From assembly GCA_030704615.1 (NCBI GenBank), contig CM060734.1, positions 34,968,001 through 35,032,000 on the forward strand: a stretch of DNA of 64,000 bases. The letters run 5' to 3'. The first letter of the stretch is position 1, and each line of letters begins with the position of its first letter. Under the pieces are notes generated by a model. That model saw nothing but the letters and a program-made list of their open reading frames with translations, was not told the origin of the DNA and made no database searches. The translations under genes and the position numbers were made by a program. Below are positions 1 to 64,000 of this stretch, piece by piece. Origin of the DNA: Takakia lepidozioides. Its lineage: Eukaryota; Plantae; Bryophyta.

Positions 1-634
1 GGTGATTGATTGATCATTTAGTTAGGCTCATCATTTGTTTGTTAGTTATATCTTGATTTTTTGTGTCTACAGAGGAAGGTTGGGAGGACGGCTTGGATGA
101 TCGTGCTGGCGCGCTTGAAATTGTCCTCGAAGCCAACGATTACTTATATACGAAGCTTTTGTGGGAAAATAAAAAAGAGTAGATGAAAGAAATGAGAGGA
201 CAAAAAGTAGGAAAATGGACTTTCATGCACCCTCGTAAAGTGCGTGAAGCACAGGAGCGGGCTAGAAAGAGAGTGCATGAGAGAGAATGAACAGAAGAGA
301 TAGAATGGGAGATTGTTCCGGAGGAGAGAAATACAAGAGAAGATAAATGAGGAAAAAAGAGGAAAGAGATGAAGGTGAGGATAACGAGCAAGGGGAGGAA
401 GTTCAAGAGGAAAGGGTTCCAAGAAAGTTTAGATGATGAGACATTTCTATGTGAACAGACGATTATGCAAACTCGAAACAATTGCATAAATATATGAATT
501 TATCTTGCAATGCTACTATATTGTATGTTATGTGATACTCAAATCAATTCCACAAATGTTTGAATGTATAATGCAATATATTTATGTCTTATATGGTTGT
601 ACATAAGTATAACTACATATGTATAATAATATGA

Positions 635-949
635 TTACACATTCTGTCATACACATAAGAAAAAATGTATATAACTTAGTTTGGAAATGTTGTATAAGTT
701 AGATAATATTGTCTGAAGCTTCAATGGTAAATGGATCATATGTATAAAAGTGTATGGCTCTTCTCCATATTCATTGACACTTACACTTGCTCTGGTTACA
801 CATCCCACCATACACATAAGAGAAAATGTATAGAAATTAGTTTGGAAGTGTTGTATAAGTTAGTCAATATTGTCTCAAACTTCTATGGTTTGGATCATAT
901 TCATAAAAGTGTATGGTTCTTCTTCATGTTCATTGACACTTACATTTGT
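635..949. repeat. Two diverged tandem copies of a ~161-bp AT-rich unit
   Basis: ACACATAAGA-AAAATGTATA...CATTGACACTTACA occurs from 651 and again from 812. Confidence 0.8.
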
Positions 950-1044
950 ACTCATCTTCAGATATATGGATTATGTAGCTTGGATATGACACTTTTATGG
1001 ATCTATACATACATCTTCCATCTATAATGAATCACATTTTTATA

Positions 1045-2450
1045 CCTTCAGCCATTGTCATAGACAAATACAAGACAAATGTCAATTCCATTAATGCGGT
1101 CGTACTGTTGGAAAGATGAGGTTATTGGCAAAGAACAAGTTGTGGGAATAGTACTCCTATGTCGTTTTCATGTCATGAAAGCATGGAGTAAAAACCTTTT
1201 ACCTCGTGTTTTCCTCAAAGAAAGGACGATGTTGTGGCATCGTTTGCACGAAATAATATTTTGTGCCAATGAGGCTATGTTTGATGTGAACTTGGAGAAG
1301 TTTTACAATGATTTCAAGCATTTGCAAGGGGTGGAATAATACACAAGAACCGGTTGGGCTAATGAAAGACTTGTTTGGAGAAAAATGTGACCAACATTTG
1401 GAAGACTATTTGCGTATGGAGAGATGGACACGACCAATCATGTGGAACACCATTGGGAATGGATAAAATATACGTTATTTGGAGACGAAGTCAATCAATC
1501 CATTCGAGATATCATTGGGAGTGCTGCTGATGGTATACGCATAGGTGGACCAATATTGAGAGCTTACTTCAAATAATGTCAAGCCATGGATAAGAATAAT
1601 CCGAAATATATAGCAACATGTTTAAGTGTTGTTCAATTTATTAATGTTTTTTTTTTTTTTTTTTTTTTCACCATTTTCACCTAAATGTTTGCATATCGTG
1701 GACTATAGATGATTCCGGAAAATTTGCAAGAAGTGCAAATGACGAGTTTCATCGTCGTCGACTGGCGGGAGGTCAACGGTTACTCATACAACTCAAATCC
1801 AAATGGAGTCATCAAAGTGATGGATCAAGCTCTTATTTCAAGCGACAAGTGAAAATTCAACAAACCATTGGTACAACGTGTCCTTGAGTTCTCACTATTG
1901 TAATTGTCCCACTATGTATAGCTCATGTAAACATATCATTGGAATTCTGACACAAATGAATGTTTTCCAACTTCCGAATTGACGAATAAGGCCATGGCGG
2001 ATGATGAGACATACCAATGTCATATGAACGAAGAAATGTCTAATATGAGACAACAAGTGAGTATCATATTGCACCCAAAGTCCTTCAACTCATTGATGAT
2101 TTGGAATAGGAGTTTGCCAACCTACGAAGTCAAATTGAAGATTATTATGAAGAAGAATTGACATGTAAAATGGAGGTGATAAAAGAGTGTACTACGTTCC
2201 TTACCAAACCTTTCATTTTCGATCGACCCTCTACAATATCGCTTCCTTCCAATGGTTCTATACATGCTATACAAGAAAATGTGAGGAGGACACGAATGGG
2301 CCATGACAATTCCAAGAAGCGCGTTGCAATACAAAATAATGATGTTGATCAAGCTTGACCGGAAACTAAACGATCATCGCATATGAAAATATCACGGTCT
2401 TAGCAAAAACGTGTGATTTTCCAAAAATTCCCAAAGTGAGATGTACCGTG
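1045..2450 (+). pseudogene. MULE (Mutator-like) DDE transposase remnant, C-terminal part with SWIM zinc finger
   Basis: PSAIVIDK (second D, ~1045-1068), LLCRFHVMKAW (CxxH), MDTTNHVEHHWEWIK (E region), and SWIM-like WYNVSLSSHYCNCP..CKHIIGI (~1870-1945). Multiple stops and frameshifts. Confidence 0.75.
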
Positions 2451-2766
2451 TGTTTCACAAATACACGAGTTGAAAAGGGCGATGTGACCGTATCACGTCG
2501 AAATTGTGACCTTATTTTGCCGGTGAGATAAACATGACTACACTTTCATTTAGTGTTTTGGAAAATATTATGTGATCACATATTCGAAGTGACATTATTT
2601 TTTTCACTTCATTGTATATTGATGTTTAATAATATCAAATGTTTGACAACTCGCAAGAAATGACCATCTACATATATGATTAATATTTTGCCTTGCACAT
2701 TTTTGTTTGTACATCTTCTTTCTCCTTATTCAATATACATATATGTAGCTCAATAATTGATCATGA

Positions 2767-3127
2767 TATTCAATGCAGTTGAACGGTAAGTTTCTCGCTC
2801 GAATGATTTGTTTATACCTACATAATAATTGATATTTCTTTCGAATCTCGCATGTTCATAAAAAAGTTGGTGGATTGTGGTAGATGCATTGTGTGTAGAC
2901 GATTGGGTGTTGCTCAAGTAGAAGTATCTAGATTTCAACAACAAAAGAAGGTTATTTTTTATCAACCTTATTGTCCCACTCATTGCGACCTGAGGAAAAG
3001 GCCATTTGTTACGGTTATACAAGACGATTTTCATGGTGACTAATGCTAGAAGATTTTCTAGTGGACAATCATCGGCATTTGATTCTAGCGACCTTGAAAA
3101 CAAATCAATATGACCTTCCATTGTATT
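2767..3127 (+). pseudogene. MULE transposase middle fragment (first catalytic D region)
   Basis: YSMQLN, GT-AG intron 2786-2883, then VIFYQPY..RKRPFVTVIQDDF..ARRFS..AFDS.LKTNQYDLPLY, which resembles the MULE DST.KTN.Y.LPLY motif. Frameshifted. Confidence 0.65.
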
Positions 3128-3170
3128 GCCAATTGCTCAACTTCTTTAGGAATGAGGAAAAAGTAGTATG

Positions 3171-3800
3171 TGTCAAGGACGAGAACATGACCGAACACAA
3201 ACAAGATATCAGACTAGAGGTACAAGACTAGACAAGAAGTCAAGGTCGGCATGGTCGTATGCACGATGAGTAAATATGAATCAAGATGATCTTTATAACA
3301 ATGAACTAAAGTACAAGATATTGGAACACGACTTGAATACTAGAATGCTGGAAACTGGACTGAAGTACCAGATACTGGAAACTGGGCTGGAGTACTGGGA
3401 ACTGGAAATAAGAGTAGCTTGAACTGGTGTTGGCGAGACTGAAGAGTGTTCAGTCTCGTCTCCTATATATACTGGCTACTAAGAAGCTTCCTTAAGAAGC
3501 TTCCCCATGGAGGTTTCTTGCTGGAAAAGTTTCCAAGATTAAACAAAGGTTTCTTGATAGAGAAGTTTTCTTAAACAAACGAGGTATCTTGATGGAGAAA
3601 TTCCTCCAAAAGAAGCTTCTTGAGCAGTTCCCCAAGTTATTTTTGGTCATTTGGTAAACTCCCGGTAACTTGGTAAGTAATGGTAAATCATGGTAGATCA
3701 TAGTAAATCATGATAAGTCATGGTAACTTCTGATAACATGATAACTTGGTAATTTTTGGTATTTACTCCTGGTAAGTTCCTTTGGGCGATGTCCGTGACA
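3171..3800 (-). repeat. 3' LTR of the chromovirus
   Basis: Direct repeat of 8957-9578. My manual count is about 21 mismatches in the first ~310 bp, mostly transitions. Adjacent PPT (AGAGGAGGGGGTGA on -) at 3801-3814. Confidence 0.95.
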
Positions 3801-3855
3801 TCACCCCCTCCTCTAGCGCCGAGTTCCTCGAGGAGCGGTAAAATCTTGAACTTGC

Positions 3856-4257
3856 TTAGAGTTGGAGAAAATCGAAAATTCGGCAAATGATGCTTGCCAA
3901 GTATTCGGCTCTTCGTTCTTGACTCAAATGATTTATAGGTCCCTGCAATCATCGATAGTGTCCAACACCTTGAACTTGGGACTACATAGTGATTTGAGCA
4001 TTCTGATTTTCGAAGCTGCCTTCAAACATGATTTCGTTGCCCTCTAGGTCCGAAACCTCAACCTCCAACAGAATTATCAGACTTCGAGTAGGCTCCACTT
4101 GCCGTCGTATGGGGTCCAGACAAGGAAGTACGCGTCGCATTGGTGGCCCATCTTCTCGAGAGCGTCGGCGTGATGTTGAAGGTCGTGAGAGTCGGAACGG
4201 CTGATCTGATAGCTGGGTAAGCGACAACTCCAATGTATCTGGTTCCTGTGACTCCAT
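3856..4257 (-). pseudogene. Putative accessory ORF between pol and the 3' LTR
   Basis: ATG at 4257 (MESQEPDTLEL...) runs 133 codons to TAA 3858-3856 if two stops (TAG, TGA; each one C>T from CAG/CGA) are read through. TATATATA box ~50 nt upstream (~4305-4312). Confidence 0.4.
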
Positions 4258-4429
4258 ACTGCCAATACAAGATGCAAGAATGTTGGAAGTACTGGAAGTG
4301 TAGCTATATATACTGATGTGTGGTGCTCATCCCTCCTTAGCGTGTATCAGGTACATTGAATGTGGAGTCTTCACCTTAAAGCTAACTTGGCTGACATCAT
4401 TGATATGACGTCTTATTGACGTGTAGCTT

Positions 4430-7400
4430 GGGGCTTAGCTGGATATCGTTGATGAAACTCTTAGACTTTGTCAGATGCATTGGCGAGGTTGGATGAAGGT
4501 TCTCACGTTCGTTCGCTGATATCGTAGCATTTCCAATGTACGAAATACTCCAGACGTTTATACTTGATGCAAGAGTCTAGGACTTCGTCGACTTCATACT
4601 CAATTTCTTGATTGACTTTGACTGGTGGAGGTGATACGGAGACTCTCCCTGGAATATTCGATGGATGATACAACTCCAATAATGAAACATGAAAATACTG
4701 GATGGATGCGCATACTTCGTGGGAATTCAAGCCGAAAACTCATCGGATTTATTTGTTGAATAATTTTGAATGGTCCCAGGCGTTGATAATCCAACTTCCT
4801 TGATGGTCGCGAAGTTTGTATGTCCCGTCGAAGAAGCCACACACGATCTCCGACCTTGAACTGGGGTTGGAGTTGACGACGTTGATCTGCATACTCATTG
4901 TATTATTTTTGAGCTTCGGCGAGGTGGAATTTAAGCTCCTTGTGAATCGTAGCGAGATGAGTAGCAAGGTTTTCTGCAGCAGGGCTTCCAACAGTCTTTA
5001 TGTGGAAAATGTTTGCTCGAGGATGATGACCATAATTGGAGAAAAATGAAGTTTGTTTGGTCGAAGAATGTATAATGTTGTTGTGGGCAAACTCAGTCAA
5101 TGACAGAAGGTTCGTCCAATCATCTTGGTGATAATATATCGTACAACGAAGATACTGCTCCAAAATTTGGTTTACACGTGCGGTTCGACTATCAGTCTGT
5201 GGATGATTAGCTGCAGAGAGGTTGATCTTAGTATCCAATATGTGAAATAATCCCCTCCAGAAATTTGATATGAATTGTGGTCCTCGATCAGATACGATAT
5301 CCTTCGGGAGTCCATGAATGCGGTAGATATTATTGATGAAAAGTCTTGCAGTTTCCTTGCCGGTAACCGTCTTATTACATGGAATGAAATGTGTCATCTT
5401 TGTAAAACGATCTACAATAACAAGGATTGAATCGGTGGTCTTGGAAATTGGAAGGTCCGTAATAAAGTCCATAGACACGAACGACCATGGACCCTTGGGA
5501 ATGGGTAATGGTTGAAGAAGGTCGTAAGGTCGATGTCGTGGTCCCTTCGCTCTAGCACATGTGTCGCAAAATTTTATAAATTCTTTCACGAGTTTCCACA
5601 TCTGCGGCCACCAATAGTCCCTGGATATCAATTCCATTGTTTTGTTGAAGCCGAAATGTCCTGCAGCCGGAAGATCATGACATGTTTGAAGAATTCGAAG
5701 TCGTGTAGGTCCTGCAAGTACATAGAGAAGTCCTTTGAAATAAAGTAAGTCATCTTTGAATTCGAAGTCGTTTGTAACATGTAGGTTGTCTCGAGGTCGA
5801 TTTAGTTGACTTCGTAGTGTCGTAGCAAATTGGTCGCTCTTCAGTGCTTCCTGAATCTCCTTTATGATCTCTACATCGTCATAGGTGGACATAGATAGTA
5901 TATTCACTTGGAGATTTGCTGGTTTCAAGATAATGGATTTCTGTTGGTCAAAAACTGCATCCCTTTCTTTTGGCGCAAGATATGATCGTCGAGAAAGAGC
6001 ATCTGGTTTTCCTTGAAGATATCTAGGACGGTTGATAATAACAAAATCAAACCTTGTTAGTGACATACTCCATCTCGCTTGACGTCGATTCAAAACTCGA
6101 GCACTCATAAAATACTCGAGGTTTTTGTGATCGGTATAGACTGTGACCCGATGTTTAACTCCCTCCGATAGATGACGTCACTCCTCAAAAGCATCGATAA
6201 TCGCTAAAAGTTCTTTGTCATGGATTTCACAATTGATCCCCGCAGCGGAAAATTTGTGAGAACGAAAACCAACAGGGTGAAGTCGACCATCTGTACCGTA
6301 TTGAGAGAGTACCGCGTCAAGTGCAAAGTTCGATGCAACTGCTTCCAAAAAGAATGGATTAGATGGGTCTGCATGTATCAGTATTAGAGCCGTTGTAAAT
6401 GCCTATTTCAGCCTTTTAAATGTTTGGTCAGCCTTCTCGTCCCATACAAATTTGTCCTTCCCTGTGAGTCGTGTCAATGGTGCAGCAATTTTGGAGTAGT
6501 CCTTGATGAAGATTCTATAGAAATTTGCAAATCCTAGAAAACATTGTACATCTCGGACCGAAGTTGGTTTAATCCACTCGATGATGGTTTGTATTTTCTT
6601 CTGATCCATAAAGACTCATTTGTCGGAAATAATGTAGCCCAAAAATTCGACTTCAGATTGGTGGAAAATACATTTTTCCAACTTGACATATAGTCATTTT
6701 TCCCTCAATTTATCAAGGACAAGGCATACATGGCGGCCATGTTCTTCTTCATTCTGTGAAAATATCAAAATGTCGTCCAAATAAATGACTACAAAGTCAT
6801 CTAAAAATTCTCGAAAGATGTCATTTATCTGTGTTGAAAAATTGCTGGAGTGTAAGACCAAAAGGCATAACACTGTATTCGAAATGTCCGTACCTTGTAC
6901 AAACAACAGTCTTCCATTCGTCTCATTCTTTTATTCGTACAAGGTTGTAAGCTCATCTCAAGTTGATCTTTGTGAAAAAATTTGCTCATCCAAGTTGTTC
7001 GAGGAGTCCGGAAATCAGCGGTAGTGGGTAACGATTTTTTATAGTGACTTTGTTGAGCCCATGATAGTCCACACACATGCGTAACGATTTGTCCTTCTTC
7101 TTCACAAATAAGATAGGTGCTCCCGCGGGTGATTTCGAATGTTGAATGAAATTCTTTGACAAATTTTCATCAATGTATTTGCGTAAAGCAGCTAGCTCCG
7201 TCTGAGATAAATTGTAGATCAGGCCGAATGGTGGTTGAGCTCCTTCTTGCAACTCAATTGCACAATCACAAGGTCGATGTTCTGGCAACATGTCTGCATT
7301 TTTCTTCTCGAAGACATCCTTGAAATCTTGATATTGAGTGGGTAATGTCGAATTACCTTGGTCTGTTGTGGTTTTGATCGGAGTCGCATAAAATACAAAT

Positions 7401-7870
7401 GTCGCGTCTTTCTTCGTAGCTCTCATGAAGGCTCTAGCTCCAAGAAACAGGGGTTGAATACCTTTGGTACTTTGCATTTTTGTCTTGCCAAAATTTTTTC
7501 GTGATCGTCAGTCGATGTCAGGATTATGAAGTACAAACCAGGGAAGTCCAAGGATCACATGATTCGTTGGAGACTGGATGACATTGAGAACAATATGTGA
7601 TGCTTGATTTTTAAGCTTCACTTCAAGGGGTCGAGTTTCATGGTCAAAATTTCCTGATACTAACGGTCATCCATCGATGACTTCAACAGGGGCCGAGAAT
7701 TTCTTTCTTACGAGCGTTAAATTGTGTTGCTTTGCAAAGTCTTTGTAAAAAAAAAGAACTGAAGCGCCCGAGTCTAAAAGTGCTTCTACGGAGATATGTC
7801 GATTTTGCATCCTGATCTTTACTGGAACTTTTTTTTTATGAGGAATTTGGGGTGTCCAGCCGCATGGTCC
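4430..7870 (-). pseudogene. Chromovirus pol: protease, RT, RNase H, integrase, chromodomain (frameshifted)
   Basis: ALLDSGAS (PR), RMCVDY..LNKVT and [11 protein letters not shown] (RT), TDHKNL (RH), HHCC plus SMDF/SDRG (IN; consensus TERVN is TARVN), RLGPFKI, EYEVDEVLDS..EYFVHWKCY (chromodomain). Many stops and frameshifts. Confidence 0.95.
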
Positions 7871-7898
7871 CTACTGTGACTGGATATCTTCGTTTTCC
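7848..7898 (-). promoter_or_regulatory. Putative -1 ribosomal frameshift signal at the gag/pol overlap
   Basis: G_GAA_AAC (7898-7892) in the gag frame, 7-nt spacer, then stem TCCAGTCACA/TGCGGCTGGA (7884-7875 with 7864-7855). Gag stop TAG lies in the loop. Confidence 0.55.
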
Positions 7899-8918
7899 GA
7901 CCTCCTCGTATCGAACACTTGAGTTGTGCCCCGAGCTTTGAATCTTCTCTTGTTGGGGCAGTTTAGTGCTATGTGATCATTTTCTCCGCAATAAAGGCAT
8001 AATCCATTTGAGCGTCGTCTTTGTTTTTTCTTGTGGTGTCAATGGCTTGAATCGGACAGCATCAATCTGCATTGGATCATTACCGGATGTCTGATGGATC
8101 GTTGTGTTTGGTGCCGTGGTAGCAGTGACATGGTGCGTCGTCGACCATCCAGATCGCTTCTTTTGACGTCTTTCGAACAAACAATTATCGCATACAATGA
8201 TTTGGGTGATGAATTCGCTCAGTATACTCATGTTTGGGATCGTCAGCAACAAATCTTTTACATCTTCTTTTATGCCACATCGAAATTGATTAATGAGACT
8301 CTTCTCATTCCAGTCGAGGTCGCACGCGAGTTGTCAAAATTCGGTAGCATAAACAGAAGCTGGACGTGCTCCTTGTCGAAGATTTTGCATCTTTGTCTCT
8401 GCAACTCTCTCTCTATCATTCTCTCCAAACGTTGCAGTGAACTCGGACATGAACGCTTCAAAATTGTATAGTAAATGCGAATTTTTCTCTAGTAGCGGTG
8501 CAAACCAAGATATGGCAGTGCCTAATAGAAGGGTGCCCACGAATCTCACTTGAATACCTTCATCAGGATAGCGTTGTTGATATAATCGTAGGAATAATCG
8601 TACTTGTTGAACAAAACCGCGAAATCTTGATTTTGTCCCATCAGATTTTTCGGGCATACTGATCTTTGGTTCCTTAGTAATCTGTTGAAGATTTGGAGGA
8701 ACCGTTGCAGTAAGATTTGTTGTAGTAGAGACTCGTAAGGTTGAAAATCCATTGTTCGACTCCTTCAACTCTGAAATTTGTTGTTGTAAATTGTTGAGAG
8801 CGTTGCCAAGATCTTGAGACCGATCAGCTTGTAGTTGGGCAGTAGATACATGAAGTTCTTGTATCTGGAGCTGAAGACTCTGCAATGTGGCGACCATTTT
8901 CGCAAATGTGTCTTCCAT
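7871..8918 (-). pseudogene. Chromovirus gag (retrotransposon capsid plus CCHC knuckle)
   Basis: MEDTFAKM..EPKISMPEK..FRGF..LRQG..YATEF, PMQID, CLYCGENDHIALNC. Frameshifts present. Confidence 0.92.
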
Positions 8919-8939
8919 CTTAACTAACTAAGGAACAAA

Positions 8940-8956
8940 CTTTAGTCTCGCCAAAC
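8940..8956 (-). promoter_or_regulatory. Primer-binding site complementary to the element's own R region (self-priming type)
   Basis: PBS TTGGCGAGACT(AAAG) pairs with AGTCTCGCCAA at 9226-9216, which lies 31 nt downstream of the LTR TATA start (9257). Confidence 0.8.
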
Positions 8957-9578
8957 TGTCAAGGACGAGAACATGACTGAACATAAACAAGAGATCAGAT
9001 TAGAGGTACAAGACTAGACAAGAAGTCAAGGTCGGCGTGGTCGTATGCAGGATGAGTAAATAGGAATCAAGATGATCTCTATAACAATGAATAAGAGTAC
9101 AAGATATTGAAACACGACTTGAACACTAGAATGCTGGAAACTGGACTGGAGTACCAGATATTGGAAACTGGGTTAGAGTATTGGGAACTGGAAACAAGAG
9201 TAGCTTGAACTGGTGTTGGCGAGACTGAAGAGTGTCCAGTCTCGCCTCCTATATATACTGGCTACTAAGAAACTTCCGTAAGAAGCTTTCCTTATGGAGG
9301 TTTCTTGCCAGAGAAGTTTCCAAGATTAAACAAATGTTTCTTGATGGAGAAGCTTCCTTAAACAAACAAGATATCTTGATGGAGAAGTTTTCTCTAAATG
9401 AAGCTTCCTGAGCAGTTTCCCAAGTTATTCTTGGTAATTTGGTAAACTCCCGGTAACTTGGTAAGTAATGATAAATCATGGTAAATCACGATAAGTCATG
9501 GTAACTTCCAATAGCATGATAACTTGGTTACTTTCGGTATTTACTCTTGGTAAGTTCCTCTGGGCTATGTCCGTGACA
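8957..9578 (-). repeat. 5' LTR of the chromovirus
   Basis: Direct repeat of 3171-3800. TATATATA at 9257-9250 on the minus strand. Confidence 0.95.
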
Positions 9579-9583
9579 GTATG

Positions 9584-10876
9584 TAGCACGCTCCAACTCG
9601 GAAACCATAGCTTGAATGTTTTGGTCATCCCTCGTACTTGCAAGCGCAACCATTGAAGTTGATACCATTCGAGTCAAATTCTCCATTGCAAAGCAATCAC
9701 ATTAGGATGCACCAGTAAAAAAACCTTATCACCCTCAGATCCGGGACGATGTCCACTATGCTTATTATGAACATATATAGTGACTGGTTCTTCAAGATTG
9801 GTCTTCTGACTGTCCATTTTTTCTTGTAAACGAACCACAACTTTAAGAAGAAACTCGCAATCGCATTTTTTTGAATTATTGCCCGTCTATCATGTGATGT
9901 ATCTTGTGGGGTGTTCTTGGTCTGTTTTCGATTCCATTTTTTTCCACTTCGATGACATTGAAATAGCGTAATGCATTTCGTCTCACGTGTCTTTGCATAC
10001 TTTACACGTCTCAACACATCATGTTTCGTGCAAATTTCTTCAAGGGTCATCTCCAAAGACACTTGAGAAACATTATAAACCTCGTCCCAAAACGACTTGT
10101 TACATACCCTACATGATGTAATACATTGTTTGACAAATGATGGTGGAATACCACCTTGTCTTCCATCAGTGCTCCAAGTATTTTTTACCGTAGCTAGCAT
10201 TTGGTACAATGGTAAGTGATTGTCACCATTTTGAATGTGAGCTTCGGCAATGATGGACACCCAATTTTCCAAGCAAGGGACTTGCCTATTTTTCGCATCA
10301 GTTCTTGGAACTAAACTCTTACCTCCTTCAAAATAATGCACATTGTAGTTTCATTGAAGATTTTTCCCATCTTTCAAGGGTAGCTATGGGATTATTTGCA
10401 TCCATATAACGTCCATGACTATGAATAGGTGGTCGGAAATTGGGATCAACTTCACGAATACGTGCAAATGTTGGCAAAACATTTGCTTCTAAATATTCAA
10501 TTATGAGGCTCTTACTTGCAGATGTAAATTGAATAAATTTTGGAGAACGTTCTATCTCTATATTTCCGAAAGTACATAGAAAAGGGTCGTCACCCACTGC
10601 ACATAATTCCACATCATTGTCAATATGGAAAGTTCCATATGTCTCTTCGTGCTCGTCAAATTATGATTCGTGGTTTGTCTCCAATCCACCATCAATATCC
10701 GACTCAACATCCGAAAGCTGAAAATATGCTTCATCAAAAAGATGAGGTAAAAGACACTCACCATGTATGTGTGTACTTTCAAACGTCTCATCCAAACTTG
10801 CGACATATTCCAGCTCATCCTCAAAGTCCGAGAGATAAATAAATGCATCATTTGCAAGATCGTCGTCATCTTCCAT
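9584..10876 (-). pseudogene. MULE-like transposase N-terminal part (continues at 3165-3128 across the gypsy insertion)
   Basis: Acidic N-terminus, HHCC-like AEAH..HL..FVKQCITSCRVC, and WRKY/GCM1-like CHR..KKCDC..HNKHSGHRPG. The frame ELERATY|YFFLIPKEVEQLA is continuous once the gypsy and one TSD copy are removed. Confidence 0.65.
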
Positions 10877-11659
10877 ATTGATTATCTAAACCCTACATCC
10901 TAAACCTTATATTCTCTTACATATTTGTTCAAATGTATTGTATGATAAAATAATAAAGACGTGAGATGAAATAGTATATGTATGTATATCAAAGACAAAG
11001 AGGAATAGACAAAGCAGAATGAGGCTTGTAGCTATGAGACTAAGCTATGAGACTAGACTGACATAGAACATGCAAATAAGAATACCTAGATTTTGAAGGA
11101 AATGAGAGTTATTCACAAGACTAAACAAAGAGACAAAAAGAAAAAGAAAAAAAAGAAAAAAGAGACAAAAGAACATACAAAACAAAAGTAGGGTTTTAGC
11201 TTCGGAATTAGGACAACAACCAACATTGAGATGACAAGCAATTAGAAGAGAGAAGCAAAACAACACAGAACAATAAGGGACTTCATATGGAGATTAGGTT
11301 ACACATGTATGAACTTCATCCAAATCAAATGTACGGGTGACGATTTGAAGAAAAAGATTGTAATATCAAATGTCAAATTTTAAAAAATATATATGTTTTT
11401 TCTATTATATTTCTATATATTTTAGTCATCATAGTTGATTTTGTATTTTTAAAGCCAACATAAACACAAAATAAAAACTAAACCTAACAAGTACATACTC
11501 TAGATGTATTAAACATAGTTTATGAGGAATATAAGATAATGTTTTAATATTACTAAATGGGTTTCAACTTTTTCATATAGATATTATTATTATTATTATT
11601 ATATTTATGAAACTGAATGATTTATTTATATGTTTTTATTCAACATCAATATATGAATC

Positions 11660-13362
11660 GAGACCTTTGTTTTGTTATGTTTTGTTTTGTTTTGTAGCGT
11701 CGTTGAGATCTCCCAAACCGCGGGGCCCCAGCGCGGGTGCTTGATGCCGTTGGAAAGCCCTCGACGAGGAGGGGTGCACCGGCTTGGTCTCATGATTTTT
11801 GGACAAGCGGTGAGGGGGATGTGGAATTCCAAGTACTTTTGGTCGCTGGAAATTCACAAAAAATAGCAAAAATGGCAAAGTGGGCATTCCTGGGACAATG
11901 GTTGGAGCCTCGACGGGAGAGATATCAAGGGAAAGGTCTCCGGTTCAAATCTGGTCGTAGGCTCTGTGGAAAAAAACTTACTTAGATGACATTGGACACT
12001 TGGGCCAATGGCAAAGGCTACCCTAGAGGTTGCATTTGGGCCTCGACATAGGAAACGCACTTTGATACATAGGGGATTGCACTTGGACTTAGATGACATT
12101 GGACACTTGGGCCAACGGCATAGGCTACCCTAGTCAAGAGATGAAGCAAGACATTTGTTTTGTTTTGTTTTGTAGCGTTAAGATGTCCCGAACCGCAAGG
12201 CCCCAGCGCTGGTGCTTGGTACCGTTGGAAAGCCCTCGACGAGGAGGGGTGCACCGGCTTGGTCTCATGATTTTTGGACATGCGGTGTGGGAGATACGGA
12301 ATTCCAAGTACTTTTGGTCCCGGGAAATTCACAAAAAATAGCAAAAATGGCAAAGTGGGCATTCCTGGGACAATGGTTGGAGCCTCGACGGGAGAGATAT
12401 CAAGGGAAAGGTCTCCGGTTCAAATCTGGTCGTAGGCTTTGTGGAAAAAAACTTACTTAGATGACATTGGACACTTGGGCCAACGGCAAATGCTACCCTA
12501 GAGGTTGCATTTGGGCCTCGACATAGAAAATGCACGTTGATACATAGGGGATTGCACTTGGACTTAGATGACACTGGACACTTGGGCCAACGGCATAGGC
12601 TACCCTAGAGGTTGCATTTGGGCCTCGACATAGGAGACGCACTTGCATACATAGGGGATTGTACTTGGGCTTAGATGACACTTGACACTTGGGCCAACGG
12701 CATGGGCTACCCTAGTCAATATATGAAGCGAGACGTTTGTTTTGTTGTGTTTTGTTTTATGTGTTTTGTCACGTTGAGATATCCCAAACCGCAAGGCCCC
12801 AGCCTTGGTGCTTGGTACCGTTGGAAAGCCCTCGGTGAGGAGGGGTGCACGGGCTTGGTCTCATGATTTTTGGACTGCGGTGTGGGAGATGTCGAATATC
12901 AAGTACTTTTGGTCGCTGGAAATTCGCAAAAAATATGAAAGTGGGCTTTCCTGGCACAATGATCGGAGCCTCGACGAGAGAGATATCAAGGAAAAAGTCT
13001 TCGATTCAAATCTGGTCGTAGTAGGCTCTATGGAAGAAAAATGATGAGATACGTATGGCTAAAACGAATTTCAAGTACTTTTGGTCACTGGACAATGATT
13101 GGAGCCTCCACAAGAGAGATATCAAAGGAAAGGTTTCCGGTTCAAATCTGGTCGTAGGCTCTGTGGAAAAAAAATGATTAGATATGACTTGCTTCATATA
13201 TTGATGCATTTGGACTTAGATGACACTTGACACTTGGGCCAACGGCACAGGCTACCCTAGTCAGTATATGAAGCGAGACGTTTGTTTTGTTTTATTTTGT
13301 TTTGTCACGTTGAGATGTCCCGAACCGCAAGGCTCCAACCCTGGTGCTTGGTACCGTTGGGA
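11660..13362. repeat. Complex tandem repeat (~475-bp unit with ~107-bp subrepeat and tRNA-like module)
   Basis: TTGGAAAGCCCTCG at ~11751, ~12225, ~12821 and partially at ~13357. TTAGATGACA(T/C)T(G/T)GACACTTGGGCCAA occurs six times (~11982, 12089, 12457, 12564, 12671, 13216). Confidence 0.9.
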
Positions 13363-15489
13363 AGGAGAAATAAAAGAGAGACCACTGGACCACCTGAGGC
13401 TCCTCATGATATACTTAGTGCTTCAGAAAATAAATATGGATACTCTAATGTAGGGTGCACTACAATCTCAGATCCTGCTTTCCACCACTTTGAAGATGAG
13501 ATTTGTTCTTGTGGTGATAGGATGTTTTCTTGGAAAGATTCTAGTGTCTGGTGACAGTGGATGGAAATCAGAGTGCTGTCCTAATTTTGGGTTTGGGTGG
13601 TGGAGCTTCTCCAAAGCTTGAAGATGGAAGTGAATACGAATTTTAATGAGCTTGATGAGAGGGGCAGCCCTGTGCACGAGTTTGTTCAGCATCTTAAATT
13701 TAGACATGTTTGTTTGTTTCTCGTATCTAACAAGGAGCCGTGCCTCGTCACTTTTTTAATTTTTCGACCTTTTTTCTCATGTTGGAAAGCCATAAAAGCA
13801 ACATGTTCCTCTCCCATTCCTACACTCAACCATGTGGAATAATAATACAATGAATATGGAATATTCTATATAGAATATTCTTATTCCATCCTTTGATATT
13901 TTGACTATGGACCCTAAGATTAGACGAATCACAATTTTTTTTGTTTTTTTTGGGTACCCTTATTTAAGTGTTGTGCATATAAAATTGTTCCTATGCATAT
14001 CTAAAATTTGCATGCACGCATACATTCCTCCATATGCATGCATTTGTGTGTGCATATAGTATAGGCTACCTCTTCACCATAAAACTTAAAAATAACAATA
14101 GTCAACTCATGGGAGTATATTAATTTAAACATTCATTCAAAACCTTAAAGTACGAGTTTTCCATATCAGATATACAAATGATAATTTTCTGTAGAAACAA
14201 GCAACATAGAAAAGAATTCAGTATAAATAAACTATACTTAAGAAATTCACACACTTATAGCGTTTGGTGATGGTCAAACTTCAAAGTAATACAATAACAC
14301 TCTCACATGTAGGAAGATATCGCGGCTTGGTCTACGGGTACGTTGCCTCTCATCGCCTCTTAGTAATCATTCGCTATATTTATTTATTTCTACTTAAAAG
14401 CCTCGAAGAGTTTTTTTTTTTTTTTGGTTGGGTAGGTCTTAGAATCAAAGGCAAAATTGGCTCAAATAACAAAAGCTCTCAGACTTTTTAGAGATACTAG
14501 GTAAACATCTAAATTTTAGAGTTAATATTTTAAAAAATCTTTATGACTCTTGCTCCCAATGAGTAAAAAATTAGTCATACAATTATTTGATGATGGTGTA
14601 GACACATTTTCTTGGGCATGTAATGGTTTTGTAGGCCATTTATAGCATCCAAGTACACTCCAAGCTATAAAGGCAGTCATGACACATGTATGCGGTATAA
14701 CTCTGTCCAATGAGTTTCATAGAACAGAGATCAAATGCAAGGATAACTATGCATTATACAACCCAACACATTGGAACATGTTGAATGTGTGGCGACTATC
14801 TAATGAGACTCAATTAAAAAAGACACATACATCAATATTTGATGAATCTACAATAGCCGACATGTTTTATGCGATTTCTCATATAAGACGTAGTTGTATT
14901 TTTGTGTAAGATGCAAATGGATTGATGAAACGGGTAATAAAATAACAATAATTATTTCAGCATTGATCCACATGTTATCGAAAGAGCATAATGTTGGAGT
15001 ACAACTAGAATGACGAGACACCTCTACATATATATTGGGATGAAGGGAAATGATTTTCTCAATATTGCCACTTTTAAGTTTTTGGGTTATCTACGGCTAT
15101 GAAGATACATTCATCATCATTTATCATTTGTAAACGTGTTCATTCACTAAGGATATTCCGTATCAATGATTTTTCACTAATGAATGCATTTTGGATCGTA
15201 TGTATCTTGAGCTTTCAGATTATGATTTATAAGTCAAATAAGACCTCGGCCGCACTGGTGGCTAACTAGCCACTACTAGCTGTGGCTGACTAAACCATGA
15301 CTACTTAGCCGTGGCTAGAGGGCAACTGCACAGAGTGGCTAAAGTAAGCAGGTTAGGGAAAGTTAAGTCCCTGCTGTCCCGCAAACGTCGTCCTCGGTCC
15401 CGTGCGCATGCCCAGATTGGACACCGCAGAGGGGCTTGTCTTGCACAACAATTTAAAAAATCAAGAAAAAGGGGGGAGGGATGATGATT

Positions 15490-16190
15490 GAGTGGGATGG
15501 AGTCCCAATTGCTAAAGAAAGAAGTGACAAGGGCTCACAACCTTGCCGCCATTGAAACAAAGCTTGATGGTTCATGTGGATAGGCAAATATACTAAGAGG
15601 AGAAGTTAGTCACCGAAGCTTGCATGAAGAAATTCATCAAAATGTTTCGGTTAGTGATTTTCCAAATGAATGCACTAATTTTGGCTAATCTTTTCTTGCT
15701 TTTAGATACTTTTTCAAATTGATTTCCAATTGACAACTTCACAAGATTATACAAGAAAAGGTTTGACCACTTATTTTGCAATTTATCTGGAGAAGACTTA
15801 GTAGGAGTTACAGGCCACGAATACCCAAATTAACCAAAGAAGGGCGAAATGAGATTGTCCATCCATGACCATCTCCTTTGGGTCAAACTAGGGGGATGTT
15901 GAGGAACCAAGAAATGCTTGAATCAGTGTTGGGCGGTTATTTATATAAACAAAGAACAGTAGGTTCCGATTCTAATTGAATGAGGCATTTGAAAGACCTT
16001 GCGAAGGTGGTTCTTTACCATTGAGTATCTTTTAGAGAACCTGTGGTTACGGGTTTTTGGGAGTATGGCACATGAGGTTATGAGGCGGAGGTGGTTATCT
16101 CAACATCTTATTAGAAAAGTTCTAAAGCGTGGTTTTCTCAAAGTTACCCTCCCCCTTTCCTCAACAGCCCGTTATGTCTCTTTGATTCCA
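15490..16190 (-). mobile_element. LINE ORF2 3' remnant (zf-RVT-like region)
   Basis: AKISAFIWKITNR resembles the K...F.WK...R zf-RVT motif. Heavily decayed. Confidence 0.5.
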
Positions 16191-16627
16191 TAATATACTT
16201 ACATTCAACATTTACCAAAATTTATATTCATGACACAACACAATCAGAACAGCATTGATTAAGCATACCACATACCACCTAATAACTGCTGTACAAAAGA
16301 AATAACCTCCACAAATCCTCCGGTTATATAAACAGATATGAGCCGGTGTTCATGCAAATAGATGCAAAGCTTTTTTCGGATCTGTGTGTGATCTTTCGGA
16401 GTTCTTCAAATTCTAGTGACGACAAAGTCGGAACTGGTTTTAGCAAAGGGGAGAATATGCTCTCTTTCTTTCGTCGTTCATTTCGTTTCGTTACGGCGCC
16501 AATTTCCGAGCTATGTATGTCAATGCGCACTTGCATCATATGCGCGGCAGGTGTGTGGAATGGAGGGTTTGGGGATGTGCGAGCAAATGATGCTGAAAGA
16601 TGTGAAGGCAGACATGACACGAGAAAA

Positions 16628-17320
16628 GGACATTTGAGGTCATTGATAGCTTCAGCTTCTACAACACTGTCGATGTTCTCTAGTCCTCTCTATCACGATG
16701 GCCCTCAGGTGAGAAGTGCTCCTATGCATTTGGGTTAAATTTGAGATTGTGATCACCTTTCAGTTCATTGCAAAGCTTCGCAGAATCTTGTTGTCAAGTG
16801 CAAGCCACACCTGAGACTAGACAATCCTGGCTTATGGCTCTAGTACCCTCTGCAGCGTGGTTGCAAATTGGTGAGGGTGTGTAACAGGTGAGGTTTGGGC
16901 TGCAGACTGTGAACCACGCAGTGTTGGTAGTTGGCTATGATGTGGATGCCGAACCCCTTATTGGATTAGTAAAAATTTATGGGGTGCTGCCTTGGGATTG
17001 GATGGCTACTTCTATACGGAAATGGGCAAAAATATGTGTGGTATGTACTCTAATCTTAGCAGCTAATCACTGCTATTTTAATAGTGTTAAAGAATAATAC
17101 TTGTAGGAACACAAACAAGTTTCCAAGGCATGTGACCTCTTAAATATGTTAAACATGGGAACTATTTTCTAACTCTTCCTTCCTGTCTGATTCTGCAATA
17201 AATGTTTAGAAAGAGTAAACATATCCCTAATGTGGTGTAAACATGTTGGATACGCATGGTTCAGGCGTGGCAACATGTGCATCCTATCCAATTGTTCCTG
17301 AAGACCTGAAGAAAAATTGA
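16628..17320 (+). pseudogene. Aleurain/cathepsin H-like papain-family protease, last three exons only
   Basis: TFEVIDSFSFY..DGPQ |intron| [33 protein letters not shown] |intron| VATCASYPIVPEDLKKN*. Frameshifts. The catalytic Cys exons are absent. Confidence 0.88.
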
Positions 17321-17740
17321 AGAAAAATGGATTTGGGTGGGTGAAAACTCAAGTAAATTATCAGTTATGTAAAATCCAATGCTTATTGGAGTTCTCCTTT
17401 CCAATATGCCACAAATGACATGGGTGGCATCTGAACTACTGAAATGCCACCTTGTCTAGAATGCTCAAAGTTGCAAACCCCGGTATGAAAGGAGCTTCCT
17501 ACCTATGCACAACAAGTATGTCACTCCATCCCCAATTCATCCTCTTTTGCTTGTGTGTCATCTATCTCTTCATTCGGGACAGACAAGAATTTTGTGGCCA
17601 TGAGTTTTCCACTCATCATCAGTGTAGCTGAATATTTCTTCAATTTGTTGTGCTCTTTGGAGTGGGTGTCTTACCATATGTGACAGTTTGTCAAGGATGG
17701 ATCTTCCTTATTGGTTTTGATTCGGTGTTTCTCTGTACAG

Positions 17741-19240
17741 GCACATCTTCTTCTGTGTTTGTTTTGGTCTCTAGGTTGGCCTTATCATTGGTTTTGTGAC
17801 TGAGTACTTCACCAGCAATACTTACCAGTATGTTACTTCATCTTTTTCCCAGTTGCTGAGGGTCTTTATAAGCTATGGCACTCTGATGTGCTGCCATGGA
17901 TAACTAACTAGTGTAGAGCTTGTAAATGCATGGTCTTTTTACACGGTGATTATTTCTGCTTTTGTGAGAAGTGGAAGTTGCCGACTGTCCTATTTTGAAT
18001 GGGTATGATGGTATACAATGTTGATATCCTCTGCACGGTCGAGAGAAGAGCATTCATTGGTGGTTGGAATGTGTAAGGCATTACATGGTAAGTGAAATAA
18101 GCTTTTTACTCAGTGCCCTGCATATATCTCAAACTGTTGACTGCCGTGTTTATTTTTTGTCAGGCCTGTCAGAGATGTGGCAGACTCTTGTCGGACAGGA
18201 GCCACGACAAACATTATCTTTTGAGTTGCCTTGGGCTACAAATCTGTGATTGTTCTAGTATTTGCAATTGCAGCTGCAATCTATTTGAGTTTCACTCTTG
18301 CTGCAATGTATGGCATTGTTATAGTTGCTTTGGGAATGCTCAGTACTTTGGCCACTGGCCTTGCCATTGATGCATATGGTCCTATAAGTGATAATGCTGG
18401 TGGTATTGCGGAGATGGCGGGCATGAGCCATGAGATACGTGAAAGCACAGATGCACTTGATGCTGCAGGAAACACAACTGCTGCCATCGGCAAGGTTTGA
18501 CTCTGATACACAGCCTGGCCGGCCTTGTGGCCTCCGACACAATTATGTGGGAAAATTCATAGCCATCTAGTTTTTTATGATGTCTTGCTGAAGCACTTCA
18601 GCTTTGTGTCTCCCTTTCATCTGCTGTCTATGATCTTGAAGTCTGTTTGATTTAAGCACTGAGAATATTTAGTTATTTGGTTGCCAACTACTCTTCAGCT
18701 AGCAGAGCGGTTGTCAAGTGGGGGTCTTGTAGTGTTTCAATGAACAAACAGGTGTATCTTGTAAATGCGCATAGTCTTGTAGTTCTTTTTTTGTGGACAC
18801 AGAACTGAGAAAGATAGGAGCAAAAACCTAAGGATGGTTTATGGAGATGTGGTCAGAGTTAAGGCTCAATGCTTCCATCTAACTTGAATATGACGTACCT
18901 TTTGTAGGGATTTGCCATAGGCTCAGCTGCCCTGGTGTCTTTGGCAGGTGACTGATCTTCGTTGGCTGATGTAAGCACAAATTAATTGGTAGTCGGCTTG
19001 TAAACCTACTGTTGAGTATGTTCGTTTGTCAGGCTTTTTCAAACTTTTTGTTGCTGTTAATGTCTCCAGGAATTTAAGCTTAAAGTTAGTCGATAGGTTT
19101 TAAGTAAAGTTTGGTGGTGGTGGGAAAGCCTTCTCTTCTCTCTCTCCTCCTACCTCAAGTCTGTGAAATTTGTTCCTAGTCATTGATGGCGTTCTTCTAT
19201 CTTTGACAATCATTTTATTCTCTGTCAAAGCCTAGCCAAG

Positions 19241-19276
<36 letters not shown>

Positions 19277-19854
19277 AAAAGGGAAACACTGGGAGCGACA
19301 TCTCACAAATCAGGCCCCTTAATTATAGTGAGAGGAAAAAATAACCTCTTTCAGAGTAACCTGCCATGAAGGCTTTCGCATTGGACACCACCCAAGGGGA
19401 CCAAGCCTTGTTGCTGCAAGACCCACGAATGTTTTGGGTTGTTTTTTTTTTCTAAATTCTTCTGCATAGGGAGATTTTATTATTACTGATTTGGTGTTGT
19501 TCTGGTGACCACATTTGCCTTGGGCTGTATTGGTCAATGTTACAATGGTTCCGTACTGGAGATTGAATTTCTCGTGTAATGGACCATCAATTGTTGGCAA
19601 CTTTGGCTTTTTTAGTTACAAGATGTGGGGTTGGTCTGAATTTTCGGTTGCAGGCTGGTGCATCACCACATGCACAGAGCCTGGGCCCAAAGGGTTCCGA
19701 TGCCCACAAGGCAACAGTGATTGGAGAGACTGTTGGCGATCCATTGCAGGATACATCGGGACCCTCATTGAACATATTGATCAAACTCATGGCTGTGGGG
19801 TCACTAGTGTTTGCTCCATTCTTTGCTACAAAGGGTGGTTGGTTGTTCCGCTAG
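17741..19854 (+). pseudogene. AVP1: Type I vacuolar H+-pyrophosphatase (AVP1-like), 5'-truncated pseudogene
   Basis: Exons ~17741-17827 (GL*VGLIIGFVTEYFTSN), ~18164-18494 ([34 protein letters not shown], with an in-frame TGA), 18908-18946 (GFAIGSAALVSLA) and 19654-19854 ([25 protein letters not shown]). Internal segment lost. Confidence 0.93.
19244..19273. repeat. (TA)n microsatellite
   Basis: About 15 TA units. Confidence 0.95.
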
Positions 19855-21820
19855 TATACATGCTTCAAACAGTGGGCGGGAATTGTTCATATATTTGCCA
19901 TCATTGAGAGGGGAAATGGTATGTGGAAGGCATTAGTTTGGCAACTAATTTTGCATTCAAAATTTCCTCGAGTGGAAGGGTGGGTTTGCTCTTTTGATTC
20001 ATATAGCTGATAGGATACAAGCTGCTGGTCTTACGCGTTGTATGGTGCATTACACAAAGATAGTCCCTCCTTCGGAATCACATCAATTCGATAAGCACTT
20101 TGATTGATGAAATCAAAGGTCATTGTATTAATAATGATGTTATTAGGTCTCAAGAATTGAAAGAGTGAAATCAGCAGCAAAATCAGATTGGGTCCCATAG
20201 TCAAGCAAAGGAACCTTAAGAAACCTTTGCAAGCATATGGGCGCTAGCTCAAGCGGGAATCCTACCGGCTGTCATTCTGAATACTACTCTAGTGAATTTT
20301 TTTAATAAAATCAAGCAACTAACTACTGTTGCTTTGCTACTTAATACTAGGCTCACCTACAGATATCCCATGAAGCCTTGTCATTGCCCTCTTCATCAGT
20401 TTATTCTCTGATTCATTCTTTCTTTGTGTATGTTTCGCAATTATATCGGCTCTGATCTACGCAATCTTAAAAATCGTAAATCTTATAACTCTTCTGTTCT
20501 CTCTCTCTCCATTCAGCACTCAGTTAGCATTCGTCACTGGTAGTGCAGAGCATCGCGAAGCCCTAGTTAGGTTATGAGGCGGGGGCGGGCACTCGGCCAC
20601 TTCAGAACAGTCGGTTCCTTCCAGGGTCTTTCAAAATGTTGCCCCCTGCGGTGAAGTGCATGTACATTAACCGGGTTGATACCCGCCAGGGCGCTGTCCT
20701 CAATTAACATAACCGCCCAACACTGGTTTGAATGCTAAGCCATTGATTGGGCTTTCATACGTGCTAGAGGGGCCGCATTTACAGTCCCCATCGTGTTGCC
20801 AAAGACACACATCTCACAAGTATGCTCTTCAATGGTGGAATTCATTACCCTTTACAAAGAGAATTGTTTGTGCCAAATATACATACCACATGGATATATT
20901 AAAAATTACTTTTGCATCCATGAACCTAACCATTTTATGCAATGTGTGTCCCCAATGTGTTCTCATGTCTTTTACTATCCCATGACGCCCATCTTAATCT
21001 CTATAAAATAAAATATTTTGTAAGCTAATGAAATCATTCTTTTTTGTCTTTGGTTCAATATTTCTTTTATTAATATTTTATTTTATTGACTTTATCCCAC
21101 TTATTGCAAAAGCATCAATTCCAAAACTTTAAAAAAATAACCAGCCTGGCCACCGTCCCCTGATCTATAAAAAAAAAAAAAAAACAAAAAAAACATGATA
21201 GGCGTTCCCTGCATGTTACCAATAAGAGTCCCCATACAGTTGGGTAGTGGCACAGCTTACTGTCGAGGTGATCCTGGGCTCAAATCCTAGATCCTAGAGT
21301 GCATGCTGGGGTTTGCACAGCTATTACTGCTCCTAGTTCTTTCTTTCAGATGGATTGGGCCCTTGTAGATGAATTGTGATGCACAAATTTAGGAAGGTTA
21401 GCAGCTTGCTGTGGGCCCAATATTGAAGGACGAGGTGTGAACAATAAAGAGCGCATGACGCTGCGTGGGGGCTTATCAGATTGATGTAATGCGAGCTGAC
21501 AAGAAGGAGGTGAGAGGGTAATCTTGTACCATAATAGCTGGAGCATCCCACCATAGCCGCCACCGTGAATCTTTCCAGCTTGAATGGTGTTTTCTCTACT
21601 GCAGCTGTGAGTGCTGATGGAGCTTTGTACTTGCAGCTTCAGCAAATGCTGGAAGAAAACTGTCAACCAGATCCCTCCTTTTTCTGACCTCTATATGTAT
21701 ACCGAACAAGCATCACCTTTGCGGACAGTTGTTTCTCGTCTCATGCTGCATGTAGACTAGTAGTTCAGCGGGAGGTGGAGGAGTGCTCTCTGACTTGGGT
21801 GCGGTCAGAAAAGAGGATCG

Positions 21821-22369
21821 ATGGCGAGAAAGTCAGGAGGTTTCTCACTGACTCGAACAGTCCGTGGCACACTTGCTTACCTTTCTCCCAGAAGTTGGTG
21901 GGCTTACGCAGATTCTTACAATGAAATGTCTTCCGACTCTGTCCCTCCAATTACCTCAGCTGAAGCTATCGACCGATCTTCGTATGAGAGACTGGAGCCG
22001 TCGCATGATCTGCCTGGACTCCCGTCGGAGTTGGCACTCAAAGCAGTGACAGTTGCTGCTGTTGGCGAAATGATGAGACCTTCTTCTGATCCTGCCCCGA
22101 TGACGTCTACGTTAAAGCTGTTCTCCAGTTCTTCTACGACAGTGTTTGCGAGATTGAGGCAGTCATGTGGAAAATTAGTCGATACTGCACGTCTTTCTAG
22201 CCTGAACATCAGTGACCTTTTCGTCGGTAATCAGATGTTATTGCATGTCACTGCCAGCCCCGTCTACGGGCGGAAGAAAATCGAGGTTGTCCCCTCCAGG
22301 GGGTTTCGCGTGGAAGATTCAAAGATGATAAAAGCGCCTCAGAGGGAGAGCTCAGAGCGTGAGAGATAG
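21821..22369 (+). other. Unidentified 182-aa ORF, possibly the terminal exon of a decayed gene
   Basis: Longest ORF in 20-28 kb, with Ser/Pro-rich protein-like composition. No motif recognised. Confidence 0.25.
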
Positions 22370-25300
22370 CGTCAGCGGGGCGGGCCTATGATTAGTCTTC
22401 TGTATGTAAAAGTGCTCAATAATGCCCTCTGGCAACTCGTTCCCTGGTGTATTTTTCCCATTTCGTGGAGTATCAAGGGTTTATAAAATGGGCATCAGCG
22501 CTTACCTAACTCCTGAACAGCGGTGGGTGAACAACTTAATAGGATCAAAGTGATGGATGGACATTAAGTCAATGGGAGGTGGGTCTTCTCGTACTGGAAT
22601 ATTCAACTGATGTTGCAGTACAGGCTTGCTCTTAATAAATCACAGGCCTGCAATATGCTGGGACAGGCAGGTTGCATATTGGGGTTTGCCGATAGACTAT
22701 ACAGTAAGCTACGTGGAATTCTTTCCACTTGAGAGAATGCAGGTTTCATACTGCAGCGGGTTCGCACATTTCCCCTTGAGAGTACCTTGCTCGAAAAGAT
22801 CAATGGCCAAACCTGCAAAACTGTTTTTTTTTCCACCACCTCTGTTTCGTAGTCTCTGTACTCAAATATCGTAGTTCTCCTTCTCTGATGACTACGGGGT
22901 CGAGGATGAGAGATGTGTCACTACAAAGGGGGAGCTTTTCCGAGCTCTGGAGGGACGCATCTTGTCATAAAACGCATTGCAACTATTCTCGGTCTATCGT
23001 GCATCGACTGTAGTATTCGACAGTGCTCAGAACCTTTCGACAGTTTTATACATTGTAGTGATTGTACAATTTGCACCAATTTCCATATTATTTGTAAAGA
23101 CATATATTCGATACTTTGCAGGGTGCTGCCTGCCGTACAATTGCAGCAATGGCACTCTAGACTACAAATTCTTAGTGCAACCTCTTTAGCATATACACAC
23201 CAGATATGTATTTGAATTGCGAAACCATACACTTGGCTTCTGGAGTGATGTTTGCACACTGTTTGTTGCCATTGACTGAACATGGTGGGAAACGCTTTGC
23301 CAACCATTTCGATTCCTCATTGTTTCTGTCTGCAAAGTGCTCTCCCAAATTTCGACCTCGGATTGGAACCTGTTCTGTATTGTGCTGCACTCTAGTTACG
23401 CTAAAATTGAACATCTCCATTGCATTTTTAAGTTGAAGTTCTTGGTTCACGTTGTTTGTTATCGTAAGGAGAAATGGCCAGATAGCATTGTATAAGGCTA
23501 GAAAGGGGGGGGGAGACTTTGGACTCTGACAGTTTTTTCAAAGAAATTTTATTTTCAAGCCTCCTATTAATTATAATTATTTCTTGTATCTGTAGGTTTT
23601 GAATAGTGTAAAGTACCAAAAAAAAAAAAAAAAAAAAAAAAAGACAAAAAAGAAAGTATTGCTATGTTCAATCTCCTGCCCAAGGAAGTTTCTAGTGGGA
23701 CTGTTCCTCTTTCATTCACTATGGGGATGAAGCTGGAATGTGGTGTGATCTCTGGGGCAGAAGTTTGTGGAATGGGTTTTCCGGACAGGAAGGACAGGAA
23801 CTCATATTTGCAAAGGAAATTTCTAAGAAAGGATTGAGAAGGACTGGATGGGCTTTTTAATTGGAACAGAGGTTTTCCGAGTATGTGGGCGAAGAACCCT
23901 AAAATGTGCTAGCAGGTGAGCTTTCAAAAGTGCTCCAATTGAATCTGGAGGTGGACGTGTCTCTAGTGGAGGAATTGCCATGGCTTAAAAAACTAGGCAG
24001 CTAAATGTGATGATTGGTGGGTGCCCCATCCTCCATGTCTGTTGTTGTGGAAGCTCAATTTGTAGTCCAATGGTAACTGACTTTAGTGTGGAGCAGAGGT
24101 AGCGCGAGAGTTAAACAAGGCAATGCACGAATGTACGCTCACGGCTTTGACCTTGTGACATGGGGATGCAATGGCAAATGTGTTTGTATCTGCCGGCATG
24201 GGTGCCCAGCAATGAGGATTTGCTAGCGCTCCGCCCCCACTATTAGTGACTTCATCTCTCTCCTGGATGGGCACCGGGAATTTGTCGCACCCATAGTAAG
24301 AATCTCTCAGGTAAACCTTGTTTTATTTTCAACCTAAATCCTTCTTGCTTTTCTCATTTTGGGTTCTTCTCATGTATAAATGTCTATATAGAACGATGTG
24401 TATGCTTCTGTCCTTCTGTCCTTGCTGCTTTGCGGTTATCTGACGATATTTGTGGGTGTTGGGTAACATTACTGGTTGTCTACGAGTACGGAAGTCACCA
24501 GCTATCAATTGTGCTTTGTGAACTCCTGGTGGTGCCATACTGGCCAATTCAACCCCTCACCACTATAAGGATGCAACAACGAGAAGAACTGAGGATTGTA
24601 TTGCGGACTGAAGCCAAATGCAGGGGTGAAAGAGGATGTGATTAGTGGTCTCTTCTGCCATTGGCCATTTGTTACTCATCCTATTGGTATCTGCAAATGC
24701 CGCAAAATTCACTTCACGGACCTTTGCAGACAGTGAGGGGAAGTTGCTGTTACAAGACAGGCAAAATTATTTCTGTTCTACAGGTATGGTCCTTACCATA
24801 TGACTACCTCGATCTCGATGTATGGTTAGATTATCTTTTGACATGGATTTGTTCCCATAACTCTGCTCTCAGTATGTAGGTAGTGTTTTAAGAGCAGTGA
24901 GAGGTTATCAATGCTTGTTACAATGGTGCGCGTGGACATCCCTAAGACTCCTGTCGCATGCTTCTAAGCTCCCAATGAACCCAAACAAGACCATGATTAA
25001 GAGGAGTTTTAGTGTTGGACTTTCAACAGGCCCTAACATGAAACGGCATGGAGGCCAGTGGTGGGGCAGCATCACAGGTGCATACCTTAAAGTTGGGGAT
25101 TTCAGATGAATTATCTTATATTTAAGAGGAAAAATCTTCTTTGAGCATGTGGAGATTGAAGCTGTTGTGTTATCCATGCTTGCCACCCTCATTTGATGAC
25201 AAGGGGACCATAGCAATTGGAGTTACACTGTTATGTGAAACAGATGACTTCCAGATGAAAAAACAACCTGGAAAGGAAGGAAGGATATATGGTCAATTTC

Positions 25301-28039
25301 TTTCTGCACAATGAAATGAAATGGTGCTTTATGCACAATGGAAAGACTATGGTTCTAAATTCAAGAACCTGGGTCATGCACATGTACCGTGTAGGTGAGC
25401 ACAAGGATAAGAAATATGAAGAGCTGGTTGCTTGCAACGGTGGTTTCCAGCAGCAGTTCACACCAGGGTAGACTAGCAATTCTCTTGCAGTTCCTGGAGT
25501 GGGGATGCTACTGACCGCGGAGCCATATGCTCTGACTAAGCCTGATAGAGACAGCCCACAGAGAGCTGACAGGTCCTCCATTTCTGACATTGCTCTGAAT
25601 TGATACCTTGAGCAACACATCCTTTCACTCAGTTTCACCAGCAACAGCTTTGGTCACGAATATCTACAGTTCATTTTGGTGGCATTGGGCTGATTTACCA
25701 TGCATGTGGCAGGTGTCACTCTTGAAGCTGGGTGTGGGGTGTGAGAGAAGAGCTGGACCAGGCATCACATGCCATCAGACTGTGGTACATGTATGTCCAT
25801 TTTAGTAGCTGTTCCTATGCTCAAGTCCAATTTGGAGGATCCTCGTCAAAGGGATCCAGTTGTATACATGGAAGACAAAGATGGACACCCCTCCAGACGT
25901 GCCAGACGTCTCTGTCAGTTTCTTCCAAGATCTATAGATGTTGTTTGTCTGTCTCTTTTTCCCCCTCTCCCTTTTTGTACATAGGGAGGTGGTCAGTCAC
26001 CAGCTGTGGAGGTTGCAATACATCTTTGGTTTTCCTGCAAGATGGGTTGGGTGGTCCCTTGCCCAGAATTGACATGGAATGAAGGTTTGGCTTGAAAAGA
26101 CTGCATGTGTGGTTGACCCTTAAAACAGTGACCCTAACAACCAGACACCACATCCACTTGTTGTGGTTTTGGCCATTGAAGTTGCTCTCTTGGATGGAAA
26201 GATGCAGAGATGTTTGTGGTATTGAATCCAATTCTTCCTGTATCTAATTCTGTAGGATTAAGATAAATTACAAATTTAGCAAAGTCTGCAGTCAGGAGTT
26301 GCAGAGTCTATATGGTAAGATTCCATGTGCCAACTTGCCTTGAAATGGAAATACTAGTTTTTTTTGGTTGTCTAGGCCACAGACACCAGGGAAGATCATG
26401 GGAGAAGGGGCATCTGTTTTTATAGGGTCACTGATCTAAGTGCAAGCAGTCGAATCTACATGGTGGTTGTGGCAGAACGCAGCAGTGCACTTTCCACTTC
26501 TTTTGAAAACCAGTGAGGACGACGCCCATCTTTTCAATTTCATACTACCTGGGATATGTACCTGCATGTGTTGCGGCAATTATTTGTTGGGCCACAAATT
26601 GCGTGGTGTACCAAGCACGAATTGTTGGGCTGGGGTATCCTGATCACACTGGATGAAGGAGAAATGTGATAAAATCTGCAACAACCTTCATCCCAGAGTT
26701 GATAAAATAGGCAGAGCTGAGAGAGAAAGGGGAAAAAAGCTTCAATCACGGAACTGCTGTCAGGCCGCACATTTCTCCACACCTAATGAGCATTGACAAA
26801 TCTGTGACGGTCCTAGCATGTAAAAATAAAGGCAACATTTACCAGATGGTCAAAGCCGCTGCGATGTTGATCATGCGCACAGCACACATTCTTGCTGCTG
26901 ACACCTGGGTCAGTTGCGCAGCAGATGTGCTCATTTGCTTGTTGCTTGCTGCGAGATTGCTTGTGAAGGTTCTATGCTCGTGGGACCCACAAGGCAGGAA
27001 GCGGAACACATTTCATTTGCAGGCCACTAAGTTTTTTTTTAATCGGGGACATGACAGTCTTTTTAAGGCCATGGGATACGATGCATTATGGTGGATGCTT
27101 TCCTCTGAATTCATGCCCACAACCCAGGCACGTGGGGTTTCCTATTTCCAGCTGGATTAAGTTACTGCTAAGTAGGAAGCAGCCCGCTATTCTTAGCTTG
27201 AAACAAGCGATTAGGGAGAGGCGAGCAGAGAGTGCTCCATTTGGGCGCCACGTGAGAGGCATGCTGTTGTCGTTAGCGAGCGTGACACCACTTCATTGGT
27301 CTTGTTGGTGTCAGGTGGGCCTCATAATGAATGATCTGCATTACAACTCCTGTGCATCGCACCACAAAGCAGAGTCACAAAATGCAACCCGGGGGTGGTA
27401 AGTACATAGCATGCAAAACTTTTGCTGAAAATAGAATCATCAGCTTCTCACTGAAGCTAGCCCGCGTAGTAAGTTGTTGACAAGGCGAGACTAGTAGCCC
27501 TTCCCTCATTCATTAATCACGGTGGCATTAAGGCGCACACTGTTCGACCCAATGTCAGCGTGATTATTACCATCTCCATTGTTGCAGTGTCAGGGCAGGA
27601 GAGGAGATGGAGAAATCCCATCGGGCCATCCCCAACTCCCGCATATTCACTGCCGTGTCTCAATCTCCATCTTCCCTATTGGAATTGCTTCTCCATCGAA
27701 GTGTCGTGCCGAGCCGCGAAGTGGGTCCCCGCTAGGAGTAACCCACCTCGCAACGCAATGTTATAATGTGTGTGTTTCATAGATTGCATCTACGTGCTGA
27801 CGATTGTTGCTTGCTGCATGGAGCAAGCGTGACGCTTTCCACTCCCAGCGCGCCGGTTGGTAAGAAGTGCAGGTGTGGTCAATAATGGGAAAAACTGAAG
27901 GAAATGATTGAGAGAGAGAATAAGGTGTGGAGGAAGGAGGGCAGCAGAGGAGGACGAGGTAGGTAAGCGAGGGAGAGAGAGAGAGTCAGAATCCGTGAGG
28001 GCGAGCCTTGGCAGAGGCAAGCACCGGCATTTGACTTTA

Positions 28040-28800
28040 TGTCAGCGCGCCTTTCCACCTCCATGCCTCCGATTAATGCACCAGCCTATCGCCACAAAGA
28101 TCAACAGCTGGGCTGCCCGGGCGATTGGCTAAACTCGCCGCACCACTGGTTCCGCTATCTTGCCGGTCAAGACGCCACCCTTTTGACCGGCACTAGTAAG
28201 TTGCCAACCGCGCCAGGTGAGTAGGGGAAGCGTGTGCTGCACAAGCACGCGGTGAAAGACCGCCCGCTTTGACCGCGCTCTTTCGCCGGCAGCTTCCCGC
28301 GGCCCTATTGTGGCGCTCGCCTGCAGCGCTCTCCGGGTCTTCGGCCCCCCCTTTGACCCGCGCCGGGCTAGCCTGGCGCAACCGCGCGGGGGCCTGCGGG
28401 CGGCCGCCGCCGCGGGCGCACGTTGACGGCGGGGTGGTTGTGGTGCGCTGTGCGGCTGGGGCCGTCTCTCTCGCTGCCTCGCACACACCGTCTTCTCTCT
28501 CGAGTCTTTGCGCGAGCTGCTTAGGGCTTGCGAGTTCGAGCGATCGCAGCTCCTCCATGCCAGGCGCGTGAAGGCGTCGCGACAGGGTGTGGTTGTTCGG
28601 TGTGCCGGGGTAGAGACTAGAGACTAGAGACGTGCGGTAGTAGTGTGTTGATTGCGGTGTGGAGGAGGTTCCAACTTGCGTGTGGAGTGACGTTGTGGGG
28701 GAGGGGGTAGGGAGGGCGAGCGTCCTTGCCGCTGGACTCCGCTTGTTGGTGCATGTAATCGACGATTGAAGCGGAGAAGCTGCATAGCTCAAGTCGACGG
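28040..28800. promoter_or_regulatory. GC/CpG-rich island upstream of the F-box/kelch gene
   Basis: Dense CG dinucleotides against a CpG-poor background, followed by a CT-rich 5'UTR-like tract. Confidence 0.6.
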
Positions 28801-28815
28801 AGAGTGAACTCGGGG

Positions 28816-30229
28816 ATGACTAGTGTGGATAGTAGTTTGCCCTGCCCCCCTCAGAATGGGAGAGCGCGGAGCCGGAGTAGCTATCGGAGTAATAAGGCGG
28901 ATGGGATGACTGCTTCTTCTTCAAATAAGACGTTGGGGCGCTACGACATGTGTCAGGAGGTTAGGAAGAGGTCGCGCTCTCAGACTGTGAACCGGATTCG
29001 TATATTGAAAGAGCCTTCTTTGGCGACTAGTGTTGTGTCTGAGCATGGGGAGCTTGGCAACGGAATTGCCATTCCGGAGGACGTTGGGAATCTGCAGAAC
29101 GTGACATCCCGTCAGAGAGAGGACCGGTCGAATGACAACTCGCTGATTCCGGGGTTGACAGACCATGTGGCGCTGGAGTGCATCGCGCGGGTGCCTCGGT
29201 CGTATTACTTGCCGTTGAAGGGTGTTTGTAAGAAATGGCAGAATGCGCTCTCGGGTGTCGATGACGAAGGCCGCAATGATGTCCTTGAGACTCGAAAGCG
29301 GGTGGAGATCAAGGAGGAGTGGGTTGACATGCTGCTGGCCTGTCCCACAATGCTCAGCCTCCCATAGGTACGCAGAAGTGGCGGGCGTTTGATCCCGTTA
29401 GTACGCGGTGGCGATGTCTGCCGGACTGCCCCGTGGATATAACCTTTGAGGTGTCGCGACAAGATTCGGCAGTTGCAGGGACGCAGCTTCTGGTTTGCGG
29501 ACAGTGCTCGAGAGTCATGTATGGAGGTATGATCTCGAGACCAACGAATGGTCTTCAGCGCCAAGGATGATTCAGGATCGCTGTCTTTTTGGGTCAGCAA
29601 ATGCAGGGAAATATGCCTACTTTGCTGGGGGTTCTCACCAGCAGACGACTCTCAAGGCAGCCGCGCTACATCCATCGCTGCTTCAAGCTTGGGAGCCTCT
29701 CCCCGACCTCAACATAGCGCGGAAGTGGTGTTCCGGTTGCATTTTAGACGGTAAATTTCATGTGATCGGAGGGCAGGACCAGGATAGGCATGTCCTCAGT
29801 TCTGCCGAGTATTACGATGAGGTGGAGACCAAGTGGGTTGTGTTGGACTCTATTTGGCCAGTCAGCCCCAATCAGCGCGGAGTCTCGCCTGCTCCCCCTC
29901 TGGTTGCTGTCGTGGACAATGAGTTGTACGCCGTAGATGCTTTCACTATGGAGCTGAAGTGGTACATTAAGAGTACCAACAGTTGGAGAGCGCTAGGACG
30001 GCTGCCGCACAGAAGTGTGGACTCAAGCGGCTGGGGGATGGGTTTCAAAGCAGTTGGTAAGGAGATTTTTGTCATTGGGGGGTCCAGTGAGAATGGGAAT
30101 GGGATCTTCTGTGACGAAATCCATGCCTACAATCCGGATGCCGATGGAGGAGCTCCGATGTGGCGTCATGTATGTCAGCTCTTTTTCTCGAGTGGTTTTA
30201 TTTACAATTGTACTGTGATGACAGTGTGA
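28816..30229 (+). pseudogene. Intronless F-box/kelch-repeat protein gene with two frameshifts
   Basis: F-box SLIPGLTDHVALECIARVPRS..VCKKW; WRAFDP..RWRCLP; kelch repeats RCLFGSA..AYFAGG, RKWCSGCILDGKFHVIGG, PPLVAVVDNELYA, GWGMGFKAVG; C-terminal FIYNCTVM. Frame changes near 29345 and 29503. Confidence 0.88.
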
Positions 30230-33200
30230 TGTATCAGTCTCTCTTCAGAGCTTCTTTTGATGGCCAGAACCAGGTTGCGATCTGGAAATAGACGAGGGGG
30301 AGCAATTTCAGAGAGGTTGTGAGCCTGAATGGAGGGAGGAGCATGAGGTGTCTAAGCGTGAAAGTCGTGAGGGATAGCAAGGGTTATCAACGAAGGGCAT
30401 ATTCATATGGCTCAGTTGTTCAACAAGTTGTTTATGCTTCAAGGCATGTTGTTGCTGGAAGAAGGTTGCCACTCTGCCCAATCTCAAGTCAGCTCAACAG
30501 GACAATTGGACTTGATCTGCCTTGCCAGTTTCTTGGGGAATCTGGTGCAGGTCTTGTCTTGGTCCACAGAGGAATTTGAGGGGAATAAGTGTGAGTTGGG
30601 AGGATCGGTGGATTATTTGTTAGGATCAAAGAAGAGTACAGGCTGGTGGGATTCAATTTGTATAGAGGAAGACAAAGATCCAATTCATTTAGATTGTAAG
30701 GACCTATGTATTACTGAAGTTTGTGTCTGTCTATGTCAGGCCCTGTTCATATGTGGGGCCATAACATCTTTTTGTTGTTTACAACTCTTTGTGTTGTAAT
30801 GGCGGTATCGTTAGCTCGGGTTACGGTCCAACTGTAGATCAGATGACACTGGCAAGTAAGCAAGAATAGCAATGAACTTCTTGGTTTCTGGCCTTCTAAG
30901 AGCAAAAGCGAGTCTGTTACATGGGGGGTGACAAAGTTAGGTCTCAGCAACCACGCCCTTGTTCTGTATTTCATGTAGTGCTAAGGAAGCCACCAGAACT
31001 GGGGTCATTCATCCATGGCTGTCAGTAGCTGTCATGAGAGCTTACCTCTGGGGAGCAGAGAGACATGGGGTTGGTTGGATACCTCCTATGTCTTTGTCTG
31101 CTTCAGGTATCCTCATGAATTTGTTTCATAAATGTAGGGAAGCGTTTAACTTTACACACTTTATGTGTTTCTCAACTTTTGATGGCATCTGATGGGACTG
31201 GCACTGTCCTGTGTCTTCTTTGTAACAGATAACCTATGTTTTGTTTCATAGATTTGTAAATGAAGCTGTACAGAATTATCTCTTGCTTGCTGGCTTATAC
31301 CACCACCTCTACTGGGTTGTTTCCGGATGGACTGCACTATATGCTCAATACTTTGGGAATGTGACTTCAAGCTCTTAGGATACTTTGAGGCATGTTTTTG
31401 TGTAATGATATGTCCATGAATTTGATCGTAGTATTATATGTTATCTACACCGACTGTTGGGAGCTGATGAAGTCAGTGGGGAGTAGTGGTAGCTTGTCAC
31501 TGCCACCAATGATGAAGTCGATGGCCTGAGAGACTCTTTGATTGATAGCACGATGTAGTGACTATGTTGCACTAGTTTAGGTTTTAAGTTGGACAGTACA
31601 TCTGTCTGGTGGTGTACTGTCTGTAATGAGTTGTTATAATGTACTTACGTTGTTTATGTTTCCTGTCTCATACCTAGGGTTTCCTCTCTCATACCTGTGA
31701 ACTGCCGTTCTGAAAGTTTACTTGGGGAGATGATCATGGTCCATGCAAGGCATGGTGGGCTCCCTTTGGCCCTTTCTATTGTGGTGCAGGAATGATGGAG
31801 GGAGGGTTGGCATTGACAGCCAGATTCCCTGCCAGATTGTAAAAAGGCTAATGAAATTACTTCAAGTAGATGGATCAAAGGCTTCAGGCTGGCAAGTGTG
31901 GGTGTGTTCTTCCTGAAGACATCAAGGTAAGATGGGTTGCAGCGAGGCCGAGGTGTAACAAGATGTATCTCTTTCTCAAGTCATTTCCTGCTCATTGCTG
32001 GACTTCATTTGTACTTTTTGGCAAAGGAAGAGTAAATGGAGGGGGGTGGGGAGAGTGTACTGCTGCGCAGCAGGAAATGGCAGGCACTGACGAGTGTTAT
32101 CTTGTAACGACCCCACGGTTGTGCTTTCTGTTGCTTAATCTGTTTGTAGCTGGTTTTGCTTGTTTTTGAGTTCGCATTCACCTATGAGCACTGGAGGATT
32201 ATACACACTTGAGGTGCAGTTGTCCAAGTCCTTTACTGAGCATCAACTCGTCTCAATGGGTGGACCACACCTGAGGAGGTAGAAGTGCTGGTAAGTGAAG
32301 AACTCAAGACAAGGGTTGAAGGGATGAAATGTTGGAAGGAACAAGGGACCCCACTGTCTTGTGAAGCCTCTCGATCTACTGGTTCAAGTTGAATTCTACC
32401 TTCTGATGATCTCCATGCCTTCCAGCTTTGACTCTCTATCAGCTCGAGTCAGGTGATATGTACTAGACCTGTTTCACTTGTTTTTAGGTGTAGTCAAGGG
32501 TTTATTGGAGGAGGTGTGGTACTCAATCTAGCTACCATTCCAGCTAAACATACAGCTAAAGAGAGGCATGTGTTGAGGAATGCACTAGTCTCAATTGTGG
32601 TTTATTGCAGGCGTAAGGGGCATCCTACTGAAGAGTGCTAATTGGACTCCATTGCCGTATTATCACAAGCACTTCAAAGTAACCCTAAATGCTTGCTTAT
32701 GCTGGACACTTTGGTTCAGTGCTTGGATTGTGATGAACTCTGCTTTCTGTAGTACTCAGTCACACTGCAAGGCTACTGAATGAGTGTTGGAGCATTGGTC
32801 ATCATGGCTCCTACCATACTGTCTGCTTTACACACGTACTGTGCATGTATCTCCTGGTAGAGAGACACCCCTTGAAGAATTGCAGTAAACAAGCAAGCAA
32901 AGGCGGCGCTAGAAGGGAGTGCTTTTGCTAGTTCTATATGATGTGCATTAATGTGTTGTTGCCAGTATTCAGCTGCACAGATGGAAACTAGAACTCTCTG
33001 TTCACTTGCCCAGGAGATAAGTAAGAAAGATCTGTGACTTCTCAACAACTGAAGAATGAAGGCAGCTGGGCCATTGCTCCCTGCACCCATGAGGGCTACC
33101 TCCTCTACCTGGAGACTTGAACATCAAGGCACCAGCTTGGGAAGTTCCTTCCATTTTCAGGTGTGGTTGCACCATTCAATACATGTCTTTGTGGATTTGA

Positions 33201-36200
33201 ACCCAGTTTTTGATCAAGAATAAGCCGCAATCAAACCTAATTTGTGGTGTCTGGGATATGTGCCAGAGATGGATCCAGTTAATGGTGCATGTGCTTACTG
33301 TGATTGTGGTCTGGTTGAGTTAGGGAAGCAGCATCACTCATGCCCTCCTGAGGGCTCCCGGTGAGTGATAATCAGACCTACCTGGTCTTCTTGCTGCTTA
33401 CTTGTAGCTAATCTACCAACCAGCCCCCCCATTCCTATCTCTCACTGTCTATTACGTTGGCCCTTTAACTGACCATGCAATGAGAGCTTTCGGCAGCATG
33501 TTTGTTCCAGATTCAGGTCATGTGTTTTCTATCTTCATGTCCACTACAGCTATGATGTCAACACTACTTCCCTGTAGCCAAAGTGTGATTGACTGTGTGA
33601 GGGGTGGGCGACTTTCTCCTACCCACACCAGGAGGGTTGACAACTCACTCCAGGGCTGGTCCAGTGTTCAAAAGTTGGTAATTACAGATCTGTCTGGTGA
33701 TTTGGAAGATTTTTTGTCGCGGGTCTGACTTGTGTTATGAATGTTTCACCAAATTGATGTAGCAGTAAAGAGCTTTTCTTACAAAACTCTGGAATGCCTG
33801 TATCAACCGCAATTTAACTCTGCTATACTGAGTGCCTCAATAGAAGTTACACGTCGGCTCTTTCCTCTTTGCTCTTCAATGTGGGGTTTTTGGCGAAGGG
33901 CTGAGAGGCTGGTGTGTACAACAAATTATCTTAAGGCTTATGGTACAAAATGTAGCATTCTCATGGAGTTTCGCTGCTTTTTCTGTAGGGAATCAAGCCG
34001 GGGTTTCAGGTGTATGAATGTCATGAGCCTCAACTACTCAAGCCCCAAATCAAATGTCATCCATGCTTTGTCCATTGGAGACGTCCAAGAGGGGGGAACA
34101 TCCAAATTTTTATCACTTCATAGTTTGGGAAGCATCAGACATATGGTGCTTGTGGCAGCATGTGCTTGTGTGGGTGATGACTCGCCCACATCTCAAGGAT
34201 GGAGGACCCAAGTAATTTGATATTACTCTATCATCCCTGGCAGGTTGGGAGTATTGCTTGAGCTTTGATGTCAAAGTTCATTATGACCAGGCAGTGAATC
34301 CTCCTACACAAGGGCTTTTATGAACAGGTTCAATGCTTCATTTGGTAGGTAGTCTGAGCAAAATGATGTGACTCACAATGGCTCCCAAATTCAACATTGG
34401 TGGCGATGCCATCCTCCAACTGCCCCTGAAAGTAAGGTCTACCGAGGTCTTTCTACTGGTGCTACATCCGTCACCCATATCCAGCCTCAACCTGGCCGGG
34501 ACCTGCATCCACATTTATCGGGCTGCTGGAAACCACCAAACGAAGTCGTTACTTGGAAACCATGTGTTTTGTAATCAAAGTTTTGCTTCACCAACATCTA
34601 GCAGCAGAAGTGGCCTGATGGCGTCTATCTAAAGTGGTACGGAAGACACTATTTGTTGTGTTATGATCAAGGTCCATTGACCATGGAGGGGTTGAAAACA
34701 ACCCATGTCATGTGACAGATTGAGGTACGCTGATACACTCTGAGTGCTAATGAGAAGAGGTCGACAAGGACATTAAGTCATCTCAACTTTCTAGGTTTTC
34801 CACCTGCATAGTTTACAGAAAACAGAATGAACACATTAGAGGATCAACCTGGGGATGTTTATTTTTGCAAACAATGGAGAGGGATTTGCTGGATGGAGTG
34901 CTGTGGCAGCATTCTACAATTTCATCAAGGGTTCCTTCCACCAAGTGGTGTGCGCAGAGTGGGCGCATTGTAATCATCTGAGGGTCTATGGTCCTCCCTC
35001 CCCAGCAGGCCTCCACCAGTTACCAAGCATGTGCCTTCTCTATTTAGTTCAGAAAGAATATTGTATGTGTTGATGTGTGAACTTCCGGAGGAAAAGTAAA
35101 AAAAATAAGTAAAGCTAGAACTGAGTGACAACATCCTTACATGTTGGTAAGATTCATGTACCCCATCTGCATTGTAACATGCTCAAGTTGTTGGGAACTC
35201 TGTCATCATTCTTGTGGTGTCAATATTATATGACCATCTTATGAAATCTGTTACAAAAGTTGAAATTAGTGCATACCAGGGAACAGAGAGTAAGGATGGT
35301 CTCATAAACAAATGTAGCTGTGTGACTAACTGAAAACTTGAAGGTTGCCAGGTGCCTGGCCACAGTCTGGCAGAAGTTTGACAGTCTAGAACGCTATGAA
35401 GCATGTCGCTCCCATAACTGTACAGACCATGTATGCTGCTGAAGCTGCCTAACTCTCTTTGAGGTCTTCCTCTTACACTTTACTTATCTATCATGTCCTC
35501 TGGGCCTCCTGGGCGTGTCCTAAATTTCTTGACATCTACTTGGAAGCTATGACACAATCGGGTTTATGGCCAGGGGTGGGACTGTGGTGAGTTGTAGTCA
35601 GAGGGAAAGCCTCAAAGTTGAAGCCAGAGAGCTAATTATGAGGTTCTCGATGTTGCCTTTCTGTGGACTTAAATCAAATCCAAGTGATAAGATGTTTGAT
35701 ATGTGTCCTTTGACTGGAAGTGTGAACCTGAATTATAATATAACTATGATTGTCTTGTAGGAATTACACAACGGCTATGTTTAGATCTCTGAAAATCCGG
35801 TGTAAATATATGTGGCCAACTATGAAGATGTACTCTTTCCAGTGTTGAATTGTAAGATTTCTGCCTGGTGTAATGCTTCTGGATGATTAAGTGATAGTTT
35901 GTGCAATGCAATGGTGGTTTGATGGACTGTTTGGTGCAGGTACCCTGGACACGATTTGGGCCTCGGGGGCATCTGAGGACATAGCACCTGAGGCACGGGT
36001 GATAGGGGGTTGTGGAGATGCAGTGAACCTCTTGAATAGGCCCTATTAAGAGGCCCAGTTGTCGGTGCCACATTGCGGCATCTTTACTCTGCACCCTTCT
36101 ACGTACATACAACACTCTTGAGTGACTGGTGGGGCTCGCACGTGACTGCAACTTGCAAGTGGTGGTCTTGACGTTTTCTGTTGTTTAGGATTCATATCTG

Positions 36201-38360
36201 TCAGTCCAGTCCCCATTCCCTCATGTGTAGTGAGAGAGATTACACATAACACGGTGGAATCATAGTGCCTCTAAGACTTGCAGGCAAGCAATACAAGACT
36301 GCTCGGTCGGCTGCCGGAGTTTCTCCAACTGACATCCATCTCATAGAACTGCAGAAGTATACTCCCAAAGCTGAACCCCAAGGCCAAGGTAGCATGTTGC
36401 ACATAACCTGACGGTAGAAGCTGACTGCAGTACAACAACGAAAGGGGATGACCCCACGTCTGCACAACCCTTGGCCATTCCATCATTGACACAAATCTCT
36501 TTTATAACTGCTGTTCATGTGTGGCTAGGGTGGAGAGCCCAATTACCTCATATTTAATGAGAAAATGGTTAATTAAAAGATTAATTACACCAAAAAAAAA
36601 CCTTCTCTTTGGTTGACAAGTGTATTTTGAGAGCTGGGTGTATCACTTCTTTTCGAGTTTGATTTAATTTTTGGTTTTAAAACAAGCTAGCTCTAAGATG
36701 AAACAATGTCATCTTAGAGATTTAGCGAGTGCGCAGCAATAGGTACAGAGACCCAATGGGGCTGAGACCGAAAGAACGGAGCATCTTCATTGGGGTCATT
36801 TGTGTTGTTTTGTCTTGCACATGCACACTTTTCTAAAGGCAGGGAAAAAAATTCAATTTGTTTGTTTTTGACAAGCATGAACTATAGGGTTGTATTTTTT
36901 CCCCTTCAGTAAAACTTGGGTTTTCGAAAAACCAAAAAGAAAAAACTATAATATATGAAAGTCTAATATTCTGAGCAGAATGTGATGCTACCAGCACAGA
37001 AATCTACACACAATAATTGGGCTCTCTGCTCGCTACCCTAAGATGGCATGAACATGTGGCAAGGTTGCTGCAGAAGTTCCATGATGCAGAGGAGGCCAAA
37101 AGCCCAGCAGAGATGTGCTGTACTTACAAAAGCAGGCATCACTCACTTGTTGCAGTGCAGTGCAGTGAAGTGAAGGTAGCCCACCACCCTCCCTCCTGTC
37201 CTTGTTCTGCAACATTGTACTCCTCTCTTGTGCCTTGGACCCACTCACTAGCCTGGTTCCCCATTTGTCCAGAGTCCCTACTTGTGGGAAGGCCCATAGA
37301 TTTAGTTTGGGCCCATGTCCTGTGGGCGCCCAAAAGCATTGCGGGAGGAGAGTGATAATGGAGGATGATTAGGGCAAGCCATGTTCGTCTCCACATTGTA
37401 CACATGTGAAACTCGTGTCCAATCATTAGTGTTCTCATCTGGGACCCAGTGATCAAATGCGGAGCTATGAAGTGAGTCAGGTGTTGGAAGCCCATGGTTC
37501 TTAGTACACAAGTGGGTTGACAAGTGACAGTCCGGTGTCAGTTTTGCCAGTGTTTGCTATTTGAATGCTTAGGCAACCACTGTGTGTGAAGCTCAGGTCA
37601 CTTGATATACCTATTGCACAACTCTTGTACCAAATTCAAACTTCCAAATATCTCCTCTCAATTTTGACTCCTCTAAATTCTAATCTTCTGTTGGTGAACT
37701 TCAAGCATCATGGTCTTCTTATGCAGTTTTCCTTGCGAAATAGAGGTTGTGCGCGTATCAAACATACAAATTTTGATGAGGTGGTGGAAGACTTAGATAA
37801 CTTGTCAATATAGCACAACTTGTCTAAGCTTACGAATCATCATCTAGCATAGTGAAGCTTTTGGCAAGGTTCTACTTTATGGGGCCTCTTACTGTTACAT
37901 GAGTCTTACTCAGTTTGATCCCTATGTAGAATTGCTCTTTTAGAGATGGGCCAAGGAGTTAAGAAGAAACAATAGGTATTTTTTCCTACATTGACAATTT
38001 AGGGCCTCTCTCCTCCTCCATTTGTCGGAGATGAGTCATGTTACCAGTCTTCCCCCTCATATGGATCTAATAAGTTATCCCGCTTTGAACCCTCGTTCTC
38101 CTTAACCCCCTACTTCTTCCATTCTTGTGTAGGTTTAGAATTTAGAGGTAGATCCCCCTTGCTCTCAACGCAACTTCGTTTTGGACATGAAGCCTCTGCT
38201 GACTTTGGTGATAGGATCATGCAAAAAGAAATGACTAACTTTGTTTCGTCATTAGCTTACTGGTGTCATTCCTGATCGGATGCTCCTCCTACAAATTTTG
38301 CATCATACGTTAGCATGTGGTAGGACAGTCGCTTGACCTGCTCTCCGGTGGTTAGATACC

Positions 38361-38805
38361 CTTTTTTTTTTTTTTTTTTTTTAAAACCAAGGGCATGAAG
38401 CCATTTAGTTTATTAGAGAGAAAAAATAAACCCATTAATACCATAAGGTATTAAAACACTTCCGGAGGATGAGGGCCGAGAGCCTAGAACTAACTAGAAA
38501 ACCAAATAAGCCCAAGAGGGCAGGGAAGGGGTGGATGGGCGACCATTATCGACCAACCCCTTACCTTGCAATGATGTCCGAAGATGAATGCAAGAATGAT
38601 CGTATGCATGCAGTGTAACGGCTAGCCTACCCCTAGTCCTCAGCTTGGGAGTAGTCGTGAGAGTGGAGCAGCACACTTCAACGAGGCTGAATTTACTTGT
38701 CGAACCTGAGCTTCACCGGAGCTCCTTCCCTTTATGATATTCAACATGTGGTTTGAACCCGCAACCACTAGTGAGGTGGCTTATGCCCTTAGCTTAGGGA
38801 CTAAA
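38361..38805 (-). mobile_element. Putative tRNA-derived SINE
   Basis: Minus strand: head with B-box-like GGTTCAAACC (~38759-38750), and AATAAA plus an A22 tail at 38382-38361. TSD not established. Confidence 0.4.
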
Positions 38806-40493
38806 TGTTGGTTTTCGGCCATATTTGTTTTTTCCTGACTGCCCTGGAAATTTGAAAAGGACTTGGCTTATACCTACTTGTACAAATGAGCCTGATAACT
38901 TAGGGGCCTGATAAGTTGTGAGAGCTGTTTCCATATCTTTAAGAAAAAAGAAAAAAGAACACTTGGTTGTGGGATCTCACAATAGAATTATGTTGCACCG
39001 TGCAACTTTGGTGGGGTTCGCATTCACCTTTTCAAACCTTTCCAAGTATGATGGGGACCAGTGTTTGTTTGCCTGCCGAATAATCGCTAGATTTCAACCT
39101 GAGATATGTGTCAGCTACCTGTACAAAAGAATTATTTGATAGAGCCCACCCACCGAAAGGGGCCGTACCCGCAAGGGAAGAGGCTCTTATTTACGCTAGC
39201 TTCGGTTGGCATCATATATATACATACAAACGACGAAAGATTCGCCAAAAAGTGCCAGCAGTTGAGTATCAGAAGCCTGATTTTACCATCATGGACCCGT
39301 TAAAACATGCCACCTAGTTTTTCTTGCCACATAGGCGCTGGATACAATTCACATGTGGCCCCTCTGGCAATTTTGGAAAATGAAAAACAAACAGTGATGG
39401 GGAAGTATTTCAATGTATCAGCGCAGTTGGGCAGGAGACCCAGCTGTTAGAGAATGATAAGCAGCATCATCATGACATCTTTGTTTGCGATACCACATCG
39501 GTAGGTGTGTAAGTTGGCACATTCGAAACATGGGGGGCTACGCATTCGGAGACCATGAGAATCTCATGGACCATGCTATCAAGGCCTCCAAGGGATACTC
39601 CCACTAAGACCCTCCAACTCAATTTCTGTAAGGCTTTCGTTATGAAAGACCCAATTGACTGTACAAGAGTTACCTTGGTACATACTTGGAATGTCCTTTG
39701 AAATGAAAATCGAAAATGCTTGGATCTCCAATCCAAGGAGACGAGGGCAGGGAGGCCACGAAGGTCATGTGGCATAGAAAACAAGTGATACGCAGCACCA
39801 GTCAGTTCACTTGCTGCAGTGCACTGCGGTGGGCCTGCACACAATTCGTACCATTCCTGCCAAACTCAGTACAACAACACTCTGCATGGGGCCCACTTCT
39901 CAGCTTGCTGTTTTTTTCAGTGAACCACAGCTTTCCCGTGGGGGATCGATCCTCTCATGGTCATAGGCCTTAGACATGGTTATTTTTTCCATGTCCTCTT
40001 AGTAAATTTGGAAGGGCCTCGGACCTCGGATCCCTTTTTTGTGTTGTATTTGTATTTTAAAGTAAGTAAGTGTGATGACAGAGTGATTGTGTGTGCTAGC
40101 GACCGCCGTAGCTTTTGAGAGTGGTTCCACGTCACGGCAAGTCAGCCCCCGTGGATGGTCTGACGAGCGTTGAATCGCGCCAGACGAGGACCCCACGGCG
40201 GGCGCATGGACAGACATAACCGCCATATATTCGAGCTGCGCAAGGAGGTTTGTGCAACGGAGATTGCCTCGCTCCTCTCTGCTCCTGAGGCTGAGCTCTC
40301 TGCCGGAACCCACTTAGAAATTCTGAGAAGCAATTCATAGTCGCCCCTCAATCTCCTTTCATCTAAACCGGCATCTGTCTCTGTTTGGGAATAGCATTCC
40401 TGTGTAGCTTTTCTTTTCAAGTGGAACGCGGTGCGCGTATCGGATTGTTGAGGAAAGCCGGTGTTTTCAATCGGGTGGTACGTTGGGTGCAAG

Positions 40494-43202
<2,709 letters not shown>

Positions 43203-44904
43203 TCATGCTGTTCGACTTTTCTATTGGAGGAATGTGGTTATACACCATCAGTATCAATCTGATGCACATGGACATGGACATGTTAAGTGTATGCTTGACT
43301 GCAGTGTCATGCCGAAGTCATTTGGACCACAGTTCATTTGCTTTGTAGGCTATTCAACATGCATTGAATATTTTAGAGAGGCGTATGGAACATTCATTGT
43401 AGTTGATTCAAAGATGTGTAAATTGACATCCAAGAATGCAAGGACTGTGAAAAAATGTCGAAATGTGGCTTTTTGTTCAATGGTAAACTTTTCTCCCTGT
43501 TTCAAACCCACCTCTCTCTCCCCATTAAATCTTATTCCTCCACAACCAACTTGAATGGCAATGAGCACTTGAGACAAGCCAGCATTGGAGCAGCAATTGC
43601 TGCATGTGCCTGCAATGAAGTCCCTCCATGATGTATTTAAGGAAGGACATTGGGAGATGAAAGGCAGTATGCTGCATCACATTTCACTGGCAGTTGCTTG
43701 TGCTGCTGAGGATCACCACAGCTCCAGTAGTTTAGGACACAGAGGCTTCGGCCAATGTCGAGCGTGGGTGAGTTTTGCACGCCCAGATGGATTTCTGTCC
43801 TTTCCATCTCAATAATGGCATCATTGCTACCCTTGCAGCATGCGCACTGCTATGGCTGTTTGCAACCTGTAGTACCCTCGAATCTGCAACCTTAGGCAGG
43901 TGTTTGGAACCATTAAAGGGTCTCTCCATTTTAAGCTCACCTTTCCATTGCTTGGGCATCGAATTCCTGAATATATTGTGATGAAACCCTGTAAGACTTT
44001 ATTTACGACACACGTACAATGGGTGAACGTACATACGATGAGAAGTTCCCAAAAGAGGGACATGGACAATCCATACCTAGCTGTAGCATTGACTGCTGTA
44101 CAAAGTAAAAAAGTGTTTGTACCTTGTAAACAGCACCATAGCTCCCTTGACCTAGCTTTGCATCTGGATGAAATTCTCTGGTAGCAGCCTTAAGTTCATG
44201 CTACGCAAAGATTGTAGGCTGCACTTCGAACTCTGTAAATTCGGTGGGAAGTGACACAACGAAAAATTTCCAAAGTAACTTCATGTCAACAAATTCTCTT
44301 CGATGCAATTGCAGTGATATACCCAGATCTATTATATGTTCTCAAAAGAACACTAGGGGTGGGGGAGATAAGGATGAGATTCGAGGATTAAATTGGTAGC
44401 AAAACATAGATTCTTAGTACACATTTCTTCCACTTGCAGCGCTGATACCATATTAGAAGCAGACAAAATACTCAGCATCAGCAACCAAGTATGCACGCAC
44501 TTGGCAATAGCAGTTAATACACATACAAGGGTACTTCCAGTACTTCGGCAACATTGTGTTAAAGCATAAACACTCACACTCTGGGAGACACCTCGCATGA
44601 GTGTGTGCAACACATGACCATTGCCGACACAACAAAGATCCTTACAACGTCCTTAGGCAAGGACTCACTCTTCTCTGCGGCCAGAGAATAACTCACAACC
44701 CACTTGACTCTACTCTTAAGTTAGACATAGAACAAGACAGTGGAAAGCATAGCCTCCTTTCCCTCTTGGCAACAGCTAACCTAAGCGGAAAAACTAAGTG
44801 TGATGATTAGTTTCAAGAAGCTGGATTCAAATCTGCCTACAGATCACGGGGTGCCTATATACGCCCAACACTATACACCGTATACCGCAGAGTCTATTCT
44901 TTAC

Positions 44905-46200
44905 ACTCCCACTCGAGGTGAAGTGCTGTGATCTTCAATGCGAGCTTCAGTAAGACCCAGCATCCCCTTTAGTTGTTCAAAGCGAGGCTTCGGCATTGGC
45001 TTGGTCAGTAAATCAGCAAGATTTTCTCTGAGGCGATGAACTCCAGTCGAATTGTACCGCGAACATGCTCATCTCTTATCTTGTGATACTGTACATCGAT
45101 ATGCAGCAATTCGGGTCAGATGGGATCGCAAGAGGGGTTGCATTATCAAAACTGTCCTTGGCCAGAAATCTATCACATATCTGGACTGCTCAATCTGCAG
45201 GGTTCTTTTGGCTCTGTCTCGTGTAATGCGCCGTAAGCCTACGTAAAACTCGGGATTGCAACTAGTTAGTTTGAAGGCTTTGCCCATGTAGCCTATCATT
45301 GTGGTGACTCCGGTGGTTGACACACTACAGATAATTCCGTCATCTACAAAAATGATAAGGATGAGTCTGGGATTGGCTGTGCTAAGATATACACAAGGAT
45401 CGGCTGTAGTGGGAACTAGGCTATATTCGGTCAGGATATCGTTAAAACGCTGATTCCAGACTCTACTTGACTGTTTCAGACCATACAAAGCTTTGTTCAA
45501 CTTACAGACTTTAATACAAGTGGAAATTGATCTTCGAAGCCGAGGGGGGGTGCCATGAAGATGTCTTTGGTTATCTCCCCGTGCAATAAGGCTATGGTTA
45601 CATCGAATTGGGTCATCTCAAGATCCTCCGTTGCTGCAATCGACAAAATTGTGCGGATAGAGTTGAATTTCACTACAGGGCTGAATCGTCTCTTCATAGT
45701 CAATTCCTTCCTGCTGAGTAAATCCCTTTGCCACTAGTCTTGCTTTGTAGTTCGATGTTACCTTGCAGATTGTGTTTTAACTTGAATATCCATTTGTTCC
45801 TGATGAGATTTCTTCCATTAGGCAGGTTACAAACAGACCATGTGTTGTTTTCAAGCAAGGCATCATACTCTGCCTGCATTGCATCTCTCCAGCTAGCTGA
45901 TTGCGGTGACTACAAGGTGTCATGCATAGTAAGGGGTTCTTGCGATACTGTGCTAGGGTTGGCTTATGCTACGTAAGCCTAGTCACCGTACCGGTCGACT
46001 GGCTTCCGCTCTCTGCCGTTGTATGGAGGTACCGTTACGAATTCTCCCACTGTAGGAATGGATTCGGCTGCTACTGCTTGTCCGACTCCCACTATTTGTA
46101 TAGCCGATACTGCAACTCCAGTTGACTCTATTTCGGCTTCCTGAGCTGGCACTGTAAGCGGTTGGGATTCTGTGCACGTCGGCTGCTCTGGCCAACATGC
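44905..46200 (-). mobile_element. Ty1/copia pol remnant (RT and end of RNase H)
   Basis: AMQAEYDAL..NTW, KGFTQQEGIDYEETFSPVV, QFDV, KALYGLKQSSRVW, IFVDDGII, LADLLTKP. PPT-like GAGTGGGAG next to TGTAA at ~44904. Confidence 0.9.
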
Positions 46201-47039
46201 TGATGGCATCGGGAAGTCGGTGGTTATGTCTTATTCTCTTTGAATTGATGCGAGTGAGTAGATCTTCATGACAACATAGATACCTGCTGTGGAATGGGAT
46301 AGAGGGAGGATGGATAACAAAAAAAAAAAAAAAAAAAAAAATCTAGTCTGATAATGAGCAAGCTAGGATCACCCAAGGGGAATGTGTAGCTCATCTCTTG
46401 GAGACGCTGAAATGGGCACTGTGCACTGTTTTACACAGATTTGCAGTCAGAAAAAGAGGCTGGCAGGGGTGGGATCACATGAAATAGAGTCACCTGCTAA
46501 CTCGAGGATATGACTTAGAGGGTTCAGTGTGGATGTTTGAACCAGTGAAGAGCACCTCCAGAATTAGTAAATGTGTATCCTACATGTGCAACGCACTACT
46601 AATGTGGGATGGATTTGTGCATAGATCCCTGTAGGCATGTGCAATGTCCTCTTCTTGAACTGAGTTTCTTTTATTGCAAGCAACGACCATACAGGGTTTT
46701 CTTTCTTCCGCTGCAGCTTTGTATGGTTAGCTAGTCCTAGATCTCTGACATGATTGAATGAAACATAGTTAGTAAGCCCACTTAAGTGAGGGCCCCTTTT
46801 TTCATGCTACACTAATGCTAAATCTAGTAAATTACTGACTCGGACTGATTGCATAGACGGTAATAGGAGAGTTGCACTACAGATTTGACACCCCCCCCTC
46901 AGTCCTCAGACAGCCAGATGCTATGCTTTCAAGATGTCGAAGACGAGAGGAATGCAAGGTGCTGGAGTGGAGCAGATGTCACGAGTTAATTCTCATGTGT
47001 TGATTTCTCTACGAAATAAAAGAAGCTATGCTTCTCGTT

Positions 47040-47365
47040 AGCTTTTACCCCCCTCCCTCTGTTATACTGCACATTCCAAGCCTTTCTCTAAACTTCTCCA
47101 ATTTGATCAGTCCCAACGGCTTTGTGAAAATATCAGCGACTTGTTAGCAAGTTGGCACATGAATTAGATCAATCTCCTTGCTTTCAACCTTCTCGCGTGG
47201 TGCACTTTGATATGTTGTGTCCTTGCATGGAATACAGGATTTCTGGCAATTTTGGCGCTACTTTGGTTGTCACACAGGAGAACGGTCGATCCTTCTCCCA
47301 AGATTCCGATTTCCTCCGAGAGTCTCCTTAGCCAAGTTGCCTCCTTGGCAGCTTCAGTTCTACAG
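47040..47365 (-). mobile_element. Second Ty1/copia RNase H remnant
   Basis: EAAKEATWLRRL..LLCDNQSSAKIARNPVFHARTQHI..VADIFTKPL. PPT-like G-run followed by TGTCAAA at ~46890. Confidence 0.85.
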
Positions 47366-50261
47366 CTTGACGACATTCATTTCTCCATTCGCTGTTATGG
47401 CGTGAGGAGTCTGTAAGTAGAAGGGTTTATTGCCAAAAGAAGACACTGATGTACAGATGGACTATACCGGGCAACCAAATTTGGGGGTGGGCATAGTTTG
47501 TACGCATTTACTCTCATTTCAACACTGGCCGCAAATCGTTTTCAGACATAAACTCGAGCAGGAATAACCACGAACACCATCTGTGCGTTTTTCTTAGCTA
47601 GCTTTCATGCCCGAAGACATATCCATATCTACCAAGTTACCTCGGGAACAAAAGAGCCCAGTCGTGGTTTTGCGGCCCAGTCCTGATTGAGGCCGAGATC
47701 GATGGTTGTGTGACCTGCTTTCTTTTCGCTAGTGATTGTGACAGGGCAACTTTGGATTGTAGCCCAATGCATTGAAGTACATATACATAAATGTTAGTGT
47801 GATCCGAGCTTGTGACATCCACACAGTGTCGTCGCACACAGGATGCGTAAACCACACTAATCCCTAAAGGCCGAGTACCGAGATCCTCATCAGTCCCGAG
47901 GAAGAATCGGAATGAATATGCAAAGCTCCATGTCCTCCACAATTGCCCAGCCAGAGTGGACGTCACGTAATCGTCGTCCTCCAATGCCACACCATCTCTA
48001 AGTCATGCGAACCCAGTAGACTTCTGTCGTTGATGTTCGCGGAGCCTGTCAACACATCTCGATCGTCACCTATCGTGTAGCTTTATCTTTGAGGCCCGAG
48101 TGTATTATATAGGCGTTGCAGCAAGGAGTGTTGTCCCCGACAGATTGCTCGACACCGGTTGTGATCGTATTATCACCATTTAGACCTGAAATGAAGAAGT
48201 GGTTTTCAATGTAGACAAAAGACTGGGCTTATTCTATGAGCGAACAGTATGCTGCATGGATTCTATTCTCCTCTTTCCTTCCGACCATTGCCCAAACTTC
48301 GTATCACTTGGCAACGGCATGGTACACGGGGTCCAACATCACCAATTGTCTCCAACTTTGAAACCTGCCCAGGTTCACACCTCCCACCACTCCCTTTCCT
48401 TGCCTCATGCGTCTCCATTCTCTTTACTTAATTGCCCCTTAAGCCTCACTGCTGCCCGCTGGTGAGTACATTTATCCATGTCTGGATCCTCCACGAAGCT
48501 CTGCAAGCAGCCTTGTCAAAGAAGCCTAGGCTAGTTATGACTTTTTTTATGGAGCGTTTGCGGGCGTTTGTTTTGCTTTGCTTTGTGTCTCCCTTCTTGC
48601 TTGTTTGCTCACAAGTGTAGGGATGGTAGTGCCCCCTGCCGCTCTCCCTAGTGTGCAGGCGGAGGCCATACCCAAGGCCATGTCTTCTCTTTGTGATGAA
48701 TGGACGGGAAGCCCTACGGTATGCAACAGACCAAAGGGGTAGGCTGTGTGTTTGTGTCTGGTTTGAAAGCATCATAAAACAGGGAAAGATTTGGGAGGGG
48801 AATGGGAGGAGAGCATCGTGGTGGCCACTACCATTGTAGAATGCTAACTTGTATAGTAGGAATTTATAAATATGATTGCTGGCCTTTCAGTTTTTCTATC
48901 AAAAGCTTCTGAACCATGGGAGAAATTTGAAACAAGAAATTTCCCCACCCACAGGATATTAGAGCTTTCAGCATTTTCTCAAGCCTGTCCAATGTAGTGA
49001 AAACAATGGCTTTCACTTAAGACTATGGAGGAGTTCCTCTCAATGAGAAGACTACCCGTTGCATTGCAACAGAAAACTTACGACATTGTTACACCAGACC
49101 CAGAAAACGGCATCCACGATCCCATTGGGGGGTGGGGTTTACAGTACAGATGTAGGCAGCACACTATCAATGTGAACTTCAGTACAGTTCATATGGTGGT
49201 TCAATCTCACCATACACCCAGGGTTCCCTCAGGGATGTGAGTTTCTGCTAGTGTCCTTTTCCTTGTAAGAGAATGCAACAGGTACCAAAAATCTTTGCAT
49301 GGTTGCTAAGGCCAGAGTCGTCAGAAACAAAAAGGTGGAGAACCCAACTAAGGTGTCCAAGGAGTTGGAGTGGGCGAGGTGTATTGCAGTGGAGGTGGAA
49401 CGAAGGTAAGAAAAAACTTTTTGTTGATTCCAGAAAATGTGTTATGATTCAAGGCTACAGAGTCATGTATCTGTCAAATTGGTGTTTTATGCACATTTTG
49501 GGGTTGACTGTAGGGTCCACGCTTAGACTTTGTGGGGCCAACGCCAGGGAGCACAGCTGTGGTAGCACTGAGTCCTGATAAGTATCTACTGGTGGCCAAC
49601 GCCGGAGACTCACTTTGTATCATGCCACCATGGCAATGTATAGTATGTAGCTTCTTCTGCGTATGTGTGCTAGGAGCAGGGAAGAGAGAAGAGAGAAGAG
49701 TGGCATGATAGATTAATAAAAGGTTGACGGCACAGAAATTGGACAAATTTTGCTTCTGTGGTCACTGATCCAGCGTTTTGTAGCTTTGTTGAAATCAACA
49801 GTCTTGTCTATACAAAAAAAGGATTCTAATGGCTGGTGGATTCATCCATGGTCAGCGCTTAAATGGTAGCCTGAATCTAACTAGAGCCATAGGTGGTTTG
49901 TGATACAGTGACTTCCTAGGGGAAGAAACTGTGTGTGGGTTTGTTGGATGTTTCAAGTTTTCTTCAAAGTATGTTTGTGCCATTGTGTGTAACTCCAATT
50001 TTACGTCTGTCCATATGCAGGGAGATACTGCAGTCAGACCTTGACCATGACCATTGCTTTTGAAAGAAGACCCAGAAATGGAGTCAACAAGAACTCTGTT
50101 GGCACTTGTGGGAATGTGATGACATTATGTAAGGTGGTAAAACTAAAAGAGACACTTCAAATTTTGAACCAACAAGGCATTTAGCAGATGCCAATATTTA
50201 ACATCTGTCTCTTGTAGGAGTGTATCAAAATAAAAGACCTAGAAACAGGAAAGCAGGTACC

Positions 50262-50562
50262 CACCACGGTCCCATTGGACCGTGATGAGTCCCAAGACTC
50301 CCCACGACTCCCACCACAAGGTCTTCGCCCCCATGGTGAGTCCTATGCTACCCCCACTAAGTCCTACTAAGCTACCACCACCCTTCATGGAACCACCCCC
50401 ACCGCAACCCGGTGTGTGGGGCTCCACCTAGTGAGCGCCTCCGCTTCCTTGGGCACTCAAGGGTGCTTCAGCCCCCCGCATCTATTGTTGCCACTGCCCC
50501 CACCACAGGGGCAGCCCCTCTCGTGTCCCGACCCCCTGCCCTCAAGGCAAAAGACCGCAACA
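50262..50562 (+). repeat. Partial copy (right half) of the LTR found at 54569-55292
   Basis: Matches ~54986-55292 and ends CCGCAACA (vs CCGCGACA). Confidence 0.9.
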
Positions 50563-52108
50563 TACAGGATCTGGAGGTAGAAAGAGACATTTTTTTGTGA
50601 GGAATTTGGGATGTCTAGCCGCATGGTCCCTACTGTGAGGGAATTTCTTCATTTTCCGACCTCCTCGTATCGAACACTTGAGTTGTGCCCCGAGCTTTGA
50701 ATCTTATCTTGTTGGGGCAGTTTAATGCTATGTGATCATCTTCTCCGCAATAAAGACATAAACCCTAAAGCGCCATTTTTGTTTTTCTTGTGGCGTCAAT
50801 GGCTTGAATCAGACAGCATCAATCTGCAGATGATCATTACCGGATGTCTGATGGATCGTTGTGTTTGGTGTCGTAGTAGCAGCGGCATGGTGCGTCGTCG
50901 ACCATCCAGATCGCTTCTCTTGACGTCTTTCGAACAAACGATTATCGCATGCAATGACTTAGGTGATGAATTCGCTCAGTGTATTCACGTTTGGCATTGT
51001 CAGCAACAAATTTTTTATATCATCTTTTAGGCCACATCGAAACTGACTAATGAGGCTCTTCTCATTCTAGTCGAGGTCGCACGCAAGTTGTCAAAATTCG
51101 GCAGCATAAACGGAAGCTGGACGTGTTCCTAATCGAAGATTTCGCATCTTTGTCTCTGCAACTCTCTCTCTATCATTCTCTCCAAACGTTGCAGTGAACT
51201 CGGACATGAACGCTTTAAAATTGTATAGTAAATGCGAATTTTTCTCTAATAGCGGTGCAAACCAAGATATGACAGTGTCTGATAGAATGGTGCCCACGAA
51301 TCCCACTTGAATACCTTCATCAGGGTAGCGTTGTGGATGTACATGTAGTCGTAGGAATAATCGTACTTGTTGAACAAAACCGCGAAATCTGGATCTCGTC
51401 CCATTAAATTTCTCGGGCATGCTGACCTTTGGTTTCTTTGTAATCTGTTGAAGATTTGGATGAACCGTTGCAGTATGAGTTGTTATAGTAAGGACTCGTA
51501 AGGTTGCAGATCTATTGTTCGACTCCTTCAACTCTGAAATTTGTTGTTGCAAATTGTTGAGAGCGTTGCCAAGATCTTGAGACTGATCAGCTTGGAGTTG
51601 GGCAGTAGAGGTACGAAGTTCTTGCATCTGGAGCTGAAGACTCTGCAATGTGACGACCATTTTCGCAAATGTGCCTTCCATCTTAATTAACTAAGGAACA
51701 AACTTTAGTCTCGCCAAACTGTCAAGGACGAGAACATGACTGAACACAAACAAGAGATCAGACTAGAGGTACAAAACTAGACAAGAAGTCAAGGTCAGCA
51801 TGGCCGAATGCATGATGAGTAAATCTTTATAACAATGAACAAGAGTACAAGACATTGGAATGCTACTCGAATAATGGAATTCTAGAAACTGGACGGAGTA
51901 CCACATACTAGAAACTGGGCTAGAGTACTGGGAACTGGACTAGAATACTGGGAACAGTAGCTTGAACTGGTGTTGGCGAGACTGAAGAGTGTCCAGTCTC
52001 ACCTCTTATATATACTGGCTACTAGGAGGTTCCCTAAGAGGCTTCCCCAAATGAGGTTTCTTGATGGAGAAGTTTCCTTAAACAAAGGAGGTATCTTGAT
52101 GGAGAAGT
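50563..52108 (-). mobile_element. Truncated second copy of the Tcn1-like chromovirus (part of 5' LTR, PBS, gag, start of pol)
   Basis: Collinear with ~7830-9390. LTR edge TGTCAAGGAC at 51720. Same PBS. Gag MEGTFAKM at 51681. Confidence 0.93.
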
Positions 52109-52559
52109 CACTAGAAGCATGCGTGTCTTTTCCGAATCGACTGGGTGTCTGCCAACCACTCCGAGAACCACTTGGCAGTAAGCGAGACTACTGGAGAGTC
52201 GAAACGGACAATGTGGGGCCACGGGGGCATTTCAAACGGCAGGCAGAAGTGGGGTCAACAACTCCAGAGTCGTAGAAAAAATCCGGGCTATTTAATTAAT
52301 TACGTAAATACATAAAATTTGAAAAAGCGGAAATTACAAGTGGTTCTAATTACTGCACATGCGACTAGAAATTTTCATTCATAATTCGATTAATGAAATA
52401 AATAAATAAATTTATTAAAGTGAATATGTAGTCGACTCAACGACTCCATGAACCACTGCGCATTGATTGCACCCGTGATTCGCGGCCACATTTGCTGGTG
52501 TGTTTCACAAAAACATGCAAACAAAATCTGGCCTTGGGGGCTTGCATTACTGCCTCCAC

Positions 52560-52790
52560 CTGGAAGTGACATGGAAGGTCCATGGTGACATCAAGAAAGC
52601 TGGAATTGTAGGGTTTATCAATCTGAACACTGCCCTGGTGGACATGTATGCCGAATGCGGGAGCATTGAAGATGCAAAGGTAGTGTTCGACTGTGGCTCA
52701 ACGAGATGTGGTGTCGTGGAATACGATGATCACATTGGATGTATGCATGACTTGTGCAGAAGCAGTGATAGCTGAAGGAGCAGGATAGAA
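52560..52790 (+). pseudogene. PLS-class PPR fragment (inverted relative to the adjacent PPR)
   Basis: KVHGDIKKAG..NTALVDMYAECGSIEDAKVVFD..RDVVSWNTMI. Confidence 0.8.
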
Positions 52791-52829
52791 TGTGGGTCCA
52801 TATTCATCCAAGAGGGTCGGAATTCAAGC

Positions 52830-53430
52830 TCCAGATTACCTATGGATGAGGCACATGCATTGAGAACACAAATAAATGTGACTTTGTTGGGGCTCACTCC
52901 TTCGCACATCATTTGCTCAAAAATCTCCAAAGCCTCCCTACCACACCCATGATACATGTTGAGCATATCCTGCAATCATAGCATTCCATGAGAACATATC
53001 TTTTTCAGTCATCTTGTGGAACACTTGATGTGCATCCTTCATACTCCCACATTTGGCATACATGTTAACAAGCGCATTATCCAGATTAATACATAGTCCA
53101 ATTCTAGCTTTGATGATCTCAGCATGGATCTCTTTGCCATTTTCCAAAGCTCCAAGGCTGGCACAAGCCTTGAGAATGCAGATGAATGTAACCCTGTTGC
53201 GTGTCACCCCTTCCTGTATCATTTGTTCATAGATTTCAAAAGCTTCCTTACCATGCCCATGTTGGGCGTATCCTGATATCATCATAGTCCAAGTAAACAC
53301 ATCTCGTTCAGGCATTAGGTCAAACACTTGACGTGCATCCACCACGCTCCCACACTTGGCATGCATGTTGATAAGCGTGTTCAAAAGAAAGATGCCTGGC
53401 TTGAATCCACTTTGGATTATATGGGCAGTG
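52830..53430 (-). pseudogene. PLS-class PPR protein fragment (RNA-editing-factor type repeats)
   Basis: NTLINMHAKCGSVVDARQVFDLMPERDVFTWTMMISGYAQHGHGKEA..VTFICILKACAS, with a second P-L-S triplet. Frameshift near 52950. No start codon and no E/DYW domain. Confidence 0.92.
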
Positions 53431-53431
53431 C

Positions 53432-53965
53432 ATGGATGCCATGGACTCAAGGGTGAAGACAGCCACAGCTGCACCATGGCAAGCGACAACTACAAGGTTG
53501 CAGGAGTTTCCAGCTAGACCAGCCATTGAGCATAGTATGGTAACTCCTGGGGTAGTCCTGATGGACAATCAGGATGGTGTGTTTCAGTTGGGTGGCCCAA
53601 CCGGGAGGAGGTATAGACCACTACAGGTCTTGTTGGACTCGAGAGCACAGCCATTGATGTTGGGGAGAGCAGCAATTGTAGGCTTGGGCCTTACAGAGGC
53701 GGATTTGGAGCCTTACCCTTTCCAAATTCAAACATCTTTGGGTGGTTCAAAGAAGGCGCGAGGGATTACACGCCATGAGCTCTTCATTCGATTGCAGCCG
53801 GATCACTTTATGGACGGCTCAGTCATGAGAGCTAAAACCATTGTTACGGACGCAATGTCCTATGATGTGCTTGTTGGTGGGGCGGTGTTATACCCCATGG
53901 GATTCATTTTGGACTTTTGGGAGAAAAACGACATCCTACAGGCCGGAATGGTAGTTAGGAGATAG
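53432..53965 (+). pseudogene. Retropepsin-like aspartic protease of a Ty3/gypsy pol
   Basis: VLLDSRA (DSGA with G>R; Asp codon at 53636), flap-like QTSLGG, and YDVLVGGAVL. Confidence 0.8.
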
Positions 53966-54239
53966 TGAGCTCTTGGAGGGCAATAGCCATGCAGATGATA
54001 GGCCATCACCTGATGAGGACAAACAATTGGCATACAAGGCTGATTTGCTTCCTCATGTGCCTGTACATATTCCACTGTGGGGTACGGTTGGGAATTTGCA
54101 TCGAGTAGCAGACAAGTGTGTGCACCAAGCATGGCAGGAGGCTTTTCCATTGGTGAGTGAGGGGAGTTCAGCGGCGTCACTTGGACCTCCTGAGTTAGTT
54201 CCTTTGGACACAGTGCCCATTACCTGGCAACCACCTGAC

Positions 54240-55709
54240 TCAGGGATTTGTTTGCTAGACTTGTTTGGAGGCATGAGCACTGGGCTTGCAGGAGTATTGC
54301 AAGCAGGGATTAAAGTACGCAAGTACTTGTATGTGGAGAAGGATGAGATAACTCGGCGTATTTCTATGCGGCATATCGCCTTGCTCACACACCGATATCC
54401 TGAGTTGTTGTCTCTCTCAGCAATAAAAGGGTATCAAAAGGCCTTGCCAGTAGACATTACCTTGTTGGGGGCGGATGATTTGGACCGGCATGGTGCCATT
54501 GACTTGGCGATAGCCTGACGGCCTTGCCAAGGACACTCTCCCGCAGGTCATAGGAATGGTTTGCATGATGTCGCGCACCTCACTTCGGTAAGCTCCCCCT
54601 TCAAGTCATAGTTACTCGCTTTGATGCGCGCGCCTGACTCCCAACCTGGCCGCCCGGGCCAACTTGGAGCTTCGGCTGCTCACCGGGACATAACGGTCCC
54701 CCTTCGCTTCCCTCTAAACCCTCTACCTATTTGGGACTAGGAGAATTCCCTTTGGTAGATGGCAGTCCGGAACAGCTCCCCACTCTTTGGTCGCTTTCCG
54801 GCTCGCGCGCTTACTCACTAGTTTTTGGTCACCAACGGGCTTGCACCGTTCTCGGGGTTACTACTCCCTATATATACTTCTGTAGTTGTCCGCGGGGGTT
54901 TCATAACCAGCCATGCCATTTTATGGCGAACCACCACGAAAACCCTCGACTCCCGGTGATGAGTCGCGGTGAGTCTTGGACCACTCACCACGGCCCCTAT
55001 GGACCGTGATGAGTCCCAAGACTCCCCACGACTCCCACCACGAGGTCTCCGCCCCCATGGTGAGTCCTATGCCACCCCCACTAAGTCCTGCTAAGCTACC
55101 ACCACCCCTTGAGCCACCCCCACCGCAACCCGGTGTGCGGGGCTCCACCTAGTGAGCGCCTCCGCTTCCCTGAGTGCCTTGGGCACTCAAGGGTGCTTCA
55201 GCCCCCCATACCTATCGCTGCCGCTGCCCCCACCACAGGGGCAGCCCCTCATGTGTCCCGACCCCCTGCCCTCAAGGCAAAGGGCCGCGACACATGATGC
55301 ACGACCGCATTTGTTTTGGGAGATGTTGCGAGTGTTGCGGGACTTGCCGACGAGGCAAGTGCAACCTCTACGCTATATCTTGGAGAATGTTCCTCTTATG
55401 GGGGATTCTCGGGCCAGGGTTATGGCTAGTATGCATCAGGTGCGGTCTTGGATTGGATCGGCGATGCTATTGGATGCAGCAGCGGTGGGATCCCACGCGC
55501 ATCGACCTCGATTGTGGTGGACCAATCTTGCACCACCAGAGCTGCTCAAGAGAGCATACGATTCCATTCAACGGCCACCCAATCTCACGGTTGAAAGCAT
55601 TTTGGACCAATGGAGGCAACCACAGAGAGTGCGACATGATGATTGTCCGCCTCTAGCAGTGGTCCATCGAGTGGGGCAGCCACGTGCGGCCTTGCCTACG
55701 CTCATGAGC
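54240..55709 (+). pseudogene. C5 cytosine DNA methyltransferase domain within retrotransposon pol, interrupted by a solo LTR
   Basis: Motif I LLDLFGGMSTG (54252-54284), II YVEKD, III DI, IV IDLAIA*RPCQGHS (Cys 54525), V GLHD|AR..LFWE, VI YILENV (55383), VIII SHAHRPRLWWTNL (~55491-55529). Confidence 0.9.
54569..55292. mobile_element. Solo LTR (724 bp) inserted in the DNMT domain
   Basis: Termini TGTCGCG...CGCGACA. 5-bp TSD CATGA at 54564-54568 and 55293-55297. Internal TATATATA near 54868. Removing it restores the frame GLHDARPHLFWEM. Confidence 0.92.
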
Positions 55710-56597
55710 AGGGAACAGTGGCCTGAGCAGGAACAGAATAGGTAGTCGAGCCTCCCGAGGCCTCTCTCGCCGCCATAGTTCTAATACTAGAGATGGAAAG
55801 TGGGTGAGGTCTGTATGGTGGAGTCCTTTAGCAAAGGTGCCATTGGCTTGACTTATATAGCGTGATAGAGTGGTTTCTCCTCTTTTCACCATTTCCGTAT
55901 CATTGTGGCGTGGTTTTCTAGGACTATATGCTAGGAAGTGTGGTTGGATAACGATGTATGTTGTGGCACGATGCTTAGGTGCACGACACGTTGCTCATAA
56001 CCACCACACTATCCTTTGCTTTCTGCAAACCTTGGAAATAACTAATATTTTATGTGCATTCCCAGTACATGTTTTATGTGTTTTATGGGCCGCAGCAGAC
56101 TTGCTTGCCTGGTAGACCCAGCAACAGACCTGCTTGCCCGGCAGACCCAATAGTAGATTGAGCCGCAGCGGACCCTCCGACGGGTAAGGGCGCTCCCAAC
56201 CTTCGCAACCCTCGCTGCTGCATGTGGGCCCCGCCGTAGGCACACGCATGCGCATTGAAGACGCTATTATCTTTCAATGAGAAACGATTGAAAGTACATG
56301 AAATTTAATGATGTGAGTTTTGTGACCTATAGCAACCCTCCCATCTATTTGGTTTGAATTTTTGCAAAAGATGTTGCTGATGATGTAGGCTGTAATACTC
56401 ATCTACAAATGATTTAGGTGGCCGACAACTTTGCAACCGCCTAATTCAAGCTGTTGCATTTTTTTCATTAATGTTTTTTTGCTGCAACCATGACCGAGGA
56501 AATGGATTGATGAATTTTCCAGCAACCATGACCATTCCAGCATTTTCTGGCGGTCATATCAATTTTAATTTAAAAACTGACATTTGATTATCAAATT

Positions 56598-57440
56598 ATG
56601 GTGGTCGCATGCCCGGACCACGTTTGGCACATAGAACGCACAAGTGCAGGGTCTCGTGTGAAATGTACAGCGATCAGGGCAACAAATTTCGAGAAGTGTA
56701 CTTCATCTATATCCAGAGATGGTGCCCGGACTCCTACTCCGACTTTCACGGGTTTGATGCGTCCATACGGTCAACCAGAAGCCAAGAACCACAAGTTCTG
56801 GTTCTGCACAGATGATTGTGGCAGATATGTGCATGGAACCGTGCGTCCTTCCGTGGTGATGAAACCAGCTCCTCCAACCGTTTGGCCCGTCAAGGTGGGA
56901 ACACATCTCACAAGTCAGGAGATTGCAATGCTGGAGGAGGCAGGCTTTTCCCTTGCGAGACAACCCCAACTGCATGCATGTGCTACTACTTCTACGTCCT
57001 CTCGGGTACCTCCGGCAAATCCTCACTTGTGGCCAACCTAACGAGATGGAAAGCTCGTTCGGCGTTTCCCTCCAACCGCTGAACACTTTGGCAAAGTGGA
57101 GTCCGCAAGAATGCTCCAAGCTCGTGTTGCAAGCACCACGGAAGTGCCCGATCCCGGATATGGTCGGGTGTATACAATGATCACTTCGACATCTGCTGTT
57201 CATGACAGGGCCTACGACATCACGGTTTCCAATTTCCCCAATTGCACATGTCCTGATTTTGTGAATATGCTATCAACCAGTTTGGGCAAGAGAGGTAAAT
57301 TCATACCCTGCAAACATTTGTATTTCATATTTTTGAAGAGGATGGTTTGCGATCCCAAACGTGACAACTTCGTTCACCAAGCCACTCTAAGTTTCAACGA
57401 GGTCGATACTCTATTGCAGCGCGATACAACACATAGGTAG
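56598..57440 (+). pseudogene. SWIM zinc-finger protein ORF with one in-frame stop
   Basis: ORFs 56598-57041 and 57096-57440 are in the same frame. YDITVSNFPNCTCPDF..PCKHLYFI fits the SWIM CxC..CxH pattern. Confidence 0.75.
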
Positions 57441-58088
57441 CATCAACTATGCAATGTGGTATGTGGACGACCATGCTATGAAATGTCTAATTTGCAACAT
57501 TGTCATGGAAATTCAATTCAAATCAATTCGTTTGCAACATCGTCGGCGGTGCAATGATATGGTGTCTCTTATCCCTCCATTATGCTTCTAACTATACCGA
57601 GTGAGCTCTGAGTGGCAACTTTTATAAGCACATGCATCATTGCACCGTTCGAAGTCTACATGTCTTCCTGTCGCTATGCACTGCAATCATCTTTTGAAGA
57701 TGATCCTAACTCTCATTGTTATTTGGGGAGGGACTCTGGTCTTCTCGTGGCAGCCTCTATGGTACACACTTTGTAAGGATATTTTCTCGTCCTCGTAATT
57801 GTAACAGTGAAAGAAATATTTGTAATTGCACAATGTTGGATGGTACAATTGTAGGCCTCATGGCAGTCTTGATTGTATTCAGCCAAGGATTCCCTGCATT
57901 AATCCCACGGTCATAGGACCATCCTCGGTTATAGGCGACGCATGTTAGTGCTGACGTGGCTAATGACAGTGCAGTGCCACGTCATCATTTGCCGCCACAT
58001 CAGCCTGCTGACATGACGCTCACGCCAGGTCAACGTGGGTGCAGGCTCACGCCACGTCAGCTAGCGTGAGCGTACGCTCGCGCCATTG

Positions 58089-58690
58089 CGTCGTTGTGCA
58101 TGGATTACGACTCAATCCATCTGCATCCCGATTGACAATACCGGCTCGATGCACCACCTGGAAGTCGCACTCTTGAAGTATAAGTGCCCACCGTGCAAGC
58201 TTCCCTGTAAGCTTGTCTGACTCCATCAACCACTTCAATGGTTGGTGATCCGTGACAAGGGTGAAGAGATTGCCATAGAGGTAGTATCTGCAATGTGCCA
58301 CTGCCCATACCGCAGCTAGATACTCCCATTCATAGGAACTATACTTCGTCTCGGCATCATTGTTCGAGCGGCTAGCATATGCCACTACGAACTCTCTTCC
58401 CTCATCATCCACCTGTGTGAGCACTGCTCCAATCCCCAAACATACTCCAATCCGTATATAGCTGGAAAGGCCGCCCCCGAATAAGCCGCCTCAGAATAGG
58501 TGCAGAAGTCAATCGAGCCTTGAGTTCCTCCTGCTCCTCCTCCCACTGCCACTCCTGACCCACCTTGGTCAACTTGGTAAGAACCCCTTGCCCGCTCTCG
58601 CTCATCCGCATTGGGCTTCACCAATTGCTGTAGCACACTGTCCCAAATCAACCCAAGACCATTGTCTCGGAAAGCATGAGAGGAAGCATG
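58089..58690 (-). pseudogene. DNMT C-terminal segment fused to Ty3/gypsy RT-connection/RNase H
   Basis: SSHAFRDNGLGLIWD..KPNADERERARG (58690-58583; motif IX-like), then LTKLTK..WQW..LTSAPIL..YTDWS..GIGAVLTQ..AYASR..VTDHQPLKWL..LARWAL..ADGLSR. Confidence 0.85.
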
Positions 58691-59004
58691 AACTCTCTTG
58701 TCATTAGTAGTGATCCCAAACACATTCCTCTCTTGTTGTATAGTATTGACCCCAAGCACTAGCTCAATTTTTTTATTTTTTATTTTTTTTGCTTTATCGC
58801 TGTTTCTCAATGTGACTGCATGTCACTACCACCTGTTCCTCCTTCTCTTTTGCTTTCTGGTCACCAATGTTGGGTGGTGCTATGAGGACTTAGCTACATT
58901 AAAAGAACAGGGAGGGGGGGGGGGGGATGTACTCATAAGACGTTAATTGCCATAGCCATAGACATGGAAACAGCAGCGACAGCAGCATGTGGGGGGGAGA
59001 CGTC

Positions 59005-59320
59005 ACGATGTTAGTTGGTAACCGAGAACTTATGACAGAGTTTGGCATTGAGATCTCAGTAGATGCTTGTGATATCTTGTAAGAAACTGAGACTCTCCCA
59101 AGAATAGGCATCTTGGTTGCAATTGGCAAGGAACTGATTGGAGCAATTGCGCCTATTGCTGATCCTATAAATCCTTTTGGATACTTTTCTGCTGCCACAT
59201 TGGCAATAACTTGTCAAAGTCACTCCAAACCACCACAGATCCACCAACGAGCTATGGACTACGGCCGTCAGAAGAGCAAGGGACGAAGTATTACCAAGGA
59301 CAAAATAGAGACGGTCACCT
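59005..59320 (+). pseudogene. P1B heavy-metal (Cu-type HMA) ATPase fragment
   Basis: LVGNRELMTEFGIEIS..ETETLPRIGILVAIGKELIGAIAPIADPINP and WTTA..RSITKDKIETV resemble the HMA N/P-domain. In-frame stop. Confidence 0.6.
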
Positions 59321-59862
59321 GGAAAGTGTCGGTGATCGCTGTGGAGATTGCTTTCTGTAGATGGGGTACATTGGCCTGGCAAAAAGTGGGGCCAAGAGCC
59401 ACATACTCTTTCTTGCTTTCTCTCCCTTACCATTCTCTTCTGCTAGGAAGGCCCACATGGCATCTACATGTGCTCTCAGTACTTTCTCCACTCGCTGACC
59501 CAACTCCTCTAAGGCAAAAACATGGATTTATAGACCAACACTACACAAGGAATGAGAAGGATTTCACATCAAGAAACAAATCAAATCATCAATAGCTAGA
59601 AGAGCTTATGAACTATCAAGGATTGTGACATGGGTACCTAAATAAATTGCTTCAACACAGAGACCGCTGAAGAAAGTTACCAACAGGACTACGACAGACA
59701 TCATTTTTTTTTTTTTTAAGGCATAACTTTGATCTCCACCGATTTTTTCAAGACTGACGAATATGAAATACAGTAATGCGACAACTTACAATGCAAACAT
59801 TTCTAAGGTGAGAGAAACTGCTGAGGTCAGTATCTTGCGAGATAGACATAAGGTCGGATTAC

Positions 59863-60384
59863 CTTCAATCTCCTTCCGAGTTCTTTGAGAAAACCAAAAA
59901 ACTCCGCAGTGCAGGAGCGCTCAAGAAACTCCACAATAATCTTGCCCATGGGGCCCTGTAGCTTTTCAACAGCTGCCTTGAACTCGGGATTCCTAACAAA
60001 GTCTGGTTATAGTCTGCTTTGAATCAGCAGCCAAGGCCTGGAACTCAGCCTCGTTCAAATTCTTGTTGATCTCCGTGTTGAAATAAGCGTTCCATTTCAT
60101 CAAAATCAGTGGTGATAAACCGTGGAGTCAACAGAGTATCCTTGCTAAGCTCCTTGATCCCCTTCTTTGGCAGACATCACCACCCTGTGGCCATTAGACA
60201 TGCCAAACGCCTTCAACGCAAAACCCAACTGGGCAATCCTGCATTGCCTGGAAGGAAGCGGGGAAGGAAGCGGGGAAAATGCCATCCTTGCTGTGCTCTG
60301 CAAGCTCAATCCTGCCCTTGCCTCCAGTGCCCTGGTTCTCGACACCATAACAGTCCCCATTGAGCAAGCCGCCATAGTTGCCAT
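59863..60384 (-). pseudogene. CRD1: Mg-protoporphyrin IX monomethyl ester cyclase (CHL27/CRD1) exon 1 pseudogene
   Basis: Transit-like MATMAACS.., then [75 protein letters not shown]|GT. Several frameshifts. Downstream exons not found. Confidence 0.92.
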
Positions 60385-61019
60385 CTCGGCCCCAACCAAC
60401 TTGGAAGTCCAACCCTCCTCAAGAAATCTTGTATCACCAGACAACCACTTAAACTCAGTAGCTACCGCGCTTCTTCTTGTAAGTCTGAAAGGAAAGTAGG
60501 TGTTTCCCTTATTTAAAAATTAATCATTTTTTAAGGGAAAAAAAAAAAACAGCGTTCTAGATCTAGTTTTCCTAAGAGAACGGCAGTGCCTCCAATTCAC
60601 TTGGGATTCTTCACCCTCTGCAGGGGAGTGACGAGTACTTAAAGAACTCCTAGCTCAGTGGGATGGCGTCGTTCCAGCAAATTCCCGAAGAGGAGGGATC
60701 TCTAGAGCAGATGGCAGCTCCTCTGCCCCACGAGATGTCAAACTGAGCGCTGTTACACCTGCAGCTTCCCAAGAAACCTGCCAAGCTGTCTTAGGGGCAT
60801 CAGACAACAGGTCTGAGTGAACCACTTGTGCCTGACCACCTCGTCATCTCTGAGGTGCTCCATCTCGCCCTCGGCCACCATTGTTCCCTTCGAACTGGCC
60901 TCGCCGCAACTTAGGGTGCAAGTTATAACACTAACCAGGTCCTCTCCATGCCCATACTTGCCACAATGCCCACAATGCAACTGTGCAGGTTGTGCTTGTG
61001 CCCACCCCCTCTAAGGGTT

Positions 61020-62220
61020 AGGGGCCTTTAAAACGTGGCTCCCAAGGTAGGAAAATTCTAGGATTTTGGGGGAGCATAGCCATTGAGGAGAGCTTCCGGA
61101 TGCACCGGAGGGGTAGCTCAGAAGGTCTATCAGTCCAGAGCTGGAGACCGAGACATTGAGAGACTAGGTGGGACAAAATCACTCCAACGCTACTCGGCTT
61201 CCCATCATAGAGGGGCGCACATCTAGCTTTCCTAATATGCCACAGCATAAGAGCTCTAACACAGGACTAGACCGGACAGTCAGACCACAAGTCACCATGA
61301 ATAAAGTTTAAAAACAAAATGGAATGGCAGGGTAATGCGAGGTTTTTCCACAGATTGTAAAACAAGAACGTGATTCCAGATAGCGGAGGCCAGGGGACAA
61401 TTGACCAGGCAGTGATCAATTGTTTCATGGGTTTGCACACGACACCAAGTACAATCCATAAGACCCTCCGGGAAATGATCGCACGGACTGGCAGGATTCT
61501 ATTGACCAGCTTCCACAAAAAAACACTTATATTTGAAGCCTTGTCTTTCCTCCACACATCCTTCCAAATAATAGTCCAATCTAGGTAGGGCAATCCGGTA
61601 GGTGAGTCCATTTCCTGGACCACTTGGAATCCATAGAAGCACCAGGCTTGAGAAGGGAGGCCAAATCCACTCACCGCGGTCAAATTGAAGGAGAGAAATG
61701 GGAGCTTGAAGGAACCAGTGGAGGTACGGGTTGGAATGTAACCCATTATCCAGCGAAGGGTTCACCTCCCCTGTTGCCAAACAGAAAACTTTTATGGGAA
61801 AGCATTGGAATTCAACCATTTCACAAAAGACCGGGGAAAAGAGGAACCAAACGATTTAACCTTGAACTTCCATCCTTGCAACAAGTCTCCAGATCTTGAC
61901 ATTGCGAAATCTAGGCTGGCGGGATACTACTGGTGACCAAGTCCCAACCTGCCACCGCTCTTCTGGAAGAAGGTTGGGAGTGGCTTTAAGCCTAGGGATC
62001 ATCGCACCGCTCCCTGGGTCAACCTTTATGGCACCCACTTTAGAGGTTATTTCTTCTCTTTGTATCCCTTGGGAATTTAGTCCCCCTGCTAGAAATTTCA
62101 GGGCTTCCATCCCCTTTTTTATTTTAAGAAAAAAACTGATAGTGAAACTCATTTGTGGGTGTCAATTTAACTTGGGCATATTTGGTAGGGGATAAGGCAT
62201 CTCCACCGGGGGTACACCAA
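61020..62220 (-). mobile_element. LINE ORF2 3' remnant with zf-RVT
   Basis: IWKDVW..NISVFLWKLVNRILPV..CTWC..ETIDHCLVNCP..IW, and LWHIRKARC. Confidence 0.8.
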
Positions 62221-64000
62221 ACATCATTGCAACGGTAACCTCCTGCGGCCTCCAACACTCCCCTCCCCCAGCGGCAACCCCATCAAACTACCCTGCACGT
62301 CTTTTTGGCCTACATGCCTTGCTCCGGAGGGACCACCTGGACAGACGCCGCCTTACCCTCACGCCATAAATGCAGTCGTGTTTTTTAGTCGCTCCAGCAG
62401 GTACCAGCCAGGCCTAGAGGGCCTCCATCCTGCACGAAATACGGCCAGGGGTGCGGATACCAGGGCCGGGGGCTCCTTTGCCGTTGCCGGGGCATTTAGG
62501 GACCCCTAGTTGAGATGCTCTAAGGACAAACAACTAAATGGTTTTAAGTTCTAAAATTTAGACTTGAAAGAAATGGTGGGTTTCCTCATGAAACGGGAAC
62601 AATTACTGTAAAATCACATCTCTGACCAAATTAGCATCTTATGCATCAGTGCATGCAATCCAATTTCGTTTCTACATAGCCCACCTTGTATATCAGCATT
62701 AATGCATGTAACTGGGTTCGCTTATTTGCTGGAGCAAGTGCAATTTACTGGGTTGGTAAGAAATGTCCTATATATGGCGTAATCGGTGAAGGGTTTCGAT
62801 CCCAAGGAGCGGTTGATTCCATTGAACACCTATAGTTTGTTGTTTTACACCACCAATTTGGTTTATATGGGTGGATGCCAAAGTGACTGAAAGACGAGAC
62901 TACTCAGAGAACAATTGAATGATCTAGTTTCTCTCCGCATGATATATCAAGTAAAAATAAGATAGAAAACCTTGCCGGTTGTTGCATGGCATATTCTATC
63001 ACAATCAGGGCTGCTTTCTCAACAACAAAGATGTCTGTGATCAAACAATGTACCATTCCAGGTATATCATCACCAAGGTGCCAAGTGTTGTTCATCCAAA
63101 CTAATGGAATACGTCCGCAATACTCGACCTGGTGTAACATTCTTGAATTGTAAGCTGCACATTGCTTGTAGAATAGTGCGACATGACAGCCTCTGAACTT
63201 CAACCTGTGTTCTCTGACCTCAGGACTTACAAGATTTGTAGACCTACAACATGAACGGCAATCTTATGAGAAGCAACCCTCTTTTAGAAAGGCCAGGAAG
63301 CAACCCTCTTGTATCTCACTTATCCAGGGATATCCAAGAAGCAAGAAGCAACCAAGAAGCAATCCTCTTTTTGGAAGGATATCCCTCTTTTAGGAAGCAA
63401 CCAGGGATATCCTTACCTCCCAGGATATCCTTATCTATCTCACTCTGCATTATGGATACCAAATTTGGCAACTGGTTGCAGACTTTCGTAACTCAGAGAC
63501 AGTTGTGTCATTTCAAATGAGTGGTCAAAGAACAACAAGAATAAACTTCAAAGCATTGCTACCCAAAAGCTCCCCAAAAGCTCGCAAGTCAGATGTATGA
63601 AGTGATTCATATTAACCACCAATGTCTGCTGGGGGAAGGCTATCGAGGATTTCCTCCATTAGTATTGGGGTCCATAGTAAGGTTCACCTGCAGAAAGTGA
63701 AACATAACAAGTTTTCTTCAGTTCCCCCAAGCAATCTTGCAATGGGCCCCAAAGTGTCGGTGATGAAATGTCATTGTGCTGTTGGTGAGAGGCTTCATCC
63801 GCGGTGTTGAGCTGGAGTGCACTGCCTTTATAACTAGAGTAGATTAAAATCAAAGAGAGCACACTCCAGGAATCCAATCGACAAATACGACAATCGGTAC
63901 CAATTCCAAGCAAAAATACTCTTGGTCTCATTTCTTATCAGTTCAAACAACTGCGCACTGGAAGATCGCGACACATTACAAATACCTATGAAACCCCCAT

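Follow-up and report, generated by a model that had tools for sequence, protein, structure and literature searches.

Sequence remnant of a DNMT3-carrying Ty3/gypsy retrotransposon in a land plant, with relatives sharing a conserved stop behind the methyltransferase

Introduction

Transposon-borne cytosine methyltransferases are, as far as our literature search shows, in print for algae only; the search returned no report of such an element in land plants. KnitGypsy-Dnmt3, a Ty3/gypsy element with a DNMT3 domain, has been described from Klebsormidium nitens (de Mendoza et al., 2018; PMC5890265), and the Figure 4c legend of that paper gives its repeat layout as DIRS-like. The domain produced no methylation in yeast, a result called inconclusive by its authors, and SymbioDIRS-Dnmt3 methylated CG de novo in yeast (PMC5890265). 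The hypothesis that these elements methylate their own cDNA was already raised there; Marchantia and Sphagnum are never named in the main text of that paper. A preprint on EpiLTRs sets its elements apart from the streptophyte Gypsy-DNMT3 (bioRxiv 10.64898/2026.05.21.726589).

In this study, a 64,000-nucleotide stretch of DNA (the window) was analysed. Judged from sequence, the region 53432..58690 is a dead, rearranged remnant of a DNMT3-type Ty3/gypsy element of land plants. Because whole relatives share the order of KnitGypsy-Dnmt3 (Gag-PR-DNMT3-RT-RH-IN-PHD), the kind of element is already known, having been published in 2018 from Klebsormidium. The host is identified as a land plant from PPR gene fragments (52500..53425, minus strand; Pfam PPR E 1e-29), which abut the truncated left end of the element and serve as context only, and from a chloroplast-type DAHP synthase (best match 72%, to Capsicum, in a search that returned two proteins and narrowed the host no further than land plants).

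Results and Discussion

Parts and lesions of the window copy

Homology traces the protease, DNMT motifs I-IX and RNase H back to a single Ty3/gypsy element. A retropepsin-type protease (53435..53947, plus strand) shows 49-51% identity to the Marchantia proteins P0008 and P0003 (E 5e-45 and 2e-42), with the motifs LLDSRAQ (53630-53650; DSG in the family) and YDVLVG (53861-53878) on the same strand. It is followed by a linker and DNMT3-type motifs I-IV (53967..54568, plus; 53% to P0008 residues 786-988, E 5e-54), including motif I LFGGMSTG (54261-54284), YVEKD (54330-54344) and PCQ of motif IV (54522-54530). Motifs VI and VIII and the target-recognition region lie at 55298..55709 (plus; 63% to P0008 984-1125, E 7e-47), with ENV (motif VI) at 55383-55391 and motif VIII, SHAHRPRLWWTNL, at 55491-55529; this piece is 38% identical to Klebsormidium P0296 (E 2e-24). 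The end of the target-recognition region and motif IX are on the minus strand (58582..58690; 67-72% to L030 1228-1263 and P0010). There NADERERA of motif IX (58612-58589) is joined to LTKLTK (58581-58564), and then to RNase H, within a piece of RT connection and RNase H (58086..58581, minus; 76-80% to P0003 and L030). The protease, motifs I, PCQ, ENV and VIII, NADERERA and RNase H had all been reported in the initial annotation, and each was recovered in its place.

The Pfam search proposed there succeeded in part: RT_RNaseH was recognised at E 3.7e-31, DNA_methylase only at E 0.074 in the piece 55298..55709, and neither the other DNMT piece nor the protease was detected. Pfam barely detects these pieces. 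The DNMT was called from its homologues (E 1e-46 to 1e-54) and the protease from 44% identity to that of P0273, which Pfam recognises as Asp_protease_2. The motif I-III piece, searched against PDB, gave nothing relevant. No match to Gag was found anywhere in the window; the 5′ part of the element (Gag and the left end) is missing.

The copy carries frameshifts, an in-frame stop, a solo LTR, an inversion and a deletion of about 1.4 kb that removed motif X and RT. One frameshift (near 53925) places protease and DNMT in separate frames, and another (near 58440) lies within the RT connection/RNase H piece. The stop just ahead of PCQ (TGA, 54516-54518, plus), the solo LTR and the loss of RT and motif X are as first annotated. 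The solo LTR (TG..CA, 54569..55292), from another, ordinary LTR family, was inserted into the DNMT and is flanked by the 5-bp duplication CATGA (54564-54568 and 55293-55297). A loose end rich in purines, behind 55294, suggests minus orientation. Contigs join across the LTR (54563 to 55293) in three of four runs (X1, X5, X9). A second, partial copy of it lies at 50259-50562.

The inversion has breakpoints at 55709 and 58690. It was judged real because the pieces are collinear with Marchantia P0008: the plus-strand piece stops at residue 1125 and the minus-strand piece resumes within about three codons. A 201-nt contig is identical across the right breakpoint in two of four runs (one sample, possibly the assembly's own source), and the opposite-strand joint 55709/58690 was absent among the 15 of 42 joints listed. 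The deletion, about 470 codons, joins motif IX to the RT connection; its span covers motif X, the linker, the conserved stop described below and the RT polymerase domain. In runs X1, X5, X9 and X10, loose ends of other copies carry on at 58582 with the letters of the RT connection. The window copy has neither the DNMT-RT junction nor either end. Non-element DNA occupies 55710..58085 of the inverted segment (Pfam SWIM E 0.0016; depth profile), with a short repeat (about 55743-55990) and, at about 56510-58080, a SWIM-finger element of high copy number. This stretch had no tblastx match to 86 fetched loci, and the integrase and PHD of the DNMT element are gone. Contigs of the family over protease, DNMT and RNase H occur in run X8 (guessed to be RNA), and run X10 has none over 55300-55662; neither observation was counted as evidence.

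Relatives, trees and selection

Named bryophyte proteins account for 20 of the 36 matches (12 Marchantia, four Calypogeia, three Sphagnum, one Riccia). Among the 18 members of one Marchantia cluster, several are Gag-PR-DNMT ORFs of 1278-1281 amino acids. No vascular-plant name occurred among 36 + 85 matches, a weak negative since the searches were word-seeded and names are sparse. Relative loci numbered 207, of which 80 were kept, 50 of them at least 5 kb long. Whole relatives read Gag-CCHC-PR-DNMT3-RT-RH-IN-PHD in one frame throughout; the 2163 codons of L030 include two stops, of which one is the conserved stop. Pfam identified zf-CCHC, DNA_methylase, RVT_1, RT_RNaseH and integrase in relatives, and PHD in L050/L066. 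The order PR-DNMT-RT-RH-IN is found in Klebsormidium KFL_009030040 (P0296), taken to be a copy of KnitGypsy-Dnmt3, and likewise in Closterium. Two positions of the DNMT occur, one before RT and one between RNase H and integrase, and 116 of 150 profile matches have the latter; these counts are not family sizes, as the profile also covered integrase and PHD columns and its ranking favours RH-DNMT-IN proteins.

Among solved sequences and folds, those of DNMT3A/B come closest to relative P0004. The catalytic Cys, ENV and the motif VIII/X residues are retained in most relatives. The window DNMT begins with motif I, keeps the canonical rather than the permuted DRM order, and is collinear with intronless element ORFs. 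Outside plants, IMG/VR gave no relative in two scans, GTDB genomes gave one of 57 pattern matches (26% identity), and phage DNMTs matched at up to 31%. The best ESM Atlas cluster was mostly Streptophyta and the next two were phage DNMTs, with equal scores.

In the DNMT tree the window copy falls within an 11-row clade (support 100/100), and in the RNase H tree with Marchantia P0003, L030, L031 and L016 (99/99). The two agree: both domains group with Marchantia elements and peat-moss-like copies, and the DNMT additionally with Calypogeia and Sphagnum proteins. All 50 element DNMTs cluster against five phage DNMTs (100/100) in a tree limited to element and phage sequences. Homologues, locus order and trees thus bear out the initial reading of a dead, DNMT3-carrying Ty3/gypsy remnant in a land plant, related to the Klebsormidium element.

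The heavy rearrangement of the window copy, with pieces on two strands, could suggest a processed host DNMT3 or DRM that came to lie beside unrelated retrotransposon pieces in a one-off event. This explanation is already refuted. Retroelement domains flank the DNMT in the expected order in 49 of the 50 long loci, as in Klebsormidium and Closterium, so that DNMT is linked to PR/RT/RH in many other copies; the two trees are concordant; the motif order is not that of DRM; and run X1 holds dozens of distinct contigs over the DNMT, reaching 81 at a single site (copy number was not read from summed contig depth).

Comparisons between subfamilies show purifying selection on the DNMT: dN is about 0.3 and dS is 2 or saturated. 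The ratio dN/dS, the check suggested at the outset, is about 0.15 for L030 against three others. For the window copy against four relatives dN is 0.30-0.32 and synonymous sites are saturated, while copies within the decayed subfamily have dN/dS of 0.5-1.0.

A conserved stop behind the methyltransferase

The element had been annotated as one ORF with the DNMT inside pol. Relatives in the window's clade do not support this: an in-frame stop separates Gag-PR-DNMT from RT-RH-IN-PHD. The stop lies about 100 codons past motif X and is present in 44 of 45 aligned copies (31 TAG, 13 TAA; one TAC), mostly as TAG-CAA. These copies all belong to one subfamily and do not count as independent observations (of 42 pattern-matched rows, 35 remain after collapsing). 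Among 1321 columns the runner-up has stops in 15 of 39 copies with a CAG majority, a mark of decay unlike the 44/45 column. All seven Marchantia, Calypogeia and Sphagnum proteins picked end 98-100 residues past motif X. The stop, like the split repeats described below, was observed in relatives whose proteins are 60-67% identical to the window copy; that the window's own subfamily had both is quite probable. No stop interrupts the single ORF in a second land-plant family (L060, L066-L080), in Klebsormidium or in Closterium, and the stop is therefore unnecessary for the role of the DNMT.

Divergent L030 retains TAG CAA CCA despite a different linker protein, and peat-moss-like copies have CAA CCC after the stop rather than CAR YYA. 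This resembles the type I readthrough motif of tobamoviruses, UAG-CAR-YYA (PMC3542737), in the in-frame UAG followed by CAA and CCA (L030) or CCC, the latter departing from the consensus at its last base; readthrough is here a proposal. We slightly favour it: RT-RH-IN may be reached through readthrough of UAG-CAA-CC(C/A). Two other routes, splicing of the RNA and reinitiation at a nearby ATG, together appear somewhat less probable. Reinitiation would be possible given the ATG three codons past the stop in 43 of 44 peat-moss-like copies. As to splicing, the junction in these copies is a pyrimidine run plus TAG, resembling a splice acceptor, and five NCBI gene models (P0003, P0010, P0021, P0030, P0035) skip the linker to cross into RT in a splice-like manner. 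Yet the two ORFs remain in exact frame, and L030, with GTG at the ATG position and without the pyrimidine run, still keeps its TAG CAA CCA. Folds behind the stop and CpG/CHG ratios showed nothing decisive.

Element ends

The relatives also correct the description of the element as an LTR family. In both land-plant families the termini of whole relatives are split direct repeats (A...B-A-B) of a DIRS-like kind: A at the left, PPT-B-A-B at the right, and no paired LTRs. They have TG..CA ends and a DDE integrase (Pfam rve). Of nine relatives with both ends, seven have exact 4-bp target site duplications, one has a single mismatch and one has none. No TGG-type primer site was seen by eye after A in four loci, and Pfam found no tyrosine recombinase in seven ORFs of L030, L050 and L066, in which integrase is present. 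The relatives depart from a canonical LTR Ty3/gypsy layout in their A / PPT-B-A-B ends and the lack of a visible primer site, and from DIRS or Ngaro elements in the integrase, the lack of a recombinase and the duplications. None of 80 loci has B upstream of its left A, an arrangement that a simple circle with two repeats would also produce; this counts against the plainest circle model. The layout A-internal-PPT-B-gc-A-B would result if end-joined or circular cDNA were cut at an internal CA-GC-TG palindrome, a suggestion as tentative as the green-plant-wide reading below, to which it belongs.

Proposed function

The DNMT3 sits between protease and RT, and since in this clade it ends the Gag-protease reading frame, the enzyme was likely made at Gag-like levels. 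We consider it likely that the DNMT, translated as the tail of the Gag-PR ORF, would be packed into the particle along with Gag, and we predict that it would methylate newly made element cDNA. From what is general in Ty3 processing, the element's protease would probably free the DNMT from the polyprotein; RT-RH-IN may be produced by readthrough of the stop. Each new copy would then arrive already methylated, and so be hidden from host sensing or have its own expression dampened. Whether the predicted enzyme would be active on element cDNA appears evenly balanced.

A DNMT kept for another job, such as non-catalytic binding of DNA or chromatin, or methylation of host or competitor DNA after release, seems rather unlikely. 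The lack of methylation by the Klebsormidium domain in yeast (PMC5890265) would fit this, as would ECQ in place of PCQ in many relatives, EHV in place of ENV in P0296, and the occurrence of the DNMT in two positions (before RT, and between RNase H and integrase), beside a PHD-bearing integrase. The catalytic residues kept in most relatives, and CG methylation by the related SymbioDIRS-Dnmt3 (PMC5890265), speak against it.

A broader reading, which we offer tentatively, is a green-plant-wide Ty3 group (Scenedesmus, Cymbomonas, Klebsormidium, Closterium, liverworts, mosses) with DNMT3 in two positions, whose land-plant members would combine a DDE integrase with split repeats. In one land-plant clade the DNMT would have joined the Gag ORF, closed off by a readthrough stop, and particles loaded with active methyltransferase would pre-methylate each new copy. 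If true, this is testable in Marchantia, with its many long Gag-PR-DNMT ORFs; Mpmet mutants of this plant are reported to have de-repressed transposons (bioRxiv 10.1101/363937). The family is spread across liverworts and mosses; its presence in this genetic model, where it is annotated as hypothetical genes, makes the use of the enzyme to the element testable. Enzymes derived from such elements may be included in DNMT3 counts and methylome models of bryophytes, and LTR finders will miss the family because it has no paired LTRs. Enzyme dosage at the level of Gag, to which the conserved stop points, is a clue to the site of action.

Comparison with known systems

Host DNMT3/DRM genes are multi-exon, with accessory domains and, in DRM, permuted motifs, whereas the window DNMT is flanked by protease and RNase H and starts with motif I. 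EpiLTRs of Cymbomonas and Euglena are likewise Ty3-like with a DNMT, but theirs is described as sister to DNMT4 and accompanied by DAM and a chromodomain (bioRxiv 10.64898/2026.05.21.726589). SymbioDIRS-Dnmt3 and SymbioLINE-Dnmt of Symbiodinium share a retrotransposon-borne C5 methyltransferase; they belong to the DIRS and LINE classes and are independent captures according to PMC5890265, whereas the land-plant family has a DDE integrase and target site duplications. Features shared with KnitGypsy-Dnmt3 are the Ty3/gypsy class, a DNMT3-type domain that is intronless, non-permuted and under purifying selection (PMC5890265), the PR-DNMT-RT-RH-IN order (from P0296; PR-DNMT-[deleted]-RH in the window) and, in the land-plant relatives, DIRS-like repeats, the ends of the window copy being lost. 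It differs in its algal rather than land-plant host, in a DNMT only 38% identical, and in keeping the DNMT in one ORF with RT, whereas the window's clade closes Gag-PR-DNMT at the conserved stop.

Structure of the window copy

Every motif listed in the initial annotation was present in the six-frame translation of the window. Alignment to Marchantia polymorpha proteins placed a protease at 53435-53947 (+), a linker and DNMT motifs I-IV at 53967-54568 (+), motifs VI-VIII at 55298-55709 (+), motif IX at 58690-58583 (-), and a connection/RNase H at 58581-58086 (-). The pieces are collinear with these proteins from protease to RNase H, bearing out the reported domains and the direct joining of the DNMT remainder to the connection (58583 to 58581, both on the minus strand). 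The plus-strand piece ends at residue 1125 of the Marchantia protein P0008 and the minus-strand piece resumes within ~3 codons; the two pieces therefore form a single inverted element. Two neighbouring elements on opposite strands were rejected on the basis of this collinearity across strands.

The DNMT is split by a 724-bp TG..CA insertion flanked by a CATGA duplication, and contigs joining across it were detected in three of the four sequencing runs compared (X1, X5, X9). Against the long reading frame of L030, a divergent near-intact metagenomic relative, the alignment of the window breaks off at residue 1263 and picks up again at ~1731-1750; the ~470 codons lost comprise motif X, a linker and the RT polymerase domain. 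From 58582, other copies (contigs, four runs) run on into RT connection letters. Homologue alignments and translated comparison with relatives revealed no Gag, integrase, PHD or either element end in the window copy. The copy is a dead fossil, as had been proposed from the insertion and the loss of RT and motif X, and the biological weight rests on its family.

Elsewhere, the window contains PPR gene fragments, a class II DAHP synthase gene (40452-42717) that has several exons and encodes a plastid-type N-terminus, an array of highly identical 475-596-bp repeats (11646-13411) and a Ty1/copia RT fragment (45069-45617; Pfam RVT_2). The PPR fragments and the DAHP synthase point to a land-plant host. 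Another Ty3/gypsy family, with paired LTRs ~93% alike and a Gag matching Pfam DUF4939, lies at 3171-9578 (-), with a second, partial copy at 50590-52107 (-). A high-copy element at 56510-58080 includes a disrupted ORF for a SWIM finger (56574-57437, +); terminal inverted repeats were not evident.

Relatives and phylogeny

The DNMT piece had 36 protein matches among 960 candidates, 20 of them with an organism name (Marchantia 12, Calypogeia 4, Sphagnum 3, Riccia 1). A wider profile (85 matches among 7995 scored) added Closterium (18 rows), Klebsormidium nitens, Cymbomonas and Sphagnum balticum. The named land-plant relatives are bryophytes without exception, which makes a bryophyte host likely. 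A metagenome scan yielded 207 relatives, of which 80 were kept for analysis. The proposed DNMT-retroelement linkage recurs in 49 of the 50 kept loci of at least 5 kb (several of the domains also recognised by Pfam in ORFs of L030, L050 and L066), in the order Gag-CCHC-PR-DNMT-RT-RH-IN-PHD; the exception, L047, terminates in the DNMT and has no other domain match. The Klebsormidium protein P0296 has PR-DNMT-RT-RH-IN in a single ORF.

Trees of hand-selected rows (for the DNMT, only element and phage rows) placed the window with Marchantia element rows for both domains: in an 11-row DNMT clade (55 rows in total; support 100/100) holding Marchantia, Calypogeia and Sphagnum jensenii proteins, and with Marchantia P0003 and loci L030, L031 and L016 for RNase H (28 rows; 99/99). 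All 50 element rows were separate from the five phage rows in the DNMT tree; phage DNMTs matched up to 31%. For P0004, an intact relative, the closest solved sequence was DNMT3A (E 6e-12), followed by DNMT3B, DRM and HhaI, and DNMT3A/B were the top structural matches of its AlphaFold model (pLDDT 70).

A second architecture, RT-RH-DNMT3-IN-PHD, was seen in 116 of the 150 best profile matches (P0098, P0284, P0320 and most of P0097-P0246; named members Scenedesmus sp. PABB004 and Cymbomonas). These rows cluster in DNMT and RNase H trees alike, with mixed support, and the architecture was not met in the portions of the literature compared. A second land-plant family (L060, L066-L080; ~40% DNMT identity; named matches Calypogeia fissa and Sphagnum balticum) has one ORF, reads ECQ in motif IV and shares the split repeats of the window copy's whole relatives.

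Stop codon between DNMT and RT

In the window's clade, many of the full proteins have a length of 1278-1329 aa and end ~100 residues past motif X. A stop occupies that site in 44 of 45 aligned DNA copies (31 TAG, 13 TAA; the remaining copy TAC), which belong to one subfamily and are partly duplicates (42 rows, 35 after collapse). CAA CCC ATG follows directly, and RT is in frame 18 codons downstream. The next-ranked of 1321 columns has stops in 15 of 39 copies, with a CAG majority. L030 has a different linker, yet TAG CAA CCA GTG at the junction, matching the readthrough motif UAG-CAR-YYA (PMC3542737, sections compared). All 24 proteins picked from the wider clade end 22-202 residues past motif X, contig ends or chance stops being possible for some. 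The shared stop is absent from the second land-plant family (among 12 loci listed), Klebsormidium and Closterium.

This arrangement suggests that Gag-PR-DNMT is produced abundantly in the window's clade and RT-RH-IN less often, with readthrough as the most likely route to the latter. RT-RH-IN may instead arise by splicing or reinitiation, and five NCBI gene models cross the linker. Domain order upholds the initial placement of the DNMT within Ty3/gypsy between PR and RT; the single ORF shared with RT is not supported in this clade, given the stop in the aligned copies and L030. The stop is known from relatives, the DNMT-RT junction being deleted in the window copy.

Selection and proposed function

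Between the window and four relatives, DNMT dN was 0.30-0.32 with synonymous sites saturated, protease dN 0.36-0.44 and RNase H dN 0.13-0.19. DNMT dN/dS was ~0.15 for L030 versus three others; values among closely related decayed copies were 0.5-1.0. During family divergence the DNMT was at least as conserved as the protease.

The DNMT would most likely be carried along with Gag and, as in Ty3 processing generally, be released by the protease. Inside the particle, its putative activity would most likely methylate cDNA. Such methylation was proposed by de Mendoza et al. for their own elements (PMC5890265). Two observations count against this mechanism: in yeast the Klebsormidium domain showed no activity, which its authors called inconclusive, and motifs IV and VI vary among relatives.

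Element ends and comparison with known elements

Whole relatives are 9.1-9.7 kb long with TG..CA termini, repeat part A on the left and PPT-B-gc-A-B on the right. Among nine relatives with both ends, seven have an exact 4-bp TSD, L031 has one mismatch and L069 has none. At the internal B|A junction, 12 loci from both families have a near-perfect palindrome made up of the right end, GC and the left end, e.g., L031:14729-14744, L054:10344-10359 and L073:8987-9002. The A|B junction is variable in L038 and L046, and short A..B forms with intact TSD occur in L037 and L046. End-joined cDNA cut at the palindrome would produce the A...B-A-B layout; the mirror form, a possible product of the same cut, was absent from the 80 loci.

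No land-plant report of DNMT3-Ty3 elements was found in the literature searched, mostly open-access and in part (including bioRxiv 10.1101/363937 and PMC11982613). Marchantia and Sphagnum are unmentioned in the main sections and text supplements of PMC5890265 compared. In the portions compared, PMC12344493 and bioRxiv 10.64898/2026.05.21.726589 refer to 'streptophytes' in general terms, and their tree figures might include land-plant sequences; PMC6317226 has neither methyltransferase nor PHD, and PMC9940879 describes a PHD-bearing Chlamydomonas Gypsy. KnitGypsy-Dnmt3 combines DIRS-like repeats with Gypsy domains (de Mendoza et al., PMC5890265, Fig. 4c legend), and the land-plant elements are tied to it because their split A...B-A-B repeats match that layout. 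The window element belongs to a land-plant branch of KnitGypsy-Dnmt3-like elements in which the DNMT appears to have moved into the Gag ORF; KnitGypsy-like DNMT3 elements were already known, and this branch is a new form.

Follow-up and report, generated by a model that had tools for sequence, protein, structure and literature searches.

A DNMT3-like methyltransferase frame split at a codon boundary in a decayed Gypsy retrotransposon of Takakia lepidozioides, probably by a two-break inversion

A Gypsy copy with a divided methyltransferase frame

We analysed a window of 64,000 nucleotides from the moss Takakia lepidozioides (contig CM060734.1, positions 34,968,001 to 35,032,000). Besides the retrotransposon described here, the window holds a kelch F-box gene, the best matches of which are Sphagnum proteins (62-70%), and PPR fragments, those near the element lying on opposite strands. 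The retrotransposon copy begins on the plus strand with an aspartic protease (PR) region (53435..53947) that is 42-53% identical to homologues by tblastn and changes frame near 53925. Alignment to homologues places a linker and motifs I to IV of a DNA methyltransferase (DNMT) immediately downstream, at 53967..~54568 on the same strand. An in-frame stop at 54516-54518 interrupts motif IV; other copies differ at 54519. The methyltransferase is then broken by a solo-LTR-like insertion of 724 bp (54569..55292), which has TG...CA ends and a 5-bp duplication, CATGA, and which belongs to another, very high-copy family with a summed read depth of 1-2 million. A partial copy of the same insertion lies at 50259-50562, and the empty-site joint, from 54563 to 55293, is found in sequencing runs X1 and X5 among the joints listed. 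Behind the insertion the DNMT frame continues on the plus strand from 55293 to 55709, through the part that follows motif IV and what we take to be motifs VI and VIII, and reaches into the target-recognition region. A search with this frame returned 34 longer proteins, some of them from Marchantia, Calypogeia and Sphagnum, and most with the DNA_methylase family.

At 55709 the similarity halts. The last DNMT residues are ...RAALPTLMS, and the residues thereafter are unrelated. About 3 kb away the minus strand reads, from 58690, HASSHAFRDNGLGLIWD...PNADERERARG, down to 58583; these 36 codons hold the rest of the target-recognition region and motif IX. Reading of the frames thus bore out the initial annotation, which had the DNMT frame stop at PTLMS and resume at 58690 on the opposite strand. 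It had further proposed that the two fragments are consecutive pieces of one DNMT, which should abut in intact members of the family. Indeed, they meet with neither gap nor overlap. We examined 36 homologous proteins, of which 28 matched both pieces, and the gap between the end at 55709 and the start at 58690 was 0 in 27; the sole exception, P0034 (gap -11), has an internal deletion in its gene model. The same was done at the nucleotide level with 80 related loci from metagenome contigs, 79 of which matched both pieces, and the gap was 0 in all 74 loci where the first piece aligned through its last residue. The pieces do not overlap, since the similarity of neither extends past its junction. 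The homologues align to the window as four pieces: protease, DNMT start and DNMT middle on the plus strand, and 58690-58583 on the minus strand. The closest homologue, P0013, is the top match for both DNMT pieces (79% and 82%). Over the set of homologues, identity to one piece is only weakly correlated with identity to the other (rho 0.15, p 0.46). With a second piece of 36 amino acids a weak rank correlation is expected, yet the correlation lends no support to a common origin.

The right-hand side of the join deserves some caution. In its first three codons the minus-strand piece departs from what most relatives have (F-P), although an H is found in P0001, P0004, P0064 and P0065, and these codons form a near-tandem 9-mer. 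The departure leaves an uncertainty of up to 9 nt in the position of the right breakpoint. The three codons may be filler, in which case the protein alignment makes the join look cleaner than it is.

The initial annotation had also called for reads across the junctions, and these were obtained for the one at 58690. Ten sequencing runs were found, four of them from one sample with about half of the words, and X1, X2, X5 and X8 were analysed. In X1 and X2, which consist of short reads, contigs of 201 nt with zero mismatches cover 58652-58852, reaching 39 letters into the DNMT; the depth in X1, 49.7, corresponds to about a single copy. The right junction therefore exists in the DNA of that sample. 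Both runs come from one sample, possibly the one that was assembled; as such they exclude a mis-assembly at 58690 rather than speak for an independent individual. Among the 15 of 113 joints and 32 of about 58,100 pieces listed, none linked 55709 to 58690 on opposite strands and none crossed 55709 or 58582, which speaks neither for nor against those junctions.

The putatively inverted block and the deletion within it

If the two DNMT pieces were once contiguous, the block that would have been inverted spans 55710..58690 (2,981 bp), its right end, on the minus strand, abutting 55709 exactly in relatives. Little of this block is retrotransposon. Its left part, 55710..56570, has no match among the 80 related loci or in the rest of the window; read depth marks 55830-56040 as repeated and 56043-56464 as low copy. 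Next comes, on the plus strand, the C-terminal part of a SWIM-zinc-finger ORF (56574..57440), which is repeated, carries one internal stop, lacks the 5′ part and is 72% identical to P0035. The SWIM profile scores this ORF at E 0.0016, under the cut-off, and P0035 passes the cut-off. We presume that it is a fragment of a DNA transposon. An Atlas search for a relative of the SWIM ORF gave no match at or above 0.9. It occurs in 0 of the 80 related loci, whose identity does not exceed about 66%, and we rejected on this count the idea that it is a native antisense gene of the element.

Retrotransposon sequence returns on the minus strand at 58096..58582, where the DNMT-bearing family is represented by its RT-RNase H connection and its RNase H (RT_RNaseH, E 3.7e-31). 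This segment contains a frameshift near 58438, and the RNase H ORF itself is open. It is 62-79% identical to the RNase H that lies behind the DNMT in 36 related loci, as opposed to 43-46% for the 2 other gypsy RNase H matches, and is therefore part of the same element as the DNMT. Element homology ends at about 58096, and integrase is absent beyond. Element DNA in the block is thus confined to 58096-58690, or 595 of its 2,981 bases, and the breakpoint that is not in the DNMT lies in no recognisable element sequence. The initial annotation had described an inversion through one element. An inversion stands as the simplest cause; "one element" does not, given the small share of element DNA, the SWIM ORF and the other DNA in the block.

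Within the block, the 36-codon DNMT piece (58583..58690) runs straight into the RT-RNase H connection at a second junction, 58577..58583 on the minus strand. Related loci hold a median of 1,347 nt between these two parts (1,308-2,293; 42 loci), comprising motif X, the end of the first ORF and RT. All of this is missing in the window, a loss of about 1.35 kb, which agrees with the earlier proposal that a junction near 58582 removes motif X and RT. Other copies run on into RT at 58582 (at least 5 contigs in run X5), and in the related locus L004 the DNMT-side alignment extends to 58577; the joint therefore has 2-6 nt of microhomology. The same proposal had this junction fuse the DNMT to the connection. 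This is true of the DNA, but not of any protein: the DNMT piece, the connection and RNase H occupy three different frames, so that no DNMT-RNase H fusion protein is encoded, and we rejected an in-frame fusion as an explanation of the joint. Nor does the junction tie DNMT to gypsy pol in any special way. In undamaged relatives PR, DNMT, RT, RNase H and integrase follow one another in a single line, in agreement with the published account of KnitGypsy-Dnmt3, and the DNMT-pol link, native to the family, is intact in 42 related loci.

The remainder of the element is gone. Neither gag, RT nor integrase of the DNMT family has a match in the 64-kb window; the 5′ end, with gag and the terminal repeat, is missing, with PPR fragments in its place. 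At least five lesions are present besides the split of the DNMT. The copy is dead, having lost gag, RT and integrase and acquired a stop in motif IV and a solo LTR. Its catalytic motifs are not intact, with the stop in motif IV, the insertion behind it and no motif X, but these broken motifs mark a dead copy and not a different family. The rearranged arrangement has no function, as neither an intact DNMT nor an intact pol can be read from it.

How the frame came to be split

We consider it most probable, with a rough probability of 0.78, that a Gypsy element bearing a DNMT3-like methyltransferase was split at a codon boundary, after its insertion, by a two-break inversion of 55710-58690 with end joining. 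One break would have hit the DNMT and a second, some 3 kb further downstream, DNA that had ceased to belong to the element; end joining would then have put the block back in the opposite orientation, losing few bases or none. The loss of about 1.35 kb at 58582 was likely a separate event, produced by microhomology-mediated joining. A two-break inversion predicts that 55710 and 58691 were formerly contiguous; the outer flanks at these two positions found no match among the 80 loci or in the rest of the window. Inverted repeats near the breakpoints were absent among the longest 25 of 49 pairs, and inverted matches no more than 60 nt away from the two junctions reached 6 nt at most, which was also the most frequent value in 300 random pairs. 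Since this is the level of chance, recombination between inverted repeats is unlikely, and we rejected it. Twin priming was rejected by reasoning, as it would put the 3′ end of the element at the outer boundary.

The most durable of the other explanations, though still an unlikely one, is a more complex event, in which a DNMT-RNase H piece of 0.6 kb or larger was moved or copied in reverse, through template switching or three or more breaks, while the remainder of 55710-58095 kept its original orientation. Four junctions do fall within 3 kb (55709, ~58095, 58582 and 58690), the near-tandem 9-mer at the right junction is possibly templated filler, and the neighbouring PPR fragments also lie on opposite strands. 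However, this history takes more steps than a two-break inversion, and no observation demands them. We regard it as distinctly improbable that aberrant transposition of a SWIM-bearing element within the block made the inversion. A repeated ORF, likely of a DNA transposon, is indeed inside the block, but the outer flanks share no common terminal sequence, the split codon shows no target duplication, the breakpoints have no inverted repeat, and the SWIM fragment lacks its 5′ part. A wrong orientation introduced by the assembly is very improbable: the region is rich in repeats and read support is confined to the right junction, yet that junction appears in mismatch-free contigs of two runs, the window is without any N that would indicate a gap, and an assembler has no reason to break off the left piece precisely where the right piece takes over. 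Finally, two independently truncated copies lying by chance 3 kb apart on opposite strands can practically be dismissed, despite the high copy number of the family and the weakly correlated identities of the pieces, since two unrelated ends would need to coincide to within 3 codons in a ~9-kb element, at odds that we estimate at roughly 1 in 1,000, and since both pieces have the same best homologue.

The two-break inversion, our preferred reading, is ordinary decay. Deletion, nesting and small inversion are common in the decay of plant LTR retrotransposons, and the same kinds of lesion are found here: nesting of a solo LTR, a microhomology deletion, truncation and a small inversion. Mechanistically there is no difference; the break merely falls in the DNMT. 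An element of a known kind has decayed here in the usual manner, in a host group from which we found no record of it in print.

The DNMT-bearing Gypsy family in bryophytes

The relatives are elements of ~9 kb that encode gag-PR-DNMT, then RT, RNase H and integrase, with a PHD finger at the integrase end. From their PR-DNMT-RT-RNase H-integrase order the window retains PR, DNMT and RNase H. The host of the related loci is likely a peat moss, judging from a sequence cluster that joins their JGI proteins with named Sphagnum proteins. When the DNMT of one relative, L002, was compared with PDB, the top 29 matches were DNMT3A/B/C (best E 5.4e-11), and bacterial, DNMT2 and DRM enzymes came in at E 1e-3 or weaker. 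The DNMT pieces of the window align in order to the relatives, with their motifs not rearranged, and their DNMT3 kinship is drawn through L002. DRM methyltransferases have permuted motifs. A host DNMT3 or DRM gene, for which several exons and a place outside any retroelement would be expected, was rejected as the source of the window sequence, given the flanking protease and RNase H, the very high copy number and the DNMT3A-like motif order. Split direct repeats in the arrangement A..B-A-B were present in 3 of the 6 related loci with room on both sides, and the other 3 showed A..B only; two of the three A..B-A-B loci have common flanks and are likely one insertion. The window copy lacks both ends.

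A Gypsy element with a DNMT3-related domain, KnitGypsy-Dnmt3, has been described from the alga Klebsormidium nitens (de Mendoza et al. 2018, PMC5890265); its methyltransferase activity was inconclusive in yeast (PMC5890265). According to the text of that paper, it shares with the window family an intronless DNMT3-related domain within the Gypsy coding region and unrearranged motifs, and its "repeats as in DIRS" match the split direct repeats of the window's relatives (PMC5890265). There are differences as well. The alga carries KnitGypsy-Dnmt3, whereas the window copy sits in a bryophyte and is dead and rearranged. In the relatives the DNMT closes a gag-PR-DNMT ORF, with an in-frame stop before RT, whereas the text on KnitGypsy-Dnmt3 speaks of a "Pol polyprotein ORF" (PMC5890265). 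The integrase of the relatives ends in a PHD finger, and the words "PHD" and "gag" do not occur in the text of PMC5890265, the figures of which may show the same ORF layout. The window copy fits a presumed relative of KnitGypsy-Dnmt3, a likeness drawn from the published description.

Closer to hand are the gag-PR-DNMT proteins P0006, P0007, P0010, P0011 and P0034, from Marchantia polymorpha, Calypogeia fissa and Sphagnum, which are 44-65% identical to the window DNMT piece. In them protease, DNMT and downstream pol succeed one another as in the window copy, but they are contiguous where it is split, and their only annotation is as hypothetical or unnamed. Later papers, in the passages seen, cite the DNMT-bearing Gypsy family under "streptophytes" (10.64898/2026.05.21.726589; PMC12344493). 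We found no report of such elements in mosses or liverworts in the literature covered, most subscription journals being outside that coverage, and the portions of the Phygy and Selgy clade descriptions available to us make no mention of a methyltransferase.

The stop between DNMT and RT may be more than a boundary. Among the 60 loci aligned over the site, the DNMT and RT frames are split by an in-frame TAG in 39 and TAA in 19, and 2 have TAC. CAACCC stands directly after this codon position in 55 of the 60; in the main subfamily it is one base off CARYYA and is followed by ATG. Subfamilies that are 48-68% identical in the DNMT show TAG CAACCA (L027 and L057, in the latter preceded by two other stops), TAG CAACTA (L044, L045) or TAG TAGCCA (L066). 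A second method, applied to 80 loci, found a stop with CAAYYN in 53, tyrosine in 2, other contexts in 6 and an unreadable site in 19, against a background of 4 in 2,941 for stop with CAAYYN; most loci in these counts are close kin. CARYYA after UAG is described as the read-through signal of TMV (PMC2754532). L027, L044, L045 and L057 match this signal, and the main subfamily is one base off. In the window copy the site is deleted. We put the chances at about even that the family is a widespread Gypsy-Dnmt3 lineage of bryophytes, with Gag-protease-DNMT as its main product and RT-RNase H-integrase-PHD made only by read-through at a conserved stop of UAG-CARYYA type. If so, the methyltransferase would be present in the particle at Gag-level amounts, placed to methylate new cDNA, and the PHD finger would guide integration.

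The rearrangement itself carries little weight, being one more lesion in a dead transposon, and the split DNMT is a clean example of a lesion that annotation pipelines would miss. The DNMT-bearing family is of greater importance than the inversion. If the stop context of the relatives is a read-through signal, it sets the amount of methyltransferase that the element makes, and the idea of self-methylation put forward in the 2018 paper would become directly testable in Marchantia.

A stop codon between the DNMT and RT frames

Among the 80 related loci from metagenome contigs (L001-L080), the open reading frame (ORF) that encodes gag, PR and DNMT is separated from RT by an in-frame stop, which lies ~360-500 nt past DNMT motif IX (for example, L002 10775-10777). 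Among the 60 of these 80 loci that were aligned at the stop site, the codon is TAG in 39, TAA in 19 and TAC in 2, and it is directly followed on its 3' side by CAACCC in 55. Members of other subfamilies carry variants of this sequence: TAG CAACCA in L027 and L057, TAG CAACTA in L044 and L045, and TAG TAGCCA in L066. The background rate for a stop in the CAAYYN context is 4/2,941. We also searched the decayed loci L067, L068 and L078 for a stop with this context and found none.

Architecture of the related elements

The relatives are ~9 kb long and have TG...CA ends (L063, 5439-14642; L032, 5297-14614; also L060, L002, L006, L023 and L059). Split direct repeats occur among these ~9-kb elements in the order A..B-A-B, where A is 337 bp and B is 115 bp, and a PHD finger forms the C-terminal end of the integrase.

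Other repeats and host genes in the window

A separate Gypsy element, with LTRs 89.7% identical, occupies 3171-9578, and a gag/LTR fragment of its family (88%) lies at 50590-52107. The window also contains a degenerate tandem array of ~475-bp repeats (11646-13364) and two minus-strand ORFs, one judged by eye to resemble a Copia RT fragment (45069-45617) and the other resembling a LINE zinc-finger fragment (61267-61761; weak zf-RVT, E 0.064). The host genes are a kelch F-box protein gene (28759-30229), whose best named match is from Sphagnum (62-70%), and a class II DAHP synthase gene (40452-41572). On the strength of these genes, the host is likely a bryophyte.

Insertions and opposite-strand fragments in and around the window element

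The solo-LTR-like insertion at 54569-55292 shows a 5-bp target duplication and belongs to a family of very high copy number, of which a partial second copy (~89%) lies at 50259-50562. A repeated SWIM-finger ORF lies at 56574-57440 (plus strand), in a region that runs to ~58095; its family has unnamed relatives (proteins P0035-P0039) in clusters of up to 15. A GC-rich palindromic stretch (~57960-58095) adjoins the break in RNase H homology. Two PLS-type PPR fragments, at 52479-52775 (plus) and 52938-53425 (minus), adjoin the element where its 5' side is truncated; they are 72% complementary, and this opposite-strand pair (52479-53425) is possibly another inversion. At L078 (2542-3779), pieces of protease and DNMT lie on the opposite strand, ~1.3 kb behind another DNMT copy. 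Opposite-strand pieces are not unique to the window.
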